Below, one piece after another: positions 1 to 64,000 of a DNA stretch of 64,000 bases. Made by a program: the position numbers and the translations under genes. How positions within the stretch are numbered: the first letter of the stretch is position 1; the number at the start of each line of letters is the position of its first letter. This DNA is from a virus. The DNA lies in the IMG/VR virus record IMGVR_UViG_3300002092_001378, positions 1 through 64,000 of that record; one strand, 5' to 3'. Under the pieces are notes generated by a model. The model was not told where the DNA came from, did not search any database, and saw only the letters and a list, made by a program, of their open reading frames with translations.

Positions 1-1193
1 AACGCTAAATTACTCACGGCTATTTCTGAAAGATAGTCACCAGCGTTACCGAATGATGAAGCTACGTTAGTCAATTCAATGTATCCATAACGTGTCATGA
101 AACCAACTACTGGTTCAAAAGTTGATGGATCAAGAACAACACCGCTTGACATTAGAGGAATGTATGGGCAGTAGAAAGCTGCTGCGTCTGCTTCTGAAGT
201 ACCCTTATAACCAACAAGCACAGGGATTGTGTCGTCAGCATATGAGTCAACATAAACACGCATTGAACCATTTAGAGTACCAACAAACTTAGTGTTAGTT
301 GGAGCTTCAAATGAACCTTCAGTTGTACGAGCGAAAGCACTAGTAGTTGCACTCTGTAGAACAGTTAGAACAGTTGGGCTTACAACAGTCCAGTTACCTG
401 CGCCACGACGTGTGCGCTGTGCAATCAAGTTTGCAGCACGATTGATTAGAACTGCTAGAGCAGCATGTTCGTCACCAACGAATGTTGCAGTACCAGAAAC
501 AGTTGCCTGGTTAAATGTGAATTCACTTGCAGCAAGTGAACGTAGGCTGTATAGGATTTCCTGATCGATTTCAGCAGTAATTTCCTGGGCAAGTGCTGCC
601 ATGATTTCTGCTTCAATGTCTAGGCCATGCATTGCTTGTGCGTCCTGAGCTGCTTCAAAAGTCCAGCGAGCTGATAGCTTGCGAGTCTTAGCTTCTACAG
701 GCTGCTTTAGGATCTGCACGTTCAAACGACGTCCAGGAGTACCTTCAAGACTTGCAGTTGAACCTGCACGACCGTCAGCACTAGTAACACCAGCAGCAGT
801 TCCAGAATAACCTGAAGCAATCTTGAATGGGCTTAGTGCCTCATCGCCGATTGAAACGTCAGTACCAGCCTGGCCGCTGCCATTGCTTGTGAAGCTGTCA
901 GCATAACGCACACGTAGAGTGTGAATCTGTGCAACAGGTCCAGTCATTGGCTGTACGCCAACGATTTCGTTAGCAATAACAGTGGGCATAACACGTCGAA
1001 TGACAGGTAGAATCACACGATTTAGTGTTGCTACGTTACCAGCAGAAGTTCCACCAGCAGTGGCGCTTTCAGTTAGATAACGCTTTGTATTCTCGAGCAC
1101 CATGCTCATTGTAGTCTTCTTGTTGCCGGTTAGACCTTCTAGCAATGCAGCCTTAGTCTCACCCCAACGTCCTTCTAGTAATTCTTGTGACAT
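1..1193 (-). CDS. gp23: Major capsid protein, T4 gp23-like; last few C-terminal codons lie beyond the window edge
   Basis: Not in the ORF track. My translation from ATG at 1193 gives MSQELLEGRWGETKAALLEGL...VILPVIRRVMPTVIANEIVGVQPMTGPVAQIHTLRVRY...FYCPYIPL, the hallmark gp23 motifs. GGAG RBS upstream; directly downstream of the scaffold and protease genes. Confidence 0.96.
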   Translation of the reverse strand, partial: MSQELLEGRWGETKAALLEGLTGNKKTTMSMVLENTKRYLTESATAGGTSAGNVATLNRVILPVIRRVMPTVIANEIVGVQPMTGPVAQIHTLRVRYADSFTSNGSGQAGTDVSIGDEALSPFKIASGYSGTAAGVTSADGRAGSTASLEGTPGRRLNVQILKQPVEAKTRKLSARWTFEAAQDAQAMHGLDIEAEIMAALAQEITAEIDQEILYSLRSLAASEFTFNQATVSGTATFVGDEHAALAVLINRAANLIAQRTRRGAGNWTVVSPTVLTVLQSATTSAFARTTEGSFEAPTNTKFVGTLNGSMRVYVDSYADDTIPVLVGYKGTSEADAAAFYCPYIPLMSSGVVLDPSTFEPVVGFMTRYGYIELTNVASSFGNAGDYLSEIAVSNLA

Positions 1194-1212
1194 TTTAAAA
1201 GTTCTCCATTTA

Positions 1213-2307
1213 TTAGTTTGTTGTTAAGCCAGCCAAACGACGAATCTCAATTACGTTGTTTGAAGTCTGTTCAGTTTTAGTAGTTCTATCTCCAGTAACT
1301 GCTGTCTTTGACTCTGCGATTACAGTTTTAACTGGTGCAGTAGACTTGCCATCCATTACAGGGGAAAGATATTTCTTAAATGCGGCCTCGAGGCGATCTG
1401 TTGGAGTTGACTCCAAGAGTTGCTTCATGACGTTGGCCTTGTCTTTGCTGAGAGGCTTCATTAAGTCGTCAATCTTACGAGTACGCTCGATTGATTCGTT
1501 AATACGCTTTAGCTCAGTTTCTTTAGCATCTGCCTTAGCTTCAGCTAATTCTGCTGCCTGACGAGCTTCGGAAAGCTGCATCTCAATACGATCAAGTATT
1601 GTCTGCATCTTCTTAACTTCGGCACGCTCATTGAGGTGCGTGGCAGTAAACTCGGTTGCAAATGCTTCAAAAATTCTACGTCCAAAATTATTTTCTTTTG
1701 CTTCCTGAATGTCTTCTTTTAGTTGCTTGAGTTCTGTACGTAAGGTGCTATCAGTTGCTTCCTTAACAAGAGTTGATGCTCTCTTAATGAATGACTCACT
1801 AAGATCCTTCAACTTCTTCTTACCTTCTACAATTAGCTGAACCTTTGCACGAGCCAAGTCTGCCTTATCGTCGGCAAACTCAACAATCTCCTTGCGGAGA
1901 CCTTCTGTTACAAATTCGTCTAGCTTTGCTGTAGCAGTTTTAATTGCTGCACGATCAGCGTGTAGTTCAGCAACCTCTTTAGCAAGAGCTTCATTGAGGA
2001 AATCCTCAAAATTAGCAGCCTTTGCCATCATTGATTCTGTAAACTTAACACGATCTTGAGCAATAGCAGCACGCTCAGCAGCAATCTTTTCGATCTCTAC
2101 TGATAGTGATTCTGATACCATACGATCGAGAGCCTCAACCATTGTGGCCTTATCGTGTGAATAACGATTTGCCATCTCTTCACGGATTTCTGCACGAATA
2201 GCATCACGAGCTTCGTCAAGCTTGGAATCCCAAGCCTGCTCTAGAACTTCGCGAGTTTCTTCGTTCAGGATGCCGTTGTCAATTAATGGTTTTAGTGCTT
2301 CGAACAT
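1213..2307 (-). CDS. Prohead core/scaffold protein (gp22-like position)
   Basis: Coiled-coil, E/K/A-rich 364 aa between protease and capsid genes; C-terminal IRRLAGL motif; AGGAG RBS. Confidence 0.8.
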   Translation of the reverse strand: MFEALKPLIDNGILNEETREVLEQAWDSKLDEARDAIRAEIREEMANRYSHDKATMVEALDRMVSESLSVEIEKIAAERAAIAQDRVKFTESMMAKAANFEDFLNEALAKEVAELHADRAAIKTATAKLDEFVTEGLRKEIVEFADDKADLARAKVQLIVEGKKKLKDLSESFIKRASTLVKEATDSTLRTELKQLKEDIQEAKENNFGRRIFEAFATEFTATHLNERAEVKKMQTILDRIEMQLSEARQAAELAEAKADAKETELKRINESIERTRKIDDLMKPLSKDKANVMKQLLESTPTDRLEAAFKKYLSPVMDGKSTAPVKTVIAESKTAVTGDRTTKTEQTSNNVIEIRRLAGLTTN

Positions 2308-2323
2308 TTAATTCTCCTGAAAC

Positions 2324-2953
2324 TTATCTAATCTTCAATTCATTGATTAATCTTGAAACTTCCGTTGCAAGATACTTCTGAGCTAGTCGATCATTGTTTA
2401 GATCTTTAGCCATATCAAACACACGGTGCCCACCCTTCATGTTCATGAGACCCTCATAAACTGCTGTTGGATAGGCACTTGGTGCGCTGGGTTGTGCTAC
2501 GATATCAACTGTGACAATATCAAAATTGCTGACCTGTCCACTTGATTCATTAACGTCACCGCTTCCGCGGCTGCTAACACCAAGCTTTACGCCAGAAGTA
2601 ATCATCACACTTACAATCTTACCCATTGGGGTGGGTAATATTTTCATTTTGCCACAGCCTTTTGATCCATCTAACCACATTTCAGTGATCATGTGACTTA
2701 CTCTATCTAAATTAATACGCAGATTAGTTGGATGATCAACTTCACCTAGCACAGAATAACCTTTGGTAATCTGCTCATTTAGATTTTGTACTGCTCTGGC
2801 AATTTCATGACGGGGATAAACACGCTTATTGGCATTCTCCCTGTCACCTTCAATGAAGATCCCTTTCATATACAGGTCCTTACCTTCATTGGCCTGTATT
2901 GTTTCCATACAAGCCTGATCAAAGCTTAGATTTTCTGTTAAAAAGGGTTTCAT
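2324..2953 (-). CDS. gp21: Prohead core protease, T4 gp21-like
   Basis: Motifs NANKRVYP, LGEVDHP, LGVSSRGSG, DIVAQPSAPSAY. Confidence 0.95.
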   Translation of the reverse strand: MKPFLTENLSFDQACMETIQANEGKDLYMKGIFIEGDRENANKRVYPRHEIARAVQNLNEQITKGYSVLGEVDHPTNLRINLDRVSHMITEMWLDGSKGCGKMKILPTPMGKIVSVMITSGVKLGVSSRGSGDVNESSGQVSNFDIVTVDIVAQPSAPSAYPTAVYEGLMNMKGGHRVFDMAKDLNNDRLAQKYLATEVSRLINELKIR

Positions 2954-2965
2954 ATTATTTTCCTA

Positions 2966-3763
2966 TTACTTTAAGTTAATTGATGTCTTGTTTGTGCCTG
3001 ATGGCTCACTATTAGTTGGCTTCTTAGCACCTGAGAAAGACTTACCAGCGTTTGCACCTGGAACATTCTCAAAACTACCAGCACCCTTTAGCTTGCCTTC
3101 GCCCTTGCTATAAGCATTGCTTGGCTTACCATACTGCTTACCGTCTGGATCTTCACCCCTGCCGCCTTGAGCTAGGTTCTTGGCAGTTCCACCCATGTCG
3201 TTCTTACCAGCAACAGTTGATCTGCTGTTAGTTGAACCACCGATTGAACCATTGCCTACGCCCTGGCCTTCAGTGTTTCCAGGTGTTGCAACCTTCTCAA
3301 CATACTCACGCATAAAGCCTTCTTCTGGCATATCATCCATGCCACCCATGTCACCATGTGAAGTCTCGCCGCCTTCATCACTCATTAGTTTTTCGAACTC
3401 TGCCTTGAGGTCGTCAAGAGCATCTTCGAGATCAACAACACGATCTTCTAGACCTTCTTCACCGCCCATGTCGTCGTCGCCCATGCCGTCGTCCATGTTA
3501 TCCATGTCGCCGTCATCTTCGCCTTCTTCACCGTCTTCTTGGTCCATGCCTTCTTCGTCAGCTGAAATGTCGCCCATCATGTCGTCGGTGGCGTCCATGT
3601 TCTGGTCGTCATCTTCTTCCATGTCATCCTGCATTTCTTCTGCTACAAGGTCATTATAAATTTCACGTGACTTTTCAACAACAAGGTTGTGAAATAGCTC
3701 ATTAGCTTTCTCTGTTTCCTCATTGATGATATATTCAATCAATTGTTCAAACTTATTTCGCAT
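2966..3763 (-). CDS. Acidic prohead core/internal head protein (putative)
   Basis: D/E/M/G-rich low-complexity middle and G/K/S-rich C-terminus; sits in the head module behind a TAAATA motif (3802-3807) and AGGAG RBS. Confidence 0.65.
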   Translation of the reverse strand: MRNKFEQLIEYIINEETEKANELFHNLVVEKSREIYNDLVAEEMQDDMEEDDDQNMDATDDMMGDISADEEGMDQEDGEEGEDDGDMDNMDDGMGDDDMGGEEGLEDRVVDLEDALDDLKAEFEKLMSDEGGETSHGDMGGMDDMPEEGFMREYVEKVATPGNTEGQGVGNGSIGGSTNSRSTVAGKNDMGGTAKNLAQGGRGEDPDGKQYGKPSNAYSKGEGKLKGAGSFENVPGANAGKSFSGAKKPTNSEPSGTNKTSINLK

Positions 3764-3872
3764 GTTGTATCACTCCTAAAAGATTAGTTCTATGCTGAAC
3801 TTATTTACTGCGTAGATAATATCAGTATGTAAAATAGGGTTATTTTGAGTGATTTGGAAAAGATAAGCGTTT

Positions 3873-4091
3873 TTAAGCAGGAGGTGCTGCTGGCTGACCA
3901 TACATCAGCTTCACTCTTTCAATCTGCTCTTTAAATTCCACAGAGCGTTGATCGTTCATTTTTCTTAGCTGGCTAATTTGTGCAAGGGTAAGTCTTGTCT
4001 TTCGTAGGTCTTCGATCTTTTCCTGACTGTCGTCTTTGGAAATATCTTGATAGCCTTTTCTCTCTTCGCGAAACATTTCTGCTAGTAGCAT
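3873..4091 (-). CDS. Small head-module protein (RKTRLTLAQISQLRKM motif)
   Basis: ATG at 4091 follows a perfect TATAAATA; located between portal and core genes. Confidence 0.7.
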   Translation of the reverse strand: MLLAEMFREERKGYQDISKDDSQEKIEDLRKTRLTLAQISQLRKMNDQRSVEFKEQIERVKLMYGQPAAPPA

Positions 4092-4115
4092 AATAAACAA
4101 GCACCTTGTATTTTA

Positions 4116-4123
4116 TATTTATA
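4116..4123 (-). promoter_or_regulatory. T4-type late promoter TATAAATA overlapping the portal stop codon
   Basis: Plus-strand TATTTATA at 4116-4123; a gp55 homolog is present in the window. Confidence 0.75.
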
Positions 4124-5888
4124 TAGCAAGGCTTGGTTCCGAACCACCAGGCGCTGTAGGTGCTGGTGCGCCGCCAGGAGCACCAGGAGCACCACCTTGG
4201 CTAATACCATCCTCTGTTCCAGGGGGTGCTTCTGCACCAGCATCAGCTGATAGATCACCAATTGTATCCAAGTCGCCGGTAATACCACCAGGAGTAACAC
4301 CTACGTTACGCATGTCACTGCCTTGCGGCTTGCTCATGTCAGGAGTGCCGCGCTCTTCATGCCATAACTTCTCATTCTCTGCCATTTCCATTTCATTAAG
4401 TCCAAGATACTTCTTAAGAATGAAACGCTTGGCAAGGAATTCAGTGTCTTTAATGCCGCCAAATGCTGTAATACGCTGACTGTTGAGTTCAATTTCACGA
4501 TAAGCAGCAAAGTTTTGTGGTTCACTGAAACGCATTTCAAACAAACTATTGTCTAAATTAAAGCCTCTCCACTTTAAAAATAGCTTAAATTCTTCATCAA
4601 ACTTGCTACTAATATACTTCTGTAAACGCTTACAATACTCATTGAAACGATATTCCTGAATCAATGCAGTTGTTACTTTACCATCAGTATAGGCACGATC
4701 ACTGTCATCCTTGCCTGTTGGCAAATAACTAGATGGAATACGCAATCCTCTGAACAACTTGTTCTGGAAGTAACGCAAGTCATCAATTTCACCTAGGTTT
4801 TGCCCACCTGGTAATACCTCAACACTTGATCCACGACCGTCCGCTGTCTGAGGGAAGAAGTAATCTTCATTGATTGACAGCGGATTATAGCTTGCATCCA
4901 TTAGGTTTTGCCCGCCGCCACTTTGTGTTGGGATACGACGCTGATGAATTTCATTTTTAACACGCTCAAGGAATGACATCTGCATGTGCGCAGGCATGTT
5001 ACCAACGTCAATTTTAAACACACGACGTTCAGGCGCACGTTGCACACGGTAAATTAATAGTGAGTCTTCAAGTAGTTCTTTTTGCTTGAATACTTTAAAA
5101 ATACCCTCAAGTATGCTAACACCAAATGGCCAGTTAACATCAAGTCCTTCAGTTAAACTACAATGAATAACATGTTCTGCATCAATTGGAAACTCATTTG
5201 TACCAACACCAAAGCGATTATTTGAGTTTAACGAGTCACCGCCAATGCCATTGCTTGTATTATTACGACTTCCGCCGGAATATGGAGCAAAAGAATAAGT
5301 GTCGTTTTTGCCTGGTGGACGAGTAATTGTGTCATTCTGTAAGTTGGGAGCAAGATCACGAACATAGTAAACTTCAGGAACTTTACCCTGTGACTCGTTT
5401 ACAATGATTTTACTGACCTTATTCATTTCACTCCAGTACCACTTGTAAGTTTCTGGATCACGAACAAAAATTTGATCGCCGTACTTTAATACATTGCGGA
5501 AAATTTTAAAGATCTTACGATCAAAGTCGTTTAAACTATACCAAGCAGTAAGCTGTTCTTTTAAAATAGCAATTTCGTTTTCAGTTGCTTCATCATGAAA
5601 ATGAAAGTTAAATGCTGTGTTTGTATCTTCGTTTGTCTGTGTGCAAAATTCAGCTAGAATATCAAGAGCGGCGTTTACTTCACTGTCAAGATCCATGTTT
5701 TCGTATTGTGAATAACGATCAATTCTATTGGGATGTCCGCTGTAAATATCGGGCAACATGCTTTGGTAATTTCTAAATGCAGCCTGTGCTTGACTATCTA
5801 GATATCCAAAGGCATAGTTTGCAGTTGAGCCATTAACTGGGCTCATACTGCCATCGGTAACCACACGAAAATGTTTTGTCCAAGCCAT
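4119..5888 (-). CDS. gp20: Portal protein, T4 gp20-like
   Basis: Motifs LEDSLLIYRVQRAPERRVFKIDVGNMP, EDYFFP, LPGGQNLGEIDDLRYF, LRIPSSYL. Confidence 0.96.
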   Translation of the reverse strand: MAWTKHFRVVTDGSMSPVNGSTANYAFGYLDSQAQAAFRNYQSMLPDIYSGHPNRIDRYSQYENMDLDSEVNAALDILAEFCTQTNEDTNTAFNFHFHDEATENEIAILKEQLTAWYSLNDFDRKIFKIFRNVLKYGDQIFVRDPETYKWYWSEMNKVSKIIVNESQGKVPEVYYVRDLAPNLQNDTITRPPGKNDTYSFAPYSGGSRNNTSNGIGGDSLNSNNRFGVGTNEFPIDAEHVIHCSLTEGLDVNWPFGVSILEGIFKVFKQKELLEDSLLIYRVQRAPERRVFKIDVGNMPAHMQMSFLERVKNEIHQRRIPTQSGGGQNLMDASYNPLSINEDYFFPQTADGRGSSVEVLPGGQNLGEIDDLRYFQNKLFRGLRIPSSYLPTGKDDSDRAYTDGKVTTALIQEYRFNEYCKRLQKYISSKFDEEFKLFLKWRGFNLDNSLFEMRFSEPQNFAAYREIELNSQRITAFGGIKDTEFLAKRFILKKYLGLNEMEMAENEKLWHEERGTPDMSKPQGSDMRNVGVTPGGITGDLDTIGDLSADAGAEAPPGTEDGISQGGAPGAPGGAPAPTAPGGSEPSLAI

Positions 5889-5913
5889 AATTTTATCCTA
5901 TTATATATTTACA

Positions 5914-8652
5914 TTAACTTACGGCTGATACAGTATTTCTAGTATTGTTAGAAATATTACGCATTAAGTCCAGTTGATCTTCCATTGTTCTTGAAATTAC
6001 CATTAATAGCGTTGTCATATCTTGCATTGAAGCTTTGTCTTCTTCTTTTTTACTGGTAAGTGCAGTAGCCATTAGCTTATCACGATCTGTTTCTTGTATT
6101 CCAGCAGCTTGTTTTATCGCTTCTGCTCTTGCTGCTTCTGTCATTGCTGCAAATTGTTGAGTTTGTGTGTTTAGATTTGATGTAGGTGTTCCTGAACCTT
6201 GATCAGATGGTGTTGCTTGAACTGCGGCAGGAGTATCTTCACCGAACATCCAATCATATAAGGCTGTACCAGCTTTTTCGCCAGCCATACCACCAACAAT
6301 TGCACCTGGTATAGCGGCGACTCCACCAGTAACAGCACCAGCGCCAAGACCACCAGCTGCTGCGCCAAGTCCAGATCCAATTCCAGCAGCTAAACTTCTA
6401 CCTAGTTTACCACTTTGCATGTATTCCATACCACCTGCAATAGCACTACCAACTAATGGTATTTTCTTTAAGAAGCTACTACCAAAACCTTTAGCTAATT
6501 CTGCACCTGCTGAGCCTGCTAATCCACTAGCACCAGCACTTACTGCTCCTGAAGCACTTCCTGCTAATCCAGCAGCACCAGTTAACATACCTTTACCAGC
6601 TGAAACTACACTACCAACTTTGGAGCTTAACCATTGTCCAGCACCGCCAGCGGCACCAGAAACTGCACCACCTAAGGTAGATCCACCAGCAGTTGGTATT
6701 TTTCCTAATACTCCGCCAAGTTTAGCGGCTACTTCTGCTCCAATAGTACCCGCTGCCATCATCCAAGTTTCTTTACTTGATATAACATCCATTAATCCTG
6801 ACGCTGCACTACTTGCTGCGCCGCCTGCCCCGCCACCGGTTACTTTGTTAATAGTTTTAACTAATTCCATAGTTGCTGTATTTGCAAGACCCATAGCTTC
6901 ACCAAACAACTTAACAGCACCAGCTTGAGTTGCTACTTGTTCTAGTGCTACTTGAGTTTGAGCAGCAGCTATATTCAGTTTTGCAAATTGTTCAGTAGTT
7001 GGATCCATGGTTTTTGGATCCATAGCTTTAGCAATACCAGCTATATTCTCTGACATTGCCTTATCATCAATATTAGCCCCAGCTCTAATTAAAGCATCGT
7101 TTGCACCGCCTATATTTTTTGCAATATCGGAACCATGTTGTCCAGCTTGATTTGCTGCGTCGGACATTCTTACGCCTATTGAATCGGCTGCGGCTGCGGC
7201 TTTTCCAGCAGCAGATAATGTTTTAATAGCTTTTGCAGAAGCGGCGGCACCGTCTTTAGATCCTGCTTGGACATCAGCTGCCATTTCTCTTAACATATCC
7301 ATATAAGCTGCATTAGCTCTTATTGCAGGATCAGTTACTTCATGATTACCTGCTATTTGTGTTAATGCAATTCTAGCTTTATCTGCATCGGGACCTAATT
7401 TACCAAGAGCTGTAAAATTCGACTGGAATACTGTTTTTTGATCAGCAGTCAATTTATTAATTAGTGCGCCGCGCATTGTTTCAGCACGAGCTTTTGCCAT
7501 CTCCTGCTCAGCTGATTTACCCAATAGTTGTTGATTTACTTTAAGATCTTTTCCATACTGAACTGTAAGTTCAGTAATTCTTCCTTGTGCTTCAGCAAAT
7601 CCTATACCTCTTGATCTTGCAGCTTCAAACGCACTACCTGTTAATGCAATTCTATCTTTTACATCAGTAAATCCCAACGCAAATAATTCAGTTGCTTCCT
7701 TACCCGAAGATAATCCTTTGCCAAATTGGCCAATCATCTTAGTAGCGCCAGTTAGACTAATACCCGAACGTTCAAACGCATCTTGGCCGGCAGATATACC
7801 GGCTACTAAATCTCCCATTTTAACACCAGCAGACCCTGCTATATTTCTTAGCTCGGACATGCCTCCACCAAAAACAGCACCAGCGGCGGCGGCTTGAGTG
7901 AAAGATTTCTGATAGTCCACCATAATAGGAGCAATAGTAGACATTGCTTGGCCAGCAAGTTTGGCGGCCGCACCAAGACCTTGAGCAGCAAGCCCAGCGC
8001 CTTGCAGAAGAATACCAAAGCCTTTGGTACGTGGGTTTGTACTAGTAGTTAATGTCTGCCCAAGCCCACCAGCTGCGGTGCCAGCAGCATTTAATCCTTG
8101 TCCGGCTTTTTCAGCATATTTGGACGCCATGTCAGCGCCAGCTTGTAATGGATCTTTATTAATAGAAGCAGCCAAACTTTTTGCAACATCACCAGCTGCC
8201 TGTCCTAATGGCAACAAATAGCTTTTAGTTAATGCCAGTGATTCATTGAATCCTTTCTGTCTTTGTTCAGTTTTTACTAAAGCTTCTGCCTGGCGAAATT
8301 GAGCATCAACTGCTTTTTTTTGTTCTTGCGTAGCACCTTTCATGCTATCCGAATTATCTTTTTGTATTTTCTGCCATTCTTCGTCTTTTTGTTTTCTTGA
8401 TTTAGAAGATTCTTCAATACGTCGTCTCTCTTCGACGAGTTCTTTTGACAACAACTTACGAGCATCTTTCTCGTCGCCGACACGTTTAGACAATTCGTTT
8501 ATTTGAGTTTGTGTTTCTTTTATGCTTTTATTAAGTTTCTGAATAATCCCGGTCAGAAGCTCGTACTCTTTCGTACCTTTTTGATACGTAGCACGTTGTT
8601 TTTCTAAATACTCTAATTGAGTTTTTTTCGCTTCTTCGGTTTCATCAGCCAT
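5914..8652 (-). CDS. Tape-measure-like tail protein
   Basis: 912 aa, helical and Ala/Gly-rich, with hydrophobic GxxxG stretches (LKKIPLVGSAIAGGMEY...GAIVGGMAG). TATAAATA upstream; adjacent to a putative frameshifted assembly chaperone. Confidence 0.7.
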   Translation of the reverse strand: MADETEEAKKTQLEYLEKQRATYQKGTKEYELLTGIIQKLNKSIKETQTQINELSKRVGDEKDARKLLSKELVEERRRIEESSKSRKQKDEEWQKIQKDNSDSMKGATQEQKKAVDAQFRQAEALVKTEQRQKGFNESLALTKSYLLPLGQAAGDVAKSLAASINKDPLQAGADMASKYAEKAGQGLNAAGTAAGGLGQTLTTSTNPRTKGFGILLQGAGLAAQGLGAAAKLAGQAMSTIAPIMVDYQKSFTQAAAAGAVFGGGMSELRNIAGSAGVKMGDLVAGISAGQDAFERSGISLTGATKMIGQFGKGLSSGKEATELFALGFTDVKDRIALTGSAFEAARSRGIGFAEAQGRITELTVQYGKDLKVNQQLLGKSAEQEMAKARAETMRGALINKLTADQKTVFQSNFTALGKLGPDADKARIALTQIAGNHEVTDPAIRANAAYMDMLREMAADVQAGSKDGAAASAKAIKTLSAAGKAAAAADSIGVRMSDAANQAGQHGSDIAKNIGGANDALIRAGANIDDKAMSENIAGIAKAMDPKTMDPTTEQFAKLNIAAAQTQVALEQVATQAGAVKLFGEAMGLANTATMELVKTINKVTGGGAGGAASSAASGLMDVISSKETWMMAAGTIGAEVAAKLGGVLGKIPTAGGSTLGGAVSGAAGGAGQWLSSKVGSVVSAGKGMLTGAAGLAGSASGAVSAGASGLAGSAGAELAKGFGSSFLKKIPLVGSAIAGGMEYMQSGKLGRSLAAGIGSGLGAAAGGLGAGAVTGGVAAIPGAIVGGMAGEKAGTALYDWMFGEDTPAAVQATPSDQGSGTPTSNLNTQTQQFAAMTEAARAEAIKQAAGIQETDRDKLMATALTSKKEEDKASMQDMTTLLMVISRTMEDQLDLMRNISNNTRNTVSAVS

Positions 8653-8701
8653 TTAAAAATTCAAACCCCAATTTCAGCACCGATAAGTATATGGCACTAG
8701 T

Positions 8702-8709
8702 TATTTATA
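8702..8709 (-). promoter_or_regulatory. Late promoter TATAAATA for the tape-measure-like gene
   Basis: Plus-strand TATTTATA at 8702-8709. A possible divergent variant GATAAGTA lies at 8682-8689 for the plus-strand gene. Confidence 0.7.
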
Positions 8710-8719
8710 GGACAAAAAA

Positions 8720-9574
8720 ATGCAGCCCACTTCAATAAATCCATTAGCAAAACATTTTCGTCAACCAGCTATCTATCTGTCGTTACCAAGTGAAGGGAAA
8801 TATTGGGAAGATGGAAGTCTTGACCTACCATTAAATGGCCAAATAGCAATTTATCCAATGACCACCAGAGACGAAATCATGATACGTACACCCGATGCGT
8901 TATTAAATGGTGAAAGCATGATCAGTGTCATACAAAGTTGCTGTCCACAAATTAAAGATGCTTGGAAAATGCCCAGTGTTGATGTTGATGCCGTACTAGT
9001 CGCTATTAGAGTTGCCAGCTATGGACAAGACATGGACATTGACAGCAAGTGCCCAAATGAAGCTTGTTCGCACGAGAATTCACATTCTCTTGATCTTACA
9101 GGTATCCTAGACGGTCTACATGCCCCAAATTATAATAAGAAAGTTTTTATCGAGGGATTAAAAATCAAATTAAAACCACAAAGCTATTTTGAAGGCAACA
9201 GAACTAACTTACTTAATTTTGAGGAACAAAGACTTCTAGGTGTTATTTCAAATGATGAAATGCCAAGTGATCAAAAAATGAAACAGTTTCAGGAACACAT
9301 GGGAAGAATGGTAAGTTTAAACCTTGATATAATTACTGCTGGCACTGAATCAATAGAAATTGAAGACGGCACGATAGTCACTGATTATAATTTTATTAAA
9401 GAATTTTATGACAATGCTGGTAGTAAAGTAATTAATTCTGTTAGAAAACAATTTGAAGAATTTGCAAAAACTGCTTCGTTGCCACAACCCAAAGTAAAAT
9501 GTGAAGAATGTGGGACTGAATATCCTGTTGAGATTACATTTGATTATACACGTTTTTTCGTGGACGCCTCTTAA
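8720..9574 (+). CDS. Baseplate hub / tail assembly chaperone (T4 gp26-like)
   Basis: LPSEGKYW, YPMTTRDEI, DAVLVAIRVASYG, a CPxxxC motif and a C-terminal CEECG; ends in ...DYTRFFVDAS, which contains a slippery site. Confidence 0.75.
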   Translation: MQPTSINPLAKHFRQPAIYLSLPSEGKYWEDGSLDLPLNGQIAIYPMTTRDEIMIRTPDALLNGESMISVIQSCCPQIKDAWKMPSVDVDAVLVAIRVASYGQDMDIDSKCPNEACSHENSHSLDLTGILDGLHAPNYNKKVFIEGLKIKLKPQSYFEGNRTNLLNFEEQRLLGVISNDEMPSDQKMKQFQEHMGRMVSLNLDIITAGTESIEIEDGTIVTDYNFIKEFYDNAGSKVINSVRKQFEEFAKTASLPQPKVKCEECGTEYPVEITFDYTRFFVDAS

Positions 9575-9789
9575 CTCTGGATAGAGAAGGTATCATAAAG
9601 CTTGTACAAAGCTATGAACGCCAAGTTAAGGGGCTAAAAGAAGAAGCACTTCGTATGTGTTGGTATATGAGAGGTGGACTTACTTACGACGAATCATTTT
9701 GTTTGGGATTTCAAGAACGAGAAATCATTAACACTATCATTAAGTCAAATTTAGAGATAACTCAAAAGTCAGGAACACCATTCTTCTAA
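9553..9789 (+). CDS. -1 frame extension of the chaperone (or a short stand-alone ORF from ATG 9655): ...RGRLLTLDREGIIKLVQSYERQVKGLKEEALRMCWYMRGGLTYDESFCLGFQEREIINTIIKSNLEITQKSGTPFF
   Basis: Not in the ORF track. The frame is open from 9544 to TAA 9787-9789, has no ATG until 9655, and is entered through the T_TTT_TTC heptamer at 9553-9559. Confidence 0.7.
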   Translation, partial: FFRGRLLTLDREGIIKLVQSYERQVKGLKEEALRMCWYMRGGLTYDESFCLGFQEREIINTIIKSNLEITQKSGTPFF

Positions 9790-9796
9790 TATAGGA

Positions 9797-10135
9797 TGTT
9801 TGCTTACGCAAACAGTTAACTCACTATCGTTCGTTAACATTTTCTCTTATAACTTTTTGTTAGATTAGAAGTCATACTGATCCCTTTCGGGACCAGGGAC
9901 AAAGAAACTTTTTGTTGAGTTCTCCATCATACTAAGTTACAGGAAACTGTCTTTAAACAGGGTGGCGGTTGGCCGGTACCACATTATTCCAGCTGATTTA
10001 ATCCAACGGTCATTATCATACCCTAACTAGCGAATATGTATAACGCTGCGGTTGCTTTCTCTCAGAGCCGCAATCATTTAGCCTATCGTTTGGCCTTACG
10101 TTGTCCACTTTCACGATTATCGGGGCGTGAGACCT
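9797..10135. ncRNA. Candidate structured ncRNA or structured DNA element (origin-like)
   Basis: ORF-free region with at least six hairpins. Two carry GNRA loops on the minus strand (TGTTTGC-GTAA-GCAAACA; CTGGTCCC-GAAA-GGGATCAG). An 11-bp direct repeat AACTTTTTGTT lies at 9851 and 9906. Confidence 0.5.
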
Positions 10136-10167
10136 TCAATTTTTAAACTGATAAGGGACTATATAGC

Positions 10168-10272
10168 CTAAGGTGCCTTCATTGCCACTTCATCCACATG
10201 CTCTGATGGGGGATAAAATTTTACAGCCGAGATGTTGCCATTATAGTACTTGCGGGTGCCACTGGGTAGTTT
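10168..10272 (-). pseudogene. Orphan 3' remnant of a GIY-YIG (endonuclease II-like) gene
   Basis: Translates to KLPSGTRKYYNGNISAVKFYPPSEHVDEVAMKAP*, paralogous to TLPNGERKYYNGNIGAIKF inside the upstream endonuclease; has no start codon. Confidence 0.75.
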
Positions 10273-10313
10273 AATATATTATATTATCTTTTTAGAGCTT
10301 AATCAAATTATTT

Positions 10314-11150
10314 TTAAACTTTGAATGAATAATTGCTGTATTTTGGCGACAAGATTCGTCTTTTTAGAACCCCTTTAGAAATATCAAGTGCTATAGATGC
10401 AGCAGCCAAACTATCGTATTCGATATTATCAACGATACAACTAATTGCGGGGATATACTTTCTTTCTTTTGCTCTTTTTGACATTTTTTCTTTTGTTTCT
10501 CTTTTGATTTCTTTTCCTCGATGAGCAATTCCTATTTTTTCTTTTGTTTCATCTGACAATTCTTTATATTGATTGATTTCACTTAGTTTTTGTTTATGTT
10601 CCAATGATTTTGGAATCCCACTCTTAGCTTCACTCATTTTTTTCTTAGTAGATTCTGATCGAATACTACCACACGCATTCTTATTGCCTTGTGCTTTTTC
10701 TGACATTTTTTCTTTTGTTTTATTGGTGTGCTTATCTAACCTAAATTTTATAGCTCCAATATTTCCGTTGTAATATTTTCTCTCCCCATTGGGTAATGTA
10801 GCAGATAAAACTTTTTCTTCCCATTGGATCTCTACTTCTCTATAAACAAGTTCAGCTTTAGTTTTACATAATTCAATAATTTCAAACTTAAATTTGTCTT
10901 TCTCAAAATCACTGATTAGTTGATTAATGATTGATGAACTGGATGTATAGGTTTTCCAATCTGATTCCTTTACTACCTTTTTCCTGTTAATTCTATTTGC
11001 GATCTTTTTACGGTTAGTTGAATGGAATTGTTTTCGACCTATATACATCATGTTGTTTTCTAAGTTGGTTATTCGATATATAAAACCAAACCAATGATCA
11101 ATATCTATCTCATTAAAAGTAGTAGTCCAATGGCCAAAATCGTTTGTCAT
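10314..11150 (-). CDS. GIY-YIG endonuclease with NUMOD3 repeats and a C-terminal HTH (Seg-like homing endonuclease)
   Basis: GFIYRITNLENNMMYIGRK motif; about five NUMOD3-like repeats (e.g. RSESTKKKMSEAKSG); YDSLAAASIALDIS HTH. Likely start is ATG 11150 with an AGGA RBS. AT-richer than its neighbours. Confidence 0.85.
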   Translation of the reverse strand: MTNDFGHWTTTFNEIDIDHWFGFIYRITNLENNMMYIGRKQFHSTNRKKIANRINRKKVVKESDWKTYTSSSSIINQLISDFEKDKFKFEIIELCKTKAELVYREVEIQWEEKVLSATLPNGERKYYNGNIGAIKFRLDKHTNKTKEKMSEKAQGNKNACGSIRSESTKKKMSEAKSGIPKSLEHKQKLSEINQYKELSDETKEKIGIAHRGKEIKRETKEKMSKRAKERKYIPAISCIVDNIEYDSLAAASIALDISKGVLKRRILSPKYSNYSFKV

Positions 11151-11296
11151 AAAAAATCCTATATTGATAATTGTATTTACCAATATATTTATTTTTACTT
11201 CTTTTAGCCAACATATTCATCCTCAGAGTATTCTGTAAATCCGTTAGTTTTGACAACTCTAACGCTATCTTACCTGGTATATCTGTTGGAACACTA

Positions 11297-12058
11297 TTAT
11301 GAACTACTATGAGGAACAGTATACACATAATCACTCCATCTAATTATTTCAAATCTTCCATCATGATGTTCCACTAATGCTGTACAGGATTCTACCCAAT
11401 CCCCGCAGTTCATGTACCTGATATTAGATATATCCCGAATATTAGCGTGATGAATATGACCACATATAATTCCATCTAAATTCTTGCTCCTCACATAGTT
11501 GGCCAGCGTTGTTTCATAGTCTCCTATGAAGTTCACTGATTCTTTTACTGTGTGTTTAAGATATGAACTCAGTGACCAATGGGGCAGATTAAATTTTGAT
11601 CTAATCTTGCTGACCCAACGACCGATATCTATGCTAACATCATATGCCCATGATCCCAAGTGTGCTAACCATTGTGCGTTCTTCATGACGATATCAAATT
11701 GATCGCCATGTGTAACAAGATATAGTTTACCATCTATGCCAACATGTATACATTCTTCGACTAATATGATATGTCCAAACTCAGCATCGCAGTATTCACG
11801 CAGTAGATCATCATGATTACCTGGGATGTAAACTACCTCAACACCTTTGCGAGCACGACGCAATAATTTCTGTATGACATCGCTGTGGAACTGACTCCAT
11901 ATCTTCTTCTTGCTCATTGCCCAACAGTCAATGATATCGCCCACGAGATATATCTTCTCGCATTCGAAAGTCTTCATGAATTCCAGCAGTTGATCTGCTT
12001 GGCTCATTTTAGTTCCAAGATGTATATCAGATATGAATACAGATCGATAAGAATTCAT
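11297..12058 (-). CDS. plcP: PlcP-type intracellular phospholipase C (LpxH-like metallophosphoesterase)
   Basis: FISDIHLG, LVGDIID, VIQKLLRRARKG, IPGNHD, HGDQFD, WSLSSYLK, CGHIH, YMNCGDWVESCTALVE. This motif series matches the PlcP/SMc00171 subfamily as I recall it. Confidence 0.8.
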   Translation of the reverse strand: MNSYRSVFISDIHLGTKMSQADQLLEFMKTFECEKIYLVGDIIDCWAMSKKKIWSQFHSDVIQKLLRRARKGVEVVYIPGNHDDLLREYCDAEFGHIILVEECIHVGIDGKLYLVTHGDQFDIVMKNAQWLAHLGSWAYDVSIDIGRWVSKIRSKFNLPHWSLSSYLKHTVKESVNFIGDYETTLANYVRSKNLDGIICGHIHHANIRDISNIRYMNCGDWVESCTALVEHHDGRFEIIRWSDYVYTVPHSSS

Positions 12059-12762
12059 CTAAAGTCCTTGTAGGTATTAGTAACTGCTCGATCTTTAAAT
12101 GTCACTGATAGATAATTCTTAAAGTATAACCAAGTTGTAGTAAACACCCCTTGATCTTTTAATCGTCTTGGACTTGAATGTAATTTTAGTTTCATAGCAA
12201 ACTTGATCATACCAAATTTTTCAAGACGTTTAGCAGTCATTGTGTCTTCACCATAGAACGCTATACTTGTATCATATCCATTGGTGGCATCTAATGCTGC
12301 TTTCTTTATTAGGGAATTGCCGCCCTGTAAGAACACACCAATGAAACTGTTGCTGAACCAAGCAAGATAATAATATATCTTAGTTGATATAGCAAGCGAA
12401 CGTGACACATCATCATATACTAAAGGACCTGTAACAGCAGCAACTCCAGGATCGGCAATTTTTAACAATGCTGTTTCAATCCAGCCGTCGCATAATCTCG
12501 AATCAGCGTCAATGTTTGCTATTAGATTATATTGGGCAGTCTCGTAGCCTTTCTGACGGGCGAATACAACTCCTTTTTGTCTTTCTGAAACAACTGTTAC
12601 ACCTTCTTGCATGGCAATTAGAACAGTTTGATCTGTGCAGTTATTGTCAACTACGATGATCTCGTAGTGAGGGAGACTGGAAGCCTCCCTCACGATTGAG
12701 CGTATACAATCTCTTATATACTTCTCTTCATTATAACATGGGATAACGAATGATATGCCCAT
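12055..12762 (-). CDS. Family 2 glycosyltransferase
   Basis: ISFVIPCYNEE, VVDNNCTD, DADS (DxD), GEDT; 4-bp overlap with plcP. Confidence 0.9.
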   Translation of the reverse strand: MGISFVIPCYNEEKYIRDCIRSIVREASSLPHYEIIVVDNNCTDQTVLIAMQEGVTVVSERQKGVVFARQKGYETAQYNLIANIDADSRLCDGWIETALLKIADPGVAAVTGPLVYDDVSRSLAISTKIYYYLAWFSNSFIGVFLQGGNSLIKKAALDATNGYDTSIAFYGEDTMTAKRLEKFGMIKFAMKLKLHSSPRRLKDQGVFTTTWLYFKNYLSVTFKDRAVTNTYKDFR

Positions 12763-12763
12763 G

Positions 12764-13771
12764 TTAGTGCTTTATGGTTGTCCATACTGTATTCTTGATT
12801 TCCTTAACTACATTAGCAGGCATTGGAATATAGTCAAGGTCTTCAGCAGACTTATTTCCATTACTAAACGCCCAGTTAAAGAAAGCAATAGCTTCTCTGC
12901 TGGCTGCGGGATCTGAAGGTTCAGAATACATTAGGACGAATGTGGCAGCAGTCAAGGGCCAGGAATCATCTCCCAACTGATTAGTAAGCACTACACCGAA
13001 TCCCGGAACGCTGTTCCAATCTGCCTTGGCTGCTGCCGAGCTGAATGACTTAACTGTTGGCTCAACTGTCTTGCCAGCAGCATTGATCATTTTAGTAGTT
13101 GTTAGTTTATTTTGTTTGGCATAAGCATATTCAACATAACCAATGCTGTTCTTGCTCTGCTGTACATTAGATGCTACACCGTCATTGCCCTTAGCACCTA
13201 CACCAACTGGCCATTCAATAGCAGCGCCTTCTCCTGGTCCATTCTTCCAATCAGCACTAACCTTGCTTAGATAGTTAGTAAAGTTAAATGTAGTCCCGGA
13301 TCCATCACTACGACGCACTACTGTGATTGGTGCATCGGGTAGCTTAACTGCTGGGTTTAACTTTGCGATAGCAGTATCGTTCCACTTCTTGATCTTGCCA
13401 AGATAGATATTAGCAATAGTAGTGCCGTCGAGTGTTAAATCACCACTCTTAACTCCTTCAACATTGATAGCTAGTACAATACCGCCCATAATCTCTGGCC
13501 ATTGGACGAAACGGTACTTTAGTAGATCCTCTAGTCCCAGTGGCATATCAGTAGCTCCAAATGTCACTGTCTTGGCCTGTATCTGCTTGATACCAGCACC
13601 ACTACCTATTGATTGATAATTTACTTGATTACCAGTTGAAGTCTTATATGAATCTGACCATTTTGAAATAATAGGGAAAGCAAATGTTGAACCTGCTCCT
13701 GTAATATCTGCTGCTTGTACCGATGTTGCAAGCATCAAACTTGCAATTGCTAATGTCATCTTCTTTAGCAT
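12764..13771 (-). CDS. pstS: Phosphate ABC transporter periplasmic binding protein PstS
   Basis: Signal peptide, ITGAGSTF, NYQSIGSGAG, RRSDGSGTT, GAKGNDGV, IGYVEYAY. Confidence 0.97.
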   Translation of the reverse strand: MLKKMTLAIASLMLATSVQAADITGAGSTFAFPIISKWSDSYKTSTGNQVNYQSIGSGAGIKQIQAKTVTFGATDMPLGLEDLLKYRFVQWPEIMGGIVLAINVEGVKSGDLTLDGTTIANIYLGKIKKWNDTAIAKLNPAVKLPDAPITVVRRSDGSGTTFNFTNYLSKVSADWKNGPGEGAAIEWPVGVGAKGNDGVASNVQQSKNSIGYVEYAYAKQNKLTTTKMINAAGKTVEPTVKSFSSAAAKADWNSVPGFGVVLTNQLGDDSWPLTAATFVLMYSEPSDPAASREAIAFFNWAFSNGNKSAEDLDYIPMPANVVKEIKNTVWTTIKH

Positions 13772-13815
13772 AAATGAGACTCCTTGTTATGCGAGCCTTA
13801 TTTAAACACACTAAT

Positions 13816-13833
13816 ATGACGGTTTTATTACAA
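13816..13833 (-). promoter_or_regulatory. Pho box (PhoB binding site) upstream of pstS
   Basis: Minus strand TTGTAAT-AAAA-CCGTCAT versus consensus CTGTCAT-A(A/T)A(T/A)-CTGTCAY, with correct 11-bp periodicity, 45 bp upstream of the pstS ATG. A TAAATA motif follows at 13799-13804. Confidence 0.75.
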
Positions 13834-13852
13834 ACAGCAGTTTTTTTAACAA

Positions 13853-15619
13853 TTAATCAGAAAAATTATCGTAGCTGGTGAAGCCATTTTCCTTGATAAC
13901 CTTCATGACATTGTTGACACGCCCAGCTAATTCATCCTTGTGACTTACAAGGAAAATGCTTTTATTGCGCTCACGTGCCATCTTCTTGAGAATAGCTAGA
14001 CTGTTCTCAACACCACTTGAGTCCATGCCACTGTCAATCATCTCGTCAATAAACAGTAGATTGATGGGGCTATACAAGCTTTCCCATACATCTCTAAATG
14101 CAAAACTTAACGAAAGTATAAGACGATTACGTTCACCACGACTAAGATTATCGAAATCAAGTTCCCTACCTAACTCTGTGATTTCTACTGTGAGATCATT
14201 CAGGAACTTGACTTCATGCGGCAATCCAATTGCCTGTAGATAAGCACCCAGTCGAGTATTGAGATAAGCAAGGTTCTGATCAATGATGCGCTTGCGAACA
14301 AAGCTATCCTTGTTGGTCAGTAGTTTGAGTAGAAACTCCTGATGCTCTTTAAACTGTGTGAGTACATTAATTTGATCCCATGTCACTTGCTCAATTGCTG
14401 TAGTTTCCATGTCAACAATCTGTTCAGCATATGGGTCTTGGTCATCACGTTTACGATCAAGTTGCTCAACCAGTTTCTCAAGTGTACTGCGATGGCTTAA
14501 TGCTTTCTCTAAGGTGTCATAGATAACCTTAGGAGCAGTTACAATTGAACCAATGCTATTCAATTGATCCTGATACTCATTGGCTTTCTCTTGAAGAGCA
14601 AGCATTTGAGTTTGGCAATCGCTATATTGCTTGACTTTGCCTTCCAGTATCATACCTTTATTGGCATCATGCAGTGTTGATCCACAAGCATAACAAGTAT
14701 GATTGTTGAGATCTTCTATTTCTTCTGCGAGCTTCTGATACCGCTTTTCTTCTTTGGCATAGTCAGCTGTTAAGCTGCGCAGCCACTTGTCGCATTCTGT
14801 TTTCTTTTTAACACGTTCATGATAAGCAGTTAATTCCTTGTGAGCCAGGATCTCAGCTTCAATATCAACATTGGCGAGGTCCATTAGCCCACGCTCAAGT
14901 GTCAGTACATCCTCTTCATGTTTGGAATGCCAGAGCTTTTGCCTGCGCTTGAGATTTTCAATTTGATCTTCAATGCGCTTGTTGGCATCCTGTACTGCCT
15001 TGATGCGAATCTCTTCCTCGGTAATTGATTCCTTAGTGGACTTTACAAATTCCTTAAGCCTATCAGCTTTTTCACTGAGAATTGTAATGCCCAATAGCTG
15101 CTCAATAACATTGCGTTGATCATTGGCTCGCATACTGAGGAAAGGTTCAGTGTAAGTGTTGAGCGCAAGAACGTGCTTAAACATGTCATGTGACATGCCC
15201 AATATACGTTCGATGTCCTGCTGTGTCTCACGACTATCGCCTTGACTATCATCCTGATAGCCATCTTTCTCTTCGCCGTTAACATACAGTTTTAGGACAT
15301 TTGACTTGCGTCCGCGCTCAATTTTATATTCCTGTCCATTGACTTCAAAGTCAACGGTCACCATCATATTCTTAGCGTTGGTTTTGTTAATAAGATTATC
15401 ACGTTTGATGTTAGTAAGTGCTTGACCGTAGAGTCCATAGCTCAAAGCATTGATGATTGTGGTTTTACCCGTGCCATTTCTAGCACCAGAATCATCACCT
15501 CCTAAATCTAAGTTTTCACCAAGTACGAGAGTTAGATCTCTACGGTCAAAGTCCACGGCTTGGGTCGCATTGCCCACGCTCATGAAATTCTTTACTGTTA
15601 AGTTTTTAATCTTAATCAT
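13853..15619 (-). CDS. gp46: Recombination endonuclease ATPase subunit, gp46/SbcC/Rad50-like
   Basis: Walker A NGTGKTT, CYAC zinc hook, LSRGE signature, LLFIDE Walker B, VSH. Likely start is ATG 15619. Confidence 0.95.
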   Translation of the reverse strand: MIKIKNLTVKNFMSVGNATQAVDFDRRDLTLVLGENLDLGGDDSGARNGTGKTTIINALSYGLYGQALTNIKRDNLINKTNAKNMMVTVDFEVNGQEYKIERGRKSNVLKLYVNGEEKDGYQDDSQGDSRETQQDIERILGMSHDMFKHVLALNTYTEPFLSMRANDQRNVIEQLLGITILSEKADRLKEFVKSTKESITEEEIRIKAVQDANKRIEDQIENLKRRQKLWHSKHEEDVLTLERGLMDLANVDIEAEILAHKELTAYHERVKKKTECDKWLRSLTADYAKEEKRYQKLAEEIEDLNNHTCYACGSTLHDANKGMILEGKVKQYSDCQTQMLALQEKANEYQDQLNSIGSIVTAPKVIYDTLEKALSHRSTLEKLVEQLDRKRDDQDPYAEQIVDMETTAIEQVTWDQINVLTQFKEHQEFLLKLLTNKDSFVRKRIIDQNLAYLNTRLGAYLQAIGLPHEVKFLNDLTVEITELGRELDFDNLSRGERNRLILSLSFAFRDVWESLYSPINLLFIDEMIDSGMDSSGVENSLAILKKMARERNKSIFLVSHKDELAGRVNNVMKVIKENGFTSYDNFSD

Positions 15620-15642
15620 TAATATCACTCTATATGTTTGTG

Positions 15643-17214
15643 TTAGGAAAGTCTATTAAAAACGTCGCTGCTAGACGACTCATTAAATCTATTCTTCTTT
15701 AACCATTCATAGTAGTTGGGCCAGCATTGCTGGCTAATATACTGATTTCTTGCTTTATTATATGCAAAGAACGCTTCTGCCATCTGCCTATCAGCATCAG
15801 ACATTATAGTAGGATTAAACTTTGATCTATCAACATCACATGCAATACTCATACGATAATACATCTGATGCCAAAAATGAGGCAGTCGTCCCTCAATGTC
15901 TGTGCGCTGCTCATTAACAATGTCTTCAAGCTGTTGCATATCAATCATTGCACGACGACTATCCCACCATGCACCACGACGCTTGCTAAGTCCAAAGTTA
16001 AACAGCAGTCGTAGGTTACGTTCCTCAACAACCAACTGTTGATTCTTATTAAACTGATTCCTTGCTGCATCTACTGTATCCAGCTTTAATGCAGCAAATA
16101 GATCTTCAAGTGATCGACTGTGTATATCAAATGTAGGGGCATCATATGGGTCAACAAATCCAGCACTGATTCCAAGTGGAACTACGTTATCAACCCAACT
16201 GGTCTTGTAATACCCAGGTGACCATTTGATTTGTCTGGGCTGAGCAATACGAACGCCTGCGGTCTCATTTAAAAGTTTCTGTAATGGGACTTCATCGCTT
16301 GTCATGTTTTGATTATAGATGTAACCATTGCCAATTCTGTGATAAAGTTTTACTTTAAAACGCCAACCATGGTCCTCACCGTAAATTTCAGTACCACCTG
16401 TCATTTCCTTAGCGGGATCGTCATATCGTGTGGGACATACCCAAGCAGTATTACAATATTCACTGCCCATGTTATGCCAAGTATTGTTTACTTTACTAAT
16501 CAGTATGCGGTTAAATCCACTTGCGTCAATATACAGATCGGCTGTAATTGTTTGATCATTTTCAAGTACAATACCACGGCTAAAATTGACTACAGTATTT
16601 GTAATGTGTTCACAGTTGCCAGTTAATGCAAGTTCCTTTAAGAACTCAACAGACTGTTCGGCATCAATGTGATAGCTGTAACCCTCATCTGGACGTAATA
16701 CATAATTGCCTTCTGCATTGACGGGGGCAACAGGATTTTTAGTAAAATAGCTGGTTTCGTTAGCTTCCAGGATATAATCGTCAAATGTCTTGTTGTTGTC
16801 GCGATTGATAGTCATCCAAGCTTGTTGTATTCCCACATCACCAGCACGTTTACTCCAGGGTTCATAAAATTCTGGATAATCAAACTTGCCGTAAAAGTTA
16901 GTAAGCGAGCTAACTTTGAGGTTAAAGAATTTACCATAGCTAAAGCTTTTGTGATCCTGCCAAAAGTCAGTGGCAGTTAACCCATATTTGTAGATAGCAC
17001 CGGTACGCCACATAAGCATACGGTCATCCTTAAGTCCCAGTAGGCGTTTCCAATCATACGGCGCACTGTAACCCAGTGTTTCACCTACTCCCAAACGTGG
17101 GTACTTGTCGCTATCAATAACGATTAGCTTGATATTGGGGAAATTGTGGCGCAATGCTGCGGCTGTATACCAACCAGCGAATCCACCACCCACTATGGCA
17201 ATGCTATTAATCAT
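15643..17214 (-). CDS. Tryptophan-halogenase-family flavoprotein (divergent)
   Basis: IVGGGFAGW FAD motif, LGVGE, AIYKYG (catalytic Lys position), YIDASGF, SAGFVDP. The WxWxIP motif is degenerate (WRFKVK). Confidence 0.8.
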   Translation of the reverse strand: MINSIAIVGGGFAGWYTAAALRHNFPNIKLIVIDSDKYPRLGVGETLGYSAPYDWKRLLGLKDDRMLMWRTGAIYKYGLTATDFWQDHKSFSYGKFFNLKVSSLTNFYGKFDYPEFYEPWSKRAGDVGIQQAWMTINRDNNKTFDDYILEANETSYFTKNPVAPVNAEGNYVLRPDEGYSYHIDAEQSVEFLKELALTGNCEHITNTVVNFSRGIVLENDQTITADLYIDASGFNRILISKVNNTWHNMGSEYCNTAWVCPTRYDDPAKEMTGGTEIYGEDHGWRFKVKLYHRIGNGYIYNQNMTSDEVPLQKLLNETAGVRIAQPRQIKWSPGYYKTSWVDNVVPLGISAGFVDPYDAPTFDIHSRSLEDLFAALKLDTVDAARNQFNKNQQLVVEERNLRLLFNFGLSKRRGAWWDSRRAMIDMQQLEDIVNEQRTDIEGRLPHFWHQMYYRMSIACDVDRSKFNPTIMSDADRQMAEAFFAYNKARNQYISQQCWPNYYEWLKKNRFNESSSSDVFNRLS

Positions 17215-18224
17215 AGTCCGGTATAGATTTCCATTAAGATCTTACGATCATAATGCTTGGTGTCAATTGACTCAATTTGATTCAATACAATTTGATCTAC
17301 TGATTCAAACGCTACATCAATTGGTGTTCCATTAAGGTCAAGTTCCTGCTTATGTGGAATCAAGCTAAGTTCTCTTGCGCCATATTGTCCCAGCATAGTT
17401 TCCTTAATGAAGTTTGCTTCTTCATAGCTAATACTGATGTCCAAGTTGACACGAGCATAGGTGCGATCATTAAGGAATATTTCAGGATTATCAATTAACT
17501 GAGCAAGGCTCATAACGCGATACTCGGGACCCGCAGTCCAGTTAAAGTATTCTGGCTTTGATCCCCAATCTAAGATAACTGCGCCACGATCATTGTCCCA
17601 CGCATCAGCAAAGTTATGTGGGAAAGCATTACCAATGTAATGTACATTATCCTGTACTTGTCGCTTGTGGAAGTGTCCAGTAAACACCAAGTCAACGTGT
17701 CCAAAATCATCCTTGCGTAGTTCGCCGTGATCTGGCATCGCTACCATAGAATTCATCAAAAAACGAGGAAGTTCAAAATGTCCCATGACATAACGATCTT
17801 TGATCTTACGCATGTTCTTATGTTCTTCGCCAATTAGCCATGGAACAAAACAAACATCTCCTTCACTATACTGATCATTAATCAATTCAATGTTCTTAAA
17901 TTTTGACATATATTTGATGCTACTGATAGCTCTTTTATCTTTATAGAATAAATCATGATTTCCTGGAATCACCATAATTCTACAACCAACAGAATCTAAT
18001 TTTTCTAATATACGCAAACTATAGTCCATAGTTTGGATGTTAATTGAATTTCGATTATGATGAAAATCACCTAAAAACAAAATAGTATCGCAGTTTTTTG
18101 TTTTTACGAGATTGATAAACCAATCAATATATCTCAAACAATCTTCATTATGTACTTGGCTATTTGATTTTTGACCAACATGGAGATCACTGAATATTGC
18201 TGCTTTTTTGAACAAGTTTGTCAT
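17211..18224 (-). CDS. gp47: Recombination endonuclease nuclease subunit, gp47/SbcD/Mre11-like
   Basis: SDLHVG, LGDFHH, PGNHD, GHFH. Likely start is ATG 18224. Confidence 0.95.
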   Translation of the reverse strand: MTNLFKKAAIFSDLHVGQKSNSQVHNEDCLRYIDWFINLVKTKNCDTILFLGDFHHNRNSINIQTMDYSLRILEKLDSVGCRIMVIPGNHDLFYKDKRAISSIKYMSKFKNIELINDQYSEGDVCFVPWLIGEEHKNMRKIKDRYVMGHFELPRFLMNSMVAMPDHGELRKDDFGHVDLVFTGHFHKRQVQDNVHYIGNAFPHNFADAWDNDRGAVILDWGSKPEYFNWTAGPEYRVMSLAQLIDNPEIFLNDRTYARVNLDISISYEEANFIKETMLGQYGARELSLIPHKQELDLNGTPIDVAFESVDQIVLNQIESIDTKHYDRKILMEIYTGL

Positions 18225-18230
18225 AATATG

Positions 18231-18259
18231 ATTATAAAACAATATTCATACAAAGTCAA
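18231..18259 (-). promoter_or_regulatory. Sigma70-type promoter TTGACT-17-TATAAT for the gp47 operon (leaderless)
   Basis: Near-consensus -35/-10 with a 17-bp spacer; ATG lies 6 nt after the -10 box. Confidence 0.8.
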
Positions 18260-18335
18260 TAAATAACAGTGTAGATCACGGACTGCAATCCCACCTACTC
18301 TATCGCTTGAAGGAGCAACAGCATGAATATTTATT
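18258..18335 (+). promoter_or_regulatory. Late-promoter motif plus structured leader sequestering the HNH gene RBS
   Basis: AATAAATA, stem AGTGTAG/CTACTCT enclosing GGA-CTGCAA-TCC, then GCT-TGAAGG-AGC over the AAGGAG RBS. The 5' AATAAATA is complementary to TATTTATT just after the ATG. Confidence 0.55.
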
Positions 18336-18988
18336 CACATAACAATCAGTTCATTAATAACAAATATACCAAGTGGTATTATGATATTGTATTGAATGCT
18401 CAGCATCGAAGTAAAAATAATAATTTATATTATGAATTACATCATGTTTTACCTAAATGTATTTTTCCAGAATTTAAAAAAGAAAAATGGAATCTTGTAT
18501 TACTGACAGCAAGAGAACATTTTATATGTCATCTTCTTTTAACTAAAATGACTGAAAATAAAAACAGATATAGAATGTTACAAGCAGCAGTATCATTTAC
18601 TAAATGGACTACTAAAAAGCAGGTTAGATACGTTATAGTAAATTCGAGAATTTTTGAAAAACTTAAAAAAGATAGAAGTCTGGCATTGAAAGAATTATGG
18701 CAAACTGATGAACAATATCGAAATGCAGCGTTATCTGGGTTTAGACAAAAGAATAAAGATCAATTGTTTCAAAAAGTTCGAGCGGATGAATTAAAAATAC
18801 TATGGAAAGATCCATCATACATTGAAAAAATGAGTAGTCGTAAAAGAACTTATAAAAAAGTTATTATATTTGGTATCGTGTATGATTCAATGATTGAAGC
18901 GGGGAAAGCATTAAACATAAGTTCTAATAGAGTTTCGAAAAGATGTTCCAGTCAACAAGTAAAATTTGCTGACTGGAATTATTATTAA
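18323..18988 (+). CDS. Free-standing HNH homing endonuclease
   Basis: YYELHHVLPKC...NLVLLTAREHFICHLLL motif and C-terminal YDSMIEAGKALNIS HTH; AT-rich; opposite orientation between gp55 and gp47. Confidence 0.85.
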   Translation: MNIYSHNNQFINNKYTKWYYDIVLNAQHRSKNNNLYYELHHVLPKCIFPEFKKEKWNLVLLTAREHFICHLLLTKMTENKNRYRMLQAAVSFTKWTTKKQVRYVIVNSRIFEKLKKDRSLALKELWQTDEQYRNAALSGFRQKNKDQLFQKVRADELKILWKDPSYIEKMSSRKRTYKKVIIFGIVYDSMIEAGKALNISSNRVSKRCSSQQVKFADWNYY

Positions 18989-19836
18989 CTCTTGCCTATT
19001 AAGCTAGTGGGATCAATATCAGCTACCACAATCTCTTTGGCTTTGATTGCATTATCAGTCTGTCTAGTATAAGACGGATTCAAGTTATTCATTTCTAGGA
19101 TATCATCTCTTAAGTTTTGATTACGCTTCTCAACATTAAGAACACGAGTAAAGCTATTAGCTATGGTCGCAGTGTAGTAAGCAAATGGGTTGTTTGACTT
19201 TGATTCATCAAACTGTAGTCCAACTTGGCTTAACTGTAACAATGCTTGACTACGCATTTCATCGTTATAGGTATATCCACGCCAGTTGCCCTTGGATCCA
19301 AAACGCTCACACAGTTTCATGAACATTCTAGCGAGTTGTGGTCGCATGAACCCATGATCCTTGTTGAACCATCCATTGTCCAATCCGCCTTCCCAATGAC
19401 TTTTGCCAACACATACCATTTCATCATCTTCGTTGAATCTATAGTGTTGGAACGGTGGGAAGTTAATTTTGGCATGTAAGTCACTTGATGTCTTGGGCGT
19501 CTTTTTACGTCCAGGAGCCAATGGGATATGATCCCACGTGATAATTCTAAACACCAGTTCAGTCTTTTTAACCTTGTGCCAGTCAATTACATGATCATCT
19601 AACTTGGTTTTTACACCTGTTAGTTGAGCAGCTTCCCATGCTTGTTTTGCTATTCTATCAGCATGAGCACGTTTTGCTTCTGCAACTGTACGTTGATTAA
19701 TTTTACTTAAACTGGGTAGAATTAAATCAAATTGGTGATCTTCTGGGGTGAGATAGCTACAATAAGTATTTTTACTTAAATGTATCTCACGCATCAGATC
19801 TTTATTTGTAAGATAGGGGGTACGTTTTAATGCCAT
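18985..19836 (-). CDS. gp55: Late-transcription sigma factor, T4 gp55-like
   Basis: YLTNKDL, NWRGYTYNDEM, FDESKSNNPFAYYT motifs; upstream of gp47/gp46 as in T4. Likely start is ATG 19836. Confidence 0.9.
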   Translation of the reverse strand: MALKRTPYLTNKDLMREIHLSKNTYCSYLTPEDHQFDLILPSLSKINQRTVAEAKRAHADRIAKQAWEAAQLTGVKTKLDDHVIDWHKVKKTELVFRIITWDHIPLAPGRKKTPKTSSDLHAKINFPPFQHYRFNEDDEMVCVGKSHWEGGLDNGWFNKDHGFMRPQLARMFMKLCERFGSKGNWRGYTYNDEMRSQALLQLSQVGLQFDESKSNNPFAYYTATIANSFTRVLNVEKRNQNLRDDILEMNNLNPSYTRQTDNAIKAKEIVVADIDPTSLIGKS

Positions 19837-19899
19837 AATTACTATTATATAGCCATATTTTAAATTGATAAATATTTTTGTTAGGAAAAATGTAATAAA

Positions 19900-20982
19900 A
19901 TGCCAACATTGCAACCACAGAAATTAAACTTCTACGGTAGATCAAACGTAGCCCAAGCAGTGGGTCAGCTTGCCAATAACATCATTGGTAATCCCGTTCC
20001 CACAAACAACACCATAAATTCCACTAGGGGATCAGCTAGATCATTTAGCCCTGGTACGCAATCAGCTGCGGGAATTAACAGAGGGCAAAATACCAAAGCA
20101 AGTCCTTCATTGAACTTGCAAGGACTGCTAAATTCGGCAGCAGCAGGCGCCGCCTCATCATTGGTAAACAATATCATGGGCGCTCCAAATGCAACTTATT
20201 ACGTTCCCAATGGATATAATCCCTACAGCGTTAACCCCAGTGCCAATAGACTTAACAGTAATGGTATGCCTGCTGGTGGCGCATATGTAGTTGATGATTT
20301 CAATGGTGCATTGCCCATTAATAACTTTAGTCCAGCTGCCGCATTTACAGATGTAGTTGAAGACAGAGTTATTATCAGTGATCAAACAAATTTATTCATT
20401 GGCAATCAAAGCAATAAGAACTTTAATCTCCTAAGAACAACTGGTGGTGTACTGTTCCCGTTCACCCCAACAATTACTGTTGGACATAAAGCAAATTATG
20501 AGATGGAAAGCCTACTTCAAACAAACTATGCAACTCCATATTACACAAGCAGTACAGTTGATTCAATTAATATTCAGGGTAGATTTACAGCTCAAACAGA
20601 TATCGAGGGACAGTATGTTCTAGCAATGATACAATTCTTTAGAACTGTGACAAAGATGTTTTATGGTGCAAGTCAAAACAGAGGCACACCGCCTCCCATT
20701 CTATATCTGGATGCACATGGGCAGTATATGTTTGATCATATACCAGTGGTTATCAGTGATTTTTCTTATACATTACCAAATGATGTCAACTACATTACAG
20801 CTAACTTGGATGCAAAACATCCATCAAAGGTACCAACTGATCTCACAGTGAGTCTTAATCTAATACCTACTTACAGTAGAAACATGATTAGCAATAATTT
20901 TGATCTTGTTAAATTTAGCAATGGTGGCTTGCTCACTGACACTTACAAGCCAGGCACATCTAAACCTGGAGGGTGGTTATAA
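19900..20982 (+). CDS. Putative baseplate/tail-tube initiator protein
   Basis: GVLFPFTPTI, FFRTVTKMFYG, GTPPPILYL, FDHIPVVISDFSYTLP motifs typical of contractile-tail tube initiator genes. GATAAATA late motif at 19867-19874. Confidence 0.6.
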   Translation: MPTLQPQKLNFYGRSNVAQAVGQLANNIIGNPVPTNNTINSTRGSARSFSPGTQSAAGINRGQNTKASPSLNLQGLLNSAAAGAASSLVNNIMGAPNATYYVPNGYNPYSVNPSANRLNSNGMPAGGAYVVDDFNGALPINNFSPAAAFTDVVEDRVIISDQTNLFIGNQSNKNFNLLRTTGGVLFPFTPTITVGHKANYEMESLLQTNYATPYYTSSTVDSINIQGRFTAQTDIEGQYVLAMIQFFRTVTKMFYGASQNRGTPPPILYLDAHGQYMFDHIPVVISDFSYTLPNDVNYITANLDAKHPSKVPTDLTVSLNLIPTYSRNMISNNFDLVKFSNGGLLTDTYKPGTSKPGGWL

Positions 20983-21293
20983 TGTCAATCTCAGCCTCAA
21001 AATATAAAAACACAAGTCCTTATTTTGAAACAGGATATCTTGATGGTAAATTTTTGGATCTATTAACTGTTAGAAAATTTCCAGCAATGCCAGACGACAT
21101 CTACAAACAAATCGGTGCAACATATCAATATAGACCAGATCTATTGAGTTATGATTTATATAAGACAGTGGACTATTGGTGGGTTTTCATGATACGAAAC
21201 AGAGATGTGATTGTTGATCCCGTATGGGATTTTACTGCTGACAAATTCATCTATATTCCTAAACTTGCGACAATCGTTCAGAAAATGAGTTAA
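20982..21293 (+). CDS. gp53: Baseplate wedge protein gp53-like (LysM-like)
   Basis: YRPDLLSYDLY...WWVFMIRN...IYIP motif. Confidence 0.8.
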   Translation: MSISASKYKNTSPYFETGYLDGKFLDLLTVRKFPAMPDDIYKQIGATYQYRPDLLSYDLYKTVDYWWVFMIRNRDVIVDPVWDFTADKFIYIPKLATIVQKMS

Positions 21294-21296
21294 TTT

Positions 21297-23387
21297 ATGG
21301 CAAACGAAGCACCAGCAGCACCAACAGCTACAGTAAGATCCAATATACTTCATGGCTATGCAAACTACACATATGGCTTGCAGATGTGGGCTATCAGTGT
21401 GAAGCCAGGTCAGGGATTTAATTTAATAAGCGGCGGTGCAATTACCCCAGGTAAAGAGCCAACACTATTAAGTGCAGGTGAGTTATTGATTTCAAATGGT
21501 GGTCAAGGTCCTGATTCCATGCGTAGTCCCAGTTTCCCAACTGACTTTGTCATTGATAATTTAGAAATTGACAGTTTGGTTGGTAATAAAGGTGGTGATG
21601 CCAGAGGCACTGATGCATTAACTATTAAATTTGATATTATTGAACCATATACAGTTACTTTGCTTAATAGATTGAGAGATGTGGCTATACGTAATGGGTT
21701 TAATGCAGATTATAAATCTATAATTTATTGTATGAAAATTAGTTTTTATGGTTACGATGACAATGGTACTCCTCAATTAATTGATGCAACCAAATATATC
21801 CCATTTACATTAATTAATGTAAAATTTAATATTACAAATAAAGGTGCAGTATACACCTGTGACGGTATTCCAGCACAAAATATGATATTAACAATGTTGG
21901 ATAACCAAGTACCATTCCATGTGGAAATGCAAGGGCAAACAATTCAAGACTTGTTTAATGCAACAGTAATTGAGAAGTCTACAAAAAGTGCGGGCACTGC
22001 TGCTAGAACTGACACCGCACCAAAAGCACCAAATTCTGGCAACACTACGGTAACAAAGGGAATTAAAACTGCACTTGATGATAATGAAAAATTTTATAAA
22101 GCAAATAAAGCACAGGAAGAACCAAATGAATATTGCTTTGAATTTGCACCTGAACTTGCTGCCGCTACAGTTATAACAAGTAATAAAATTTCAGACGAAG
22201 CTAGGAAGTATAGTAACGTAAAGGGTGCAGCTGGTGCAGATGAAATAGCCAAAGGTAAAGTGGGACAACTAACACTTGACTCCACAACTGGCACATTTAG
22301 AAGTCAAGCAGGTACTAAAATTACTGATCTTATTAAATCAGTTTTAACAGTATCTGATTTTATGCGTAAACAGTACAGTGATTCCCCAAATAAAAACATG
22401 CCTGTACGAGCTTGGAAAATTATTCCCAAGTTAGAAATTAAAGGTTATGATAAAATAACTCATTACTTTACTCGTAAGGTAACTTATGTTGTTAAACTAT
22501 TTGACTATTATGGCGAAGCTCATCCAAATATGGGACAAAAAGCTGTTCCACCAGGCAGTGTCGTTAAAAAATACGAGTATCTATTCACAGGCAACAACCG
22601 TGACGTGATGAAAGTTGATCTAAACTTTCAAATGGCATTTTTTGAAGTACGTAACGGTGTTAAATCAAATTATGTGGATGACAGTAATAGTGGATCAGGT
22701 GAAATTGATGGATCCAGTAGATCAGATACACCAACTAATGTGGGGCAAGATCTAAGATTGTTTACGCCAATTATTAAACCAGTAACTGGTATTGCCAGTG
22801 AACAATTGCAGGCAGCAACGACCAACGACAAAGAAGCAATTACTGTTGGTGAAATGATGACCAAGTTACTAGATAACGGCGTGGATATAATGCAATTGGA
22901 CATTGAGATCGTTGGTGATCCAGACTGGATTCAACAAGACAATGTTCTTTATGGTGATACTACGGACACAACTTCTAAAACATTGTCCAATGGTGCCATT
23001 AATTTTCAGGATAGTATAACTTGTTTTAATTTTACATTTAAAAGTCCCAGTAAAGACTATGATGATACAACTGGGTTATTTGATTTGTCAAATTCAGATA
23101 CTGCTGTTTTTAGTGGAACTTATCAGGTAATATCTATTAAGAGTAGTTTTAGAAGAGGTAGATTTACACAAAAGCTTGATAATTTTAGAGTACCCATCCA
23201 AAAGGATACTGACGTGAAGCCGAAAGCAAATGCTGCTGGTGCTGCACCAGCTGATAAGCAACCGGTTATTACCCCTGCACCAACTCCAACATTGCCAGCA
23301 ATTGGACAAAACGAATTAAACGCAGACGGATTGTTTAATGGTATAACTGGAGCAACACAAACACCAACATTTATGACAGGAGCCTAA
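21297..23387 (+). CDS. Baseplate hub protein (gp27-like position)
   Basis: Lies between gp53 and gp5; IEIVGDPDW and SGTYQVISIKSSFRRGRFTQKL C-terminal hub-like motif. Confidence 0.6.
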   Translation: MANEAPAAPTATVRSNILHGYANYTYGLQMWAISVKPGQGFNLISGGAITPGKEPTLLSAGELLISNGGQGPDSMRSPSFPTDFVIDNLEIDSLVGNKGGDARGTDALTIKFDIIEPYTVTLLNRLRDVAIRNGFNADYKSIIYCMKISFYGYDDNGTPQLIDATKYIPFTLINVKFNITNKGAVYTCDGIPAQNMILTMLDNQVPFHVEMQGQTIQDLFNATVIEKSTKSAGTAARTDTAPKAPNSGNTTVTKGIKTALDDNEKFYKANKAQEEPNEYCFEFAPELAAATVITSNKISDEARKYSNVKGAAGADEIAKGKVGQLTLDSTTGTFRSQAGTKITDLIKSVLTVSDFMRKQYSDSPNKNMPVRAWKIIPKLEIKGYDKITHYFTRKVTYVVKLFDYYGEAHPNMGQKAVPPGSVVKKYEYLFTGNNRDVMKVDLNFQMAFFEVRNGVKSNYVDDSNSGSGEIDGSSRSDTPTNVGQDLRLFTPIIKPVTGIASEQLQAATTNDKEAITVGEMMTKLLDNGVDIMQLDIEIVGDPDWIQQDNVLYGDTTDTTSKTLSNGAINFQDSITCFNFTFKSPSKDYDDTTGLFDLSNSDTAVFSGTYQVISIKSSFRRGRFTQKLDNFRVPIQKDTDVKPKANAAGAAPADKQPVITPAPTPTLPAIGQNELNADGLFNGITGATQTPTFMTGA

Positions 23388-23393
23388 TCAACA

Positions 23394-25226
23394 ATGCCCG
23401 TAATTACAGGTACAACAGGTAAAAAAGCACCCAAGCACACAGCACATGACAGTGCAGGTGGCGTTCGTGTTAACGCCGGTCCGTTCGTTGGTATTGTAAA
23501 AAATAATGTTGATCCCATGAGAGCAGGTCGACTACAAGTTTGGATTCCTGAACTCAGTGCTAATCCAGATGACAGTGCAGCGTGGCGTATCGTAAGCTAT
23601 GCAAGTCCATTCTTTGGCAGTAATAGTTTTATCACACGCAGTAAAGATCAAAGCTTTGAAGGCAGTCCGCACAGTTATGGCATGTGGTTTGTTCCACCTG
23701 ATGTAGGTAATAAAATTATATGTACTTTCGTAAATGGTGATCCCTTCAGAGGTTACTGGTTTGCTTGCGTTCCCGAGTGGCCCAATATGCACATGGTTCC
23801 TGGCATTGCCAATGGTGCATGGCATGGTGCAGGTCCGGAACCTCTAATTGAATACAATGATCAAGATCCTGCTTCAGCTGGTACTGACAACGTATTCTTT
23901 CAACGTGCGCAAACTCCTCATGCTTATCAAACACAGGTATGGCAACGACAGGGGCTATTGCAGGATAGAGATCGAGGACCTGGAACAAGCAGTGCATTCA
24001 GAGAAACTCCCAGTAGAGTATTTGGCATCAGTACACCTGGTCCTGAGGTTGCTGTTGCAAACAATGTGGATCCTAATAACCCTGAGCAAGTTGATCTCAA
24101 TACTCGCGCAAGGCAAGGTGGTCATCAGTTTATTATGGACGATGGCGACATACAGGGCAACAACCAATTAATTCGCCTGCGTACTACCAACGGCAATATG
24201 TTGTTAATGAATGACAGTGCTGGCTTTATCTACATGATTAACAGTGCAGGCAGTGCATGGTTTGAGATGGATGCGACTGGAAATGTTCGCATCTTTAGTC
24301 AAGGATCATTTGAAGTTAAAGGTACAAATGGTATTACACTGGAATCAAATGGCCCTGTAAAGATCAGTGGCAGTACAATTGATCTCGCAGCCAAGTCATC
24401 ATTCAAAGCCAGTGGTATGACAGCCAGTTTGTCAGGAATGATGACTACTACTGTCAGTGGTATGATGGGACTTGACTTATTTGGCGGCATGAAAGTTCAC
24501 ATTACTGGTATGATGTGCGTAGGTATCATGGGTATGATGCACGTTGACATCAAGGGTGGTTGTATTGGACTTAACACTAAAATTCCAGGCAAGGCAAGTC
24601 CAGCTGGTCCAGCTTCTCCAGGCAGAGGACCAACGCATGAACCCTACGGGCATATTAATAGCGCAACCAATAGCCCAAGTACAACTAGAGATTACAGTAG
24701 TAGTGCAGGTGTCATTGGTGGAAACTCTGGCAGTTATGGTGCGGCGGCGAGCTTTGGTAATACTGCAAGTGTTCCACAGTACTATGGCGTGCTTACTAAT
24801 TCAAATGGACCAATTAAGTTTACTACTGGTCTACAGGGAAGCCTAGAAGGACAAGCAGCTAATCTCGGAGACGCTGCTTCTTACAATGCATATGATGCAA
24901 CTTCAACATATTTTACAAATGCTGATTTAAAGCTTCCTGTTGCGGCAACTGGCTTTGCTATTGATGTCAGCAATCCATCATGGCTGTCTTCAATGTCACA
25001 TAATAGATTGACTCCAGGTGAGGTACAAAACAATCCTGGTAATTTAACTGGATTTGCAAATGATCCGTTTGCTGTTGGGCAAGTAAATGGACTTAATGTT
25101 TACGCATCACCTGAAGACGGCATTGCTGCATTAACATTGATGTTGGATTTAATCCAGCAGGAGGGGTCATCCACTGTGGAAGAAGTCATCAATTCATATA
25201 TTGCTAAAAAAGGATTAAAGATATGA
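23394..25226 (+). CDS. gp5: Baseplate central spike, gp5/VgrG-like, with the start of a lysozyme-like domain at its C-terminus
   Basis: OB-fold motifs DPMRAGRLQVWIP and GMWFVPPDVG, GHQFIMDD, beta-helix repeats, C-terminal NNPGNL. Confidence 0.85.
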   Translation: MPVITGTTGKKAPKHTAHDSAGGVRVNAGPFVGIVKNNVDPMRAGRLQVWIPELSANPDDSAAWRIVSYASPFFGSNSFITRSKDQSFEGSPHSYGMWFVPPDVGNKIICTFVNGDPFRGYWFACVPEWPNMHMVPGIANGAWHGAGPEPLIEYNDQDPASAGTDNVFFQRAQTPHAYQTQVWQRQGLLQDRDRGPGTSSAFRETPSRVFGISTPGPEVAVANNVDPNNPEQVDLNTRARQGGHQFIMDDGDIQGNNQLIRLRTTNGNMLLMNDSAGFIYMINSAGSAWFEMDATGNVRIFSQGSFEVKGTNGITLESNGPVKISGSTIDLAAKSSFKASGMTASLSGMMTTTVSGMMGLDLFGGMKVHITGMMCVGIMGMMHVDIKGGCIGLNTKIPGKASPAGPASPGRGPTHEPYGHINSATNSPSTTRDYSSSAGVIGGNSGSYGAAASFGNTASVPQYYGVLTNSNGPIKFTTGLQGSLEGQAANLGDAASYNAYDATSTYFTNADLKLPVAATGFAIDVSNPSWLSSMSHNRLTPGEVQNNPGNLTGFANDPFAVGQVNGLNVYASPEDGIAALTLMLDLIQQEGSSTVEEVINSYIAKKGLKI

Positions 25227-27565
25227 CCAATCCAGTAGCTGTTGATTTTTTAAAAAGTTTGACATATAAATTTGGTCTTGATCCCAAACAGCAAATTGAC
25301 ATGAATGATCCCATGACTAGATTAGTTATGGCAATAAGCATTGCAACTACTGAACAAGGTGAAAACATTTACAGCTATGATCAATATATCAAGGGCTGTG
25401 CAGAATCCGCTGGTATTGATCCAGCAGTATTTGACAGTGAAGTAAACCCCACTAGTCTAGGTATTGAAAATAACAACCCGTCTACTGGAACAAATGCTAG
25501 TAGTGCTGGTGGATCTGCAGGAGGCAGTAGTGGAAATACTTCTGGTTATGTAAGTCCCAAGTTACCTAAAATTGTAGCGGGCGGCAGCAGTTTACCAACT
25601 ACATTAATTTCTCAATATGCTGCTACTGGTACTGCTGCTATATTAGCCACGCCAGCTTTTCAAAATGTATTTGGTGGCATATCATTGAATACTATATCAT
25701 TTAAAGATGGTGGGCTGGTTGTGGATACAGCCGCAAATGCGGTAGGAAATGGTGTTGCTGCATCTGTTACCAATGCTCAAGGTGTAATAACTGCTGCTTC
25801 AGCTGGTGTTCCAACAGCATTTGGTGAAAATGTAAAAATTCCAGCTGGTACTTCAAGTCAAGCTGACGCTACATTAAAAGCTCAACTTGAATCACAGCTG
25901 GCAGCTGATAGAATAGATGTTGGTCTACCGCCAACTTTGAGTGATAGCGAATGGGCTGCGGCAAAGGGTATTGTTGTTTCAGAAGGTGGTAACCCTGCAT
26001 ATACGTTAGCAGCCCTTGCCAATAGATCTATTGCATCTGGCGAGCCATTGGATGTTGTTGCATTTGCTGATAAACAATTTACTCCAGCAACAAGTGCATT
26101 AACTGGGTATGGAGATAGACTTGTTGGCGTGGACACAGCTGGCTTCCAAAAATTTAATACTGGTGCATTAAGTCCTGCTACTGGTAGTATGGAATATGCT
26201 GTAACTAATCTTAAAGAACCTTATGACAAAGACATTGTATATTTTAATACTGCAAGTTTGGGAAATATTAATGGAACAAATCCTGTTGTATTAAATGGGC
26301 AAGTTTATGCCAGTGGTTCATTGGATGCAGATTATTCTAAAGGTGGCGCAGCAAATGTAGCAAAATGGGATGCATTCTTGACATCTAAGGGCAGTACAAT
26401 ACCAACTATTGGTACCAGTGGTGATATAGTGCAGGTTGGTAGTAACATCAGTGGTGCAGATTATCAAGCGTTGTATAAAGCATTACCATACGAAGGTGCA
26501 AAGTTTACAGTAACAGATGCTAGTTTTGTATCCAGTGATGGTACTGGTACTTACAGAGAAATTACAAGTAATGGTGGTTTAGTCTATTATCAAAATATTA
26601 AAACTGGGGCAATATATGATAGTGCAGATAACATTGTGAAGCCACCAAATGGTGTTCCTGCAAACTTTACAAATGAAACATTAAATGATAATGGAACTTA
26701 CACATACAGTGATCCTGCTAAACCTGAAGCAACATATACTATGTCAGCGGATTTTAAATCTATAACGAACAATCAGACTTCAAGCGGATTGTACTCTATA
26801 AATTCTGATGGGATATTAGTGCCAGCTGGCGCAACAACAGCAACAACAGGTGGTCCCGTAGTTATTTCGGCTGATGCTGCCATTAATAATGCTAATATTG
26901 ACAGTGTCACTGCCGGGGTAAACATTAGGAGTGGGGCTGGATATGGTGACATGTATACTGGTACAGGTACTTTTGGTATAGGCGGTGCATCAATGATGTC
27001 TGAAAATTCAAGTGGTATTGTGGTTCCCGCGAATACTGGTGCTCCTGCTGCTTGGTCTGGTGGCGCATTGACCGCTCAAGAAAATATAGCAAATCAAGTA
27101 AATGATCAAAGTGCATTATATGCGGCAAATTCAGCTAGAATTGATCAATTAACTGCTACCAATGCAACATTGCAGGCACAGATCAATCAATCTCCAGATC
27201 TAGCTTCAACACCTGGCGTTACTTGGAATTCTGACCTCGCAGCGAATAACGCAACAATAGCTAATTTGCAGAGAGATAATTCCAATCTTCAAGGATTGAT
27301 TGCTAATTCCACAGAGCAATATGATTCAATGACGCCATATAATCCGCCTGATACAATGCCTGACAATGCATATTCAACATTTAATACTCCGGCTTCAATG
27401 TATAATACCCCACTTTCTCCTGCAACAGGATTTTCAACTGATACCGCTGCCGTACCAACTCCCGATACTGGCGTAGTCAATAGTTCTAATATTACACCAG
27501 GTAGTCAAGCACAAACCAATGCTGCTAATGCTGCTGCTGGTGGCATGGGCGCCCCAGGATGTTAA
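25223..27565 (+). CDS. Virion/baseplate protein with a putative cell-wall-hydrolase segment
   Basis: ATGA overlap with gp5 and an AAGGA RBS; N-terminus completes the NNPGN-type domain; SleB-like segment VSEGG...ALANR...KQFT. Confidence 0.55.
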   Translation: MTNPVAVDFLKSLTYKFGLDPKQQIDMNDPMTRLVMAISIATTEQGENIYSYDQYIKGCAESAGIDPAVFDSEVNPTSLGIENNNPSTGTNASSAGGSAGGSSGNTSGYVSPKLPKIVAGGSSLPTTLISQYAATGTAAILATPAFQNVFGGISLNTISFKDGGLVVDTAANAVGNGVAASVTNAQGVITAASAGVPTAFGENVKIPAGTSSQADATLKAQLESQLAADRIDVGLPPTLSDSEWAAAKGIVVSEGGNPAYTLAALANRSIASGEPLDVVAFADKQFTPATSALTGYGDRLVGVDTAGFQKFNTGALSPATGSMEYAVTNLKEPYDKDIVYFNTASLGNINGTNPVVLNGQVYASGSLDADYSKGGAANVAKWDAFLTSKGSTIPTIGTSGDIVQVGSNISGADYQALYKALPYEGAKFTVTDASFVSSDGTGTYREITSNGGLVYYQNIKTGAIYDSADNIVKPPNGVPANFTNETLNDNGTYTYSDPAKPEATYTMSADFKSITNNQTSSGLYSINSDGILVPAGATTATTGGPVVISADAAINNANIDSVTAGVNIRSGAGYGDMYTGTGTFGIGGASMMSENSSGIVVPANTGAPAAWSGGALTAQENIANQVNDQSALYAANSARIDQLTATNATLQAQINQSPDLASTPGVTWNSDLAANNATIANLQRDNSNLQGLIANSTEQYDSMTPYNPPDTMPDNAYSTFNTPASMYNTPLSPATGFSTDTAAVPTPDTGVVNSSNITPGSQAQTNAANAAAGGMGAPGC

Positions 27566-27578
27566 GGTAAATACTCAC

Positions 27579-28016
27579 ATGGCATTATATAAAGGTTTCA
27601 GTACTAAGAATTTTAACTTCAGTAGCCCAACTACTATCACTGGCTTGGCTGATAATGATTTTGGTCCCTATACACTGACTGATAAAAACCTTATCATCAT
27701 GGACTTGATCAATCAGTTTAATATTCGTAAGGGTGAGAAACTTATGAATCCCAATTACGGATGCTTGATCTGGGATAGACTGTTTGATCCTTTAACTCCA
27801 GAATTAAAAAATGCAATTGTGTCTGACGTTGCTACTATTGTTAGCAGCGATCCACGTATTAGTGTTGTTGAGCAAATATCACTACAGGAATCACCTGATG
27901 GACATGGATTGCTGCTAAGTGCGTCCATTGTTATTAAACAAACTAACGAATTGGTCAGCTTGAATTTTGCATTTGATGGAACAACTGGAGTTGTTAAGTC
28001 AACAGTAGGTTATTAA
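27579..28016 (+). CDS. gp25: Baseplate wedge protein gp25-like
   Basis: RKGEKLMNPNYGCLIWDRLFDP, DPRI; TAAATA at 27568-27573 supports ATG 27579. Confidence 0.9.
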   Translation: MALYKGFSTKNFNFSSPTTITGLADNDFGPYTLTDKNLIIMDLINQFNIRKGEKLMNPNYGCLIWDRLFDPLTPELKNAIVSDVATIVSSDPRISVVEQISLQESPDGHGLLLSASIVIKQTNELVSLNFAFDGTTGVVKSTVGY

Positions 28017-28061
28017 AATAGCACATTATAAGCCTTAATAAATAAAAAGAGGCTAGGAATA

Positions 28062-31000
28062 ATGGCAACAACCAACAACAGACAAACGAATTTATTCGCA
28101 GTAGAAGACTGGAAGAAGCTCTACACTACATTTAGTGAAGCAGATTTCCAAGCATATGACTTTGAAACTATTCGCAAAGTTATGGTGGATTATCTTCGTA
28201 CCTACTATGCAGAAGATTATAATGACTTCATTGAATCCAGTGAATTCATTGCTCTTGTTGACCTCATTGCTTTCCAAGCACAGAGCTTGGCATTCCGCAC
28301 AGACTTAAATGCTCGTGAAAACTTCCTTGACACTGCTGAACGTAAAGACAGTGTACTACGTCTTGTAAAGCAACTCAACTATATTCCCAATAGAAACAAA
28401 GCTGCTAACGGTCTCTTAAAGATTCAAAGCATCAGTACAAGCGAAAGTGTATTTGATTACAGCAGTAATAACTTATCACGCAATTCAATTATTTGGAACG
28501 ATCCCAGTAATCCAGACTGGTCAACACAATTTAGTCTCATTTTCAATGCTGCATTAGCAAGTGGGCAACGTGTTGGTAAACCCTTTGCCAGTAAGAATTT
28601 AAACGGTATTACAACTGAACAGTATAACATTTCTGTACCCAATAGTGTGCAAGCTATCTTCCCATTTACCACTACAATTAATGACGTAACCACACCATTT
28701 GAAATTATCAGTGCAAGTATTACAAATACTGATGCAGTAAGTGAAAATGATCCTGGCAACTTTGGTAATTTTGGATTGCTATATCAAAATGATGGACGTG
28801 GTAACGCAAGTCCAAATACAGGTTACTTTATGTTCTTTAAGCAGGGAACAACTTACAATTATGATATGACACTCAGTGACAAAATACCCAACAGAGTTGC
28901 AAGCATCAATTATGAGAATGTAAACAACGAAGACATTTGGTTATATGAACTTGAGAATGGTGTTATTGGTAATCAATGGACTAAGATTCCCAACATTATC
29001 GGTAGTAATGCAATTTACAACAGTACTGCTCGTGGTATTAGAACGCTATTCAGTGTTGCAACACGCAGCAACGATCAAATTGATCTTGTGTTTGGTGATG
29101 ATACTTTTGCCAATATCCCATTGGGAAATTTCCGCACTTACTTCCGTGTTAGCAACGGCTTGACATATCGTATTAGTCCTGCTGACATGGTGGGTGTTAC
29201 TATTGTGATCCCCTATATCAGCAAGAGCGGTAAGCCAGAACGTCTAACAATTGTTGGTACACTTCAGTATACTGTATCAAACAGCAGTCGACGTGATTTA
29301 ATTCAGGAAATTAAAGACAAAGCTCCGCAGAATTTCTACACACAGGGACGCATGGTTAACGGTGAAGATTACAATACTTTACCATATACAACCTATGCTG
29401 ATATTGTTAAAGTTAAAAGTGTTAACAGATATAGCAGCGGCATCAGTCGTTCACTCGACGTTATTGACCCCACTGGCAAGTTTAGCAGTACTGACTTGTT
29501 TGCCAGTGACGGTGGATTCTATAAGAATAGCACAAAGAAAACAACAACATTTACCTACGCAAGTCGTAACGATGTATTAAGAATTATTGAAAGCGTGGTT
29601 CACCCTGTAATTGCAAGCAAGGCCACAAAACATTTTTATTATGAAAATTGGTCACCAATTAATTTAAACAGTACATACCAATGGCTGAGACAAACTGATG
29701 ACACATCAACTTGTACAGGATTTGTTGCTTATGCAACTGATGCAACTGCAACAGTTAAAATTGGTGCATATACCAGCAGCGCTCTGCAATACTTGTTGGT
29801 TAATAGTTTGATTAGATTTGCTGCACCAACAGGCTATTTCTTTGATAGCAGCAACAGTATTGTTGCCGGAATTCCGTCATTGCCCGGCGAAAGAACAGAC
29901 ATTTGGGCAACAATTCAAAATCAAATTGGTGATGGTAGCACCCCAATATATCTAGCAGGTAGAGAAATCGGTGGTGTAACTATCAGTACATCAGTTCCCA
30001 CTGGTGCATTGGTAGCAGAAGTATATGCACCATTCACTACTAATTTTAGTACTTCATTAGTCAATACCATGGCAACTTATATTCTCAACAATATTGATTT
30101 TGCCCTTCGTTATGATTATATACAGACCGTAAATGCTGACCCCTGGACTATTATTTCAAATAACAATGTGAATAGTACTGGTGAATTTGATTTAACAACT
30201 GCTGGTACAAGTTCAGATAGCAGTTGGTTATTGATGTTTAAAACAGATGGAATTAGATATTTCCTATCGTACAGAGGGTTGGATTATATCTTTAGTAGTA
30301 CAAACAGTGTTAGATTCCTAAACACAAATCCAAATCCAGTTTACGATACAAAAACTAATACACTGGTGCAGGATAATATTAAGATACTACAATCCAATCT
30401 TAATAATACTGGATCGGCAAAGTTGAGTAGAGATGTTTCGTTGCAGATCTTTCAAAATGCAGTGGAAGCAGATGGTTATGTTGACAGTACCAAAGTGCAA
30501 GTGACATTCCCAACCGGTCCAAATAGTGACCTACCACTGGATCCCACAATTTTCTCAACTGTGGTTGGTTCAACAAACAATACCTATGTCTTTTATCAAC
30601 AATATGTTGACTATGATAACTTGATACGTTATCAGTTATTGGATAGTGGCAGTGTTAATTACAGTTATGCAACAAAAGCAGCAATTGAAGCAGTTAGAAA
30701 TAACTTTCCAATTGGTAGAATATTCTATGCTTATGCATCAACTGACTCAACACAAATGTTCTTTCAAATTGCAAGCACCGGATCGGCAAACTATTTGGTT
30801 AACGTAACCAGTGAGTATCAAGCATTCTATGGTCGTCAAGATTTGATGTTTCAGTACAGACACAATTCCAGTGACAATAGACGAATTGATCCAGCATCAA
30901 GTAACTTGATTGATTGTTATATCTTAACACGCAGTTACGATGAAGCATATAGACAATATATTACGGACTATACAGGAACATTAGCTTCTCCTGTGCCAGT

Positions 31001-31496
31001 TGATAGTGTTACGCTCAATAACACTTACAATCAGTTGCAGGAATTAAAAATGATCAGTGATGAAATGATCCTAAACAGTGGTGTATATAAGCCTTTGTTT
31101 GGATCAAAAGCAGCAGATGCATTGCAGGGTACATTCCAAGTAGTTAAGAATCCATCAAGCAGCATCAGTGACAATGAGTTGAAGAGCAAGGTTGTTGAGC
31201 AGATCAACAATTATTTTAGTTTGGATAACTGGGATTTTGGCAATACGTTTTATTTTTCTGAACTCAGTGCATTCCTACATACAAAGCTGGGAATGTATCT
31301 CAGCAGTGTGATTTTAATTCCGTCAAGTCCCAACAGTGTGTTCGGTGACTTGTACGAAGTAAGAAGCCAGCCCAATGAAATCCTTATTAGTGGCGCCACA
31401 GTTGAAAACATTCAAGTTGTAAGCGGTGTTTATATTGGAATTAATAGAAGTGGCGTTAGCACAATCCTAACAAGTCAAATAACAACAGGTGTTTAA
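28062..31496 (+). CDS. gp6: Baseplate wedge protein gp6-like
   Basis: YDFETIR, DFIESSE, ENFLDTAE, LVFGDD, IKDKAPQNFYTQGRMVNGEDY. Confidence 0.88.
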   Translation: MATTNNRQTNLFAVEDWKKLYTTFSEADFQAYDFETIRKVMVDYLRTYYAEDYNDFIESSEFIALVDLIAFQAQSLAFRTDLNARENFLDTAERKDSVLRLVKQLNYIPNRNKAANGLLKIQSISTSESVFDYSSNNLSRNSIIWNDPSNPDWSTQFSLIFNAALASGQRVGKPFASKNLNGITTEQYNISVPNSVQAIFPFTTTINDVTTPFEIISASITNTDAVSENDPGNFGNFGLLYQNDGRGNASPNTGYFMFFKQGTTYNYDMTLSDKIPNRVASINYENVNNEDIWLYELENGVIGNQWTKIPNIIGSNAIYNSTARGIRTLFSVATRSNDQIDLVFGDDTFANIPLGNFRTYFRVSNGLTYRISPADMVGVTIVIPYISKSGKPERLTIVGTLQYTVSNSSRRDLIQEIKDKAPQNFYTQGRMVNGEDYNTLPYTTYADIVKVKSVNRYSSGISRSLDVIDPTGKFSSTDLFASDGGFYKNSTKKTTTFTYASRNDVLRIIESVVHPVIASKATKHFYYENWSPINLNSTYQWLRQTDDTSTCTGFVAYATDATATVKIGAYTSSALQYLLVNSLIRFAAPTGYFFDSSNSIVAGIPSLPGERTDIWATIQNQIGDGSTPIYLAGREIGGVTISTSVPTGALVAEVYAPFTTNFSTSLVNTMATYILNNIDFALRYDYIQTVNADPWTIISNNNVNSTGEFDLTTAGTSSDSSWLLMFKTDGIRYFLSYRGLDYIFSSTNSVRFLNTNPNPVYDTKTNTLVQDNIKILQSNLNNTGSAKLSRDVSLQIFQNAVEADGYVDSTKVQVTFPTGPNSDLPLDPTIFSTVVGSTNNTYVFYQQYVDYDNLIRYQLLDSGSVNYSYATKAAIEAVRNNFPIGRIFYAYASTDSTQMFFQIASTGSANYLVNVTSEYQAFYGRQDLMFQYRHNSSDNRRIDPASSNLIDCYILTRSYDEAYRQYITDYTGTLASPVPVDSVTLNNTYNQLQELKMISDEMILNSGVYKPLFGSKAADALQGTFQVVKNPSSSISDNELKSKVVEQINNYFSLDNWDFGNTFYFSELSAFLHTKLGMYLSSVILIPSSPNSVFGDLYEVRSQPNEILISGATVENIQVVSGVYIGINRSGVSTILTSQITTGV

Positions 31497-31500
31497 TTAA

Positions 31501-34500
31501 ATGGTTGATAAGAACAGTTTAGAGTTTTTGCCTCAGGTATTTAGAACTAATACTAACAAGCGTTTTCTAAATGCGACAGTGGATCAGCTTATCCAAGAAC
31601 CCAACATGGGTAGAATATATGGTTACATTGGACGTCAGGATCTAAGTCCTGCGTTTCAACAAGGGGACGCATATGTTCAGGAAAGTGATAGCTACAGTCA
31701 ATATTATCAACTTGAACCCGGCCTTGTTATTAACAAGAGAATTGTTGGTACAAACAACTTTAAGAAAGACAATGCCTACAACTATGTTGACTTGTTAAAT
31801 GGCATCGCTCAAGAAGGTGGCATTAACACAAATCACAGCCGTTTGTTTGCCAATGAGTATTATAACTATGAAGGTTTTATTGATCTTGATAAGTTGATCA
31901 ATTATGGCAAGTACTACTGGGTGCCAAATGGTCCAACTACACTTGAAATTAATGGTGGTGGTGTTCCAACATATGAGACATTTAATATTTCACGTCCATT
32001 GGATTCTGGAATTCTAAGTGCAACATTGATCAACAGAAATGTTGGTAGTGTTGGGTATTCAATTGACACACAGCCCGGAGTAATTAACCCCACAATCACT
32101 GTTGCTCGTGGCGGACATTATACTTTCAATCTTGCACAGCCTGGGCATCCTCTTTATATCCAGTCTGAACCCGGAATTAACACAGGCAGCAGCTATCAGG
32201 AAAACATCAATGTCAGACAAGTATATGGTGTCAATGGCAATGGCACTGAAGTTGGAACAATTACATTTAGTGTACCCAGTAAAGATTCTCAGGCATTTTT
32301 TGAAGAAATGCCTGTATTCGACACAGTAGATCTAGTATTGGATGTGCCATTTAATCAATTGCAGGATGCATATGTAACGGATTTCTTGCTTGATGGTAGT
32401 TTGGATGGTATTAAGTCTGTTACCAGTAAGAGAGTTGTACTAATAAATGATCAAGATGATTTCTGGATCGATCCTGTTCCCTATGATGAATTTGGTAATC
32501 CATATGATTCTGGATCATATGATGCCAGTGAGATTGTACCCAAGGAAAAGCGTAGAGGTATTTGGCAGTTAAACAATGTTGAGGGTGTGATAAAGATCAG
32601 CTATGTCAAAGACTGGCCAGCAAATACCAAAGTATTTGTTCGTGAAGGTAGAACATATGGTCATATCAATGTTTTCAAGGATACCCTATTAAACATTTAC
32701 CCTGTGCCAACACTAACTGCACCATTGGATACACTATACTATCAAGACGGCGCAGATGCTAATGTTTATGGTGTGATTAAAATTGTTGATCCTGATCCAA
32801 ATTCTGGGCTTAACATCAATGAAATTTTAGGACAGGAAGAATATACAAGCCCCAATGGTGTTAAATTAACCAGTGGGTTAAAAATTAAGTTCAATGGATT
32901 AATTACTCCGGAGTCTTACCTTGACAGAGAATTTGTTGTTGAGGGAGTAGGCAAAAGTATTTCATTGATTCCATGGGATAGTCTAGTAACCCCTGACCCA
33001 AACAATCCAAATTTGGGAGATGGCTTTGCTGCGGACTCGCAGTCATATGATAGCTTAAACTACGATTACAGCCTAAATGCACCTTTACGCAAGGACTATA
33101 TTGTAATCAATCGCGGCAGCACAGATGGTAATGCTTGGAGTCGTACTAACCGCTGGTTCCATGAGGATGTTATTCGTTATAGCGCAACATTCTTGGATTC
33201 TGAAGCAGCAGTAGCATTGGACAACAACTATAGAGCAATTAGACCAATCATTGAATTTGATCCAAACTTACAACTTTGGAATCACGGACAAAAATTAGTT
33301 GATACAGTAACAGTTATTGACAACTATATTACTGATGTTGCTAATCAAGTTGAGGGGTTAAATCCCTACGTGTTGGTGTATGCTAATAGAGGTAACTCCA
33401 TTAGAAAGGTTGTGTCAAAATCATCTCACATCAATGTCAAAACTTTAAGTTTTGATTCCGTGACGGATTTGTCAATTGACATGAAAGTTATTGGTGTTAA
33501 TATATCTACCAATACAACAATTGAAGCAATAGATTACAACAAAAAAATAGTAACGATCAGTAATCCATTGGTCGGTGAAATTACTTTGGGATCTGAAATT
33601 ACCTTTAATGGTGATTATGTTAGTGATGATATTCCATTGGAAAACGGCACAAAGGTAATTTTCATAAGGGAAAAGTACGGCAATGTGCGTAATAAAGTAT
33701 ATGAAGTAAAAAATATTTTACCTCACAGTGGATTGCCAGTAACAAAGTCAGTGACACAGTTTGCCTCAATTGGAAATCAAATATTAAAATTTGGAACTGT
33801 TAATGACTTATTCGTCAACATGCATTTAACAGGTACAAACATTCCAGCCAATACTGTTGTTTTAAGCATTGACTCGACCAATAGAACAGTAACAGTCAAT
33901 AACAAAATTTCCAATGACATTGGCGTTGGTTCAGCCATTACTTTTAGTAATGATTTAACTCAGATTCATCTAACACCTTTACATACCATGGAAGAAGGTG
34001 ACAGCGTTGTAGCAATAAGCGGATTGACAAGACAAAATCAAACTTATTGGTGGCATAACGAAGCTTGGCTAAGAGCTCAAAATAAATTTAGTTTAAATCA
34101 GTCTCCGTTATTTGATGTGTTCAATCTTGATGGCATCAGCTGGGGGAATACTGATTATTATGGTTCCAGTACGTTTGCTGGTAGTAAGTTGTTTGGTTAT
34201 AAAGAAGGCACTGGCACAAGGGATAGTGAACTTGGGTTCCCATTAACTTACCGTTCCATTGGTAACATTGGTGATATTGTATTTGAAAACTATTATGATA
34301 CTGACACATTCACTTTCAATTATAACAATAAAGATCAAATATTAGCCACACGATTTGGGTATGTTCATGAATTCAGTGCAATGTATAGAACTTTCAAATT
34401 ACGAAATAACTGGACAAAGGTTGCAGATTTAAGCAAGCAATATATTGAAAAGAGATTTGTTGCTTCTCAAAATTTGAGAAATAATTTCACTGTTGACGTT

Positions 34501-37500
34501 GCCTTTGTTAACAGTTTCAATGAAAAGAATTGCTCGGTTCATGTCAATGGAAAAGAAATTATAACTGGTGATTTTTATACTCTTATGGGTAACTCAACCA
34601 GTAGTGTTATATCTTTTGTAAATGATTTAAATGTTGGTGATGTTCTAATTATTAGAATTTATGGTACACCCAATGGAGTAAAAGAAAATTTCACTTTACC
34701 CAAGAACCTGGTTGACAATAGTTTCAATGATACTTTTGAAACTTTAACACTTGGACAAATTAGAAATCACTTGTTGGAAATTGCAAGCAACTCCCTTAAG
34801 TTTCAAGGAGAACCCAGCGGTCTAAACAATTTACGTGATATTGACTATAAAATTATACCGGGTAAAATACTACAACACAGCGCCGGAGTTCATATAGCTC
34901 AAGCAATGTTTAACAATGACAGCACAAACATTATTAAGGCTATTGATTTCAGTAGAAGAAATTATACACGCTTTAAAGATAGGTTCTTTTATCTTGTGAG
35001 TTCAATGGAATTTCCTGACACTGATGATGCACGTGGCTGTTTAGATATTGTAATGGAAGAGATCACACTTAACAGTAGCAATGATCAAAGTTTCTATTAT
35101 TCGGACATGATGCCATTTGGTATTAACACTTATGTCTATAATGACTATACTGTTTACGATACTGCCTATAGAACATTTAATTTGGTAAACAGTTTTAATA
35201 TAACAGAGCCAAGTTATCAAGCAGTTTTAGTTTACCAAAACAATCAACAACTATTGATTGGTATTGATTATACAGTCAATGGATTTGTAGTTAAGCTGAC
35301 CAATGAGTTAAATTTAGAAATAAATGATGTCATTAGTATTTATGAATACACAAATACACGTGGCTCCATGATTCCAGCAACACCAACAAAACTGGGATTG
35401 TATCCAAAATTTACTCCTCAGATCTATTTGGATAATACTTTTGTTGATGAGCCATTGAATGTAATTCAAGGCCATGATGGAAGCAAAAGTATTGCATTTG
35501 ACGATTACAGAGATAACATTATTCTAGAAATGGAAAAGCGTATCTATAATAATATATCTGTTGAATTTAAAAATGATGCAAATACAAGTTACCTAGGTGT
35601 TGAGCCAGGCGCCTTTAGAAAGACAGATTATAGTCTTGATGAATGGACTCAGTTACTAAGTGGCTCATACTTAAACTGGGCAGGCGCAAATAATGTTAAT
35701 GTATTTGACAATACAACTTCAGATGACAGTCCATTTAGTTTTAACTATGGTGCTGGGTATGATGTGTTGTTCGATGAAGGTATTCCAGGTTATTGGAGAG
35801 GCATATACAAGTATTTCTACGACACCGATACCCCACACCTAACACCATGGGAAATGGTTGGATTTAGTCAGGAGCCAACTTGGTGGCAAGTACGTTACGG
35901 CCCCGCCCCATATTCTGCAGGTAACCTAGTATTATGGCAGGATATGGAAGCTGGAGTGGTGTATCAACACGGCTATGACAGCTATACTGACATTAGATAT
36001 GCTCGTCCAGGATTAAATCAAATTATTCCCGTTGATGAACACGGTAATCTATTGGCACCATATGCAGGTGGTGATGGATTCGGTATTGTAACTCGTTGGA
36101 ATTCAGCAACATCAACTGCCAAGTGGAGATTTGGTGATCAAAGTCCGCAGGAAACGGCATGGCGCCGTTCAAGTGAGTACCCATTTGCTGTTCAGACTGC
36201 ATGGGCACTGGCTCGCCCCGCACAGTATTGTGCATTAAGTTTAAATCGTCGAGATTTAATTAGACTTAATGGTCTTGATCAGATTATTAATAAGGTAACT
36301 GCAAATAGAAAACTTAACATACAAGTTACTAACGATGACTATTATGTTCCAGGTAGCAATGTTTGGATACGTGATAGACTGGCAGATTTAAATCTGGACA
36401 TAGTACAAAACTTTGTTGAAATTTTTGATAATCTTTCACTTAACCTACTTTATAAAGCAAGTGGATATACTGATAAGAGTTATGTGCAATTGCTTGCAGA
36501 TCAAGCAAGCCCCAGCAGCACTAACAGTGGCATAATAGTTCCACAGGAAAATTATGACATAATGGTTACAAAGAGTGCGCCAATTGGTGTAGCAACTTAT
36601 AGTGCGGTTGTCATTGAAAAAACATCAAATGGATTCAGTGTATATGGATTTGATACTTCCAAACCATACTTTACTGTTATACCTAGACGTTACAATAATA
36701 ATACATATAATATCAAGGTCAGTAATAGCACAGCAGTTGTTTATATGGATGATGAGAATTCAATTCTAACAATTCCATATGGAACACAATTTACATCCAA
36801 GCAACAAGTTGTTGATTTCTTAATCAGTTACAGCAAGTATTTGACAAGTATTGGATTCCAGTTCATTGATACTACAAGTGTGGAAACTGTACCAAATGTT
36901 GCAGATTGGCAATTGAGTGTTGGAGAATTTCTATACTGGATTGAACAGGGTTGGGACAATAAGACACTTATCAGTTTAACTCCAGCTGGCACTAAAATTA
37001 ATTTCAATAGCGGGTTTGGTGTTGTTGATAAAATTAATGATAGCTTCAATGACTCAAAAGTTGTAGACAGCAATGGCAAGACATTACAGACCAAAGATTA
37101 CACAGTATTCCGCAGTGGCACACAGTTTGAATTAAAGTTACGTGATGTTGCAACTGGTATTCATTTAATTGTCATGCAGGTAGTTCAATACGAGCATACC
37201 TTTGTGTTTGATAACGTCACGGTGTTCAATGATGTTATCTACGAACCCAGCCTTGGTAACAGACAATTCAGAGTTAGAATTTCCGGATTTAAAACTAGAG
37301 ACTGGGACGGTAGTCTATATGCCCCTGGGTTCCTAGTAAACTTCATGCCAATTAATAACTGGCAGCCAATGAAGGATTATTATAAGGGTGAGATTGTAGA
37401 TTTTAAGAACATCTACTATACAGCAAGACAATTTGTGCCTGGCAATTCAAAGTTTGATGTTAACAATTGGTATATTGTACCAAATGACAACAGTCTATTA

Positions 37501-40500
37501 TCAAAGCAATTAATTCCAAACCTTGCATTCAATGCACAGCAATTTGAAAATTTCTATGACGTTGACAAATTTGATATCAATAGATCTGCTGATTCTGCTG
37601 CAAGAAATGCAACTGGATTCGTTGCCAGAGAATATTTAAATGACATTGGTCTTGACAATATCAGTCAGCATAAGTTCTACCTTGGTATGATTCGTGAGAA
37701 GGGTACGCAGGCAGCAGTCAACGCATTCCTACGTGCAAAACTTCCATACCTTAATAATACAGTAAAAATTGATGAGCAATGGGCAATTCGTCTAGGTAAT
37801 TTTGGTGGATACAATCAAAAGAAGGACATCGAAATAAGTCTTGCCGGCGCCAAAACATACAACAGCTCTTATATCATTGAACTTATTGAAGCAAATGATA
37901 CTCGCAGCGAAAGTTGGAATAGCTACAAGCCCAAGGATCTACTGGTAAAGCCAGCTGCATTTGACACTAATATTTTCTCTTCAAATGAAGAATATGCACC
38001 AATGATCCCAATGGCTGGGCATGTTGTTAACTCTGAAGTTGACGTTACAATATTTGATATCAATAAGATTAACAATGCAAGTTCATTGGTAACTGTACTT
38101 GGTGAAGGCAGTAGAATATGGGTAGCCAGTGATACTAAAAATAATTGGAAAGTATATAGAATCACTGCCGATTATAAAATAACAATTATTGGCGCAGTTG
38201 TTGTTAATAACGAGATTGAATTTACAACTGATGTGGCACATACACTCAGTAGAAATGATTTCATAATGATTAAAAGAGGCAGTATTACATCTACTGCATC
38301 TGGTAATAAAGATCTAAGTGGATTTTATAGAGTAAATGCTGTTTCAGGAAAGAAATTTAGAGTTCCTGTATATCCCAATGGAACATCTGCTTCTGGAGCA
38401 ATGACAGGCGAATTATATGTTCTAAAAACTGTAAGATTCAGTGATAGAAGTAGATTTGCTATTAATCCTCCTGGACGTGGCTGGCAAAATGGCGATAGAG
38501 TATGGATTGATGGGCTTGATGGCAATTGGGAAGTATTGGGAAATCAAAGCCCATGGTTAAACAATTATACATTATCCCCTGTATTTGGCACTAATTCACA
38601 TCTATTTGGTAATGGTATTGACTTAAAAACAACTCAGGACATCATGGTTGTTGGCGCTCCTGGCAAAGACAAAGGCTATGTGTATGTTTATGAGCAGATG
38701 GGTGATAACACTTGGTCTGTCGCAAATAGTGTAACTCCCGAGAATAGTTACACAAGTCAATTTGGATACAGTGTAAAGTACAATGATCTAGATCTAGCAG
38801 TTGTGGGTGCCCCTGGCAGTAACAGCGGCGCTGGCTTTGCATACATTATGCAGACAAGCAGTAGTGCTATTCAAATTAATCAGATTATAAATCCAGCTGG
38901 ATTAACATCTTCATCTGGATTTGGTACGGCAGTAGCAGCAAGCTCAGACGGTAATTGGGTTGCTATTTCTGCTCCCGGTACTAATAATGTACTCATTTAC
39001 AAGTACAAAAAGGTAACTGTTCCAGCAAACAAAAGTTATACATTAACTAAGCTAATTTATGGACAACCAACACACACTATTATTCCGGACCTAGTGGGTA
39101 CTGGGAAAATAGCTGCGGACTTAAGAGTTACTTTAAATCAAGCAATGCTTGTACCAAATATTGATTACACTGTAGCTGAAGGTGCTTCAGGTACAGAAAT
39201 AACACTGACATTCCCAAATTGGCAGGCAAATACATTCTATAAAATTGGAGATCAATTTTACTATAGTCCTGTAATTTACAATCCAACTGAAACACACATT
39301 TGGACTGTTACTGCACCATTTACATCCGGTGCAACTTTTAGTACAACTTGGACTGACCCAGTAACCAGCACAACTGCTACGGTAATGACTCAGTCATTGT
39401 CAACATTGACAATGACATATGATTCATACTATGAATATAAAACTACTATTACATTATCAAATGGTACAACTTCGCCAAAATTTGGATCAAGTTTAAGTTT
39501 TGCAACAGATGGCAGTCAGTTAATAGTTGGTTCACCGAATTATAGCCCAACTGCAACTGACGTCAATGTTGGTCAAGTAAATGTTTATCAAAGAAGAATT
39601 GAAACTTTTATCGCCAACGGTGTATCTAAGGTATTCACATTAGCAACAAGTACAACTAATCCAGATGTAATAGTAAATGGAACACTATTAACTACAGGCT
39701 ATACTTTTGTTTCCAGTACGTTAACTCTCGATACAGTGCCATCTGCTGACTCAATAGTTACTGTTGCCACAAATGCATTTAACTTAATTGAAACAAAGTC
39801 ACCCACAGTTGTTCAGTCTTACGGATATTATGGATCTAAAGTTTTGATCTGTCCTAAGAGTTGCAGTTTATATGTTGGATCGCCTGGATACAACAATGTC
39901 AATTATGGCAATGGTGCGGTGTATCGTTATGTAAATGAAGCAAGAACATATGGATCAATTGTTGGCCAAAATAGTAATCCCACATTAACAATTGGTGACT
40001 ATCTCAGAATTAATAATGTAAAGGTTGCATTTACCGGTACAACTGTGACACAGTTGGTAAAGGATATAAACAATGCACTAATACCTGGCATTACTGCTAG
40101 TCTATTGCGTGGTAATTTAGTATTGAAGACAGACAGTGAAATTGCCTTTAATAAAATTACAGTTGATGCTTCTTCCACTACTGTTCTTGCCACTTTAGGA
40201 TTAACAATTTTCAAGAGCAGTCAGATTATCACTAGCAATGCTGACCAAGACACTGTTAATTTCGGTAATCAAATTGCTATTAATAACGACTCAACTAAGT
40301 TGTTGATCAGTGCAAATGTTGCAAACAACAGAACTATAATTACATTTGATCAGGGAAGAACAACATTTGACAGTAGATCAACAAAGGTTCTGTCCATTGC
40401 ATATAGAAGCGGATGTGCATACTTGTATGAATATATGGGCGATGCAACTGAAACAGCAGCAACTCCCGGCGCATTTACTTTTGCTCAGACATTTAATAAC

Positions 40501-43500
40501 AGTGTACTGGCAACTAACGATTATTTTGGAACAGGTATTGCCCTAGGTAAAAATTGGGTTATGGTTTCAAGCTTGAATAGCAAAAATAACAATGCTGGTG
40601 CTGTTTACACTTACCTTAATAGTAATGGGTTGGATAACTGGAGAGTTGTCCGCAGTAAGCCTACCAATATTGATGTTAGAAAACTAGAGCGTCTGTACCT
40701 ATACAACAACAATACAAAAACTTTGATTACTGATCTACCAATCATTGATCCAGAGCATGGCATGCCTGTGCCCAGTGCGCCTGAACAAATCAGATACATG
40801 GTAAACTATGATCCAGCCATCTATAACAATTCACCCAACAACAACACCTTTGCAAATGATTCAAGAAATGCATGGGCAGATGAACATGTGGGTGAACTAT
40901 GGTGGGATACGAATCAGATCAAATATGCAGACTGGAATCAAGGCGACTTATTGAATAGATTTAACAATTGGGGTCTTTCTTTCCCCAACAGTTATATCAG
41001 TGTTTATGAATGGGTTGAAAGTGATGTAATTCCCAGCCAGTTCGCAACCAGCAAGTCAACAACAATTCCAGTTTATACAGTAAGCGATGTTTATACTGCA
41101 AAAACAAAAATTGATCCATTGACACTACAGGCCGTAACAAAGTATTATTTCTGGGTTGTTAACAGTAATTCTAATTCTTCAATGAAGCATAGAGATACTG
41201 CGGTTGCATTACAGAATTTAATTGTTAACCCACGTAACATAAATCAACCATTTGCTGCTGTTATTGCTGGCAATGCACTTGCATTATTCAACTGTAAAGA
41301 CATTGTCAATGAAGATACAGTATTGCATATAAGCGTGAATGATAATTTAACAGTGAATCCAGTTCATCGAGAATGGAGTATGTTTGACGATGGCACAGAT
41401 CTTGGTGTGGCTGAAGAATTCTTAAATCGTATGAATGATAGTATGGCAGGCGAGGATGCTCAAGGTCGCACTGTGCCCGACCCTGGTTTGACTGAAAAGG
41501 AAAAATACGGACTTGATGTACGCCCAAGACAAACAACTTTTGCTGATAGATTCAAAGCAAGAGAAATCTGGGTTAATAATGTAAACGCTGCATTTATCAA
41601 ATATCCAATGTCAATTCTCAGAGATCTGACAGATCTTAATGATTACGATCCATTGCCAATGGTTGATGGCATTGACATTAAACTACAAGTAGATTATGAT
41701 ACAGATCTACCATACATTAATAAAGCTTTCTATACTCAGGGTGATAAAATTCTCGTAGTAAATGACTCAACAACCGGTGGATGGTGTATTAGAAAACTAT
41801 TACCCAACCCAGCTAACACTGTTGAAAATAGCTGGCAAGTTTATCAAATTCAAACATATGACCTAAGAAAGTATTGGGAATATGCTGACTGGTATGCTAC
41901 ACAATACAGCAAAGATACTCCTGTAAGTAAAATATTAAATTATGAATATGAGATTGCAAATAGTAATCCAGAAATTGGTGATGTCATTAAAATTCTAGCT
42001 GGTACTGACGGCAAGTGGAAACTTATCCTCGTTCAGGAAAATAGCCTTGAACTAATAGGACAACAAAACGCTACTATTCAATTCAGCCGTTCATTGTATA
42101 GTAATTTAAATGCTGGTTTTGGTTTCGAGACCATCAGCTGGGAAGTTACTTCTTATGCCAAGGACGCTGCAATTGAATTTAGAAAGATCTTTAATACAAC
42201 AAACAATTATCTACTGACAAACGAGTTGCGCAGTGAATATAAAGCACTTATTGGGACTATGATTGATAACATAGCAACTCAGTTCAAGCAGAATGATTGG
42301 TTGTTTAAGACCAGTTTGATTAATATCAGACATAATGTTCGCAGCTTGGATCAGATTCCAGTTTATACTAAGCAGCCTGAAAATGTTGTCAGTGGCTTCA
42401 TAAGTGAAGTTAAGCCCTATCATACAAAAATTAAACAATACGTAAGCATATACGATAAGACTGATACATCTTTATTGGATGTAGTAGATTTTGACTTGCC
42501 TGCTTATTATAATTCTCAGTTGGGCAAGTACAGACAGCCTCAGCTTGGAAATCCATTTGATGATGCAGTAATTGATAATGTGATATACAGTCCATGGATT
42601 GCAAATCACACTTATAGCATTGATTACATTGATATTGCATCACCTGGATCAGGCTATAATAATGAAACTAAAATATTAATAATGGGTGATGGTGTTGGGG
42701 CCACTGCAACAGCGTATGTCAGAGGCGGGCAATTATACGATATCATTATTACAAATCCAGGTAAAGGTTATACATATGCCAATATTAAAGTTCTGGGTAT
42801 TGGTAGTGGAGCATCTGCTTATGTGAAGTTGGGTCGTGCAACTGCTCGTATGATCAGTACTAAGTTAAATTTTGATAGATTTACTTACACTCAACTTACT
42901 AAAGATTGGGCAGCAAACACCATATACAGCATTAATGACATAGTATTGCACAATAATACAGTTTACAGAATTGCCACTGGTAATAAAGGACGTTCTGGTG
43001 ATCAAAATGTTGTGTTATCAGTGATGGATGCTGTAGTAAGCTCCAGTGGTACTGGATATCAACCAGGCGATAAGCTTTATGTAACAAGTAAAGATGCACA
43101 AGCTGAAACAATTAGTTTATATAATGCAAGTCTTGGTACTGTAGCTGATACGACTGTTTTTGCTAGAGCAGCATTTAATGTCGATGCAATTAAGTTAGCA
43201 TCAGTAACTATTCAGAATGGTGGATCAAATTATGCAGTTGGTAACACTATTGTATTTGAGCTGGATAACGACGTCAATGTTGTATTAAGTGTCACTGCTA
43301 TTAGTGGCGGTGGTGCAATTGGTCCGATTACTGCGGTATCCATTGCAAATGCTGGCAAGAGAACAGTGGTGCCAGCAGCTAACCCATTAAAATATGACAT
43401 ATTAACACAAGGTGCAGCAGCCAATCAACCCACTGGTTATGGTGCAACATTTAATTTTGTATGGGGCATTCGAAACGTATCAATCGACAATCCAGGTGCG

Positions 43501-46500
43501 TTTACATCCAAGACTGTCAATGGTATATCATATACCACAGTACCAAATAATCCAGCAAGCACCACTACTAATAGCAGTGCTGGTACAAATGCAAAGCTTA
43601 CATTAACATATGATGTTTCTTCATATATTAGCGGTGATACATTTGATCTTGATTATCTGATTGAATACAAAACAAGAGAATGGAAGCCAAATACCAGTTA
43701 TCTTAAAGACACTATTATTGTTTATAAGAAGAAGCCATATGTTGCACTATGCAACTTTACAAGTGGTAGATATTTTGAATGTAATACTGATATTTCGATA
43801 ACAAATTCGGTTACTTGGGAAGCAAACACATATTTTGTAAAGGGTTCTGTTATTGTCAATGACAATACTGCTTATCTAGTAGCTGACAACTATACAAGTC
43901 CAATCTTGTTTACTAATTTTGTTGCGCAGTCAACTATAGCATGGACTGCAAATACATTCTTCACTGAAGGGCAAATCTTAAAGTTTGCTGGCATTTCCTA
44001 TAAGGTATTAAATGATTACACTTCTGCTGGATCATTTGATACAAATAACTTAGTGGAGCTTTATGAAAATTATATCATTAACGTATTCCCAATTGCCGAG
44101 TACACCGGCGGATATTTTGATGATGCAAGTTCTAGAGTTTGGGGTTATTATCAACCAGCAGCTGGTATGCCAGGAAAAGATCTTGCTCAGGTCATGACAG
44201 GTATTGATTATCCAGGTGTAAACGTACTTGGTGCAACATTTGATCAAGCTCCTGGATACGGATTTGGATTATATGAACAAATAAAGTATGATACTAGAAC
44301 CTACGATGAAAATGGATTACTTGATATCTATGGCAGTCAGTCATTGGATACAGTACTGCATAGTCTTTACACTGACACTCAACTTGGTCTACGTCCGGCA
44401 GATATTATAAGTGATGGTTCGCAGTTTATTGATGTCTATAACAGTCATGCTCCTGAAGAATTAATTCCCGGACATATGTTTGATAGCTTAAACATGAGAG
44501 TTAAGACTTTGACTGCAACTGTGGTTGAAACTGCTCCTAAAGTATTAGTAGTTTCTCAATATGCAGACAATGTGACAACTAAGTTTTATTTTGATCCAGC
44601 GTTGCTAAGTCCTCCTCAGCCACATACAAACTTGCCAGTTGAAAACATTGAAAATGTAACAGTATTCAGTGACTTTGAAGGACCAAGAACTCAGGGTGTT
44701 GATTACACAGTTAATTGGGAAGCTCGTTATATTGAATTCCTAAATCCTCCAAAAACACCAAGCAGCATCTATATTTCAATATATGGTAACAGTGGTCAGA
44801 GAGTTGTTTATAATAACGAATTTATATCTGACGGTATACAGTTAGAATATGTGGCCGAAGATGTAACTTTAGATGTTGTGCAACAGGCTTATGTAAAAGT
44901 CAACAATGTACTTGCAGATAATTGGACTATTGTAAAAAATGATATAGTTGCTGATTGGCTACCGGTCTTTAGTTACAGCAAGGATGATTATGTACAATAC
45001 GAAGGGATAACATATAGAGCAACCGAAGATTTCACAACTGATGTTGAGTTTAATTTAACATATCTTACAGCAGCAAATAAAGTCGTTATTAGATTTGATG
45101 AGGCACCAGAGGCAGGAGCAAGAATACAAATTCACTTGTATGATTTCCCAATTACACAGAAAGCATACAGTCAAATTATGAATGAGCGTGTAGTAGTGCC
45201 AGTGGGTTATTCTGGGTCAGCACTTGGCTATCAGACTGATTTGCCAGAAGATCAAGGATTTGCGTATCCAAGAGAAGCAAATATGGTAGTCAAACTCAAT
45301 GGATTAACACTGGAGCCAAGTAATCAAAGTTATTATACTGGTACAGGTATGAAAACTTTATTTGCTATGTCAGCTACACGAAACATTGCCAATAAATTAC
45401 AAGTTGATTTAATTGTTACTGTTGATGGGGTATTAAAATCTCAAAATCTAGACTACCTAGTTAATAATAATGGTGTGGCAACTCCAACCATTACATTTAC
45501 TACACCCCCTCCAATGGGATCAAGAATTATTATAAGTGATAGAAGTACATCAAAGTATATTATTAATGATACAAATGTATTAACTATACGTCCAACTGTC
45601 GCTTTAAGTCCAGGTGATGTCATTGATATTGTACAGTACAGTAACTATGATCAATATCAATTTAATGTACAAGTATTTTCCGGATCATTAACTGATACGG
45701 TTAGTGCTGCATTGGGATTTGAAGATATTGGCTTTGATCAAATGGGATTTGATAATGAATTAACCAATACCCTAAGTTCAGTAACCTTTACAGTTACTAG
45801 ACCAGTGACAAATATTTCAAATGTTGAAATTACATTGAATGGTATTGTATTGCAAGCATATATTGATTACTACTTCGTAACACCAACAGTAGTTCGTTTG
45901 GATCCAGGGTTAAGCATTGTTAGTGACTCAATTATTGTTATAAGACAAGTGAGTGAAGATCATGCTCTACCATCACTGGAATACCGAATCTTTAAGAACA
46001 TTGCAGAAACTTATGACTACATTGGTATTGGTGCATCTACTACAACAGTATTAACTAAGGACTTTGCAATTGGTGATGAGTGGATGTATGTTCAAGATAC
46101 TACGGTATTTGGAAGACCTGATCCATCACTTGCAATCCCAGGTATATTGTTCTTAAATGGTGAACGAATCACATATTATTTTGTTGATACAATTAACAAG
46201 AGATTAGGCCAATTAAGAAGAGGAACAAATGGAACTGGTGCTGGCGATCTGTACGAAAAAGGCACAAAAGTATATGATGCAAGTGCTAAAAATGAGATTC
46301 CAATGGCTAGAGACACATATACTATAACAAATCCAACTATTAATTGGAAAGCTGAAACTAGTATTGTAAAGGACTCATTAATATCACATGATGGTTTGAT
46401 CTACAGATCTTCTATGAATTTCACACCAAATACAGATTTTGAAACAACAATGACAATGTTTTATCAAGTAACATTGTTAAACACAATCAAGTGGACTGCC

Positions 46501-46914
46501 AACAGATCATTCTCCGCAGGTACTATTATTAGTAACAGTGGAGTATTCTACAAAGTTCTAAACGATTTTACGTCAGGAGCTAGTTTCAGCAGAACTAATT
46601 TGGCTACAGCATTGCCCTGGGTAGCAAATACTGCTTACGTCAAGAATGACCTAATCAGTTACAATGGTGCAACTTACCAAGCAAAGGCATCGTTTACCAG
46701 TAGAAGTGCATTTGAAACTTCAATTGTTGTTCTTACTGAAACTGGCATTGCAACACTACTAATGAATAAACAAGGTACTGTTATATCGTTACCACCCAAT
46801 AGCCTAGTACGTCAAGGTAAAATTTGGCTAAATCCAGGGTATGCTGGGGTAACTGACGGCAATGGATTATTAGCTTCAACTTCTCAACAGGCATTGTTCC
46901 TAAAGGCATTATAA
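31501..46914 (+). CDS. Giant (5137 aa) baseplate wedge/structural protein, gp7-like position, with beta-propeller and carbohydrate-binding-like repeats
   Basis: Uninterrupted 15.4-kb ORF after gp6; FG...VVGAPG repeats; EVKPYHTKI motif; about ten W-x-(A/P)-N-T-x-(Y/F) repeats; IxxxGxGY repeats. Confidence 0.8.
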   Translation: MVDKNSLEFLPQVFRTNTNKRFLNATVDQLIQEPNMGRIYGYIGRQDLSPAFQQGDAYVQESDSYSQYYQLEPGLVINKRIVGTNNFKKDNAYNYVDLLNGIAQEGGINTNHSRLFANEYYNYEGFIDLDKLINYGKYYWVPNGPTTLEINGGGVPTYETFNISRPLDSGILSATLINRNVGSVGYSIDTQPGVINPTITVARGGHYTFNLAQPGHPLYIQSEPGINTGSSYQENINVRQVYGVNGNGTEVGTITFSVPSKDSQAFFEEMPVFDTVDLVLDVPFNQLQDAYVTDFLLDGSLDGIKSVTSKRVVLINDQDDFWIDPVPYDEFGNPYDSGSYDASEIVPKEKRRGIWQLNNVEGVIKISYVKDWPANTKVFVREGRTYGHINVFKDTLLNIYPVPTLTAPLDTLYYQDGADANVYGVIKIVDPDPNSGLNINEILGQEEYTSPNGVKLTSGLKIKFNGLITPESYLDREFVVEGVGKSISLIPWDSLVTPDPNNPNLGDGFAADSQSYDSLNYDYSLNAPLRKDYIVINRGSTDGNAWSRTNRWFHEDVIRYSATFLDSEAAVALDNNYRAIRPIIEFDPNLQLWNHGQKLVDTVTVIDNYITDVANQVEGLNPYVLVYANRGNSIRKVVSKSSHINVKTLSFDSVTDLSIDMKVIGVNISTNTTIEAIDYNKKIVTISNPLVGEITLGSEITFNGDYVSDDIPLENGTKVIFIREKYGNVRNKVYEVKNILPHSGLPVTKSVTQFASIGNQILKFGTVNDLFVNMHLTGTNIPANTVVLSIDSTNRTVTVNNKISNDIGVGSAITFSNDLTQIHLTPLHTMEEGDSVVAISGLTRQNQTYWWHNEAWLRAQNKFSLNQSPLFDVFNLDGISWGNTDYYGSSTFAGSKLFGYKEGTGTRDSELGFPLTYRSIGNIGDIVFENYYDTDTFTFNYNNKDQILATRFGYVHEFSAMYRTFKLRNNWTKVADLSKQYIEKRFVASQNLRNNFTVDVAFVNSFNEKNCSVHVNGKEIITGDFYTLMGNSTSSVISFVNDLNVGDVLIIRIYGTPNGVKENFTLPKNLVDNSFNDTFETLTLGQIRNHLLEIASNSLKFQGEPSGLNNLRDIDYKIIPGKILQHSAGVHIAQAMFNNDSTNIIKAIDFSRRNYTRFKDRFFYLVSSMEFPDTDDARGCLDIVMEEITLNSSNDQSFYYSDMMPFGINTYVYNDYTVYDTAYRTFNLVNSFNITEPSYQAVLVYQNNQQLLIGIDYTVNGFVVKLTNELNLEINDVISIYEYTNTRGSMIPATPTKLGLYPKFTPQIYLDNTFVDEPLNVIQGHDGSKSIAFDDYRDNIILEMEKRIYNNISVEFKNDANTSYLGVEPGAFRKTDYSLDEWTQLLSGSYLNWAGANNVNVFDNTTSDDSPFSFNYGAGYDVLFDEGIPGYWRGIYKYFYDTDTPHLTPWEMVGFSQEPTWWQVRYGPAPYSAGNLVLWQDMEAGVVYQHGYDSYTDIRYARPGLNQIIPVDEHGNLLAPYAGGDGFGIVTRWNSATSTAKWRFGDQSPQETAWRRSSEYPFAVQTAWALARPAQYCALSLNRRDLIRLNGLDQIINKVTANRKLNIQVTNDDYYVPGSNVWIRDRLADLNLDIVQNFVEIFDNLSLNLLYKASGYTDKSYVQLLADQASPSSTNSGIIVPQENYDIMVTKSAPIGVATYSAVVIEKTSNGFSVYGFDTSKPYFTVIPRRYNNNTYNIKVSNSTAVVYMDDENSILTIPYGTQFTSKQQVVDFLISYSKYLTSIGFQFIDTTSVETVPNVADWQLSVGEFLYWIEQGWDNKTLISLTPAGTKINFNSGFGVVDKINDSFNDSKVVDSNGKTLQTKDYTVFRSGTQFELKLRDVATGIHLIVMQVVQYEHTFVFDNVTVFNDVIYEPSLGNRQFRVRISGFKTRDWDGSLYAPGFLVNFMPINNWQPMKDYYKGEIVDFKNIYYTARQFVPGNSKFDVNNWYIVPNDNSLLSKQLIPNLAFNAQQFENFYDVDKFDINRSADSAARNATGFVAREYLNDIGLDNISQHKFYLGMIREKGTQAAVNAFLRAKLPYLNNTVKIDEQWAIRLGNFGGYNQKKDIEISLAGAKTYNSSYIIELIEANDTRSESWNSYKPKDLLVKPAAFDTNIFSSNEEYAPMIPMAGHVVNSEVDVTIFDINKINNASSLVTVLGEGSRIWVASDTKNNWKVYRITADYKITIIGAVVVNNEIEFTTDVAHTLSRNDFIMIKRGSITSTASGNKDLSGFYRVNAVSGKKFRVPVYPNGTSASGAMTGELYVLKTVRFSDRSRFAINPPGRGWQNGDRVWIDGLDGNWEVLGNQSPWLNNYTLSPVFGTNSHLFGNGIDLKTTQDIMVVGAPGKDKGYVYVYEQMGDNTWSVANSVTPENSYTSQFGYSVKYNDLDLAVVGAPGSNSGAGFAYIMQTSSSAIQINQIINPAGLTSSSGFGTAVAASSDGNWVAISAPGTNNVLIYKYKKVTVPANKSYTLTKLIYGQPTHTIIPDLVGTGKIAADLRVTLNQAMLVPNIDYTVAEGASGTEITLTFPNWQANTFYKIGDQFYYSPVIYNPTETHIWTVTAPFTSGATFSTTWTDPVTSTTATVMTQSLSTLTMTYDSYYEYKTTITLSNGTTSPKFGSSLSFATDGSQLIVGSPNYSPTATDVNVGQVNVYQRRIETFIANGVSKVFTLATSTTNPDVIVNGTLLTTGYTFVSSTLTLDTVPSADSIVTVATNAFNLIETKSPTVVQSYGYYGSKVLICPKSCSLYVGSPGYNNVNYGNGAVYRYVNEARTYGSIVGQNSNPTLTIGDYLRINNVKVAFTGTTVTQLVKDINNALIPGITASLLRGNLVLKTDSEIAFNKITVDASSTTVLATLGLTIFKSSQIITSNADQDTVNFGNQIAINNDSTKLLISANVANNRTIITFDQGRTTFDSRSTKVLSIAYRSGCAYLYEYMGDATETAATPGAFTFAQTFNNSVLATNDYFGTGIALGKNWVMVSSLNSKNNNAGAVYTYLNSNGLDNWRVVRSKPTNIDVRKLERLYLYNNNTKTLITDLPIIDPEHGMPVPSAPEQIRYMVNYDPAIYNNSPNNNTFANDSRNAWADEHVGELWWDTNQIKYADWNQGDLLNRFNNWGLSFPNSYISVYEWVESDVIPSQFATSKSTTIPVYTVSDVYTAKTKIDPLTLQAVTKYYFWVVNSNSNSSMKHRDTAVALQNLIVNPRNINQPFAAVIAGNALALFNCKDIVNEDTVLHISVNDNLTVNPVHREWSMFDDGTDLGVAEEFLNRMNDSMAGEDAQGRTVPDPGLTEKEKYGLDVRPRQTTFADRFKAREIWVNNVNAAFIKYPMSILRDLTDLNDYDPLPMVDGIDIKLQVDYDTDLPYINKAFYTQGDKILVVNDSTTGGWCIRKLLPNPANTVENSWQVYQIQTYDLRKYWEYADWYATQYSKDTPVSKILNYEYEIANSNPEIGDVIKILAGTDGKWKLILVQENSLELIGQQNATIQFSRSLYSNLNAGFGFETISWEVTSYAKDAAIEFRKIFNTTNNYLLTNELRSEYKALIGTMIDNIATQFKQNDWLFKTSLINIRHNVRSLDQIPVYTKQPENVVSGFISEVKPYHTKIKQYVSIYDKTDTSLLDVVDFDLPAYYNSQLGKYRQPQLGNPFDDAVIDNVIYSPWIANHTYSIDYIDIASPGSGYNNETKILIMGDGVGATATAYVRGGQLYDIIITNPGKGYTYANIKVLGIGSGASAYVKLGRATARMISTKLNFDRFTYTQLTKDWAANTIYSINDIVLHNNTVYRIATGNKGRSGDQNVVLSVMDAVVSSSGTGYQPGDKLYVTSKDAQAETISLYNASLGTVADTTVFARAAFNVDAIKLASVTIQNGGSNYAVGNTIVFELDNDVNVVLSVTAISGGGAIGPITAVSIANAGKRTVVPAANPLKYDILTQGAAANQPTGYGATFNFVWGIRNVSIDNPGAFTSKTVNGISYTTVPNNPASTTTNSSAGTNAKLTLTYDVSSYISGDTFDLDYLIEYKTREWKPNTSYLKDTIIVYKKKPYVALCNFTSGRYFECNTDISITNSVTWEANTYFVKGSVIVNDNTAYLVADNYTSPILFTNFVAQSTIAWTANTFFTEGQILKFAGISYKVLNDYTSAGSFDTNNLVELYENYIINVFPIAEYTGGYFDDASSRVWGYYQPAAGMPGKDLAQVMTGIDYPGVNVLGATFDQAPGYGFGLYEQIKYDTRTYDENGLLDIYGSQSLDTVLHSLYTDTQLGLRPADIISDGSQFIDVYNSHAPEELIPGHMFDSLNMRVKTLTATVVETAPKVLVVSQYADNVTTKFYFDPALLSPPQPHTNLPVENIENVTVFSDFEGPRTQGVDYTVNWEARYIEFLNPPKTPSSIYISIYGNSGQRVVYNNEFISDGIQLEYVAEDVTLDVVQQAYVKVNNVLADNWTIVKNDIVADWLPVFSYSKDDYVQYEGITYRATEDFTTDVEFNLTYLTAANKVVIRFDEAPEAGARIQIHLYDFPITQKAYSQIMNERVVVPVGYSGSALGYQTDLPEDQGFAYPREANMVVKLNGLTLEPSNQSYYTGTGMKTLFAMSATRNIANKLQVDLIVTVDGVLKSQNLDYLVNNNGVATPTITFTTPPPMGSRIIISDRSTSKYIINDTNVLTIRPTVALSPGDVIDIVQYSNYDQYQFNVQVFSGSLTDTVSAALGFEDIGFDQMGFDNELTNTLSSVTFTVTRPVTNISNVEITLNGIVLQAYIDYYFVTPTVVRLDPGLSIVSDSIIVIRQVSEDHALPSLEYRIFKNIAETYDYIGIGASTTTVLTKDFAIGDEWMYVQDTTVFGRPDPSLAIPGILFLNGERITYYFVDTINKRLGQLRRGTNGTGAGDLYEKGTKVYDASAKNEIPMARDTYTITNPTINWKAETSIVKDSLISHDGLIYRSSMNFTPNTDFETTMTMFYQVTLLNTIKWTANRSFSAGTIISNSGVFYKVLNDFTSGASFSRTNLATALPWVANTAYVKNDLISYNGATYQAKASFTSRSAFETSIVVLTETGIATLLMNKQGTVISLPPNSLVRQGKIWLNPGYAGVTDGNGLLASTSQQALFLKAL

Positions 46915-46976
46915 TGACAAACAATAAACCCGAGGTTTCTGTTAGAATAAATAAAGAACAGCAAGAGAAACAAAAA

Positions 46977-47591
46977 ATGTCTAAACCAGATGAAACCAGT
47001 GGTATACGAATTGAGGGTCACATTAAAATATGGGATCCTAGTAGTGGCGAAATTATTGTTAATAAACGTAATGCTATTCATTATGAAAACTTCAGCCAAG
47101 CTCTTGCTCACAGTGTGGGTAATCAACAAGAGGGTTGGATTGCAGAAATGGCATTTGGAAATGGTGGTACCAGTGTTGACCCCACTGGTGTTATAACCTA
47201 TTTGCCAACAAATACTTCAGGCAGTAATGCTGCATTGTACAATCAAACATATTATAAGGTTGTTGATGCAAATAGTATCTATAATACTGATCCCACTAGA
47301 AACTTAATTCAAGTAAGACACGTTCCCGGAACAGTATACACTGATGTGCTTGTGAGTTGTTTGCTTGATTACGGTGAGCCCAGTGACCAACAGGCATTTG
47401 ACAATAGCACTAGCATGGCTGATGTTTATGTCTTTGATGAGCTAGGTTTGAAAGCTTATAATGTCAATGGTATTAACACTGGCAATTTATTAACTCATGT
47501 TATTTTTCATCCAGTGCAGAAGTCATTAAACAGACTTATTCAAATTGATTATACGGTTCGAATTCAGACACTAACTACATTAACATCATAA
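46977..47591 (+). CDS. Conserved baseplate-associated structural protein
   Basis: GHIKIWD...KRNAIHYEN, FGNGGT, FDELGL, HPVQKSLNR; TAAATA at 46948-46953 favours ATG 46977. Confidence 0.65.
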   Translation: MSKPDETSGIRIEGHIKIWDPSSGEIIVNKRNAIHYENFSQALAHSVGNQQEGWIAEMAFGNGGTSVDPTGVITYLPTNTSGSNAALYNQTYYKVVDANSIYNTDPTRNLIQVRHVPGTVYTDVLVSCLLDYGEPSDQQAFDNSTSMADVYVFDELGLKAYNVNGINTGNLLTHVIFHPVQKSLNRLIQIDYTVRIQTLTTLTS

Positions 47592-47605
47592 GGTTGTATC
47601 ATTAG

Positions 47606-48535
47606 ATGCCATACTATATTAATCACACAAACGGAACAAGTCTTGTCACAGTAGAAGATGGTACTGTAGACAATACGACTACGAGTATTAATCTTGTTGG
47701 CAAGAGTTTTCCAACTTATGGTCAATTGTTTAATCAGAATTTTGTCAATCTATTGGAAAATTTTTCCAATACCAGTGCTCCTGATACCCCACTAATTGGA
47801 CAAATTTGGTACGATAGTGCTAACAAAAACTTAAGTTTTTATAGAGAAGGATCGACAGACAGTTATTGGCAAAAGGTTGCCATGACTCATGAAGGCACAA
47901 CAGCGCCCAGTGATCCTCGCTTGGGTGATTTGTGGTGGGACACTAATAATGCTCAGTTAAAAATATATGACTCAAGTCAGACACCAAATTGGCGTGTTAT
48001 TGGCCCGCAGACTACTAACAATGGTCAGTTAAACGTAACAAGTGCCACTGGCTTGGTAATTCAAGTAAGTGGCAATAACTCGTTGCAAATTGATGCATCC
48101 AGTGCAGTTATTTTAAATTACAATCCATGTTTTTATGGCTATGGACATACTAGTGGTGCAACTTCAATAATTGGAAGTGGTATCACAACATATAATGCAT
48201 GGATGCCAAGACCATTGAGTACTACTATTGACAAGGGTACAAATTGGGATGCAGTGCATTCATGGTTTAATGTTAATACAACAGGTGTTTACCGCGTAAC
48301 TTCAAGTATTACAACTTTGGGTGGTGGAAATATTAATCTAAAATGGCAAGTTTCTGGTTCTGATCAGAATATTTCGTCTACTAACAATCATACAAGTTCA
48401 GAAGTTCATCATTTGACATGCTCGGGGTTAATTAGAGCAAGCAGTGGTACTTACATTCAATTACTTTGGAGTGCTGATTCTGTTGCAAGTGTGAGCACGT
48501 CCAATGCTACCTACAGTATAGAATTTGTTGGCTAA
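47606..48535 (+). CDS. Fibre/baseplate-attached protein 1 (shared N-terminal module; C1q/TNF-like C-terminus)
   Basis: N-terminal DGT...LVGK...NFVNLLENF...GQIWYD module; C-terminal FNVNTTGVYRV beta-sandwich. Confidence 0.65.
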   Translation: MPYYINHTNGTSLVTVEDGTVDNTTTSINLVGKSFPTYGQLFNQNFVNLLENFSNTSAPDTPLIGQIWYDSANKNLSFYREGSTDSYWQKVAMTHEGTTAPSDPRLGDLWWDTNNAQLKIYDSSQTPNWRVIGPQTTNNGQLNVTSATGLVIQVSGNNSLQIDASSAVILNYNPCFYGYGHTSGATSIIGSGITTYNAWMPRPLSTTIDKGTNWDAVHSWFNVNTTGVYRVTSSITTLGGGNINLKWQVSGSDQNISSTNNHTSSEVHHLTCSGLIRASSGTYIQLLWSADSVASVSTSNATYSIEFVG

Positions 48536-48563
48536 AGCCAATAAATAACTGAGGGAAAGATAC

Positions 48564-50423
48564 ATGGCATATATTGTTAATAAAACAGATGGAAATATTG
48601 CTGCTGTTGTTAATGACGGCACGCTTAGTACAGTTACGAGCATAAAGCTTGTTGGTATCGGTTACCAAAATTATGCTGAAACAATTGCTGAAAATCTTGT
48701 GCAGATGATGGAAAACTTTGCACACATAATACCCCCAACTGGACCTCTTCCTGGACAAATTTGGTTTAACAAAAATACCAGTCATTTGCAAGTTTATGAC
48801 GGTGTAATGTTTAAGGAAATTAACAATACTGCAATTAGTGACTCTACACCAATACACGCCAGAACCGGTGATTTTTGGTTTAATAACACCACAAAACAAT
48901 TATTTTTCTATAGAAATGGTAACTGGCAAGTAATTGCTCCTGCGTATCCAGCAAGTATGGGTGCAACAGACCTAGTAGCTGAAGGGTTAACTGATCTTAG
49001 TGGCAACGTACATCCTGCTGTTACTTTATATGTTGATGGTAGTAGAATGGCCATTATCAGTAAAGACGATAGTTATATGCCCATTCCTTATATTGAAGGG
49101 TTTACAAATGTAAATCCAGGCATAAACTTAATTGAATATCCAGGATATAGATACAGTGGTATAGTAGACTATGCAGGAGCAGCATATGGTTTACTATCAG
49201 ACGCCGATGCAACGTATATGCATGCCAACTCCGATGCCAGTACAGTAGGTACATTGAGTGTTATAAATGATGGTGGGATTGCAATTGGCGCAAATGGTGA
49301 TGTTGTTATATCATCAATAGTAGCCAGTCCCTATACTTTTGGTTCATCTATAACATCAACAACTGATAAATCTTTGGCATTAGTTGGTTATGGCGGTGGC
49401 ACATTAGTAATGGATAACGCTACTAATTGGATCGCCATTAATAAGATTAATCCCACTGCTGACTTAGATGTTGGTGGCTCAATTAATGCTGACGAGACTA
49501 TTACTTCGCAGGGCGGTTATTATTTTACTGATGGCAGCTTTATAAATTATTCTAATGTAAGCGGGTTAAGCACAATAAGATTGGCACCAGGTGGTGAGTT
49601 AGTTGCATTAACTGCTGATAGCACAGGCAATATTTTTGTTCAGGGATCTTCCAACTTTAATGATTCAATTGGAGTAACTGGTAGTGCTGTAGTGACAGGC
49701 AATGTTAGTATACAAACTTGGCCAACTGAAAATTATCATGCCACATCTAAGCAATATACTGAATCTTTAACAGTATCAAATATGTTACCATATGGTAGTA
49801 TTATCATGTGGTATGGTACAGTGGCAGATGTACCAGATGGATGGGCAGTATGCAATGGATCAAATGGAACACCAGACTTAACTGATAAGTTTGTTATGGG
49901 TGCCGGAAACCAAGCTGAATTAGGAACTATTGGTGGACAAAGCTTTGCAACAATAACAACAAATTTAAGCGGAGCACATACACATACTGGATCAACTGCA
50001 TCTGCCGGTAGTCATGATCACTCAGGATTAACAGGCGCACATGCGTTGACACCGGGAGAACTTGCAAGCCATCAACATACGTTTAACGACGTCTATGCTC
50101 TTCAGGATGATGCTAATCCACCATTATATGACAGAAATGGTAATAGAGTCTTTAGGTACAGTAGTTGGGGTGATGATGGCGACAATGATTCTGGTAACCC
50201 TGCATACTTTGAAAGTATTACAGATAGTGCTGGTTCAAGTGATCCACATAATCATCCAATAAGTTCTGATGGTATTCATTCACATGCATTGGCAATAGAT
50301 CAAACAGCCGCGCATTTACATACAATTGATAATTTTGACAATAGACCTAGCTTTATGGCATTATACTATATTATGAAAGTGGCAAATGCACTAGTAGAAC
50401 CTTTACAACCACCGGGTTATTAA
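48564..50423 (+). CDS. Fibre protein 2 with tail-collar domain and HxH tip repeats
   Basis: Shared N-module; LPYGSIIMWYG...PDGWAVCNGSNGTPDL collar motif; HTH/HDH/HQH/HNH/HSH repeats; NRPSFMALYYIMK end. Confidence 0.8.
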   Translation: MAYIVNKTDGNIAAVVNDGTLSTVTSIKLVGIGYQNYAETIAENLVQMMENFAHIIPPTGPLPGQIWFNKNTSHLQVYDGVMFKEINNTAISDSTPIHARTGDFWFNNTTKQLFFYRNGNWQVIAPAYPASMGATDLVAEGLTDLSGNVHPAVTLYVDGSRMAIISKDDSYMPIPYIEGFTNVNPGINLIEYPGYRYSGIVDYAGAAYGLLSDADATYMHANSDASTVGTLSVINDGGIAIGANGDVVISSIVASPYTFGSSITSTTDKSLALVGYGGGTLVMDNATNWIAINKINPTADLDVGGSINADETITSQGGYYFTDGSFINYSNVSGLSTIRLAPGGELVALTADSTGNIFVQGSSNFNDSIGVTGSAVVTGNVSIQTWPTENYHATSKQYTESLTVSNMLPYGSIIMWYGTVADVPDGWAVCNGSNGTPDLTDKFVMGAGNQAELGTIGGQSFATITTNLSGAHTHTGSTASAGSHDHSGLTGAHALTPGELASHQHTFNDVYALQDDANPPLYDRNGNRVFRYSSWGDDGDNDSGNPAYFESITDSAGSSDPHNHPISSDGIHSHALAIDQTAAHLHTIDNFDNRPSFMALYYIMKVANALVEPLQPPGY

Positions 50424-50456
50424 CTGAATAAATATATAACAACAGAAGAGTGAGAC

Positions 50457-52049
50457 ATGTCATATAGTATTACTACGTCCAATAACGCAACTTCCTATCT
50501 GGTACCAGATGGTCGTTTAAATTCCGACACTTCCTTGGATTTTATTGGTAAGGGAACAACTGCATATGGTACATCACTTAACTCAAATTTTTTACATCTA
50601 TTAGAAAGTTTTGCGGCACCAACTCCTCCAGCGCGATCAATTGCTGGGCAAATATGGTTTGATACTTCAACTGGATACCTTAAAGTCAGCAATGGGCTTG
50701 GATTTAATTATGTAACGGGCCCAATTGATTTTATTGATCACAGTACAATTGGTAATATTTTACTACAGTCAAGCAGTATTACTGGCACACTCACTAACGC
50801 TAATGTAAACATTACACCCAATGGTACAGGAAGCACTGTAATTAAGAACATTGCATCTAATAATTTTACTGTTGGTCGTGTTCCTTATATTGCTGCAAAT
50901 GGTGCATTAGTTACAAATGCAATGAGTTATAATGTAGTAACTGATACATTAGCTGCCGCATATCTAACTGCTGGTAGTGGTATATCAGGGCTATTAACTA
51001 CTGCTGCTCAGACTAATATTACAAGTCTCGGAACTTTAAATACACTTGCGGTTAACAGTGCAAGTGCAATTTCACTTACTTCTGCAAATACAAATGTTGT
51101 TGGGAACGCCACAGTTAGTGCAAATCTAGGAGTCAGTGGCACTGGTAATTTTGCTGGTACGGTTAATGCAGCGACAGTATTAGCAACTTCAATTGGTAAT
51201 TCAACTACTGTAATGACTGCTGCTACATTTACTGGCACACATAATGGAACACACAACGGTGCATTAAACGGGGCACATAATGGAACTGTTGGTGCAACTA
51301 CTGCTAACACTGGAAATTTTACCACTATCACTGCTTCGACGATCAGTACGACTGGTGGATTGTCTGGAGTTGCAACAAACTTCAATACGAATCCAGCAAG
51401 TATAGATACAGGTAGAATATTTGCTATCTATAATACAAATTATATGCCGGGAGCAAGTTACAGCTCTTCTGATTCACGTATATTTGACTTTGGTGTGACT
51501 ACTGGTAATATCGCTTATCTACGTACAAGTGGAACCAATGGGTTTCAAATTTTATCAGGTGGAAGTGGCACCAGTTTTAATAACTCAATATTACCTACAA
51601 CTACTGCCACCTATAATTTAGGTTCATCAGGTGCTACTTGGGCAACTATCTACGGTCTAGCAACATCTGCAAAGTACGCTGACTTGGCGGAAAATTATGT
51701 TGCTGATGATGATTATGAGCCCGGCACTGTTGTTATATTTGGTGGGGATCAGGAAGTTACTGTTTGCGATAAAGATGCAAGCAATGCTATTGCTGGTGTA
51801 ATTTCAACTGAACCAGGCTACTTAATGAATGCTGCAATTAATGTACCACATGTTGCCACAGTGGCATTAGTTGGCCGTGTTCCAACTAAGGTTAAAGGGC
51901 CAATTAAAAAGGGACAGATGCTGGTTGGAACTGCTGACGGCATGGCTCGCGCAGAAGACAATCCCAAGATGGGAACAGTAATTGGCAAGGCGCTTAAAGA
52001 CTTTAACGGTGACGTTGGGGTTATTGAAGTTGTAGTTGGGCGTCTCTAA
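50457..52049 (+). CDS. Fibre protein 3 with a C-terminal intramolecular-chaperone/peptidase-like domain
   Basis: Shared N-module; T/N/G-rich shaft; AKYADLAENY...GRVPTKVKGPIKKG...IGKAL C-terminal domain. Confidence 0.75.
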   Translation: MSYSITTSNNATSYLVPDGRLNSDTSLDFIGKGTTAYGTSLNSNFLHLLESFAAPTPPARSIAGQIWFDTSTGYLKVSNGLGFNYVTGPIDFIDHSTIGNILLQSSSITGTLTNANVNITPNGTGSTVIKNIASNNFTVGRVPYIAANGALVTNAMSYNVVTDTLAAAYLTAGSGISGLLTTAAQTNITSLGTLNTLAVNSASAISLTSANTNVVGNATVSANLGVSGTGNFAGTVNAATVLATSIGNSTTVMTAATFTGTHNGTHNGALNGAHNGTVGATTANTGNFTTITASTISTTGGLSGVATNFNTNPASIDTGRIFAIYNTNYMPGASYSSSDSRIFDFGVTTGNIAYLRTSGTNGFQILSGGSGTSFNNSILPTTTATYNLGSSGATWATIYGLATSAKYADLAENYVADDDYEPGTVVIFGGDQEVTVCDKDASNAIAGVISTEPGYLMNAAINVPHVATVALVGRVPTKVKGPIKKGQMLVGTADGMARAEDNPKMGTVIGKALKDFNGDVGVIEVVVGRL

Positions 52050-52702
52050 ACATAGTCTGCATCAAAAACAATACAGTTTCTAGGTAAATCACTGTGATGT
52101 TCAGTTACTGCATGCCATACTTCAGGTTTATGAAGTACTAATTCTCCCTCTGATGGCTGCAAATACCATTTGTCTTTTTCATCATAGATCGTGTGCAATG
52201 TGTCAGGTATACCGTTTTTAATAAACACCAAATTACTAGAATTTTCAGGCACATCTAGGTAAAAAATTGCCACTATATCAGCTCTAAAATTTTCACTACT
52301 TAAATCAGTATATTCTGCCATATAAGAATCTAGCTCAATATGTCTATGACATTTGCCCTGTGATCCTTTGACCATTCTATTTGCCCAAGCACGTTTATAA
52401 GAAACACTAGTGCCCAATTTATTGATTCCAAGTGTGTTTTTTGCTAACAAAATTTGTTCGCTTACCCATTGAGTTAAAGGTTGAGCGCCAGGCAAATGTA
52501 TTACTTGCAAGTATGTCTGCCCAACAGTTGTCATGCCTCCGCCCACATGGCTATCTCCACGCGGTGCTTTTACTCTGAATTTTACTTCAGGTAAATTTAA
52601 TACACGATTAATACTTTTTGTTAAATCGCTGTTCCTATATAGTGATACATCTGTGCATTGTATTCTAACTACAGTGCTGCCAAAAACATTTTCAACTTTC
52701 AA
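52046..52702 (-). CDS. 2OG-Fe(II) oxygenase (TIGR02466-like)
   Basis: WANRM...HRH...AIFYL...PSEGELVLH...WHAV...RNCIVF; TTG start with AAGGA RBS. Confidence 0.75.
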   Translation of the reverse strand: MKVENVFGSTVVRIQCTDVSLYRNSDLTKSINRVLNLPEVKFRVKAPRGDSHVGGGMTTVGQTYLQVIHLPGAQPLTQWVSEQILLAKNTLGINKLGTSVSYKRAWANRMVKGSQGKCHRHIELDSYMAEYTDLSSENFRADIVAIFYLDVPENSSNLVFIKNGIPDTLHTIYDEKDKWYLQPSEGELVLHKPEVWHAVTEHHSDLPRNCIVFDADYV

Positions 52703-54083
52703 CTTTTTTCCTTATGAAATCTGCATGATCTTGTAAATGACTTGTATCTAGATTTTTAACCTGTAAAGGCTTTATGATTCCAATTCCTGCCATAACATAT
52801 TTCCAATCTTTAAAATCCAATGGTCTTAAGTAGTCTGTTACTTTGTTTGTGGGCATTATTCTTATCAAATAATCTAAATCTTTTTCAGTTAACTTTTCAC
52901 CAAATTCAATGACATTTTTTACCAAGTCTGGTATTGTATTTTTGTTTTTAAAATTGCGCCAAAAAACGGTGTCAGTTCTTTTGGTCATATAATGTAAGTG
53001 TACAAAACAGGAGTTTTCTTCGTTAAGCTGCCTAACTGCATTATTGTATTCATCAATGGACTGTTGGTGTTTGTGTCTGCCCATGCCATTAATTTTTGCT
53101 TGTAGCATCCTTAGGCTCATAATTGAAATGCCAATTGCAGTTGCTTCTAAAGGTTCAGCAAATCCACTGGAAAGCCCAATGGCAATGCAATTATTGATCC
53201 AAGTTTTTTCGTAACAGCCTGCATTAAAATTAAAAATCTTAGGAGGAATTACTTCAACTCCAAAATATTCTTCTAATTCTTTTTTAATTTCCTCATCAGT
53301 AGCTAGGTTACTGTCAAATACATAACCACACCCAAATCTATCTTGTACAGGAATCTTCCAAGCCCACCCATGTTTCATTCCAATAGATTCTGTATATGAA
53401 GGAATATTTTCATTGTCATGTGGTAAAAAAAATGGCATTGCTCTATTAACAGGTAAAAAATCTGCATAGGAATGCCAAGTAGCTTTGTAAAAATTACCTA
53501 TAATTAATTTTTTAAACCCGCTGCAATCAAATACAAAATCTAGTTTAATTTTTTGATTATTGGATAACACTAGCTCACTGATGTCATTTTTATCATTCGG
53601 TATTATTTCTGTTACTTGTGCATCTATATATTCTATACCACGTTGAATGGCAAACCCCTTAAGGTAGTCGGCCATTATCATTGCGTTAAAATGAACTGAA
53701 TCTTCGGTCAATATTCCATTATGTCTAATTCGTTGATTGTTATAATCAAAGAGAACTTTATTTTCTTTTGCTGCTGCGATACTGATATCTTCTGTGGAAG
53801 AAATAGCTGAATGAAAATAAGAAGTGCCGTCTCCGTTCCAGTTAGTAAACTTAATAGCATTTTTTATGGTAATTTTACATTTCTTTATTACTTCATTGAA
53901 GTCCAACCCCAGATCATTTTCTAAAAATTCACTGAAATTTTTAGTGGTTCCTTCACCAGCACCAAGTACTCCTATTTCACTACTTGCGACAACCGTTACA
54001 TTGCTATATGGGATATTTTTTTGCACATACAATGCCGTAAGCCAACCAGCAGTTCCACCACCTACTACAACAAATTTTTTCAT
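52692..54083 (-). CDS. Flavin-dependent (tryptophan-type) halogenase
   Basis: VVGGGTAGW, GAGEGT, TIKNAIKF (catalytic Lys), FDCSGF, intact GWAWKIP, SGFAEPLEAT. Confidence 0.9.
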   Translation of the reverse strand: MKKFVVVGGGTAGWLTALYVQKNIPYSNVTVVASSEIGVLGAGEGTTKNFSEFLENDLGLDFNEVIKKCKITIKNAIKFTNWNGDGTSYFHSAISSTEDISIAAAKENKVLFDYNNQRIRHNGILTEDSVHFNAMIMADYLKGFAIQRGIEYIDAQVTEIIPNDKNDISELVLSNNQKIKLDFVFDCSGFKKLIIGNFYKATWHSYADFLPVNRAMPFFLPHDNENIPSYTESIGMKHGWAWKIPVQDRFGCGYVFDSNLATDEEIKKELEEYFGVEVIPPKIFNFNAGCYEKTWINNCIAIGLSSGFAEPLEATAIGISIMSLRMLQAKINGMGRHKHQQSIDEYNNAVRQLNEENSCFVHLHYMTKRTDTVFWRNFKNKNTIPDLVKNVIEFGEKLTEKDLDYLIRIMPTNKVTDYLRPLDFKDWKYVMAGIGIIKPLQVKNLDTSHLQDHADFIRKKVES

Positions 54084-54658
54084 GACAAATACCTAAATTC
54101 TAATACCAAACTTACTCTTAAATCATCGCTAAGGTTTGTTTCAACGCTATGAATAGCATAAGAAGGAAATAAAATAAGTTTGCCAGGTTCCGGAGTTACT
54201 CGATGTGTCATATAACCTGAATTATTCTTCTTATTTGTATCAAATGTTTGTTTAACATATGGATCTTGCCATATGTCAGGAACAGATCCTCTTGCGTCAT
54301 GTATTAATAGATCTCCGCAATTTTTAGGAGCTTTTAAATAATAAACACCAACTACACCGTCTACATATGGATGGTGGTGTGGTGGATCACTTTCCAATGG
54401 TCGCCGAACATGTTGACGACCCCTTATTTGTACAGTATTAAAAGTAATACCATAATCTCTTGCAACTTGTTCGGCAATATCAATTACTTTATCTTTAAAC
54501 TCAGTGATACCCTCACCCGGCATATCAAATAGTATATAATCCCCATTGGCCTTATAGTTTAAGGTATCCATTAATATTTTCTTGTTCATCATTCTAGCAT
54601 CGTCAAAGTTAACAATCCAGACTGGGGTAGAAAACATTAGATTAGTATTAATATCCAT
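54080..54658 (-). CDS. 2OG-Fe(II) oxygenase (TIGR02466-like)
   Basis: MFSTPVW, PHHHP, GVYYLKAPKNCGDL, PEPGKLILFPSYAIHSV, RVSLV; start ATG 54658. Confidence 0.85.
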   Translation of the reverse strand: MDINTNLMFSTPVWIVNFDDARMMNKKILMDTLNYKANGDYILFDMPGEGITEFKDKVIDIAEQVARDYGITFNTVQIRGRQHVRRPLESDPPHHHPYVDGVVGVYYLKAPKNCGDLLIHDARGSVPDIWQDPYVKQTFDTNKKNNSGYMTHRVTPEPGKLILFPSYAIHSVETNLSDDLRVSLVLEFRYLS

Positions 54659-55229
54659 TTTCAATCCCTTTATTGATAAATCTAAATTCAAATACTACAC
54701 TAATCCTTGTATCATTGCTAAAATTGGGTTCGACTGAATGTATTAGATAGTTGGGAAACAATAGTAACATGCCAGGTTTAGGTTCAATCTTAACAGATAC
54801 CCTCCCGTCCCTCATTATACCATCATTGGTAATATTAGGATCTTTCCACATATTTGAAACTGAACCTCGGCAGTCTATAAACTGTATGTCCCCGCAATTT
54901 TTTGGAGTTTTAAGGTAATATATACCTAGCATATCAGACCCTGGATGATGATGTGGGGTATCAAACTCGCCAGGTTTCATTGGGTTAAGTCGACTTCGAA
55001 TATTTAAATTATCGTACACCCAATTATTTTCAACAGCAATTTCTGTAACAGCATCTATAATAATTTTTTTAAGTTCGGCAATGCCCTCACTTGGTAAATC
55101 AAGAAATTCTTGATTTCCGGTTTTATATTCAGCACTATCTACTATGAGTTTTTTATTTAAGAACCGATAATCTTCAACTTGATATATCCACAGTGGAGTA
55201 GCAAACAGTTGCTTTACTTGTCTTTGCAC
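54648..55229 (-). CDS. 2OG-Fe(II) oxygenase (TIGR02466-like), paralog of the downstream gene
   Basis: LFATPLW, PHHHP, GIYYLKTPKNCGDI, PKPGMLLLFPNYLIHSV, RISVV; GTG start. Confidence 0.85.
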   Translation of the reverse strand: MQRQVKQLFATPLWIYQVEDYRFLNKKLIVDSAEYKTGNQEFLDLPSEGIAELKKIIIDAVTEIAVENNWVYDNLNIRSRLNPMKPGEFDTPHHHPGSDMLGIYYLKTPKNCGDIQFIDCRGSVSNMWKDPNITNDGIMRDGRVSVKIEPKPGMLLLFPNYLIHSVEPNFSNDTRISVVFEFRFINKGIENGY

Positions 55230-55230
55230 A

Positions 55231-55890
55231 TTAAAGTCTTTCTAGATCCTGCTTCAATTTAGAAACGATGTCATCGTGTAGATCTTCATTGTCATAAATT
55301 TCAGATGTCAGTGAATATTCAATAACAATATGATTTGGTTCAATGGCAGAGAACACATTGTAAATTAAATCAGCTGGTACTGTGTCTAGTGTATGACCGG
55401 CAACTTTACATGAAATTACAATCTTGTCCTCTCCATATAATTCATAGACAGTAACAGCCTCAACGCCATCAACGTCGTCAATTAATTGTAACAGTTTTGA
55501 CAAATTATCAGAGTAATTGGAAATAGGAGCTAATGAACGATTGTTATAAAGCAGAGAAGAAACTTTTGTTTCAGGATCAATGAAAAAAGTAATGTTTTTA
55601 GAATGGTCATTACTTAATGTAGATATCACTGCAAACGCTTCTTCCGCAACATTTGTTTTTGCCAACTGATCGACTGAGTCAATTAAATTATCAGTAACAA
55701 CTATATTCAATACTCCACCGTCAAATTCAAAAATAAATTTAATTAAGTTTTTGCCAGTGATATTATACTTGCTTGCTATTTGCTTTACTGTGATTTCGTC
55801 TGGCACGTCGACTGATGCCTTTGTAAAAGCACTATGCCCTGTAAATAAATCAAATACCTTTTGTATATTTTTAGTAACTGTTATTGACAT
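55231..55890 (-). CDS. Hypothetical protein in the radical SAM cassette
   Basis: 219-aa ORF tightly coupled to the rSAM gene (3-bp gap), AAGGA RBS; no motif recognised. Confidence 0.7.
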   Translation of the reverse strand: MSITVTKNIQKVFDLFTGHSAFTKASVDVPDEITVKQIASKYNITGKNLIKFIFEFDGGVLNIVVTDNLIDSVDQLAKTNVAEEAFAVISTLSNDHSKNITFFIDPETKVSSLLYNNRSLAPISNYSDNLSKLLQLIDDVDGVEAVTVYELYGEDKIVISCKVAGHTLDTVPADLIYNVFSAIEPNHIVIEYSLTSEIYDNEDLHDDIVSKLKQDLERL

Positions 55891-55893
55891 TTG

Positions 55894-57360
55894 TTATCCT
55901 TTAAGGCTTTTTGCAAGCCATCCTTCAACTTTTGCCTGACCGTAAATTTCTATGTCGTCAATCATTCCAGTTTTTTCAATTACTACCTTTTTAGTAGTCC
56001 ACTTGGGAGTATTCATATCCGTATGTTCATAAACAGTTCCCCAAATGTCTTGCCTACCCAATGGCAATCCGTCGCCTTCAATGGTAACAGGAATAAACCC
56101 ATTGGTCATTTTTACAAAACTTAGAGCAAATAAAGGAACATTATCTGAGTATGCACTGTCGCAAGTTGCATCCCAATTTGGACCATCTAGATACATGCAA
56201 GATCCCTTGCATAGCTGTAGTACAGGACAATCTTTACACCCTGCTCTATTTTTCCAATGTGTGACAGATTTTAATGCTACATTAGCATAATCTTCTAAAT
56301 TACCACCTAGATGCGGCTCACCATTCTTACTTAATTCCTTAACACTTACATTTTGACATGTGACAATGTTACCCAATAGGTCCACAGCAATTGTATGCTC
56401 ATCATCCATGCCGCATTTTTGTCCAAGATTTGCAGCATCAAAATGATTCAAAACACTTTTAGTAAAATTATCAATTTTTTCGTATTGCCCATAAAATCCC
56501 AATGTATCTTCGTATCCATACACATCATTAAAACTCTGACGTCTATATTCAAAATGTTCATTCAATGTAGCAAAACTACTATTAAGGCCATCATCGTCGT
56601 AAGCATCGACGAAAGACCCTTCGCCTATAATTACATCAGGATCGCCGGTAAATTCAACAAACCAATCATAAACTGCACGTCTGCTGGTATTACTTTTGTT
56701 CATCATAGTATTAAAGCTAATCCTGCCATGTGGTTTCATAACTTTATAGAATTCCATAAGAATTTTCTTTTTTTCAGGATCAATGAATGGGTCCGGACCT
56801 CTTGTTGGTTGCCCAGGGCCATCATGGCTAATGCCAACATTAAAGCCCATATAATACAACCACGAGCAAATTTCTCTAGTTAGTAAACTGCCATTAGTAA
56901 TAACACTGAAAACAGGTTTTGTTTTCCAACTATCAAATTTCTCATCAAGTGCTTCTGCCAATGGTTTTAATGTCTTCCAATAAACGAAAGGTTCTCCGCC
57001 CCAAAATTCAATCTTTAACCCTTTATCTTCACGAAATTCTAACACATCCATTTTAGCAAGAAATGCATCTATATCCTTCTTACTGGTCTCATCAGGACGT
57101 TCAACAAACTTTTGACTACAATAGCTGCATGAATAGTTGCAACTTAACCCCAATTGAATTTTAAGTGTATTAATTTTATTTGATTTTAGTAGAGGATCTT
57201 CTTTGGAAAATGCTCGGCTGGGAGTTAATCCAGAAAAATTTGCAAGATTAGGATATTCAAAAACAAATCCTGATTCATCTGTCAGAATATTTTTTTGATT
57301 GTCGTAAAAAAATGTTTTACGACCCTCGCCAGCCTTTTCTGCTTCTACTTTAAATAACAT
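55894..57360 (-). CDS. Radical SAM enzyme with SPASM domain (anSME/peptide-maturase class)
   Basis: CNYSCSYC (CxxxCxxC), FWGGEP, ITNGSLL, ISHDG; SPASM cysteines KCG...TCQ...CKDCPVLQLCKGSC...TC. Confidence 0.92.
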   Translation of the reverse strand: MLFKVEAEKAGEGRKTFFYDNQKNILTDESGFVFEYPNLANFSGLTPSRAFSKEDPLLKSNKINTLKIQLGLSCNYSCSYCSQKFVERPDETSKKDIDAFLAKMDVLEFREDKGLKIEFWGGEPFVYWKTLKPLAEALDEKFDSWKTKPVFSVITNGSLLTREICSWLYYMGFNVGISHDGPGQPTRGPDPFIDPEKKKILMEFYKVMKPHGRISFNTMMNKSNTSRRAVYDWFVEFTGDPDVIIGEGSFVDAYDDDGLNSSFATLNEHFEYRRQSFNDVYGYEDTLGFYGQYEKIDNFTKSVLNHFDAANLGQKCGMDDEHTIAVDLLGNIVTCQNVSVKELSKNGEPHLGGNLEDYANVALKSVTHWKNRAGCKDCPVLQLCKGSCMYLDGPNWDATCDSAYSDNVPLFALSFVKMTNGFIPVTIEGDGLPLGRQDIWGTVYEHTDMNTPKWTTKKVVIEKTGMIDDIEIYGQAKVEGWLAKSLKG

Positions 57361-57384
57361 TCGATATTCCTTGATTTGTTGAAT

Positions 57385-57765
57385 TTACCATAAACAAGCA
57401 CATAAACAAAGGCAATTGCAGTTATAAGAGCGTGTAGTGATAGTACAATTATATGTACATGCACAATTGCAATTGGTTTGTAGGTATGACTGTGCGTCGC
57501 AGTTTGCACAATCTACAGTGCCATTAATTACACAATTTACACAGTTAATATTGCCACTTCCCAGTGATTCAACACAATTCCCGTTATCGCAATTTCCATC
57601 AGCATTGCGCTGATAATATGCTTTACTATACTTGCCTGACAACGGATTGGTTGGTACTTTCTCAACAGATTTAATCCAGCTCATACTCACACTAAGAGTA
57701 GTTGCACGTCCAAGTTCAGTATTAACGTCGCTAAATTTAATTATTCCGGAAGCTGGTAATGTCAT
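57385..57765 (-). CDS. Cys-rich protein (15 Cys, 10 Asn-Cys pairs); candidate radical SAM substrate
   Basis: 126 aa from ATG 57765; Cys-free N-terminal half (MTLPASGIIKFSDVNTELGR...) and a C-terminal half ending NCNCACTYNC...NCNCLCLCACLW; directly upstream of the rSAM gene. Confidence 0.8.
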   Translation of the reverse strand: MTLPASGIIKFSDVNTELGRATTLSVSMSWIKSVEKVPTNPLSGKYSKAYYQRNADGNCDNGNCVESLGSGNINCVNCVINGTVDCANCDAQSYLQTNCNCACTYNCTITTRSYNCNCLCLCACLW

Positions 57766-57786
57766 GACTATTTCCAAATGTTACGG

Positions 57787-57794
57787 TATTTATC
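57787..57794 (-). promoter_or_regulatory. Late-promoter motif GATAAATA driving the rSAM cassette
   Basis: Plus-strand TATTTATC, 22 nt upstream of ATG 57765. A divergent TAAATA at 57857-57862 serves the next fibre gene. Confidence 0.6.
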
Positions 57795-57880
57795 ATCACA
57801 TAACACTGTCATTACAATATACGCAACTGATGTTAAAGTCAATTTTTTAATGCCGATAAATAATTGAGTCAGGGGTAGTC

Positions 57881-59980
57881 ATGTCATATACAATTAATGT
57901 CACTAATAGTAATCCAATTACAATATTGTCAGGTACTTCAGATACCAGCACTGCACTTACGCTTGTGGGAAAGAATATTTCTAACTACGGAGAAATATTT
58001 GCTCAAAATTTTGTTGACTTAATGCAAAACTTCGCAAGCCCCAGTGCTCCAAATGGGATATTAGAGGGACAATTATGGTATGACAGTGGCACATATTCCT
58101 TAAAATTATATAAGAACGGCAGCTATAAAGTTATATCAACTATTTCATCCAGTACAACCGCCCCAACTGCCCCTTACATTGGTGATTTGTGGTGGGATAC
58201 GGCAAATAGTCTTCTTAAGATATGGAATACTACTACTTGGGTTTCTATTGGCCCCAACGTATTGAATACTTCCAGTTCAGCAGTTGCGGACGCTATACTT
58301 GACACCAATAATGTGCTGAGACCAATCTTAAAAATGGTAGTTGATTCGGCTGTTGTTGCAGTATTCAGTTCTGCTACCTTTGCACCTCAGACAACATATA
58401 ACGGGCTTACATTAATTTACGGTGGCATGACACTTGTTGGTACCGGAACAACTTTCGGAAACATTGTTAGCTCATTTGCGTCAATTACTACTCTTAACGC
58501 AACTACAACTAATGCTTCGCAAGTAAATGCTGTTACTGTAGTTGCCACAACAATTGGAAATGCTAATTCAGCAATACGAGGAACAAGTGCCACCGTTGCT
58601 GGCGCAATTACTGCTGCAACTGTCAATGCACTTAATATTGGAAACGCCGGAGCTACAATAACAGGTACACATAATGGTCCACATAATGGACCATTTAATG
58701 GAAATATTGGATCAGTAACTCCTAACACTGCTGTCTTTACAACTGTGACTGCTGATACTGTTACTGCAATAACTGTGACAGGTAATACTATAGGAAATAC
58801 TGGTGCTACATTAACTGGTACGCTCTCAACTGCTACTCAACCAAATATTACAAGTGTGGGAACATTAACTGGTGCAACAGTAAATGGAACTTTAACTGCT
58901 ACAACTGCCAATGCAACCACGGTAAATGCAACTACCACTAATAGTAGCACGGTAAATGCATCGACTGTTAATGCTGTAACACTAGCGGCAACAAATATTG
59001 GTAATGCTACCTCGGTTGTAACTGGTGCAAGTGCTGCAATAGCTGGCACAGTGACCGCTGCAACAGTTAACGCCCTGGCAATCGGAAACAACGGTGCGAT
59101 AATAACCGGAACACATAACGGTCCACTTAATGGACCATTTAATGGAACTATAGGCGCTACAGTTGCTAATACAGCAGCATTCACTACAATGGCAACATCG
59201 GGTACAACCAGTTTAGCAACATTGAGTGGTAATGTTGGGATTGGTACTGCGTCAGCTGCTGCAAAATTACATGTTGCGGGAACACTTAATTTAACGAGCA
59301 CACTGTCAATATCTGGTGCTCCAGGTGGGAGTGGGCAATTCTTAACATCCGGTGGCGCAGGCGCCGCCCCTACTTGGACTAGTATGCGTAGCGGATTTAG
59401 CGACATGGTAGTTTATGGTGTGGCAGGCACTTATGCTTGGACTGTGCCGGCAAATGTTACTAAAATAAAAGCAACTGTTGTTGGTGGCGGTGGTGGTGGC
59501 GGCGGCAGTGGCCAAAATTATGATAGTGGCGCTGGTGGCGGCGGTGGTGGCACATCCACTAAAATTATTAGCGGTTTAACTCCTGGAACTTCTATTACTG
59601 TCACTGTTGGTGGTGGTGGCGGAGGTAGTAATGGTTGGGGAGGAACTGGGCAAACTGGCGGAACTTCGTCTGTTGGTTATTGCAGCGCGACAGGTGGTGA
59701 AGGTGGTGCTCCAACTTCTGGCTCTGGTGGCGTTGGCGGCATAGGTAATAGTGGAGATATTAATATTAGAGGTCAGGCAGGTGGTTCCGGCATTGCGTGT
59801 GGTACATACGGCGGTAGTCCTGGGGGCAATGGCGGATCTTCTACGTTGGGTGGCGGCGGCCAAGGCGGATCAGGTACTGGTGGCATTGGTGGATCTTATG
59901 GCGGAGGCGGAGGCGGCGCCGGTGGTATATACACCTCAGGTGGCGCAGGCGCCACGGGTGTTGTAATAATAGAATACTAA
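57881..59980 (+). CDS. Fibre protein 4 with internal duplication and Gly-rich C-terminal domain
   Basis: Shared N-module; duplicated T/A/N-rich segment ending GTHNGPxNGPFNG; WTVPANVTKIKATVVGGGGGG...GATGVVIIEY Gly-rich tip. Confidence 0.8.
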   Translation: MSYTINVTNSNPITILSGTSDTSTALTLVGKNISNYGEIFAQNFVDLMQNFASPSAPNGILEGQLWYDSGTYSLKLYKNGSYKVISTISSSTTAPTAPYIGDLWWDTANSLLKIWNTTTWVSIGPNVLNTSSSAVADAILDTNNVLRPILKMVVDSAVVAVFSSATFAPQTTYNGLTLIYGGMTLVGTGTTFGNIVSSFASITTLNATTTNASQVNAVTVVATTIGNANSAIRGTSATVAGAITAATVNALNIGNAGATITGTHNGPHNGPFNGNIGSVTPNTAVFTTVTADTVTAITVTGNTIGNTGATLTGTLSTATQPNITSVGTLTGATVNGTLTATTANATTVNATTTNSSTVNASTVNAVTLAATNIGNATSVVTGASAAIAGTVTAATVNALAIGNNGAIITGTHNGPLNGPFNGTIGATVANTAAFTTMATSGTTSLATLSGNVGIGTASAAAKLHVAGTLNLTSTLSISGAPGGSGQFLTSGGAGAAPTWTSMRSGFSDMVVYGVAGTYAWTVPANVTKIKATVVGGGGGGGGSGQNYDSGAGGGGGGTSTKIISGLTPGTSITVTVGGGGGGSNGWGGTGQTGGTSSVGYCSATGGEGGAPTSGSGGVGGIGNSGDINIRGQAGGSGIACGTYGGSPGGNGGSSTLGGGGQGGSGTGGIGGSYGGGGGGAGGIYTSGGAGATGVVIIEY

Positions 59981-60031
59981 TTTTCAAAATGACATAAAAA
60001 ATAAACAATAAATATTGTACTAGGATAAAAA

Positions 60032-60949
60032 ATGGCATACTCTTCCGGCGGGTTAATTGAAGCAGTTGATTATAATAACAGAGTAAATGCTCTCAATTCA
60101 ATCTGGGGCGCAGGTTCCGGTGCAAACGGCTATGGGCAAACTTCAACTACACTTAGTACAACTAGTACCAGTGCAGCGGTAACGGCAACTCAATGGGCCA
60201 GTTTAATTGCTAGACTGGACGCGATAACCGTTCATCAAACTGGCGTTACGTCTAGTATATCACAGCCAACTGCTGGTACAACAATTGCATGGTTGAGTAC
60301 AATTGACACAAAAATTGCAGCAACTTATACAAATAGACTTTCAGTTTCATTTAGAGGCGCACTTAATTTGACCGCAATTGGAACTATTTCTAACAGTACT
60401 GGTTGGTATACAAGTTCCACTAAAGAAGGGCAAATGTCATTTAGTAGTACTGACACTGTGCGATATTTCTTTAATGCAGGCGGTCTAATATCAATGAATA
60501 TAACACAGGCCGCAGGTGCAAATATTAAAAGTACAGACTGGTCAAATTTTTATACTAATCAAATTGGTGTAATAAGTTTGGGATATAATTTTTGTAGCAG
60601 AAGTGGATCAGGTGGTGATAACTTAACTTTAAATACCAGTATCGGATGGACTAATTTAACATCAACATATCAAACATTGTTTAGTGTTGGTTCCACAACC
60701 GCCACTGGTTATTATGGCAACAACTATATGACTATTGAAGCAAAAATTGGTTCTACAAACAATGTGCTACAATTTAGATTTATCTCATATGATGTGGCAC
60801 TTGATTCAGCTCCCTATAGAAACTTGGCACAACAAATAATATCAGGCGCAAATACTGTTAATTTTGGTTGGACTCCGCCCGAAACAACGTATCTAACCAA
60901 TGTCTGGGGAACACCTGCATTTGGTATTGTAACTAATAGCCAAGGCTAA
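60032..60949 (+). CDS. Putative virion structural protein
   Basis: MAYSSGGLIEAVDYN...GYGQ...VRYFFNAGG; S/T/G-rich; TAAATA at 60009-60014. Confidence 0.6.
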   Translation: MAYSSGGLIEAVDYNNRVNALNSIWGAGSGANGYGQTSTTLSTTSTSAAVTATQWASLIARLDAITVHQTGVTSSISQPTAGTTIAWLSTIDTKIAATYTNRLSVSFRGALNLTAIGTISNSTGWYTSSTKEGQMSFSSTDTVRYFFNAGGLISMNITQAAGANIKSTDWSNFYTNQIGVISLGYNFCSRSGSGGDNLTLNTSIGWTNLTSTYQTLFSVGSTTATGYYGNNYMTIEAKIGSTNNVLQFRFISYDVALDSAPYRNLAQQIISGANTVNFGWTPPETTYLTNVWGTPAFGIVTNSQG

Positions 60950-60950
60950 T

Positions 60951-60979
60951 TTGATTTATTTTTTAATTTGTGTTATTAT
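60951..60979 (+). promoter_or_regulatory. Sigma70-type promoter TTGATT-17-TATTAT (leaderless)
   Basis: 17-bp spacer; ATG 60985 lies 5 nt after the -10 box; no room for an SD sequence. Confidence 0.6.
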
Positions 60980-60984
60980 GAGAC

Positions 60985-61305
60985 ATGGACATAGACAATC
61001 TACAACGCCAAGCTCAATTAAGTTTTGATCATGCAATTGCTAAGAAAAACCTACAGCAACGTATACAATCGCGACTTAATGTTACATATAACGATGGTTT
61101 CTTTACAGTAACAAAAGAACAAATAAACTTTCTGGATTTACTAGGATCACAGTCTGTGGTACTACTTGATGATTACCAAACTCCCATTGAAGTAAATGCA
61201 TTTGAGTTACTCAAGATCATGTTTCAACGATATCACGAAATTATGAATGAATGGCTTGAGGAATACGAGCAACTTAAAAAGATTAGATCAGCAAAACATG
61301 TCTAA
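60985..61305 (+). CDS. Hypothetical protein
   Basis: 106-aa ORF, first of an overlapping gene run. Confidence 0.7.
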   Translation: MDIDNLQRQAQLSFDHAIAKKNLQQRIQSRLNVTYNDGFFTVTKEQINFLDLLGSQSVVLLDDYQTPIEVNAFELLKIMFQRYHEIMNEWLEEYEQLKKIRSAKHV

Positions 61306-62092
61306 TACCGGCGCAGTCATTGTTGCTAACAACACCGATAGATTTAATTACGTTAGGTTGGCGGAAATATGCGCGGAACGAGTACAACGTCATCTAAAAA
61401 TTCCAGTGTCACTTGTTACAACTTCAGATGTTACATCTACAGTTTTTGATAAGATTATCATAATGGAATCATATGAACAAAATCAAAGATTCTTTACGGC
61501 AACACAAGAGAAGACAGAGTGGCGTAACATGGGTCGTACTCAAGTATACGATCTTACTCCATATGATAGAACATTGCTATTGGATGCAGATTTGTTTATA
61601 CAAACCAATGCACTGCTGAATCATATAAAAACAAACAATGACTTTGCAATTGCCAGAGACGTATACGACCCAACAACTGGCCATATATATAAAATGAAGT
61701 TTGGCAAAACTCAAATGGATCAGTGCTGGGCAACATTGGTAATCTTTAATAAGTCTGAATTAGCTCGCAACATATTCGATATGGCACAACATGTTTTAAA
61801 TCATTATGCTTACTATTGTAGGCTATACAATTTTGCAGATGTCCCATTAAGAAACGATTACGCATTTACAGTTGCATGTCATCTAATGGGTGGCTATGGA
61901 CAAAGACATTTTGATATTACTGGTTATGCTTTACCCAACTGTGACTTTTATACAGACATACTTGAGCTGAATACTGATAACATTCTAATAAAGTATAGTA
62001 AGCAGGAAAAGACATACGTGCAACGAATTAAAAGTGATCTGCATATGCAAAACAAACTAAGTCTATTTGAGAGAATCAATGAAAGCAGGTAA
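61298..62092 (+). CDS. GT-A fold glycosyltransferase-like protein (GT8-like)
   Basis: YDLTPYDRTLLLDAD (DxD), WATLVIF, RNDYAF. Confidence 0.65.
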   Translation: MSNTGAVIVANNTDRFNYVRLAEICAERVQRHLKIPVSLVTTSDVTSTVFDKIIIMESYEQNQRFFTATQEKTEWRNMGRTQVYDLTPYDRTLLLDADLFIQTNALLNHIKTNNDFAIARDVYDPTTGHIYKMKFGKTQMDQCWATLVIFNKSELARNIFDMAQHVLNHYAYYCRLYNFADVPLRNDYAFTVACHLMGGYGQRHFDITGYALPNCDFYTDILELNTDNILIKYSKQEKTYVQRIKSDLHMQNKLSLFERINESR

Positions 62093-62849
62093 GGGATTTC
62101 TAACAGTTGCATGTAACAATTACTTGCCTTATGCTTTTAAGTTAGCAGAGAGTATTAAAGCTACGCAACGTGATTCAAATATAAGTGTAATTGTTGATGA
62201 CCTTGATCAAATTGAAAATAAGCATCAGGACATATTTGATAAGATTATTCAAGTTGCCAAAAATGAAAATAAATTTTGGGCTGAGACGCAGGTCTGTGCA
62301 TTAACGCCATATAAACAAACTATTAAAATTGAAGCGGACATGATTGTGCCACAGTCAATTGATCATTGGTGGAGTATACTTGATCAAAAGAATGTTGTAC
62401 TAACCAACCATGTAAAAACATACTGGCATACAACAGTGACAGACAGAAGTCAACGTCGGTTATTTGATGACAACAATTTGCCTGATGTTTACAGTGGCAT
62501 CTATTACTTTAGGTACAGTAAAGAGTCATATAATTTCTTTCAGATTGTCAATCAGATATTTGATAATTGGACATGGTTTAAAAACAATTTAAAAAACTGT
62601 AGGTATGAACAGCCAGTAACAGATGAAGTATTTGCTATTGCTGCTCAGATATATGGTGTCGAGAATTGCACAATTAATAATGAAATTCCCACCTTTGTGC
62701 ATATGAAAAATAAATTGCAGGATATACCAAGCGACGACAACTGGTATAGGTATGTTGCGTATGAGAAATCACAACAGGCAATTGGAATGTATAAACAACA
62801 GTATCCCATTCATTATTGGGATAAAGCATTTTGGAACAACAATGACTGA
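62079..62849 (+). CDS. GT-A fold glycosyltransferase-like protein (paralogous to the upstream gene)
   Basis: LTPYKQTIKIEADM, LPDVYSGIYYF, TDEVFAIA, FVHMK, PIHY. Confidence 0.6.
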   Translation: MKAGKGFLTVACNNYLPYAFKLAESIKATQRDSNISVIVDDLDQIENKHQDIFDKIIQVAKNENKFWAETQVCALTPYKQTIKIEADMIVPQSIDHWWSILDQKNVVLTNHVKTYWHTTVTDRSQRRLFDDNNLPDVYSGIYYFRYSKESYNFFQIVNQIFDNWTWFKNNLKNCRYEQPVTDEVFAIAAQIYGVENCTINNEIPTFVHMKNKLQDIPSDDNWYRYVAYEKSQQAIGMYKQQYPIHYWDKAFWNNND

Positions 62850-63189
62850 TGAGGAAATGTTTGCTGATATATTCAAACTGTATCAACCAATCAAATTACC
62901 AAATTTAGATTATAAAGCCTATTATAATGACTCAAACGAAATAGTCTGCTTCAGCCAAGAAGAACTGGACATGCCCTATTACGTTATTACACAGGAATGG
63001 TTCATGATTGGGCAACCAAATCTGTTTAAAATATATGACGGTCAAGTGGTAAAGCGTGACGTAAATCAAAAAAACCGGTTGCAATTAAAGTCAAACGGTA
63101 GTATATTTGCTTGTATGCAACATGACATGCAGTTTGCAGTGTCGGAGTCGTATACTGGTGATAAAGCATACTGGGACCCAAATGACTGA
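62842..63189 (+). CDS. Hypothetical protein
   Basis: ATG 62842 overlaps the upstream stop; overlaps the next gene start. Confidence 0.6.
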   Translation: MTDEEMFADIFKLYQPIKLPNLDYKAYYNDSNEIVCFSQEELDMPYYVITQEWFMIGQPNLFKIYDGQVVKRDVNQKNRLQLKSNGSIFACMQHDMQFAVSESYTGDKAYWDPND

Positions 63190-64000
63190 AATTGTTGATG
63201 TTAGCGAATTGGATTGCATTTATCTCAGCTATGATGAGCCGCAGGCCGATGAGTTCTTCATCAAGATACGCAGTCAAATACCCTGGATCAAACGTGTACA
63301 TGGTGTAAAAGGCAGTGATGCTGCTCATAAAGCTGCTGCCGCCGCAAGTGATACTGAACGCTTTATTCTTATTGACGGCGACAATATGCCCAACTGGAAT
63401 TTCTTCCATGAGCAACTGCGTATTGATCATACAAATGATGAATGTGTATTCCGCTGGCGTGCTAAGAACGTCATTAATGGATTGACATATGGCAACGGTG
63501 GCATCAGCTGCTGGACTAAAACATTTGTCAACAATATGCGTAGTCATGAAGCAACCAATGGCACGGATGCAACACAAGTTGAATTCTGCTTTGATAACAA
63601 ATACTGGGCAATGCACGACGTCTACAGCACAACATATCCTAATCAAAGCCGATATCATGCTTGGCGAGCAGGGTTTAGAGAAGGTGTTAAAATGTGTTTG
63701 GATCAAGGACGCAGATTAACGCCAGCGGAGTTTGAATCTGCTTGGCAGGGCAACAGGCATAACCTTGAAATTTGGTGTACTGTTGGCAACGATGTTGACT
63801 ATGGCGACTGGGCTATAATGGGTGCCAGATATGGCGCATGGCGTGTTATGTTTGATTCTGCTTGGGATCACACTGAAGTAAGAGATTTTGATAAGCTAAA
63901 AGAGATTTATGAGAACTTTAACGACACTTATATCGAAGATTATACCGCAGAATTAACTAATAGGCTTGGACTTAATATTGTTCATTTGTCATCTGAGCAA
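63182..64000 (+). CDS. Glycosyltransferase-like protein, truncated by the window end
   Basis: Not in the ORF track. MTEIVDVSELDCIYLSYDEP...RVHGVKGSDAAHKAAA...FILIDGDN (DxD)...NGLTYGNGG...AWRAGFREGVKM; open to 64000. Confidence 0.7.
   Translation, partial: MTEIVDVSELDCIYLSYDEPQADEFFIKIRSQIPWIKRVHGVKGSDAAHKAAAAASDTERFILIDGDNMPNWNFFHEQLRIDHTNDECVFRWRAKNVINGLTYGNGGISCWTKTFVNNMRSHEATNGTDATQVEFCFDNKYWAMHDVYSTTYPNQSRYHAWRAGFREGVKMCLDQGRRLTPAEFESAWQGNRHNLEIWCTVGNDVDYGDWAIMGARYGAWRVMFDSAWDHTEVRDFDKLKEIYENFNDTYIEDYTAELTNRLGLNIVHLSSEQ

Follow-up and report, generated by a model that had tools for sequence, protein, structure and literature searches.

Bacteria respond to phosphate starvation with a lipid-renovation pathway in which PlcP, an LpxH-like metallophosphoesterase acting as a phospholipase C, is coupled in one operon to the glycosyltransferase Agt behind a CTGTCAT-type Pho box. 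Loci include Sinorhizobium meliloti SMc00171, Phaeobacter sp. MED193 MED193_17359, SAR11 HTCC7211 PB7211_983/960 and P. aeruginosa PA3219/PA3218 (PMC4796936, PMC8528852). Phage genes for phosphate uptake (pstS, phoA, phoH) are textbook examples of viral reprogramming of host metabolism, and pstS is a PhoB-controlled auxiliary metabolic gene of cyanomyoviruses. LpxH, which shares the PlcP fold, is the UDP-2,3-diacylglucosamine diphosphatase of lipid A synthesis. We found no paper, among those that could be searched, describing a phage unit of plcP and a glycosyltransferase or a viral route to the phosphorus locked in membrane phospholipids. Here, we analysed such a unit in a fragment of a very large uncultured phage. 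The window is the whole 64,000-nucleotide stretch examined, corresponding to positions 1 to 64,000 of IMG/VR record IMGVR_UViG_3300002092_001378 (101.7 kb).

A pstS-GT2-plcP operon in a jumbo-phage fragment

The original prediction described three translationally coupled genes behind a Pho-box-like repeat, and this observation was confirmed by reading the open reading frames and their junctions directly. The following features were identified:

13853..15628, minus strand: upstream neighbour, a gp46/SbcC-like recombination nuclease subunit (phage core gene), not part of the module
13816..13833, minus strand: putative Pho box, PhoB-binding-type tandem 7-mers (TTGTAAT and CCGTCAT separated by AAAA), with a weak third repeat downstream
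13800..13808, minus strand: extended -10-like element TGTTTAAAT, 10 nt after the Pho box; no -35 was recognised
13780..13785, minus strand: ribosome-binding site AAGGAG, 8 nt before the pstS ATG
12764..13771, minus strand: pstS, periplasmic high-affinity phosphate-binding protein, 335 aa
12055..12762, minus strand: GT2 glycosyltransferase (GT-A fold, inverting), 235 aa, with a DAD motif; inferred lipid (diacylglycerol or glycolipid) glycosyltransferase
11297..12058, minus strand: plcP, PlcP-family metallophosphoesterase (predicted Mn-type phospholipase C acting on membrane phospholipids), 253 aa
10314..11183, minus strand: downstream neighbour, a SegE-like GIY-YIG homing endonuclease, not part of the module

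The pstS and GT2 genes are separated by a 1-nt gap (TAA-c-ATG), and GT2 and plcP share a 4-nt ATGA overlap (AGATGAAT). PstS was above the curated cut-offs of NF008171 (428.7 bits, cut-off 339) and TIGR00975 (380.7 bits, cut-off 205), was full length and matched PHROG 5385. Its N-terminus has a hydrophobic core and a predicted Sec signal peptide ending at VQA, before AD. The phosphoesterase matched the Metallophos family. The flanking genes are phage genes, including portal, gp46/gp47, baseplate hub and wedge, and fibres. The gp46-like neighbour matched PHROG 77 at 348.6 bits and is 50% identical to its counterpart in Pseudomonas phage PA5oct; the endonuclease matched PF19835 at 121.9 bits. No tRNA genes, PhoH or OprO/P porin were found in the window or record, so these gave no clue to the host.

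The fact that PstS is 54% identical to enterobacterial PstS and PlcP is nearest to alphaproteobacterial proteins could suggest host DNA joined to a phage contig by misassembly, one of the conditions named beforehand as refuting the prediction. We consider this reading remote. An independent contig from another sample (L004/L223) has the same halogenase-gp46-pstS-GT2-plcP-endonuclease order at 78–98% protein identity, GC content is even across the region, phage genes lie on both sides, and the identical protein is on record on 31 contigs, the longest of 342,840 bases. A DNA search of the phage collection, from which the window's own record may be absent, with the 3-kb region found no match.

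The putative Pho box TTGTAATAAAACCGTCAT at 13833-13816 (minus strand) was the only match to CTGTCATWWWWCTGTCAT with 3 mismatches or fewer on either strand of the window. It matches 11 of 14 consensus positions and has an A/T spacer. The match count alone is what chance gives (1.22 expected). However, the site lies in the sense orientation inside the 81-nt gap before pstS, for which we estimate a chance of about 6e-4. It ends 10 nt before the TGnTTAAAT -10-like element, and the whole block recurs in three related contigs: upstream of pstS in L004 and L026, and directly upstream of GT2 in L005, where pstS is absent. In the four aligned promoters the block GTTTAAATA and the ribosome-binding site are invariant although the flanks differ; the function of the -10-like element is inferred. 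Reading TTTAAATA as a T4-type late promoter was unsupported, since TATAAATA occurs twice in the window against 7.3 expected.

The phosphoesterase belongs to the PlcP family

Source annotations call the phosphoesterase LpxH, and virus surveys file this gene as the cell-wall gene lpxH, a reading under which the enzyme is a UDP-2,3-diacylglucosamine hydrolase and the pair alters lipid A or LPS synthesis. In agreement with this reading, the LpxH NCBIfam model matches along the full length and the nearest solved structures are LpxH. The evidence against it makes it very unlikely. The protein scored only 63 bits against NF003743 (cut-off 134) and 52.5 bits against TIGR01854 (cut-off 190). In 301 Pseudomonadota genomes the hits were bimodal, falling at 177–331 bits (37–58% identity) or at 44 bits or less, apart from one broken gene in two pieces (136 and 90 bits), and many genomes hold one of each kind. 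A phylogeny of PlcP versus LpxH separated the LpxH clade, with annotated E. coli LpxH, from the 45-row PlcP clade at 100/100. The viral proteins form a clade (98/91) inside Hyphomicrobiales PlcP. No experimentally characterised PlcP sequence was in this tree, so the link to those enzymes rests on synteny and on identity levels quoted in papers.

Sequence signatures gave the same assignment. GNHD, GHIH and N[CDT]GDWVE are in all or nearly all 45 PlcP-clade rows, whereas GNRDFL and GHTHR are in all 8 LpxH rows; the phage protein carries GNHDDL, GHIHH and NCGDWVESC. All dinuclear metal-binding motifs (DxH, GD, GNH[DE], H, GHxH) are intact, D11, H13, D41, N81, H82, H117, H201 and H203 being invariant in two alignments. 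The nearest bacterial homologues (52–59% identity) are in Alphaproteobacteria (Hyphomicrobiales) and are followed by an Agt-like GT4 and a DUF3419 (BtaA-type) gene, which is the published plcP context (PMC4796936).

At least 235 IMG/VR contigs carry relatives, and plcP, annotated as LpxH, is also present in the isolates Pelagibacter phage Mosig and Synechococcus phage S-SRM01. The unit is therefore not rare. Two main layouts were found: of the 80 best viral loci, 43 have GT2 then plcP with a 4-nt overlap, and 20 have plcP then a GT4 that is 44.6% identical to the Mesorhizobium Agt-like gene. The window belongs to a 13-row GT2-linked subclade (100/99) nested among GT4-linked forms. Specific to this case are the single Pho-box operon and the evidence that GT2 displaced or joined GT4. 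pstS is an occasional add-on to a GT2-plcP core rather than part of a fixed triad.

The GT2 partner and the inferred function of the operon

The glycosyltransferase matched PF00535 at 85.7 bits. It also matched PF13506 (Glyco_transf_21) at 26.9 bits (cut-off 21.7), but only over residues 68-185 and far below the PF00535 score. No transmembrane-level hydrophobic stretch was present (maximum Kyte-Doolittle mean over 19 residues, 1.2). It is not an orthologue of Agt (GT4), nor is it BtaAB, and it does not appear to be an orthologue of Pgt (GT21). The five bacterial genomes with near PlcP have no close GT2 homologue, and the best GT2 match in the 301 Pseudomonadota genomes was 65 bits. The AlphaFold model (pLDDT 96.7) gave only generic GT-A matches in fold searches, the best being the membrane GT2 PcManGT (Z 22.3), and cluster names for GT2 relatives were uninformative. 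All but one of the full-length viral relatives of the GT2 have plcP directly downstream, down to plcP 32–45% identity and in at least four different genomic contexts. The pair is therefore a functional unit, but diacylglycerol as the acceptor remains inferred.

We propose, with moderate confidence, that this is a phage-borne phosphate-stress operon read by the PhoB of its host. When the infected Gram-negative host is phosphate-starved, PhoB would bind the Pho box and drive one transcript of the three coupled genes. PstS would be exported to the periplasm and feed the host PstCAB transporter, and PlcP, as a cytoplasmic or peripheral Mn-dependent phospholipase C, would cleave membrane phospholipids into diacylglycerol and phospho-head groups, releasing lipid phosphorus for phage nucleotide synthesis. 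The GT2 would glycosylate the lipid product, either diacylglycerol itself or a monoglycosyl-diacylglycerol, so that the membrane is refilled with phosphorus-free glycolipid and stays intact until lysis. The data presented establish the gene identities, their coupling, membership of the PlcP family, conservation of the GT2-plcP pair and recurrence of the promoter block; PhoB binding and control, the enzyme activities including Mn-dependent phospholipid hydrolysis, the GT2 acceptor and the fate of the phosphorus are inferred. The interpretation given in the original prediction was thus partly supported: its gene order, coupling, Pho box, PlcP-type assignment and the absence of such a phage unit from the papers found held, whereas use of diacylglycerol by the GT2 and the feeding of freed phosphorus into DNA synthesis remain inferences.

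Alternatively, PlcP may act as above while the GT2 does not glycosylate diacylglycerol. It could add a second sugar to a monoglycosyl-diacylglycerol made by a host or phage Agt, or act on another membrane acceptor such as a polyprenyl phosphate, an LPS precursor or a carotenoid-type lipid, and would then change the cell surface, for example to exclude superinfecting phages. We regard this as possible but less likely. L026 carries GT2, plcP and an Agt-like GT4, which follows plcP at the position of the endonuclease here, so GT2 may not simply replace Agt. The membrane mannosyltransferase PcManGT is the best structural match, a weak PHROG match to GtrB-like O-antigen conversion was found, and an Atlas neighbour cluster is named as a carotenoid glycosyltransferase. 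Members of the GT2 family also occur fused to other domains; long members were examined as possible GT2-PlcP fusions, but the partners were UbiA prenyltransferase, GT4, alpha/beta hydrolase, polysaccharide deacetylase, PAP2_C or a second GT2. The GT4 domains of the GT4+GT2 fusions are only 22–24% identical to Agt-type GT4, giving no usable Rosetta-stone argument. Against this alternative, the strict GT2-plcP adjacency with a 4-nt overlap across deep divergence points to consecutive steps on one substrate stream, no GT4 was found in the 101.7-kb record, so that a host enzyme would be needed, and the GT2 has no transmembrane segment, unlike GtrB.

A second alternative is that the pair serves membrane take-over or lysis rather than phosphorus supply, PlcP breaking down inner-membrane phospholipid or making diacylglycerol for another purpose, with an incidental link to pstS. 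Most relatives lack both pstS and a recognisable Pho box, and sit instead in operons with nrdB and a non-specific nuclease, or with a cyclase and curli cassette. We nevertheless consider this unlikely: here and in L004, L005 and L026 the pair is behind a Pho box, pstS is repeatedly recruited next to it, coupling to nrdB and a nuclease fits nucleotide supply equally well, and a glycosyltransferase partner makes sense for refilling the membrane, not for destroying it.

More tentatively, the 235-aa GT2 could represent a previously unrecognised family of diacylglycerol glycosyltransferases tied to PlcP in viruses. Being a GT2, it would work by an inverting mechanism and give the opposite anomer to a retaining GT4 such as Agt. 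With PlcP it would let phages of many lineages rebuild the host inner membrane on demand, making membrane lipid phosphorus a routine phosphorus source for large phages in phosphate-poor waters and changing membrane properties seen by competing phages.

By a rough estimate from textbook cell-composition figures, the phospholipid phosphorus of one cell is of the same order as the phosphorus needed for a burst of roughly 340-kb genomes. If the enzymes work as inferred, infected cells in phosphate-poor waters would change their lipid composition under viral control, which bears on how phosphorus-free lipids in field samples are read as markers of bacterial phosphorus stress. The 'lpxH' entries in viral gene surveys, now filed under lipopolysaccharide synthesis, would need to be re-read, and the GT2 would be a candidate new lipid glycosyltransferase family.

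Comparison with described phosphate and lipid systems

Like the pstS of cyanomyoviruses, the phage gene encodes a periplasmic phosphate-binding protein apparently expressed from a host Pho-regulon promoter, and the protein is 33–36% identical to cyanophage PstS. It is, however, of the proteobacterial type, being over the PRK10918 cut-off in addition to its similarity to enterobacterial PstS; the Pho box is the proteobacterial CTGTCAT type, and the gene heads an operon with predicted lipid enzymes. Compared with LpxH, the phosphoesterase has the same predicted metallophosphoesterase fold, with a helical insertion at 120-191 at the position of the lipid-binding lid of LpxH, and LpxH chains were the top 25 Foldseek matches, but sequence identity is only 22–31%.

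The plcP genes of the viral plcP-GT4 modules, of Pelagibacter phage Mosig (EXVC030M) and of Synechococcus phage S-SRM01 belong to the same viral clade and are annotated in GenBank as LpxH-type hydrolases. The 20 loci with GT4 keep the bacterial order. Mosig has pstS and plcP back to back, but its pstS is divergently transcribed and it has no adjacent glycosyltransferase. Phosphate-related flexible genomic islands of marine HIMB59 Alphaproteobacteria combine pstS, phoBR, an 'LpxH' and a glycosyltransferase, and vary with phosphate availability (PMC10734472); these islands are cellular, and the gene is read there as LpxH.

The bacterial PlcP-Agt pathway shares with the phage locus a PlcP-family metallophosphoesterase coupled in one operon to a glycosyltransferase behind a Pho box. 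We had suspected that P. aeruginosa Agt1 (PA3218) might be a small GT2 like this one, but it is an Agt homologue (PMC8528852). The phage locus differs in being carried by a virus, in joining pstS to the same predicted transcript, and in having a 235-aa GT2 placed upstream and overlapping plcP, where in bacteria a roughly 340-aa GT4 Agt lies downstream.

Organisation of the operon and identity of its genes

The DNA analysed is the first 64 kb of a 101.7-kb IMG/VR virus record rated about 29% complete by CheckV, indicating that it is a fragment of a jumbo phage. The identical phosphoesterase is on record on 31 contigs, the longest of which is 342,840 bases. The region of interest was flanked by phage genes encoding the portal, a baseplate protein, a gp46/gp47-type SbcCD nuclease, baseplate hub and wedge proteins, and fibres. 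The gp46 was 50% identical to that of Pseudomonas jumbo phage PA5oct and 45-46% identical to those of Agrobacterium and Sinorhizobium jumbo phages. A search of the 64 kb revealed no tRNA genes. The following open reading frames were identified in the region and its surroundings:

12764-13771, minus strand: pstS, first gene of the operon.
12055-12762, minus strand: family-2 glycosyltransferase (GT2), second gene.
11297-12058, minus strand: calcineurin-like metallophosphoesterase, third gene.
15643-17214, minus strand: tryptophan-halogenase-family gene (PF04820, 194.8 bits), located between the gp46 and gp47 nuclease subunit genes; the same order is seen in the related contig L004.
31501-46914, plus strand: a single ORF of 5137 aa, lying among the baseplate and fibre genes.

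Direct reading of the junctions showed that the first two genes of the operon are separated by a 1-nt gap (TAA-c-ATG) and that the second and third are joined by an ATGA overlap (AGATGAAT). The anatomy described in the original prediction, three coupled genes behind a Pho-box-like repeat, was correct.

The first gene encodes a full-length PstS, scoring 428.7 bits against NF008171 (cut-off 339) and 380.7 bits against TIGR00975. The protein has a Sec-type signal peptide, is 54% identical to enterobacterial PstS and only 33-36% identical to cyanophage PstS. The second gene encodes a 235-aa glycosyltransferase scoring 85.7 bits against PF00535, which also touches PF13506 (GT21) at 26.9 bits. The product of the third gene was matched along its whole length by the LpxH models, but at 63 and 52.5 bits, far below their respective cut-offs of 134 and 190.

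Assignment of the phosphoesterase to the PlcP type

To investigate if the third gene encodes a PlcP-type or an LpxH-type enzyme, we carried out four independent tests, which all agreed on PlcP. Similarity searches against 301 genomes sampled across Pseudomonadota returned two groups of matches, one scoring 177-331 bits at 37-58% identity and the other scoring 44 bits or less at 22-33% identity; apart from one broken gene in two pieces, nothing lay between them, and many genomes held one of each. A maximum-likelihood tree of 53 sequences placed the low-scoring paralogues with annotated E. coli LpxH, in a clade separated at 100/100 support from a 45-row clade containing the phage protein. Sequence signatures followed the same division: all 8 rows of the LpxH clade carried GNRDFL and GHTHR, whereas all 45 rows of the other clade carried GNH[DE] and GHIH, mostly with N[CDT]GDWVE. 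The phage protein has GNHDDL, GHIHH and NCGDWVESC. Lastly, the nearest cellular homologues (52-59% identity) were found in Bradyrhizobium, Tardiphaga, Bosea, Labrys, Mesorhizobium and other Alphaproteobacteria. In the two loci inspected, the gene was followed by an Agt-like GT4 and, in Mesorhizobium, then by a DUF3419 (BtaA-type) gene, which is the plcP neighbourhood described by Sebastian et al. (PMC4796936). The tree contained no experimentally characterised PlcP sequence, and the tie to SMc00171, MED193_17359 and PA3219 rests on synteny and on the 46-47% identities that these proteins share with each other (PMC8528852). All metal-binding residues were invariant. The AlphaFold model (pLDDT 80.7) was nearest to LpxH structures and displayed a helical insertion at residues 120-191, predicted with low confidence, at the position where LpxH has its lipid-binding lid.

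Distribution in viruses and association with the GT2 gene

A scan of IMG/VR identified at least 235 contigs with a relative. Synechococcus phage S-SRM01 and Pelagibacter phage Mosig (EXVC030M) carry one as well, annotated as UDP-2,3-diacylglucosamine hydrolase or diphosphatase. In Mosig (locus L001, 4903-6738), a cultured pelagiphage that offers a laboratory system for this idea, the homologue is 49% identical and is transcribed divergently from pstS, the two genes being back to back across a shared 150-nt gap.

Layouts among the 80 best viral loci. One locus, L026, has pstS-GT2-plcP-GT4 and counts in both of the first two rows.
Layout: loci
GT2 then plcP, with the same 4-nt overlap (6 of these also have pstS): 43
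plcP then a GT4, 44.6% identical over its full length to the Mesorhizobium Agt-like protein: 20
plcP alone, or the locus is cut: the rest

Both glycosyltransferase types therefore sit in one locus in the close relative L026 (IMGVR_UViG_3300032285_003068, 2058-5643), where the GT4 following pstS-GT2-plcP is Agt-like. A third layout was seen in the viral loci L272, L274, L275, L278, L280 and L289, in which plcP (37-49% identical) is followed by a different GT2, only 25-28% identical to the one described here; L289 also has pstS nearby. In the relative L083 (5597-6729), a cytidylyltransferase-like gene (PF01467) overlaps the start of plcP and might activate the phospho-head group that PlcP would release. 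In the tree, the viral proteins formed one clade (98/91; 92/87 with Mosig) nested in Hyphomicrobiales PlcP, and the GT2-linked proteins formed a 13-row subclade (100/99) nested among GT4-linked ones. The simplest history is one capture of a bacterial plcP-agt unit by a phage lineage, followed by acquisition of GT2 and usually loss of GT4.

The strongest evidence for a functional pair came from a converse scan starting from the GT2 family. All but one of the full-length viral relatives of 42% identity or more had plcP immediately downstream (the sole exception among full-length relatives is L267, at 39%). This adjacency held even where GT2 had diverged to 42-45% and plcP to 32-42% identity, and behind four different upstream neighbours: gp46, pstS, nrdB and a CHASE2 cyclase. 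In the relative L007 (4206-7547), nrdB, GT2, plcP and an Endonuclease_NS (non-specific DNA/RNA nuclease) gene are joined by overlaps, which places the lipid pair inside a nucleotide-supply operon in many relatives. In other relatives (L015, 2685-6729; L066, 4311-7729), plcP, with GT2 or GT4, follows a CHASE2-adenylate/guanylate cyclase, and curlin-repeat and FecR-domain genes lie nearby, in a viral curli-type cassette.

By contrast, the acceptor of the GT2 could only be inferred. The five bacterial genomes with near PlcP contained no GT2 match better than E = 1e-8, and only 2 of the 301 Pseudomonadota genomes reached 65 bits. The family comprised about 159 clusters at E < 1e-30; most were stand-alone proteins of about 240 aa, and a few were fused to GT4, UbiA, PAP2_C, a hydrolase, a deacetylase or a second GT2. 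The predicted structure was excellent (pLDDT 96.7) but matched GT-A enzymes in general, the best match being the membrane mannosyltransferase PcManGT (Z 22.3, rmsd 2.7 over 213 residues). No transmembrane stretch was found. The helix at 121-140 and the C-terminal helix are rich in aromatic residues, which we infer would suit an interfacial enzyme.

Predicted Pho box, proposed mechanism and known systems

The sequence TTGTAATAAAACCGTCAT (13833-13816, minus strand) matched 11 of the 14 specified positions of CTGTCAT-N4-CTGTCAT with an AAAA spacer. It was the only such site (3 mismatches or fewer) on either strand of the 64 kb. Since one site is what chance gives (1.22 expected), the argument for a Pho box rests on position and conservation. 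The site lies in the sense orientation in the 81-nt gap before pstS and ends 10 nt before TGTTTAAAT, an extended -10-like element, and an AAGGAG ribosome-binding site sits 8 nt before the ATG. The block formed by the Pho box, 10 nt, GTTTAAATA and AAGGAG was conserved in the related contigs L004, L026 and L005. In L026 the upstream sequence is unrelated, and the site is a better one, with 2 mismatches and a clearer third repeat; in L005 pstS is absent and the block directly precedes GT2. The putative promoter thus travels with the GT2-plcP core. Most more distant relatives lacked it and were instead overlapped with nrdB or a cyclase operon, indicating that Pho control would be a feature of this sublineage and not of the module in general. 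An alternative reading as a T4 late promoter received no support, as the T4 late-promoter octamer TATAAATA occurred only twice in the 64 kb against 7.3 expected; this phage probably uses another late-promoter motif.

We propose that PhoB-dependent transcription would yield PstS for phosphate uptake, PlcP to cleave phospholipids to diacylglycerol and phospho-head groups, and GT2 to turn the lipid product into phosphorus-free glycolipid. The original prediction, that under phosphate limitation the phage boosts phosphate uptake, mines host phospholipids for phosphorus for DNA synthesis and back-fills the membrane with glycolipid, was partly supported. The identities of the genes, the pairing of GT2 with plcP and the recurrence of the promoter block were established by the analysis, while PhoB control, the enzymatic activities, the acceptor of the GT2 and the fate of the phosphorus are inferred.

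Literature searches for plcP with phage, pstS or viral lipid remodelling found only work on bacterial PlcP and on how host lipid remodelling affects phages, and the pelagimyophage survey does not mention the gene. Virome studies list 'lpxH' (K03269) among the lipopolysaccharide genes of viruses (PMC9611531, PMC10653327), and a study of HIMB59 phosphate islands reads a cellular 'LpxH' plus glycosyltransferase in the same way (PMC10734472). As established for these families, GT2 enzymes invert the anomeric configuration, whereas GT4 enzymes such as Agt retain it; a GT2 product would therefore differ in anomer from an Agt product.

Follow-up and report, generated by a model that had tools for sequence, protein, structure and literature searches.

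Seven genes packed between two tail-fibre genes of a phage genome probably constitute a late-expressed pathway that matures a small virion protein of fibre type. The predicted substrate of the cassette enzymes is a 126-aa Cys/Asn-rich protein, and the other six genes encode a radical SAM (rSAM)/SPASM enzyme, an orphan protein, a flavin-dependent halogenase and three 2OG-Fe(II)-oxygenase-like proteins. We infer every chemical step, the order of the steps and the incorporation of the product into the virion from the observed genes, motifs, gene co-occurrence and late-promoter motif. No description of this cassette, or of such peptide-antibiotic-style chemistry on a virus particle, was found in the literature; tandem 2OG/halogenase arrays in T4-like aquatic phages are already known (PMC2938197).

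Gene order and late-promoter motif

The window (the whole stretch of 64,000 nucleotides that was analysed) contains the cassette as seven close-packed minus-strand ORFs at 52046-57765. An earlier note had described seven coupled minus-strand genes among tail-fibre genes; checking of the ORF coordinates located all of them in that order, and both flanking genes match tail-fibre PHROGs. The source of the cassette is an uncultured freshwater T4-like phage. The features are as follows.

50457..52049, plus strand: flanking tail-fibre gene (PHROG tail-fibre matches), 3' end abutting the cassette end
52046..52702, minus strand: 2OG-Fe(II)-oxygenase-like, divergent copy c with an insert (PF13759)
52692..54083, minus strand: flavin-dependent halogenase, 463 aa (PF04820)
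54080..54691, minus strand: 2OG-Fe(II)-oxygenase-like, copy b (PF13759); likelier start ATG 54658
54648..55229, minus strand: 2OG-Fe(II)-oxygenase-like, copy a (PF13759/TIGR02466)
55231..55890, minus strand: orphan 219-aa protein (position-conserved family)
55894..57360, minus strand: radical SAM/SPASM enzyme (Pfam and NCBIfam)
57385..57765, minus strand: Cys/Asn-rich protein, 126 aa; start ATG, with a TTG at 57777
57787..57793, minus strand: T4-type late-promoter-like motif GATAAATA, 22 nt before the Cys/Asn-rich gene
57856-57862, plus strand: second ATAAATA copy, before fibre gene 57881-59980, the divergent partner of 57787-57793
57881..59980, plus strand: flanking tail-fibre gene with a Gly-rich C-terminal domain (PHROG tail-fibre matches), divergent from the cassette

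Counted from the Cys/Asn-rich gene, the first three intergenic gaps measure 24, 3 and 1 nt, and the remaining neighbours overlap by 11-44, 4 and 11 nt. The order Cys-rich protein, rSAM, ~210-230-aa ORF, 2OG oxygenase, 2OG oxygenase and halogenase was repeated exactly in seven other loci (L093, L097, L098, L101, L104, L106 and L108). Pfam, PHROG and NCBIfam profiles revealed no leader protease, exporter or immunity gene in the cassette. The window's large fibre genes carry no Asn-Cys tails, and its fibre gene at 48564-50423 contains HxH repeats.

The motif before the first cassette gene had been described as the one that precedes the structural genes, which agrees with our results. The window contains 14 copies of ATAAATA where 28 would be expected, and a reading of the ORF table placed most copies 20-60 nt upstream of a same-strand start codon. 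No further copy was present inside the cassette, and the close coupling of the genes together with the single late promoter motif suggests a single transcript.

Cassette enzymes

All family calls of the earlier note (rSAM/SPASM, three 2OG oxygenases and a halogenase) were borne out by profile scores above cut-off. The rSAM scored 31.2 bits for Radical_SAM PF04055 (cut-off 29.5) and 31 for SPASM TIGR04085 (cut-off 27), with a complete SPASM domain and three predicted [4Fe-4S] sites. The CX3CX2C motif (C74/78/81) and the seven SPASM Cys were invariant across ten homologues, and extensions of ~60 aa at the N-terminus and ~90 aa at the C-terminus were conserved. No full N-terminal RRE was evident, as only ~60 residues precede the cluster motif. 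The top curated models were thioether-forming maturases (PapB, 80 bits; geopeptide, 79; QhpD, 69; also CcpM and SCIFF); NF047865 was matched at 80 bits over residues 63-390, and CteB/SCIFF PDB 5WGG was among the best-scoring structures. The match to the anaerobic sulfatase maturase was weak and extended across the full length. Because the enzyme scored far under the cut-off of every curated maturase family (QhpD TIGR03906: 69 vs 453 bits), its reaction is only a predicted one. SPASM enzymes catalyze many reaction types. Among those described, NxxcB joins the sulfur of Cys to the Asn beta-carbon within NxxC motifs, with Asn as the native acceptor (PMC9389541), and CrpC places ranthionine links on a Cys-rich protein (PMC13692751).

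The three oxygenases scored 73.2 (copy a), 53.4 (copy b) and 38.1 (copy c) bits for PF13759 (cut-off 27), and copy a was also above the cut-off of TIGR02466 with 74 bits. The HxH...H triad and RxS are present in all three and invariant in our alignment (A3). Copy b is 42% identical to copy a, while orthologues of copy c, 50-53% identical, were found at the same cassette end in L006 and L009-L014. PF13759-like genes were present in 48 of the rSAM-selected loci, and at least 25 bacterial loci had them between fibre and rSAM.

The halogenase scored 307 bits (3e-91) for Trp_halogenase PF04820 and matched RebH, PrnA, Thal and VirX1 in the PDB (VirX1 at 1e-49). Its motifs are intact, as noted earlier: GxGxxG, catalytic Lys74, WxWxIP and the EPLE glutamates are all present and were invariant in eight homologues. 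At 463 aa, the protein is shorter than the free-Trp halogenases. A mature C-terminal Trp was found on the Cys-rich protein in 23/23 cases with this halogenase clade in the locus and in 0/69 without it, compared to 10/1863 background ORFs ending in Trp. Clustering at 70% identity gave the same split (14 vs 30 clusters, none discordant). On the rSAM tree, 2-3 changes suffice to explain the pattern, which thus reflects few independent events. A flavin halogenase acting on a C-terminal Trp has been described in SrpI (PMC10286304). Neither rSAM nor Cys-rich protein was present in 66/82 halogenase loci, nor in HTVC008M, which carries a related halogenase/2OG pair, so the cassette enzymes need not have one common substrate.

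The orphan 219-aa protein had only three sequence homologues. Along its whole length, it shares 22% identity with position-equivalent ORFs of 207-236 aa (E 8e-7 in a small database; alignment A4), and this family always fills the slot right after rSAM in halogenase-type cassettes. The AF2 model (pLDDT 81.6) had two alpha/beta halves and no significant fold match. Judged from sequence and position, the gene is a fast-evolving, positionally conserved cassette member whose product may be a substrate-handling partner.

Cys/Asn-rich protein and its pairing with the rSAM

The Cys/Asn-rich protein had no Pfam, PHROG or NCBIfam match. It consists of a Cys-free N-terminal domain of ~55 aa, starting MTLPASG.I.FS, and a conserved C-terminal module with 15 Cys, mostly in Asn-Cys, that ends in ...CACLW. 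Several N-x-x-C spacings are present, the C/S-x-P-x-R sulfatase motif is absent, and the Cys/Asn columns were conserved in homologues (alignment A1). AF2 confidence for the Cys module was low (pLDDT <50), and its profile similarity to true fibre tips was not significant.

Homologues fell into 97 near-length and 142 longer clusters. In longer relatives, Peptidase_S74 or Hint directly follows the Cys module, at the point where the window's protein stops, and the S74-bearing relatives match tail-fibre PHROGs. S74 is a self-cleaving tail-fibre chaperone domain, and a C-terminal S74 is typical of trimeric fibres. In the relatives L007 and L012, a Gly-rich fibre-tip-type domain separates the N-terminal motif from the Cys module by ~230 aa; the inserted domain resembles the Gly-rich C-terminal domain of fibre 57881-59980. 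In Pseudomonas phage Cygsa01, the same N-terminal motif heads a Cys-free Gly-rich protein near baseplate genes.

The earlier note had expected rSAM homologues to co-occur with the Cys-rich ORF, and they did so in both viral and bacterial loci. A Cys/Asn-rich homologue directly adjoined the rSAM in 77/80 viral contigs of IMG/VR, in either gene order. Members of the rSAM family (34-58% identity) also occur in bacteria, in 80 prophage-like loci. At 59 of these, the rSAM lies near a same-strand ORF with (N/D)C repeats, at most 4.5 kb downstream or 1.5 kb upstream of that ORF. The (N/D)C motif was present in only 59/2957 ORFs of at least 80 aa in the bacterial loci. It was 0-18 residues from the C-terminus in 55/58 bacterial cases; in the other three, ~160-200 residues follow the motif, and those sequences read begin as a Hint domain. 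Six of ten Asn-Cys-ended bacterial ORFs scanned match tail-fibre PHROGs, including a collagen-like fibre at 3e-82, and the prophage Asn-Cys ends sit on tail fibres of 180-540 aa. The gp028 of Achromobacter phage JWF is a gp36-like fibre with an NC repeat at its end followed by Hint, two genes before the rSAM. In Ralstonia phage RSP15, the rSAM gene is part of the tail module, with no Asn-Cys neighbour.

At ~45 viral loci, the pair has PhoH and further non-structural genes as neighbours, and the protein is a 300-aa form with a hydrophobic C-terminal domain; this form could have a membrane instead of a virion location. Many of the non-fibre viral loci also carry B12-rSAM and Asp/Asn-hydroxylase genes.

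Alternative explanations and the proposed pathway

The earlier note had proposed a post-translational modification pathway co-timed with virion assembly, acting on either a virion appendage or a secreted peptide. Our results support such a pathway and favour the appendage, because fused relatives carry S74 or Hint and true fibres carry Asn-Cys ends. Under a classical RiPP explanation, which we consider unlikely, the N-terminal 55 residues would be a leader, the Cys-rich part a core, and the product a released toxin, signal or metal chelator outside the virion. The rSAM/SPASM enzyme, oxygenases and halogenase do form a typical RiPP tailoring set (PMC9389541; PMC10286304), the conserved N-terminal segment could act as a recognition sequence, many viral pairs lie away from fibre genes in the PhoH and B12-rSAM/hydroxylase neighbourhoods, and Iyer et al. 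suggested that the oxygenase/halogenase arrays of cyanophages make secondary metabolites (PMC2938197). However, the N-terminal motif also occurs on the Cys-free Cygsa01 protein and far from the Cys module in L007/L012, S74 chaperones at the C-terminus of relatives are a hallmark of trimeric fibres, prophage Asn-Cys ends belong to tail fibres of 180-540 aa, and the late-type promoter motif is paired divergently with that of a fibre gene. A fibre-type protein module describes the small protein better than a leader-plus-core precursor does. Neither a protease, an exporter nor an immunity gene was detected in the cassette.

It also seems improbable that the Cys/Asn module serves as a fibre domain for metal or Fe-S binding, with Cys ladders like the HxH iron sites of T4 gp37, and that the rSAM performs a non-thioether reaction such as epimerisation, Cys-to-formylglycine oxidation, C-C or C-O cross-linking, or cofactor insertion. 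An alternating xCxCxC would put Cys on one strand face, the window's own fibre has HxH repeats, and an enzyme of the diverse SPASM group that stands outside every curated thioether family and weakly resembles a sulfatase maturase could do other chemistry; yet the protein lacks the sulfatase motif, the top-scoring models are all Cys-thioether maturases, and the near-obligate pairing with Cys-rich ends best fits a Cys-directed reaction. There is very little likelihood that the genes are a chance set of unrelated 'morons', with no common substrate or function, of the kind typical for the hypervariable host-recognition cluster in T4-like aquatic phages. Many rSAM-less cyanophages and pelagiphages do have 2OG oxygenases and Trp-halogenase homologues dispersed in their structural regions (PMC7029224; PMC2938197), and most halogenase loci lack the pair. 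Nevertheless, the co-occurrence counts already disfavour this reading: the rSAM/Cys-rich pairing is near-universal despite gene-order changes and distant phage types, the full gene order recurs, and the halogenase clade follows the terminal Trp exactly, while the coupled genes probably share one transcript.

Among the closest known systems to the proposed maturation pathway are CrpC/CrpA of Methanococcus voltae (Dieter et al. 2026, PMC13692751) and QhpD/QhpC of quinohaemoprotein amine dehydrogenase, in which the product is a matured protein and not a cleaved peptide; QhpD is among the best curated matches of the rSAM, although far below cut-off. Unlike these, the pathway here is viral, late-expressed and combined with oxygenases and a halogenase, and its predicted chemistry would act on an Asn-Cys-repeat module or tail of phage fibre-type proteins. 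PapB/PapA (freyrasin), CteB/SCIFF and NxxcB/NxxcA provide the best-scoring models or structures, and the window's protein shares N-x-x-C spacings, but the rSAM belongs to none of these equivalogs, with no full RRE evident and no leader protease or exporter, and the putative substrates span sizes from 126 aa up to >500-aa fibres, in contrast to those of ranthipeptide and sactipeptide maturases. SrpI/SrpE and other RiPP flavin halogenases (PMC10286304, PMC10858898) modify a ribosomal precursor at its C-terminal Trp, and the cassette's halogenase clade occurs only with Trp-ended Cys-rich proteins; the likeness goes no further than membership of the Trp-halogenase family (PF04820), and the putative substrate here is a virion-type protein. 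Syn9 gp49-58-type arrays (Iyer et al. 2010, PMC2938197) and VirX1 (PDB 6QGM) belong to the same enzyme families, which T4-like aquatic phages carry in their hypervariable structural regions; among cultured phages, HTVC008M gp078/gp079 is the closest halogenase/2OG pair (39% identity). Those cyanophage and pelagiphage arrays have no rSAM, Cys-rich protein or known substrate, whereas the halogenase subclade here is tied to a candidate protein substrate. T4 gp37/gp12-type fibre tips (S74, metal-binding HxH) likewise show alternating-residue repeats in a fibre context, and relatives of the small protein end in S74, which would be cleaved off where the window's protein ends; by comparison, the window's copy lacks a chaperone, has Cys/Asn repeats in place of His, and is accompanied by a dedicated enzyme set.

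In the proposed pathway, the substrate would combine an N-terminal docking-type domain with the Cys/Asn-rich module and end at the point where fused relatives shed S74 or Hint. The rSAM/SPASM enzyme would act on the Cys-rich module, most likely forming ranthionine-type thioethers between Cys sulfur and the side-chain carbons of Asn/Asp residues nearby. The three PF13759 oxygenases would hydroxylate the same protein, with Asn/Asp as the likeliest targets, the flavin halogenase would halogenate its C-terminal Trp, and the 219-aa orphan would be a lineage-specific partner presenting or chaperoning the substrate. The thioethers would lock the Cys module in the reducing cytoplasm before release.

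Setting and layout of the cassette

The window comes from an IMG/VR fragment of 101.7 kb that represents an uncultured phage (CheckV completeness 29%) and was recovered from metagenomes of freshwater and lakes. Its genes are those of a T4-like aquatic myophage, with baseplate hub and wedge genes, a 5137-aa ORF, and then a run of fibre genes. The long ORF occupies the position of VrlC in pelagimyophages, where VrlC was described as a component of a two-layered baseplate (PMC7029224). The fibre-gene region was termed the host recognition cluster in pelagimyophages and cyanomyophages, and variable "radical SAM cassettes" in this cluster were mentioned without analysis (PMC7029224).

An earlier note, made from the sequence alone, had described seven tightly coupled minus-strand genes among the fibre genes, and all of these ORFs were present in the ORF table. 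They lie between the fibre genes at 50457-52049 and 57881-59980, and neighbours either overlap (4-44 nt) or leave gaps of 24, 3, and 1 nt. A megablast search of the cassette against cultured phages gave no match.

Features of the cassette and its surroundings
31501-46914, plus strand: single ORF of 5137 aa, directly 5' of the fibre genes
52046-57765, minus strand: seven-gene cassette
52046-52702, minus strand: third 2OG oxygenase
52692-54083, minus strand: halogenase
54080-54691, minus strand: second 2OG oxygenase
54648-55229, minus strand: first 2OG oxygenase
55231-55890, minus strand: 219-aa orphan
55894-57360, minus strand: radical SAM (rSAM)/SPASM enzyme
57385-57765, minus strand: Cys/Asn-rich protein
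57787-57793, minus strand: ATAAATA preceding the Cys/Asn-rich gene
57856, plus strand: ATAAATA preceding the fibre gene at 57881, 63 nt from the 57787 copy and on the opposite strand

The ATAAATA motif, the core of T4-type late promoters, had 14 copies in the window compared to 28 expected, which is half the chance frequency. By reading of the ORF table, most copies were 20-60 nt 5' of same-strand start codons. The sites include 8702, 11186, 18259, 18328, 19868, 28038, 48541, 50428, 57787, 57856, and 60008, and those at 35337 (minus strand) and 46947 (plus strand) fall within ORFs. No copy was found inside the cassette. Judged from the motif match rather than from expression, this arrangement fits a single late transcript for the cassette, and the sites would amount to a usable late-promoter map of the phage.

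In the fibre protein encoded at 48564-50423 (plus strand), the C-terminal third is densely packed with His-x-His motifs, similar to the HxH repeats that bind metal in fibre tips of the T4 gp12/gp37 type. The phage may thus own both His-ladder and Cys-ladder fibre elements.

The radical SAM enzyme and Asn-Cys fibre ends

Family searches agreed with the enzyme labels of the earlier note, namely an rSAM/SPASM enzyme, three PF13759 oxygenases, and a Trp-halogenase family member, with two ORFs lacking a family. Catalytic motifs were intact in homologue alignments of the rSAM, the halogenase, and all three oxygenases. The rSAM scored 31.2 bits against the radical SAM superfamily PF04055 (gathering cut-off 29.5), and the CX3CX2C cluster motif (C74, C78, C81) was invariant in 10 homologues. 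Its SPASM domain was complete (TIGR04085, 31 bits, cut-off 27). The seven-Cys pattern of this domain, CX9-15GX4C ... CX2CX5CX3C ... C, which defines two auxiliary clusters, was formed by C316, C335, C375, C378, C384, C388, and C400, all invariant in ten homologues including two from cultured phages.

The best curated matches of the rSAM were all maturases that form Cys thioethers (PapB, geopeptide, QhpD, CcpM, and SCIFF), and CteB was among its few PDB matches. Since all scores were far below the family cut-offs, the enzyme can be said to work like these maturases but not to be a member of their families. Membership of the PapB-family ranthipeptide maturases (NF047865) was rejected at 80.2 bits against a cut-off of 340 (alignment over residues 63-390), and that of QhpD (TIGR03906) at 69.1 against 453. 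The anaerobic sulfatase maturases (TIGR03942) were likewise rejected at 37.9 against 349, and the Cys-rich protein has no C/S-x-P/A-x-R motif.

We found rSAM homologues with 56-68% identity in 80 IMG/VR contigs. When all ORFs of these loci were clustered with low-complexity masking off, a Cys/Asn-rich homologue directly adjoined the rSAM in 77 contigs, as expected from the earlier note's pairing of this enzyme with a Cys-rich substrate. The partner was a free-standing protein of 125-175 aa where it lay upstream and a form of ~300 aa where it lay downstream, and therefore the pairing outlasts changes in gene order.

The Cys/Asn-rich family comprised 97 clusters of near the same length and 142 longer ones, in which Cys and Asn occupy fixed columns. 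Exactly at the stop of the window protein, the longer relatives run on into Peptidase_S74, which is an intramolecular chaperone, into the autoprocessing domain Hint, or into a 170-aa domain that is hydrophobic at its end and so far uncharacterised. The window protein itself lacks Peptidase_S74 (PF13884), stopping before the S74 start of its relatives in L005, L037, P0107, and others. The S74-bearing relatives matched many tail-fibre PHROGs, through the S74 domain and partly beyond it. S74 and Hint domains remove themselves, and therefore the mature relatives would end at the Cys module, like the window protein. A structure-atlas search with the 170-aa domain returned only unnamed viral clusters.

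At the other end of the protein, a Cys-free N-terminal motif also heads a Cys-free Gly-rich protein beside the baseplate genes of Pseudomonas phage Cygsa01. In two related loci (L007 and L012), this motif is separated from the Cys module by a Gly-rich domain of ~230 residues that resembles the tip domain of the window fibre 57881-59980. By these sequence comparisons, the motif is an independent module.

Asn-Cys ends were also found on fibres outside the T4-like phages. Achromobacter phage JWF encodes an rSAM 44% identical to that of the window, and the gene two positions upstream encodes a gp36-like tail fibre with an (N/D)C repeat end followed by Hint. A scan of prokaryotes, with one genome per species, yielded 80 further rSAM loci (34-58% identity), mostly from freshwater Betaproteobacteria and from Alphaproteobacteria. 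A same-strand ORF with (N/D)C repeats was near the rSAM in 59 of them, and in 13 of the remaining 21 the upstream sequence is shorter than 2.8 kb. Across the bacterial loci, the motif occurred in only 59 of 2957 ORFs of at least 80 aa. In 55 of 58 cases, no more than 18 residues separated it from the C-terminus; the remaining three had ~160-200 residues after it, beginning as a Hint domain where the sequence was read. Six of ten scanned Asn-Cys-ended ORFs matched tail-fibre PHROGs, including a collagen-repeat fibre (3e-82), and the other four had no match. PF13759-like oxygenase genes were located between fibre and rSAM in at least 25 bacterial loci, and therefore the triad of fibre end, oxygenase, and rSAM is conserved far beyond T4-like phages. 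Taken together, the fused domains, the N-terminal module, the JWF fibre, and the prophage-like fibre ends point to the small Cys/Asn-rich protein being of fibre type rather than a leader-plus-core peptide.

Three loci filed as bacterial, L169 (Polynucleobacter), L170 (Paraburkholderia), and L168 (Lishizhenia MAG), carry window-type small Cys-rich proteins and rSAMs 57-58% identical to that of the window. One of these contigs is 28.7 kb at 277x coverage, and another locus is inside a 286-kb contig. They may be phage contigs binned with their hosts, or prophages, and may give a hint of host range.

The other viral cassettes differed in composition. In the commonest type (L022-L082), a gene similar to Asp/Asn beta-hydroxylases (PF05118) was also present, together with a B12-binding rSAM. 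This type opens, as in L026:8001-15972, with PhoH, rSAM, a Cys-rich protein of 300 aa whose C-terminal domain is hydrophobic, and two small uncharacterised proteins. It continues with PF13759, two uncharacterised proteins of ~180-220 aa, the PF05118-like gene, the B12-binding radical SAM, and a PD-(D/E)XK nuclease. In some of these loci, one or two fatty-acid-desaturase-like genes lie between rSAM and substrate. Another order was seen in L040, L043-L048 (e.g., L045:5607-11686), L038, and L018, where a long S74-ended fibre is followed by a Cys-rich protein (125-173 aa, pure NC repeat end), the rSAM, an uncharacterised protein of 320-330 aa, and a flavoprotein of 400 aa that resembles halogenases. 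This flavoprotein shares only ~20% identity with the window halogenase, and its PF04820 match covers only the C-terminal two thirds. The 320-330-aa protein is homologous to ORF047 of Ralstonia phage RSP15 (hhalign 96.6%), which is beside the RSP15 rSAM.

Oxygenases, orphan, and halogenase

The three oxygenases matched PF13759/TIGR02466 (2OG-FeII_Oxy_5) at 73.2, 53.4, and 38.1 bits (cut-off 27). All three contain HxH...H and RxS, with H93, H95, H164, and R175 invariant, and the second metal ligand is His in place of the canonical Asp/Glu. For the second oxygenase, the listed TTG start at 54691 gives the 44-nt overlap with the first, and the homologue alignment favours an ATG at 54658 (11 nt).

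The 219-aa orphan had only three sequence homologues. It was weakly similar over its full length (22%, E 8e-7, small database) to ORFs of 207-236 aa in the same slot, which such an ORF fills in every halogenase-type cassette. An AF2 model from that alignment (pLDDT 81.6) had two alpha/beta halves. Pfam, PHROG, NCBIfam, and PDB profile searches found no match, the ESM Atlas no usable match, and Foldseek none at E <= 0.001. None of the VIA-align matches reached the meaningful level; the best (Z 4.6-6.3) were generic sandwiches of alpha/beta type, among them type III secretion chaperones. No similarity was seen between the orphan and JWF gp029 or RSP15 ORF046, and among the families of post-rSAM genes hhalign gave only two matches, c34 with RSP15 ORF047 (96.6%) and c49 with c202 (71%). 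The orphan would be a lineage-specific partner, and a role in substrate handling is only a guess.

The halogenase matched the Trp-halogenase family PF04820 at 306.9 bits. It also aligned to RebH, PrnA, and VirX1, a cyanophage halogenase of solved structure (PDB 6QGM). Across eight homologues, G8-G13 (GxGxxG), the catalytic K74, W240-x-W242-x-I244-P245, and E310/E313 (EPLE) were invariant. Its nearest cultured relative is HTVC008M gp079 (39% identity), which has an adjacent 2OG gene and no rSAM; in this pelagiphage (L003, 63198-66772), the 2OG/halogenase pair is located between the small and large terminase genes. The window order of Cys-rich protein, rSAM, ORF of ~210-230 aa, 2OG, 2OG, and halogenase was repeated in L093, L097, L098, L101, L104, L106, and L108.

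Close homologues of the halogenase (44-49% identity) occurred in seven of the loci selected by rSAM, and in all seven the Cys-rich protein ended in Trp, or in Phe-Trp right before the S74 cleavage site. A second search, started from the halogenase, added 16 rSAM-bearing loci from among its closest relatives; in the 15 of these that still have the Cys-rich gene, the encoded protein always ends in Cys-Trp, or in Phe-Trp plus S74. After pooling, terminal Trp was found in 23/23 Cys-rich proteins with a halogenase and 0/69 without, the latter including L015, a locus that ends directly after the rSAM and may have a halogenase beyond that end. Clustering at 70% identity left 14 and 30 clusters, respectively, none of them discordant, and only 10 of 1863 background ORFs ended in Trp. 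On a quick maximum-likelihood rSAM tree the halogenase/terminal-Trp label needs only 2-3 changes, which indicates few independent events. With reservation for these few events and for L015, the C-terminal Trp is the best candidate substrate of the halogenase.

Terminal Trp was also seen elsewhere. In L158, L163, and L164, which are HTVC008M-related, a 545-aa ORF directly after the halogenase also ends in Trp, probably by coincidence. L179:3414-5042 (a Burkholderiales MAG) encodes a 542-aa collagen-repeat tail fibre with an NC/AC/DC repeat end and then Trp. No halogenase was found in the 13 kb of sequence examined, which makes this fibre the one case of terminal Trp without a halogenase.

A proposed maturation pathway and its alternatives

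The earlier note had read the cassette as a modification pathway acting on a virion appendage or on a secreted peptide. The co-occurrence, the fused S74/Hint relatives, and the Asn-Cys fibre ends support a modification pathway and favour the virion appendage, and we consider maturation of a fibre-type virion protein the probable function. The rSAM would link Cys to Asn/Asp side chains of the Cys/Asn-rich protein. A thioether is its most likely product because of two precedents: the beta-thioether enzyme NxxcB, for which Asn is the native acceptor (PMC9389541), and CrpC, whose Cys-rich substrate, a protein and not a peptide, receives ranthionine links (PMC13692751). Thioethers can be made under the reducing conditions of the cytoplasm and would survive extracellularly, a stability that would be useful in a virion component. 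The oxygenases would probably hydroxylate the same protein, and the halogenase would act on its C-terminal Trp. The pairing of enzyme and substrate is the firmest part of this scheme, followed with progressively less certainty by the thioether, the hydroxylation, the halogenation of Trp, and the location in the virion. More tentatively, several unrelated lineages of tailed phages might mature the ends of their host-recognition fibres in this way, with an rSAM/SPASM enzyme stapling Asn-Cys ladders and one clade adding hydroxylation and a halogenated terminal Trp.

Several observations count against a virion protein, and three other explanations were therefore kept. In ~45 viral loci the pair is beside PhoH and repair genes, not fibres, and the hydrophobic end of the 300-aa form might anchor that protein in the membrane. 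Such loci would fit a released RiPP that is not part of the virion, but we consider it unlikely: the relatives are fused to fibre-type domains, and Pfam, PHROG, and NCBIfam searches of the seven genes found no protease, transporter, or RRE family, although a novel RRE could escape family searches. The RSP15 rSAM is in a tail module and has no Asn-Cys neighbour, and the large fibres of the window lack Asn-Cys tails. The Cys module also has no confident model: AF2 gave usable confidence for the N-terminal domain of the monomer only (Cys module pLDDT <50). The profile similarity of the module to true fibre C-termini was composition-dominated and not significant, whereas a complex prediction for three copies of the protein (score 0.02) counts neither for nor against. 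The Cys/Asn-rich protein could instead be a metal-binding module, with the rSAM doing another reaction; set beside the thioether maturases that make up the best curated matches of the enzyme, this appears improbable. Pairs of halogenase and 2OG genes exist without an rSAM, as an unrelated collection of auxiliary genes would allow, but given the 77 paired contigs and the concordance of halogenase and terminal Trp we regard such a collection as very improbable. Maturation of a fibre-type virion protein is our preferred reading.

Enzymes of these kinds have been described before, and the novelty lies in their target and biological setting. In 2010, cyanophages were reported to carry tandem dioxygenase/Trp-halogenase arrays, which were attributed to unidentified secondary metabolites (PMC2938197). 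A flavin halogenase that brominates a ribosomal precursor at its C-terminal Trp is known in SrpI (PMC10286304), and the clade of the window halogenase tracks a Trp-ended Cys-rich protein. Our literature searches, which paired radical SAM with tail fibres, thioethers, or phage-encoded RiPPs, found no paper that ties a radical SAM/SPASM enzyme to fibre proteins with Asn-Cys ends or to the substrate of a viral halogenase. In the papers searched, those related to JWF did not mention its rSAM, and no cultured carrier with virion proteomics was found; an unrelated cyanophage rSAM has been mentioned (PMC12801897).

If the proposed pathway is true, it would provide the first example of a virus particle that is cross-linked and halogenated by enzymes, and a clade of viral halogenases would gain its natural substrate. 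The compact, self-contained enzyme/substrate pairs would then also offer a means of protein stapling and site-specific C-terminal halogenation. To our knowledge, such radical and oxidative chemistry has been met only in natural products of peptide origin and in a small number of enzymes that bear cofactors. Phage receptor-binding structures would then not be purely genetically encoded but finished by this chemistry, which would bear on how fibre tips keep their fold outside the cell. It would also bear on the evolution of host range, in which enzyme and tail would need to change in step, and on what role oxygenase and halogenase genes, abundant in aquatic phages, play, a question that dates from the first sighting of these genes in cyanophage genomes.

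Follow-up and report, generated by a model that had tools for sequence, protein, structure and literature searches.

The bipartite Cys-rich protein P0001 (126 aa; 57385..57765 on the minus strand, stop codon included) is, on balance, best read as a late, fibre-associated protein that serves as the dedicated substrate of a neighbouring radical SAM enzyme, by which it would be cross-linked, probably through thioethers. Its gene lies in a stretch of 64,000 nucleotides (positions 1 to 64,000 of the IMG/VR virus record IMGVR_UViG_3300002092_001378; hereafter the window), where it stands between tail-fibre genes and opens a compact run of genes for predicted modifying enzymes.

A conserved Cys-rich protein of two unlike parts

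The open reading frame runs on the minus strand from an ATG at 57765 to a stop codon at 57385-57387 and is real. Matches to the protein comprise 97 clusters (90% identity level) and 103 representatives (50% identity level), in which M1, T2, P4 and most of the Cys residues are kept, and no comparable support was found for overlapping ORFs in other frames. Because the M-T-L-P start is conserved, ATG 57765 is favoured over an upstream TTG at 57777. Residues 1-58 contain no Cys and the 68 residues that follow (59-126) contain 15, at positions 59, 64, 75, 78, 86, 89, 99, 101, 103, 107, 116, 118, 120, 122 and 124, with 10 of the 15 in Asn-Cys dipeptides, confirming on the sequence an earlier note that had described a Cys-free ~58 aa followed by 15 Cys in ~68 aa, 10 of them as Asn-Cys. 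The binomial probability of 15 Cys in 68 residues is ~8e-18, with the Cys background set at 0.78% of residues, its share across the ORFs of ≥200 aa in the genome. The spacings comprise two CxxC, six CxC, six NxxC and two Cxxx[D/N], and the C-terminal end reads CNCLCLCACLW.

P0001 and its relatives form a conserved phage family without a name, found on 169 viral contigs. Searches of Pfam, PHROGs and NCBIfam with the 126-aa protein returned no match, and an ESM Atlas search returned viral clusters without names only. Against the phage collection, megablast with 8 kb returned nothing and tblastn with the whole protein gave weak matches to the N-terminal motif and nothing more. P0001 is the only ORF of the 101.7-kb contig that carries an NCxCxC motif. 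The source is a giant phage.

A radical SAM/SPASM enzyme accompanies the Asn-Cys proteins

A gene 24 bp downstream encodes a radical SAM/SPASM enzyme of 488 aa (55894..57360, minus strand), the presumed maturase, which matched the profiles PF04055 and TIGR04085 and is predicted to be an intact SPASM peptide or protein maturase. The CxxxCxxC residues C74, C78 and C81 and the seven SPASM Cys, C316, C335, C375, C378, C384, C388 and C400, were 100% conserved in 74 homologues; with seven conserved SPASM Cys rather than eight, one iron site would presumably stay free to take a substrate thiolate, in the manner of CteB. The best NCBIfam matches were PapB, geopeptide, QhpD, CcpM and SCIFF, all formers of thioethers or cross-links, and the best PDB matches were 8vpo and CteB. 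The motif type of PapB is Cys-x3-Asp. As the scores lie far below all curated family cut-offs, with PapB (NF047865) reaching 80 bits where its cut-off asks for 340 and every other named maturase family (QhpD, CcpM, SCIFF, CefB) scoring less, the reaction of the enzyme is not readable from homology; thioether stapling would fit its nearest relatives, the PapB, QhpD, CcpM and SCIFF maturases.

In all 80 of the 80 viral loci sampled, a homologue of the enzyme (42-68% identity) was encoded on the same strand as a P0001 relative and at most 3.3 kb from it. The wider enzyme family (PHROG 1802) occurs on at least 538 viral contigs, including those of the cultured phages JWF and RSP15, and a same-strand NCxCxC protein accompanied it in 61 of the 65 loci with sufficient upstream DNA. 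Among 5021 ORFs, 67 bore the motif and all 67 were partners of the enzyme, with the motif C-terminal in 54 of the 67. Eight of ten sampled partners matched PHROG tail-fibre families, and three of these were collagen-like, with E-values down to 1e-105; elsewhere, partners of the enzyme carry the Asn-Cys ladder without the N-terminal motif of P0001. In Achromobacter phage JWF, the fibre gp028 carries a Hint domain behind its NCNCDCNCNC ladder, and its gene lies two genes ahead of that for the radical SAM enzyme gp030, and in Ralstonia phage RSP15 the side fibre ORF048 ends in NCQCGN and forms the pair ORF048-ORF045; the JWF and RSP15 radical SAM homologues show 44% identity over 90% of the length. 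Since the Asn-Cys body is always paired with an enzyme that elsewhere accompanies ladder-ended fibres, a chemical modification of fibre tips by phages is probable. A full-text literature search, which included papers on JWF relatives, found no published description of such a phage enzyme-ladder system or of fibre-tip modification.

The Asn-Cys core and its C-terminal ladder

The Asn-Cys-rich core spans residues 56-126 (57388..57600, minus strand) and contains a CxxC-x7-CxxC arrangement from C75 to C89. Residues N88, C89, D90 and Q96 are conserved in ≥90% of 149 sequences and invariant in the 26 of A1. AlphaFold2 did not recover a fold for the core (pLDDT <50), no fold match was obtained by Foldseek against the PDB with the first model or by VIA-align wide with the second, and a PDB sequence search with the core profile yielded only a non-significant match to the Spt4 zinc finger (E 0.4). 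The core closes with an Asn-Cys ladder whose last residue is Trp (residues 115-126, NCNCLCLCACLW; 57388..57423, minus strand), and such a ladder is the element that P0001 shares with the fibre partners of the wider radical SAM family.

A metal-binding core, that is, a structural domain holding Zn or Fe-S, with the enzyme performing some other Cys or Asn modification or acting on another substrate, would agree with the classical knuckle pair formed by CxxC-x7-CxxC, with the additional CxCxC runs and with Spt4 as the sole PDB profile match. Metal sites are also common in phage fibre tips, such as those of T4 gp37 and gp12, and AlphaFold2, which fails on the core, models no ligands. However, metal binding alone leaves unexplained both the invariable pairing with a SPASM enzyme and the short NCxCxC ladders that accompany the wider enzyme family, the Asn conserved ahead of almost every Cys would have no evident part in holding a metal, and cross-links and metal binding can coexist, so we regard a core made for metal as unlikely.

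In some relatives of P0001, a self-cleaving domain, either a Peptidase_S74 chaperone or a Hint domain, stands right behind the ladder. The S74-bearing relatives are P0002, P0012, P0037, P0087, P0103 and P0125, in which the Trp that ends the ladder is followed directly by SDxxLK (in P0002, 85% identical to P0001, CACAW by SDDMLK). The Peptidase_S74 domain (PF13884) is absent from P0001, which stops 24 bp ahead of the radical SAM gene; cleavage by S74 or Hint would expose a C-terminus identical to that left by the stop codon of P0001. A conserved C-terminal domain of ~170 aa, which matched no model, is found on about half of the relatives. It was considered as a membrane anchor of the ~300-aa relatives and dropped, a hydrophobic window being present in only 8 of 39.

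The N-terminal domain is a predicted adaptor

Residues 1-55 (57601..57765, minus strand) were modelled by AlphaFold2 as a folded domain with pLDDT 85-90, with three short helices and a strand predicted, and they begin with the motif MTLPASGxIxxSxVNTELG (residues 1-19). A profile search with this motif found 542 proteins, some with very different C-terminal domains, which marks it as a modular phage element and supports the earlier view of a motif that starts many small phage proteins. The bipartite make-up proposed on the same occasion is supported by the relative P0148, in which a Gly-rich domain is inserted between the motif and the core. A BFVD fold search returned one family member and weak matches of the domain to the N-termini of small phage proteins, and a PDB sequence search with the motif profile returned nothing. 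A relative with a doubled motif gave matches to 58 cultured-phage records.

The motif also heads proteins that are not Cys-rich, encoded at tail-fibre gene ends of phages without the radical SAM enzyme, and in the cases checked, Ralstonia phage RPSC1 and Vibrio phage PhiImVa-1, the ORF starts at or overlaps the tail-fibre stop codon. Two relatives with the motif and without the Cys core (P0294 and L034:3805-4848) gave weak matches to gp38 (PF05268; 17 bits against a cut-off of 25); the gp38 Gly-rich receptor-binding domain is absent from P0001 by Pfam. Because the domain occurs on fibre-end proteins that lack a Cys core in phages that lack the enzyme, the N-terminal 55 aa are predicted, from sequence and model, to be an adaptor and not a leader. 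A leader function, which the earlier note had entertained beside docking, was not supported: the fibre partners of the same enzyme family at the 61 of 65 other loci have the ladder and no N-terminal motif, and the 58 cultured records with the motif share none with the 8 that have the enzyme, so that no radical SAM pairing was seen among the 58. The leader-core logic of classical RiPPs was likewise not seen, the N-terminal part not being specific to the pathway and the cassette containing no protease or transporter.

Tail-fibre context and a late promoter element

The P0001 gene lies between fibre genes inside the baseplate/fibre module. Divergent from it is a tail-fibre-type gene of 699 aa (57881..59980, plus strand) with a Gly_rich_2 C-terminal domain and its own GATAAATA element, and convergent with the cassette is a tail-fibre-type gene of 530 aa (50457..52049, plus strand). 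That the 530-aa fibre might end in a self-cleaving chaperone was also considered, but a PDB sequence search gave no support. Across the 80 loci, a fibre gene ended at most 2.2 kb upstream in 22, directly abutting in 13, and in 35 the pair lay not by fibre genes but in a T4-like island among replication genes (exonuclease, gp59 and gp32 homologues). A cell-wall hydrolase gene is found close by in this island.

A T4-type late promoter core, ATAAATA, is located at 57787..57793 (minus strand), ~28 nt upstream of the ATG. This genome has 19 ATAAATA sites, 13 of which fall within 60 nt upstream of genes (P ~4e-18), and the genes preceded by it include those for the baseplate wedge, three tail-fibre-type proteins, a 305-aa protein encoded after them and P0001. 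The window has few copies (2 sites) of TATAAATA, the exact late consensus of T4; the shorter core proved informative. In the T4-like loci, TATAAATA stands ahead of the Cys-rich gene in 24 of 35, compared with 1 of 32 genes for the radical SAM enzyme and 2 of 710 other genes. A scan of the cassette for sigma-70 promoters and terminators performed no better than on shuffled sequence.

Oxygenases and a halogenase homologue in the cassette

Behind the radical SAM gene, on the same minus strand, follow genes for a 219-aa acidic protein (55231..55890), whose family is confined to the type of cassette with a halogenase, two 2OG-Fe(II) oxygenases (PF13759) of 193 aa (54648..55229) and 203 aa (54080..54691), a flavin-dependent halogenase homologue (PF04820, E 3e-91; 52692..54083) and a third 2OG-Fe(II) oxygenase of 218 aa (52046..52702), the last gene of a seven-gene run. 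The halogenase homologue scores above the PF04820 threshold and carries the motifs GxGxxG (residue 8) and WxWxIP (residue 240), which places it in the Trp-halogenase family with a predicted activity. A mature C-terminal Trp and the halogenase homologue co-occurred in 18/18 versus 0/8 cases, a pattern with few evolutionary events behind it.

The locus has the look of a biosynthetic cluster, its tight run of seven genes uniting a Cys-rich substrate with a radical SAM/SPASM enzyme, a halogenase homologue and three 2OG oxygenases; RiPP maturases are the nearest named relatives of the enzyme, and the pair lies outside structural modules in the 35 T4-like loci. P0001 might on these grounds be the precursor of a diffusible RiPP-like product, with the N-terminal part as leader and a modified core that would act as a toxin, a signal or a scavenger of metals once released during infection or at lysis. 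We consider such a product quite improbable: Pfam and PHROGs annotation revealed no leader protease or exporter in the cassette, the N-terminal part is predicted to be a folded domain that also occurs away from Cys cores and from the enzyme, and fibre proteins with no N-terminal part of this type are partners of the enzyme family as well. Moreover, the core is conserved more than the N-terminal part, the opposite of most RiPPs, relatives bear S74 chaperone domains, which are known from trimeric fibres and spikes, and the late promoter of the substrate gene is common to fibre genes.

Least probable of all is a late protein that never enters the virion, one that would be discarded after service as a chaperone or scaffold of fibre assembly, or would target the host envelope at about the time of lysis. 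Although small genes directly downstream of fibre genes often encode assembly chaperones (T4 gp38, Mu/P2 Tfa) and the T4-like island has its nearby hydrolase gene, the ladder of the wider family belongs to the fibre polypeptide itself (JWF gp028, collagen-like fibres) and costly covalent maturation fits a durable extracellular part better than a throwaway helper.

A proposed maturation pathway

Taking the favoured reading of P0001 as a cross-linked, fibre-associated substrate, we speculate that the protein is made late in infection along with the tail fibres and that residues 1-55 would dock it on the fibre, with the docking of gp38-type adhesins as a model, leaving the core with its Asn-Cys ladder at the end and the C-terminal Trp free. 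Cys thiolates of the substrate would be bound at an auxiliary Fe-S cluster of the enzyme, which would attach them, as ranthionine-type thioethers, to carbons in the side chains of nearby Asn or Asp residues, within one chain or between the chains of a putative trimer. The product would be a covalent knot independent of the redox state, beyond the reach of disulfides in the cytoplasm. The three 2OG oxygenases might next tailor the core, perhaps by hydroxylation of Asn or Asp, and the halogenase-type flavoenzyme might then tailor the terminal Trp. A place on the virion would accord, indirectly, with the surrounding fibre module, the late promoter core and the fibre-type proteins that accompany the enzyme family. 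Against the favoured reading speak the 35 T4-like loci away from fibre genes and the ~170-aa domain at the C-terminus of about half of the relatives. The full proposal, namely that a dedicated radical SAM enzyme puts thioether cross-links into distal fibre tips and that the tip is here a separate small protein that is also hydroxylated and halogenated, or otherwise modified by the flavoenzyme, at its C-terminal Trp, is a tentative one, which we hold to be possible rather than probable.

To our knowledge, hardly any post-translational chemistry of phage virions is known beyond proteolysis, isopeptide links and glycosylation. Cross-linking of fibre tips by radical SAM enzymes would be a new class of virion maturation, in which RiPP-type chemistry builds a virion part and extends from small secreted peptides to structural proteins, and P0001 would be the first structural protein of a phage to be both halogenated and cross-linked by enzymes. 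It would also give a purpose to a large and widespread phage radical SAM family, PHROG 1802, and a candidate substrate to a share of the numerous orphan halogenase homologues and 2OG oxygenases of phages. Compact, heavily cross-linked Asn-Cys domains could, in addition, serve as very stable binding scaffolds.

Comparison with known systems

Ranthipeptide systems (streptococcal NxxcB/NxxcA, PapB/PapA of freyrasin and CteB/SCIFF) likewise place a SPASM enzyme beside a Cys-rich substrate, and the six NxxC and two Cxxx[D/N] of the P0001 core are the motif types of NxxcB and PapB, of which NxxcB forms Cys-Asn beta-thioethers (PMC9389541). By contrast, P0001 is a 126-aa protein with a predicted folded N-terminal domain rather than a short leader-core peptide, and the phage system is linked to tail fibres and, by its promoter, to late expression, has no protease or exporter, scores far below the family cut-offs and has a predicted chemistry. 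In Methanococcus voltae, the SPASM radical SAM enzyme CrpC makes ranthionine links on the full-length Cys-rich protein CrpA, which has its Cys in the C-terminal part and whose N-terminal domains aid engagement by CrpC (PMC13692751). The combination of a SPASM enzyme with a full-length protein bearing C-terminal Cys is thus shared, but CrpC/CrpA is archaeal and cellular, has CPLVL-type motifs instead of Asn-Cys and showed no detectable sequence relationship. QhpD introduces thioether cross-links into the small Cys-rich protein QhpC, the gamma subunit of quinohemoprotein amine dehydrogenase, in which the flavoenzyme QhpG then modifies Trp (PMC7876137). The halogenase homologue and the C-terminal Trp recall this arrangement, and QhpD is the third-best profile match of the enzyme, although at 69 bits against a cut-off of 453; however, the context of a quinone-cofactor enzyme is missing here, and the flavoenzyme of the P0001 cassette belongs to the Trp-halogenase family (WxWxIP) and is not QhpG.

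Among phage systems, P0001 resembles the gp38-type adhesins of T-even phages and S74 fibre ends in being small and encoded at a fibre gene end, its N-terminal domain type occurs on Gly-rich, gp38-like proteins as well, and its close relatives finish in an S74 chaperone domain. P0001 differs in having neither an S74 nor a gp38 domain, the gp38 matches of its motif relatives lying below threshold, and we know of no gp38 or S74 system paired with a radical SAM enzyme. In JWF and RSP15, unlike here, the ladder ends a long fibre instead of a stand-alone small protein, and there is no N-terminal adaptor domain, extended core, oxygenase or halogenase. The enzyme is nevertheless encoded right behind a ladder-ended tail fibre in both, JWF has a Hint domain as do some P0001 relatives, and these two cultured phages make the pairing of enzyme and ladder directly testable.

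Family and setting of the Cys-rich protein

The 126-aa Cys-rich protein (57385–57765, minus strand) has the two-part composition described in the earlier note, with no Cys in residues 1–58, 15 Cys in residues 59–126, 10 of them as Asn-Cys, and the C-terminus CNCLCLCACLW. The Cys density of residues 59–126 is far above the 0.78% Cys of the genome's long ORFs (binomial P ~8e-18), and two CxxC and six CxC spacings are accompanied by six NxxC and two Cxxx[D/N] motifs. It is the only ORF in the window's genome with a C-terminal Asn-Cys run of the NCxCxC type (the ladder). PHROG matches to a baseplate wedge subunit (E 8e-284), a hub/lysozyme protein and several families of tail fibre place the gene in a module for baseplate and tail fibres, on a 101.7-kb virus fragment whose 29% completeness by CheckV indicates a very large phage. 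A single ORF of 5137 aa (31501–46914, plus strand) follows the baseplate wedge gene. The C-terminal part of a 530-aa fibre (51450–52046, plus strand, around ...YADLAENY...), which we take to resemble the ends of self-cleaving fibre chaperones, returned nothing significant in a PDB sequence search.

The Cys-rich protein matched no Pfam, PHROG or NCBIfam model, and the whole protein is encoded by no cultured phage in the phage collection searched. Sequence searches recovered relatives in 97 clusters at 90% identity and 103 representatives at 50% identity, on 169 viral contigs, all named 'hypothetical protein' at source. In alignments of 26 and 149 sequences, the core was more conserved than the N-terminal part, with at least 90% conservation at M1, T2, P4, G57-N58-C59, N61, C75, C78, C86, N88-C89-D90, Q96, C99-N100-C101, Y105-N106-C107 and C116/118/120. 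Judged from these alignments, the protein is a member of a real, conserved and unnamed family.

A radical SAM enzyme paired with the Asn-Cys ladder

A radical SAM homologue was encoded within 3.3 kb of the Cys-rich gene, on the same strand and either upstream or downstream, in 80 of 80 fetched loci, establishing the pairing. In the window, this is the 488-aa radical SAM/SPASM protein encoded directly downstream (55894–57360, minus strand), whose CxxxCxxC motif (74/78/81) and seven SPASM Cys are 100% conserved in 74 sequences. Its top profile matches were PapB (ranthipeptide), geopeptide maturase, QhpD, CcpM, a Nif11-type maturase and SCIFF maturase, and the closest solved structures were 8vpo and CteB. 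Because all scores fell far under the family cut-offs, the enzyme represents a new subfamily of SPASM peptide/protein maturases, and its reaction is not readable from homology.

A profile scan found the enzyme on at least 538 viral contigs, and tblastn found homologues in cultured phages that are 44% identical across 90% of the length. Achromobacter phage JWF encodes, in this order, central fibre J, gp027, gp028, gp029 and radical SAM gp030. Its gp028, a 484-aa fibre containing gp36-type repeats, carries the ladder NCNCDCNCNC at its end, immediately before a Hint domain; in Ralstonia phage RSP15, the gene three positions upstream of the enzyme gene encodes a side fibre whose last residues are NCQCGN. 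We surveyed the loci of 84 of these contigs, 65 of which extended 3.5 kb or more upstream, and 61 of the 65 encoded a same-strand NCxCxC protein. The motif occurred in 67 of 5021 ORFs, every one an enzyme partner, and formed the very C-terminus in 54 of the 67. Of 10 partners sampled, eight hit tail-fibre families in PHROG, including three collagen-like fibres (E down to 1e-105), and the remaining two matched nothing. None of the wider family's partners carried either the N-terminal motif or the extended core of the 126-aa family, leaving the terminal Asn-Cys ladder as the element common to all enzyme partners. A full-text literature search found no description of such a phage enzyme-ladder system. 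Two conserved unannotated proteins (~285 and ~205 aa; L097:3531-4400 and L097:4397-5008 in one locus) are encoded between the ladder-tailed fibre and the enzyme in about 45 of the 84 loci, and one subgroup has a 2OG oxygenase (L102:4231-4815) in their place.

The Cys-rich relatives take four forms according to what follows the ladder. The first, including the window's protein, stops directly after it. The second continues into a Peptidase_S74 intramolecular chaperone, as in the relative P0002 (85% identity; junction ...CACAW|SDDMLK), and the third into a Hint domain at the junction ...C|CF(L/P)(P/A)G, the same as in JWF gp028. The fourth, in relatives of roughly 300 aa (L002:5581-6105 and about 38 other loci), continues into a conserved ~170-aa domain (consensus CSKIiC.KLy..G...ADQ.YG.wL...YrGYirWAriVTaWMdGkGP...) with no Pfam match, only unnamed clusters in the ESM Atlas and no consistent hydrophobic segment. 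S74 and Hint domains are both self-cleaving, so that an identical free C-terminus would result in three of the four forms. Trimeric fibres and spikes are where S74 chaperones are known, and by analogy the Cys-rich domain may trimerise.

An adaptor domain at the N-terminus

AlphaFold2 with 149 sequences modelled residues 1–55 as three short helices and a strand at pLDDT 85–90, and the Cys-rich core at pLDDT <50, similar to an earlier model from 26 sequences. A profile search with the N-terminal motif (MTLPASGxIxxSxVNTELG), as the earlier note had proposed, found it on 542 proteins with varied C-terminal partners, many with a doubled motif and unrelated C-terminal domains; the covering PHROGs, 26817 and 26746, are both annotated as unknown function. 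Within islands of the Cys-rich/radical SAM pair, an HMM of the motif also picked up two non-Cys proteins, a Gly-rich 348-aa protein (L034:3805-4851) and a 362-aa protein with BNR-like repeats (L053:6557-7645); among the proteins with this motif, gp38-type adhesin matches, including that of the Gly-rich protein, were weak. A doubled-motif relative matched 58 cultured-phage records (Vibrio, Pseudomonas, Erwinia, Serratia, Alteromonas, Pelagibacter and others), and about a third of the matches listed overlapped an annotated fibre gene. In both records inspected, RPSC1 and PhiImVa-1, the motif ORF either begins where the tail-fibre gene stops or overlaps that stop; in the T7-like Ralstonia phage RPSC1, this unannotated ORF (L082:4001-4315) starts at the annotated gene's stop codon. 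The suggested leader role is not supported, as the N-terminal part models as a folded domain, occurs on non-Cys proteins and is found in 58 phage records that share none with the eight enzyme records. We conclude that it serves as an adaptor domain rather than a leader; a rival reading of the whole protein is a diffusible RiPP.

Late expression and genomic context

The late promoter of T4, TATAAATA, has ATAAATA as its core. This heptamer occurs at 19 sites in the genome, and 13 of them fall in the 60 nt before a gene start, windows that make up 2.1% of positions (P ~4e-18). Plus-strand sites at 28038, 48541, 50428, 57856 and 60008 precede genes for the baseplate wedge (28062), fibres (48564, 50457, 57881) and a 305-aa protein (60032), and minus-strand sites at 57793, 8708 and 4122 also lie upstream of genes, the one at 57793 ~28 nt before the ATG of the Cys-rich gene. 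The distances are 22–32 nt, and 56 nt for a 912-aa gene. ATAAATA is probably a relaxed version of the T4 element that serves as the late-promoter core in this phage.

Across all 80 loci, ATAAATA preceded 44 of 80 Cys-rich genes versus 41 of 1267 other genes. In 35 loci, the pair sits in a T4-like island, with a gene for a PHROG-624 DNA-binding protein, possibly dsbA-like, and a small unannotated gene on one side and exonuclease, gp59 and gp32 homologues on the other; here the exact T4 element preceded the Cys-rich gene in 24 of 35 loci, versus 2 of 710 other genes and 1 of 32 radical SAM genes. This enrichment marks the substrate, by its promoter sequence, as a late gene even among early replication genes, and the radical SAM gene is not under the late element there. 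In another 22 loci, a fibre gene ends within 2.2 kb upstream of the Cys-rich gene, directly abutting it in 13, and 23 loci have other contexts. This variety shows that the pair travels as a unit, a mobile cassette. What speaks most against a general virion role is the non-structural contexts, an argument that the late promoter offsets in part; a rival reading is that the protein is a discarded helper.

The Cys-rich protein is best read as a small late protein associated with the fibres, probably on the virion, and as the substrate of its dedicated radical SAM enzyme, which would modify the Asn-Cys core and the ladder. Pairing, context, modularity and timing are established here, and chemistry, trimer state and virion location are inferred. 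A core that only binds metal is the rival to such modification. By analogy with three precedents, NxxcB (PMC9389541), CrpC/CrpA (PMC13692751) and QhpD/QhpG/QhpC (PMC7876137), the modification would most likely be thioether cross-linking to Asn or Asp carbons.

Accompanying tailoring genes

The window's cassette comprises seven tightly packed minus-strand genes, in the order Cys-rich protein, radical SAM enzyme, 219-aa protein, two 2OG oxygenases, a halogenase homologue and a third 2OG oxygenase. In 56 of 80 loci, the pair has 2OG oxygenases alongside, and the 219-aa family is confined to the window's cassette type. The T4-like islands instead carry an Asp/Asn beta-hydroxylase homologue (PF05118; L005:11809-12585, gene cluster 5, in 36 loci) after the Cys-rich gene, which by its family would fit an Asn-rich substrate. 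Two small unannotated genes (clusters 3 and 4) also follow the Cys-rich gene there, and all three are candidates for further tailoring enzymes or partners. For the short and S74-type relatives whose loci extend 5 kb or more downstream, a halogenase homologue lay nearby in 18 of 18 with a mature Trp end versus 0 of 8 with another end, a pattern that amounts to only a few events on the enzyme tree and is therefore suggestive of a link, not proof. Directly before the Cys-rich gene, several window-type cassettes (L007:8439-9971 and about ten other loci) carry a second, unrelated radical SAM gene of ~505 aa that matches PF04055 only and no PHROG.
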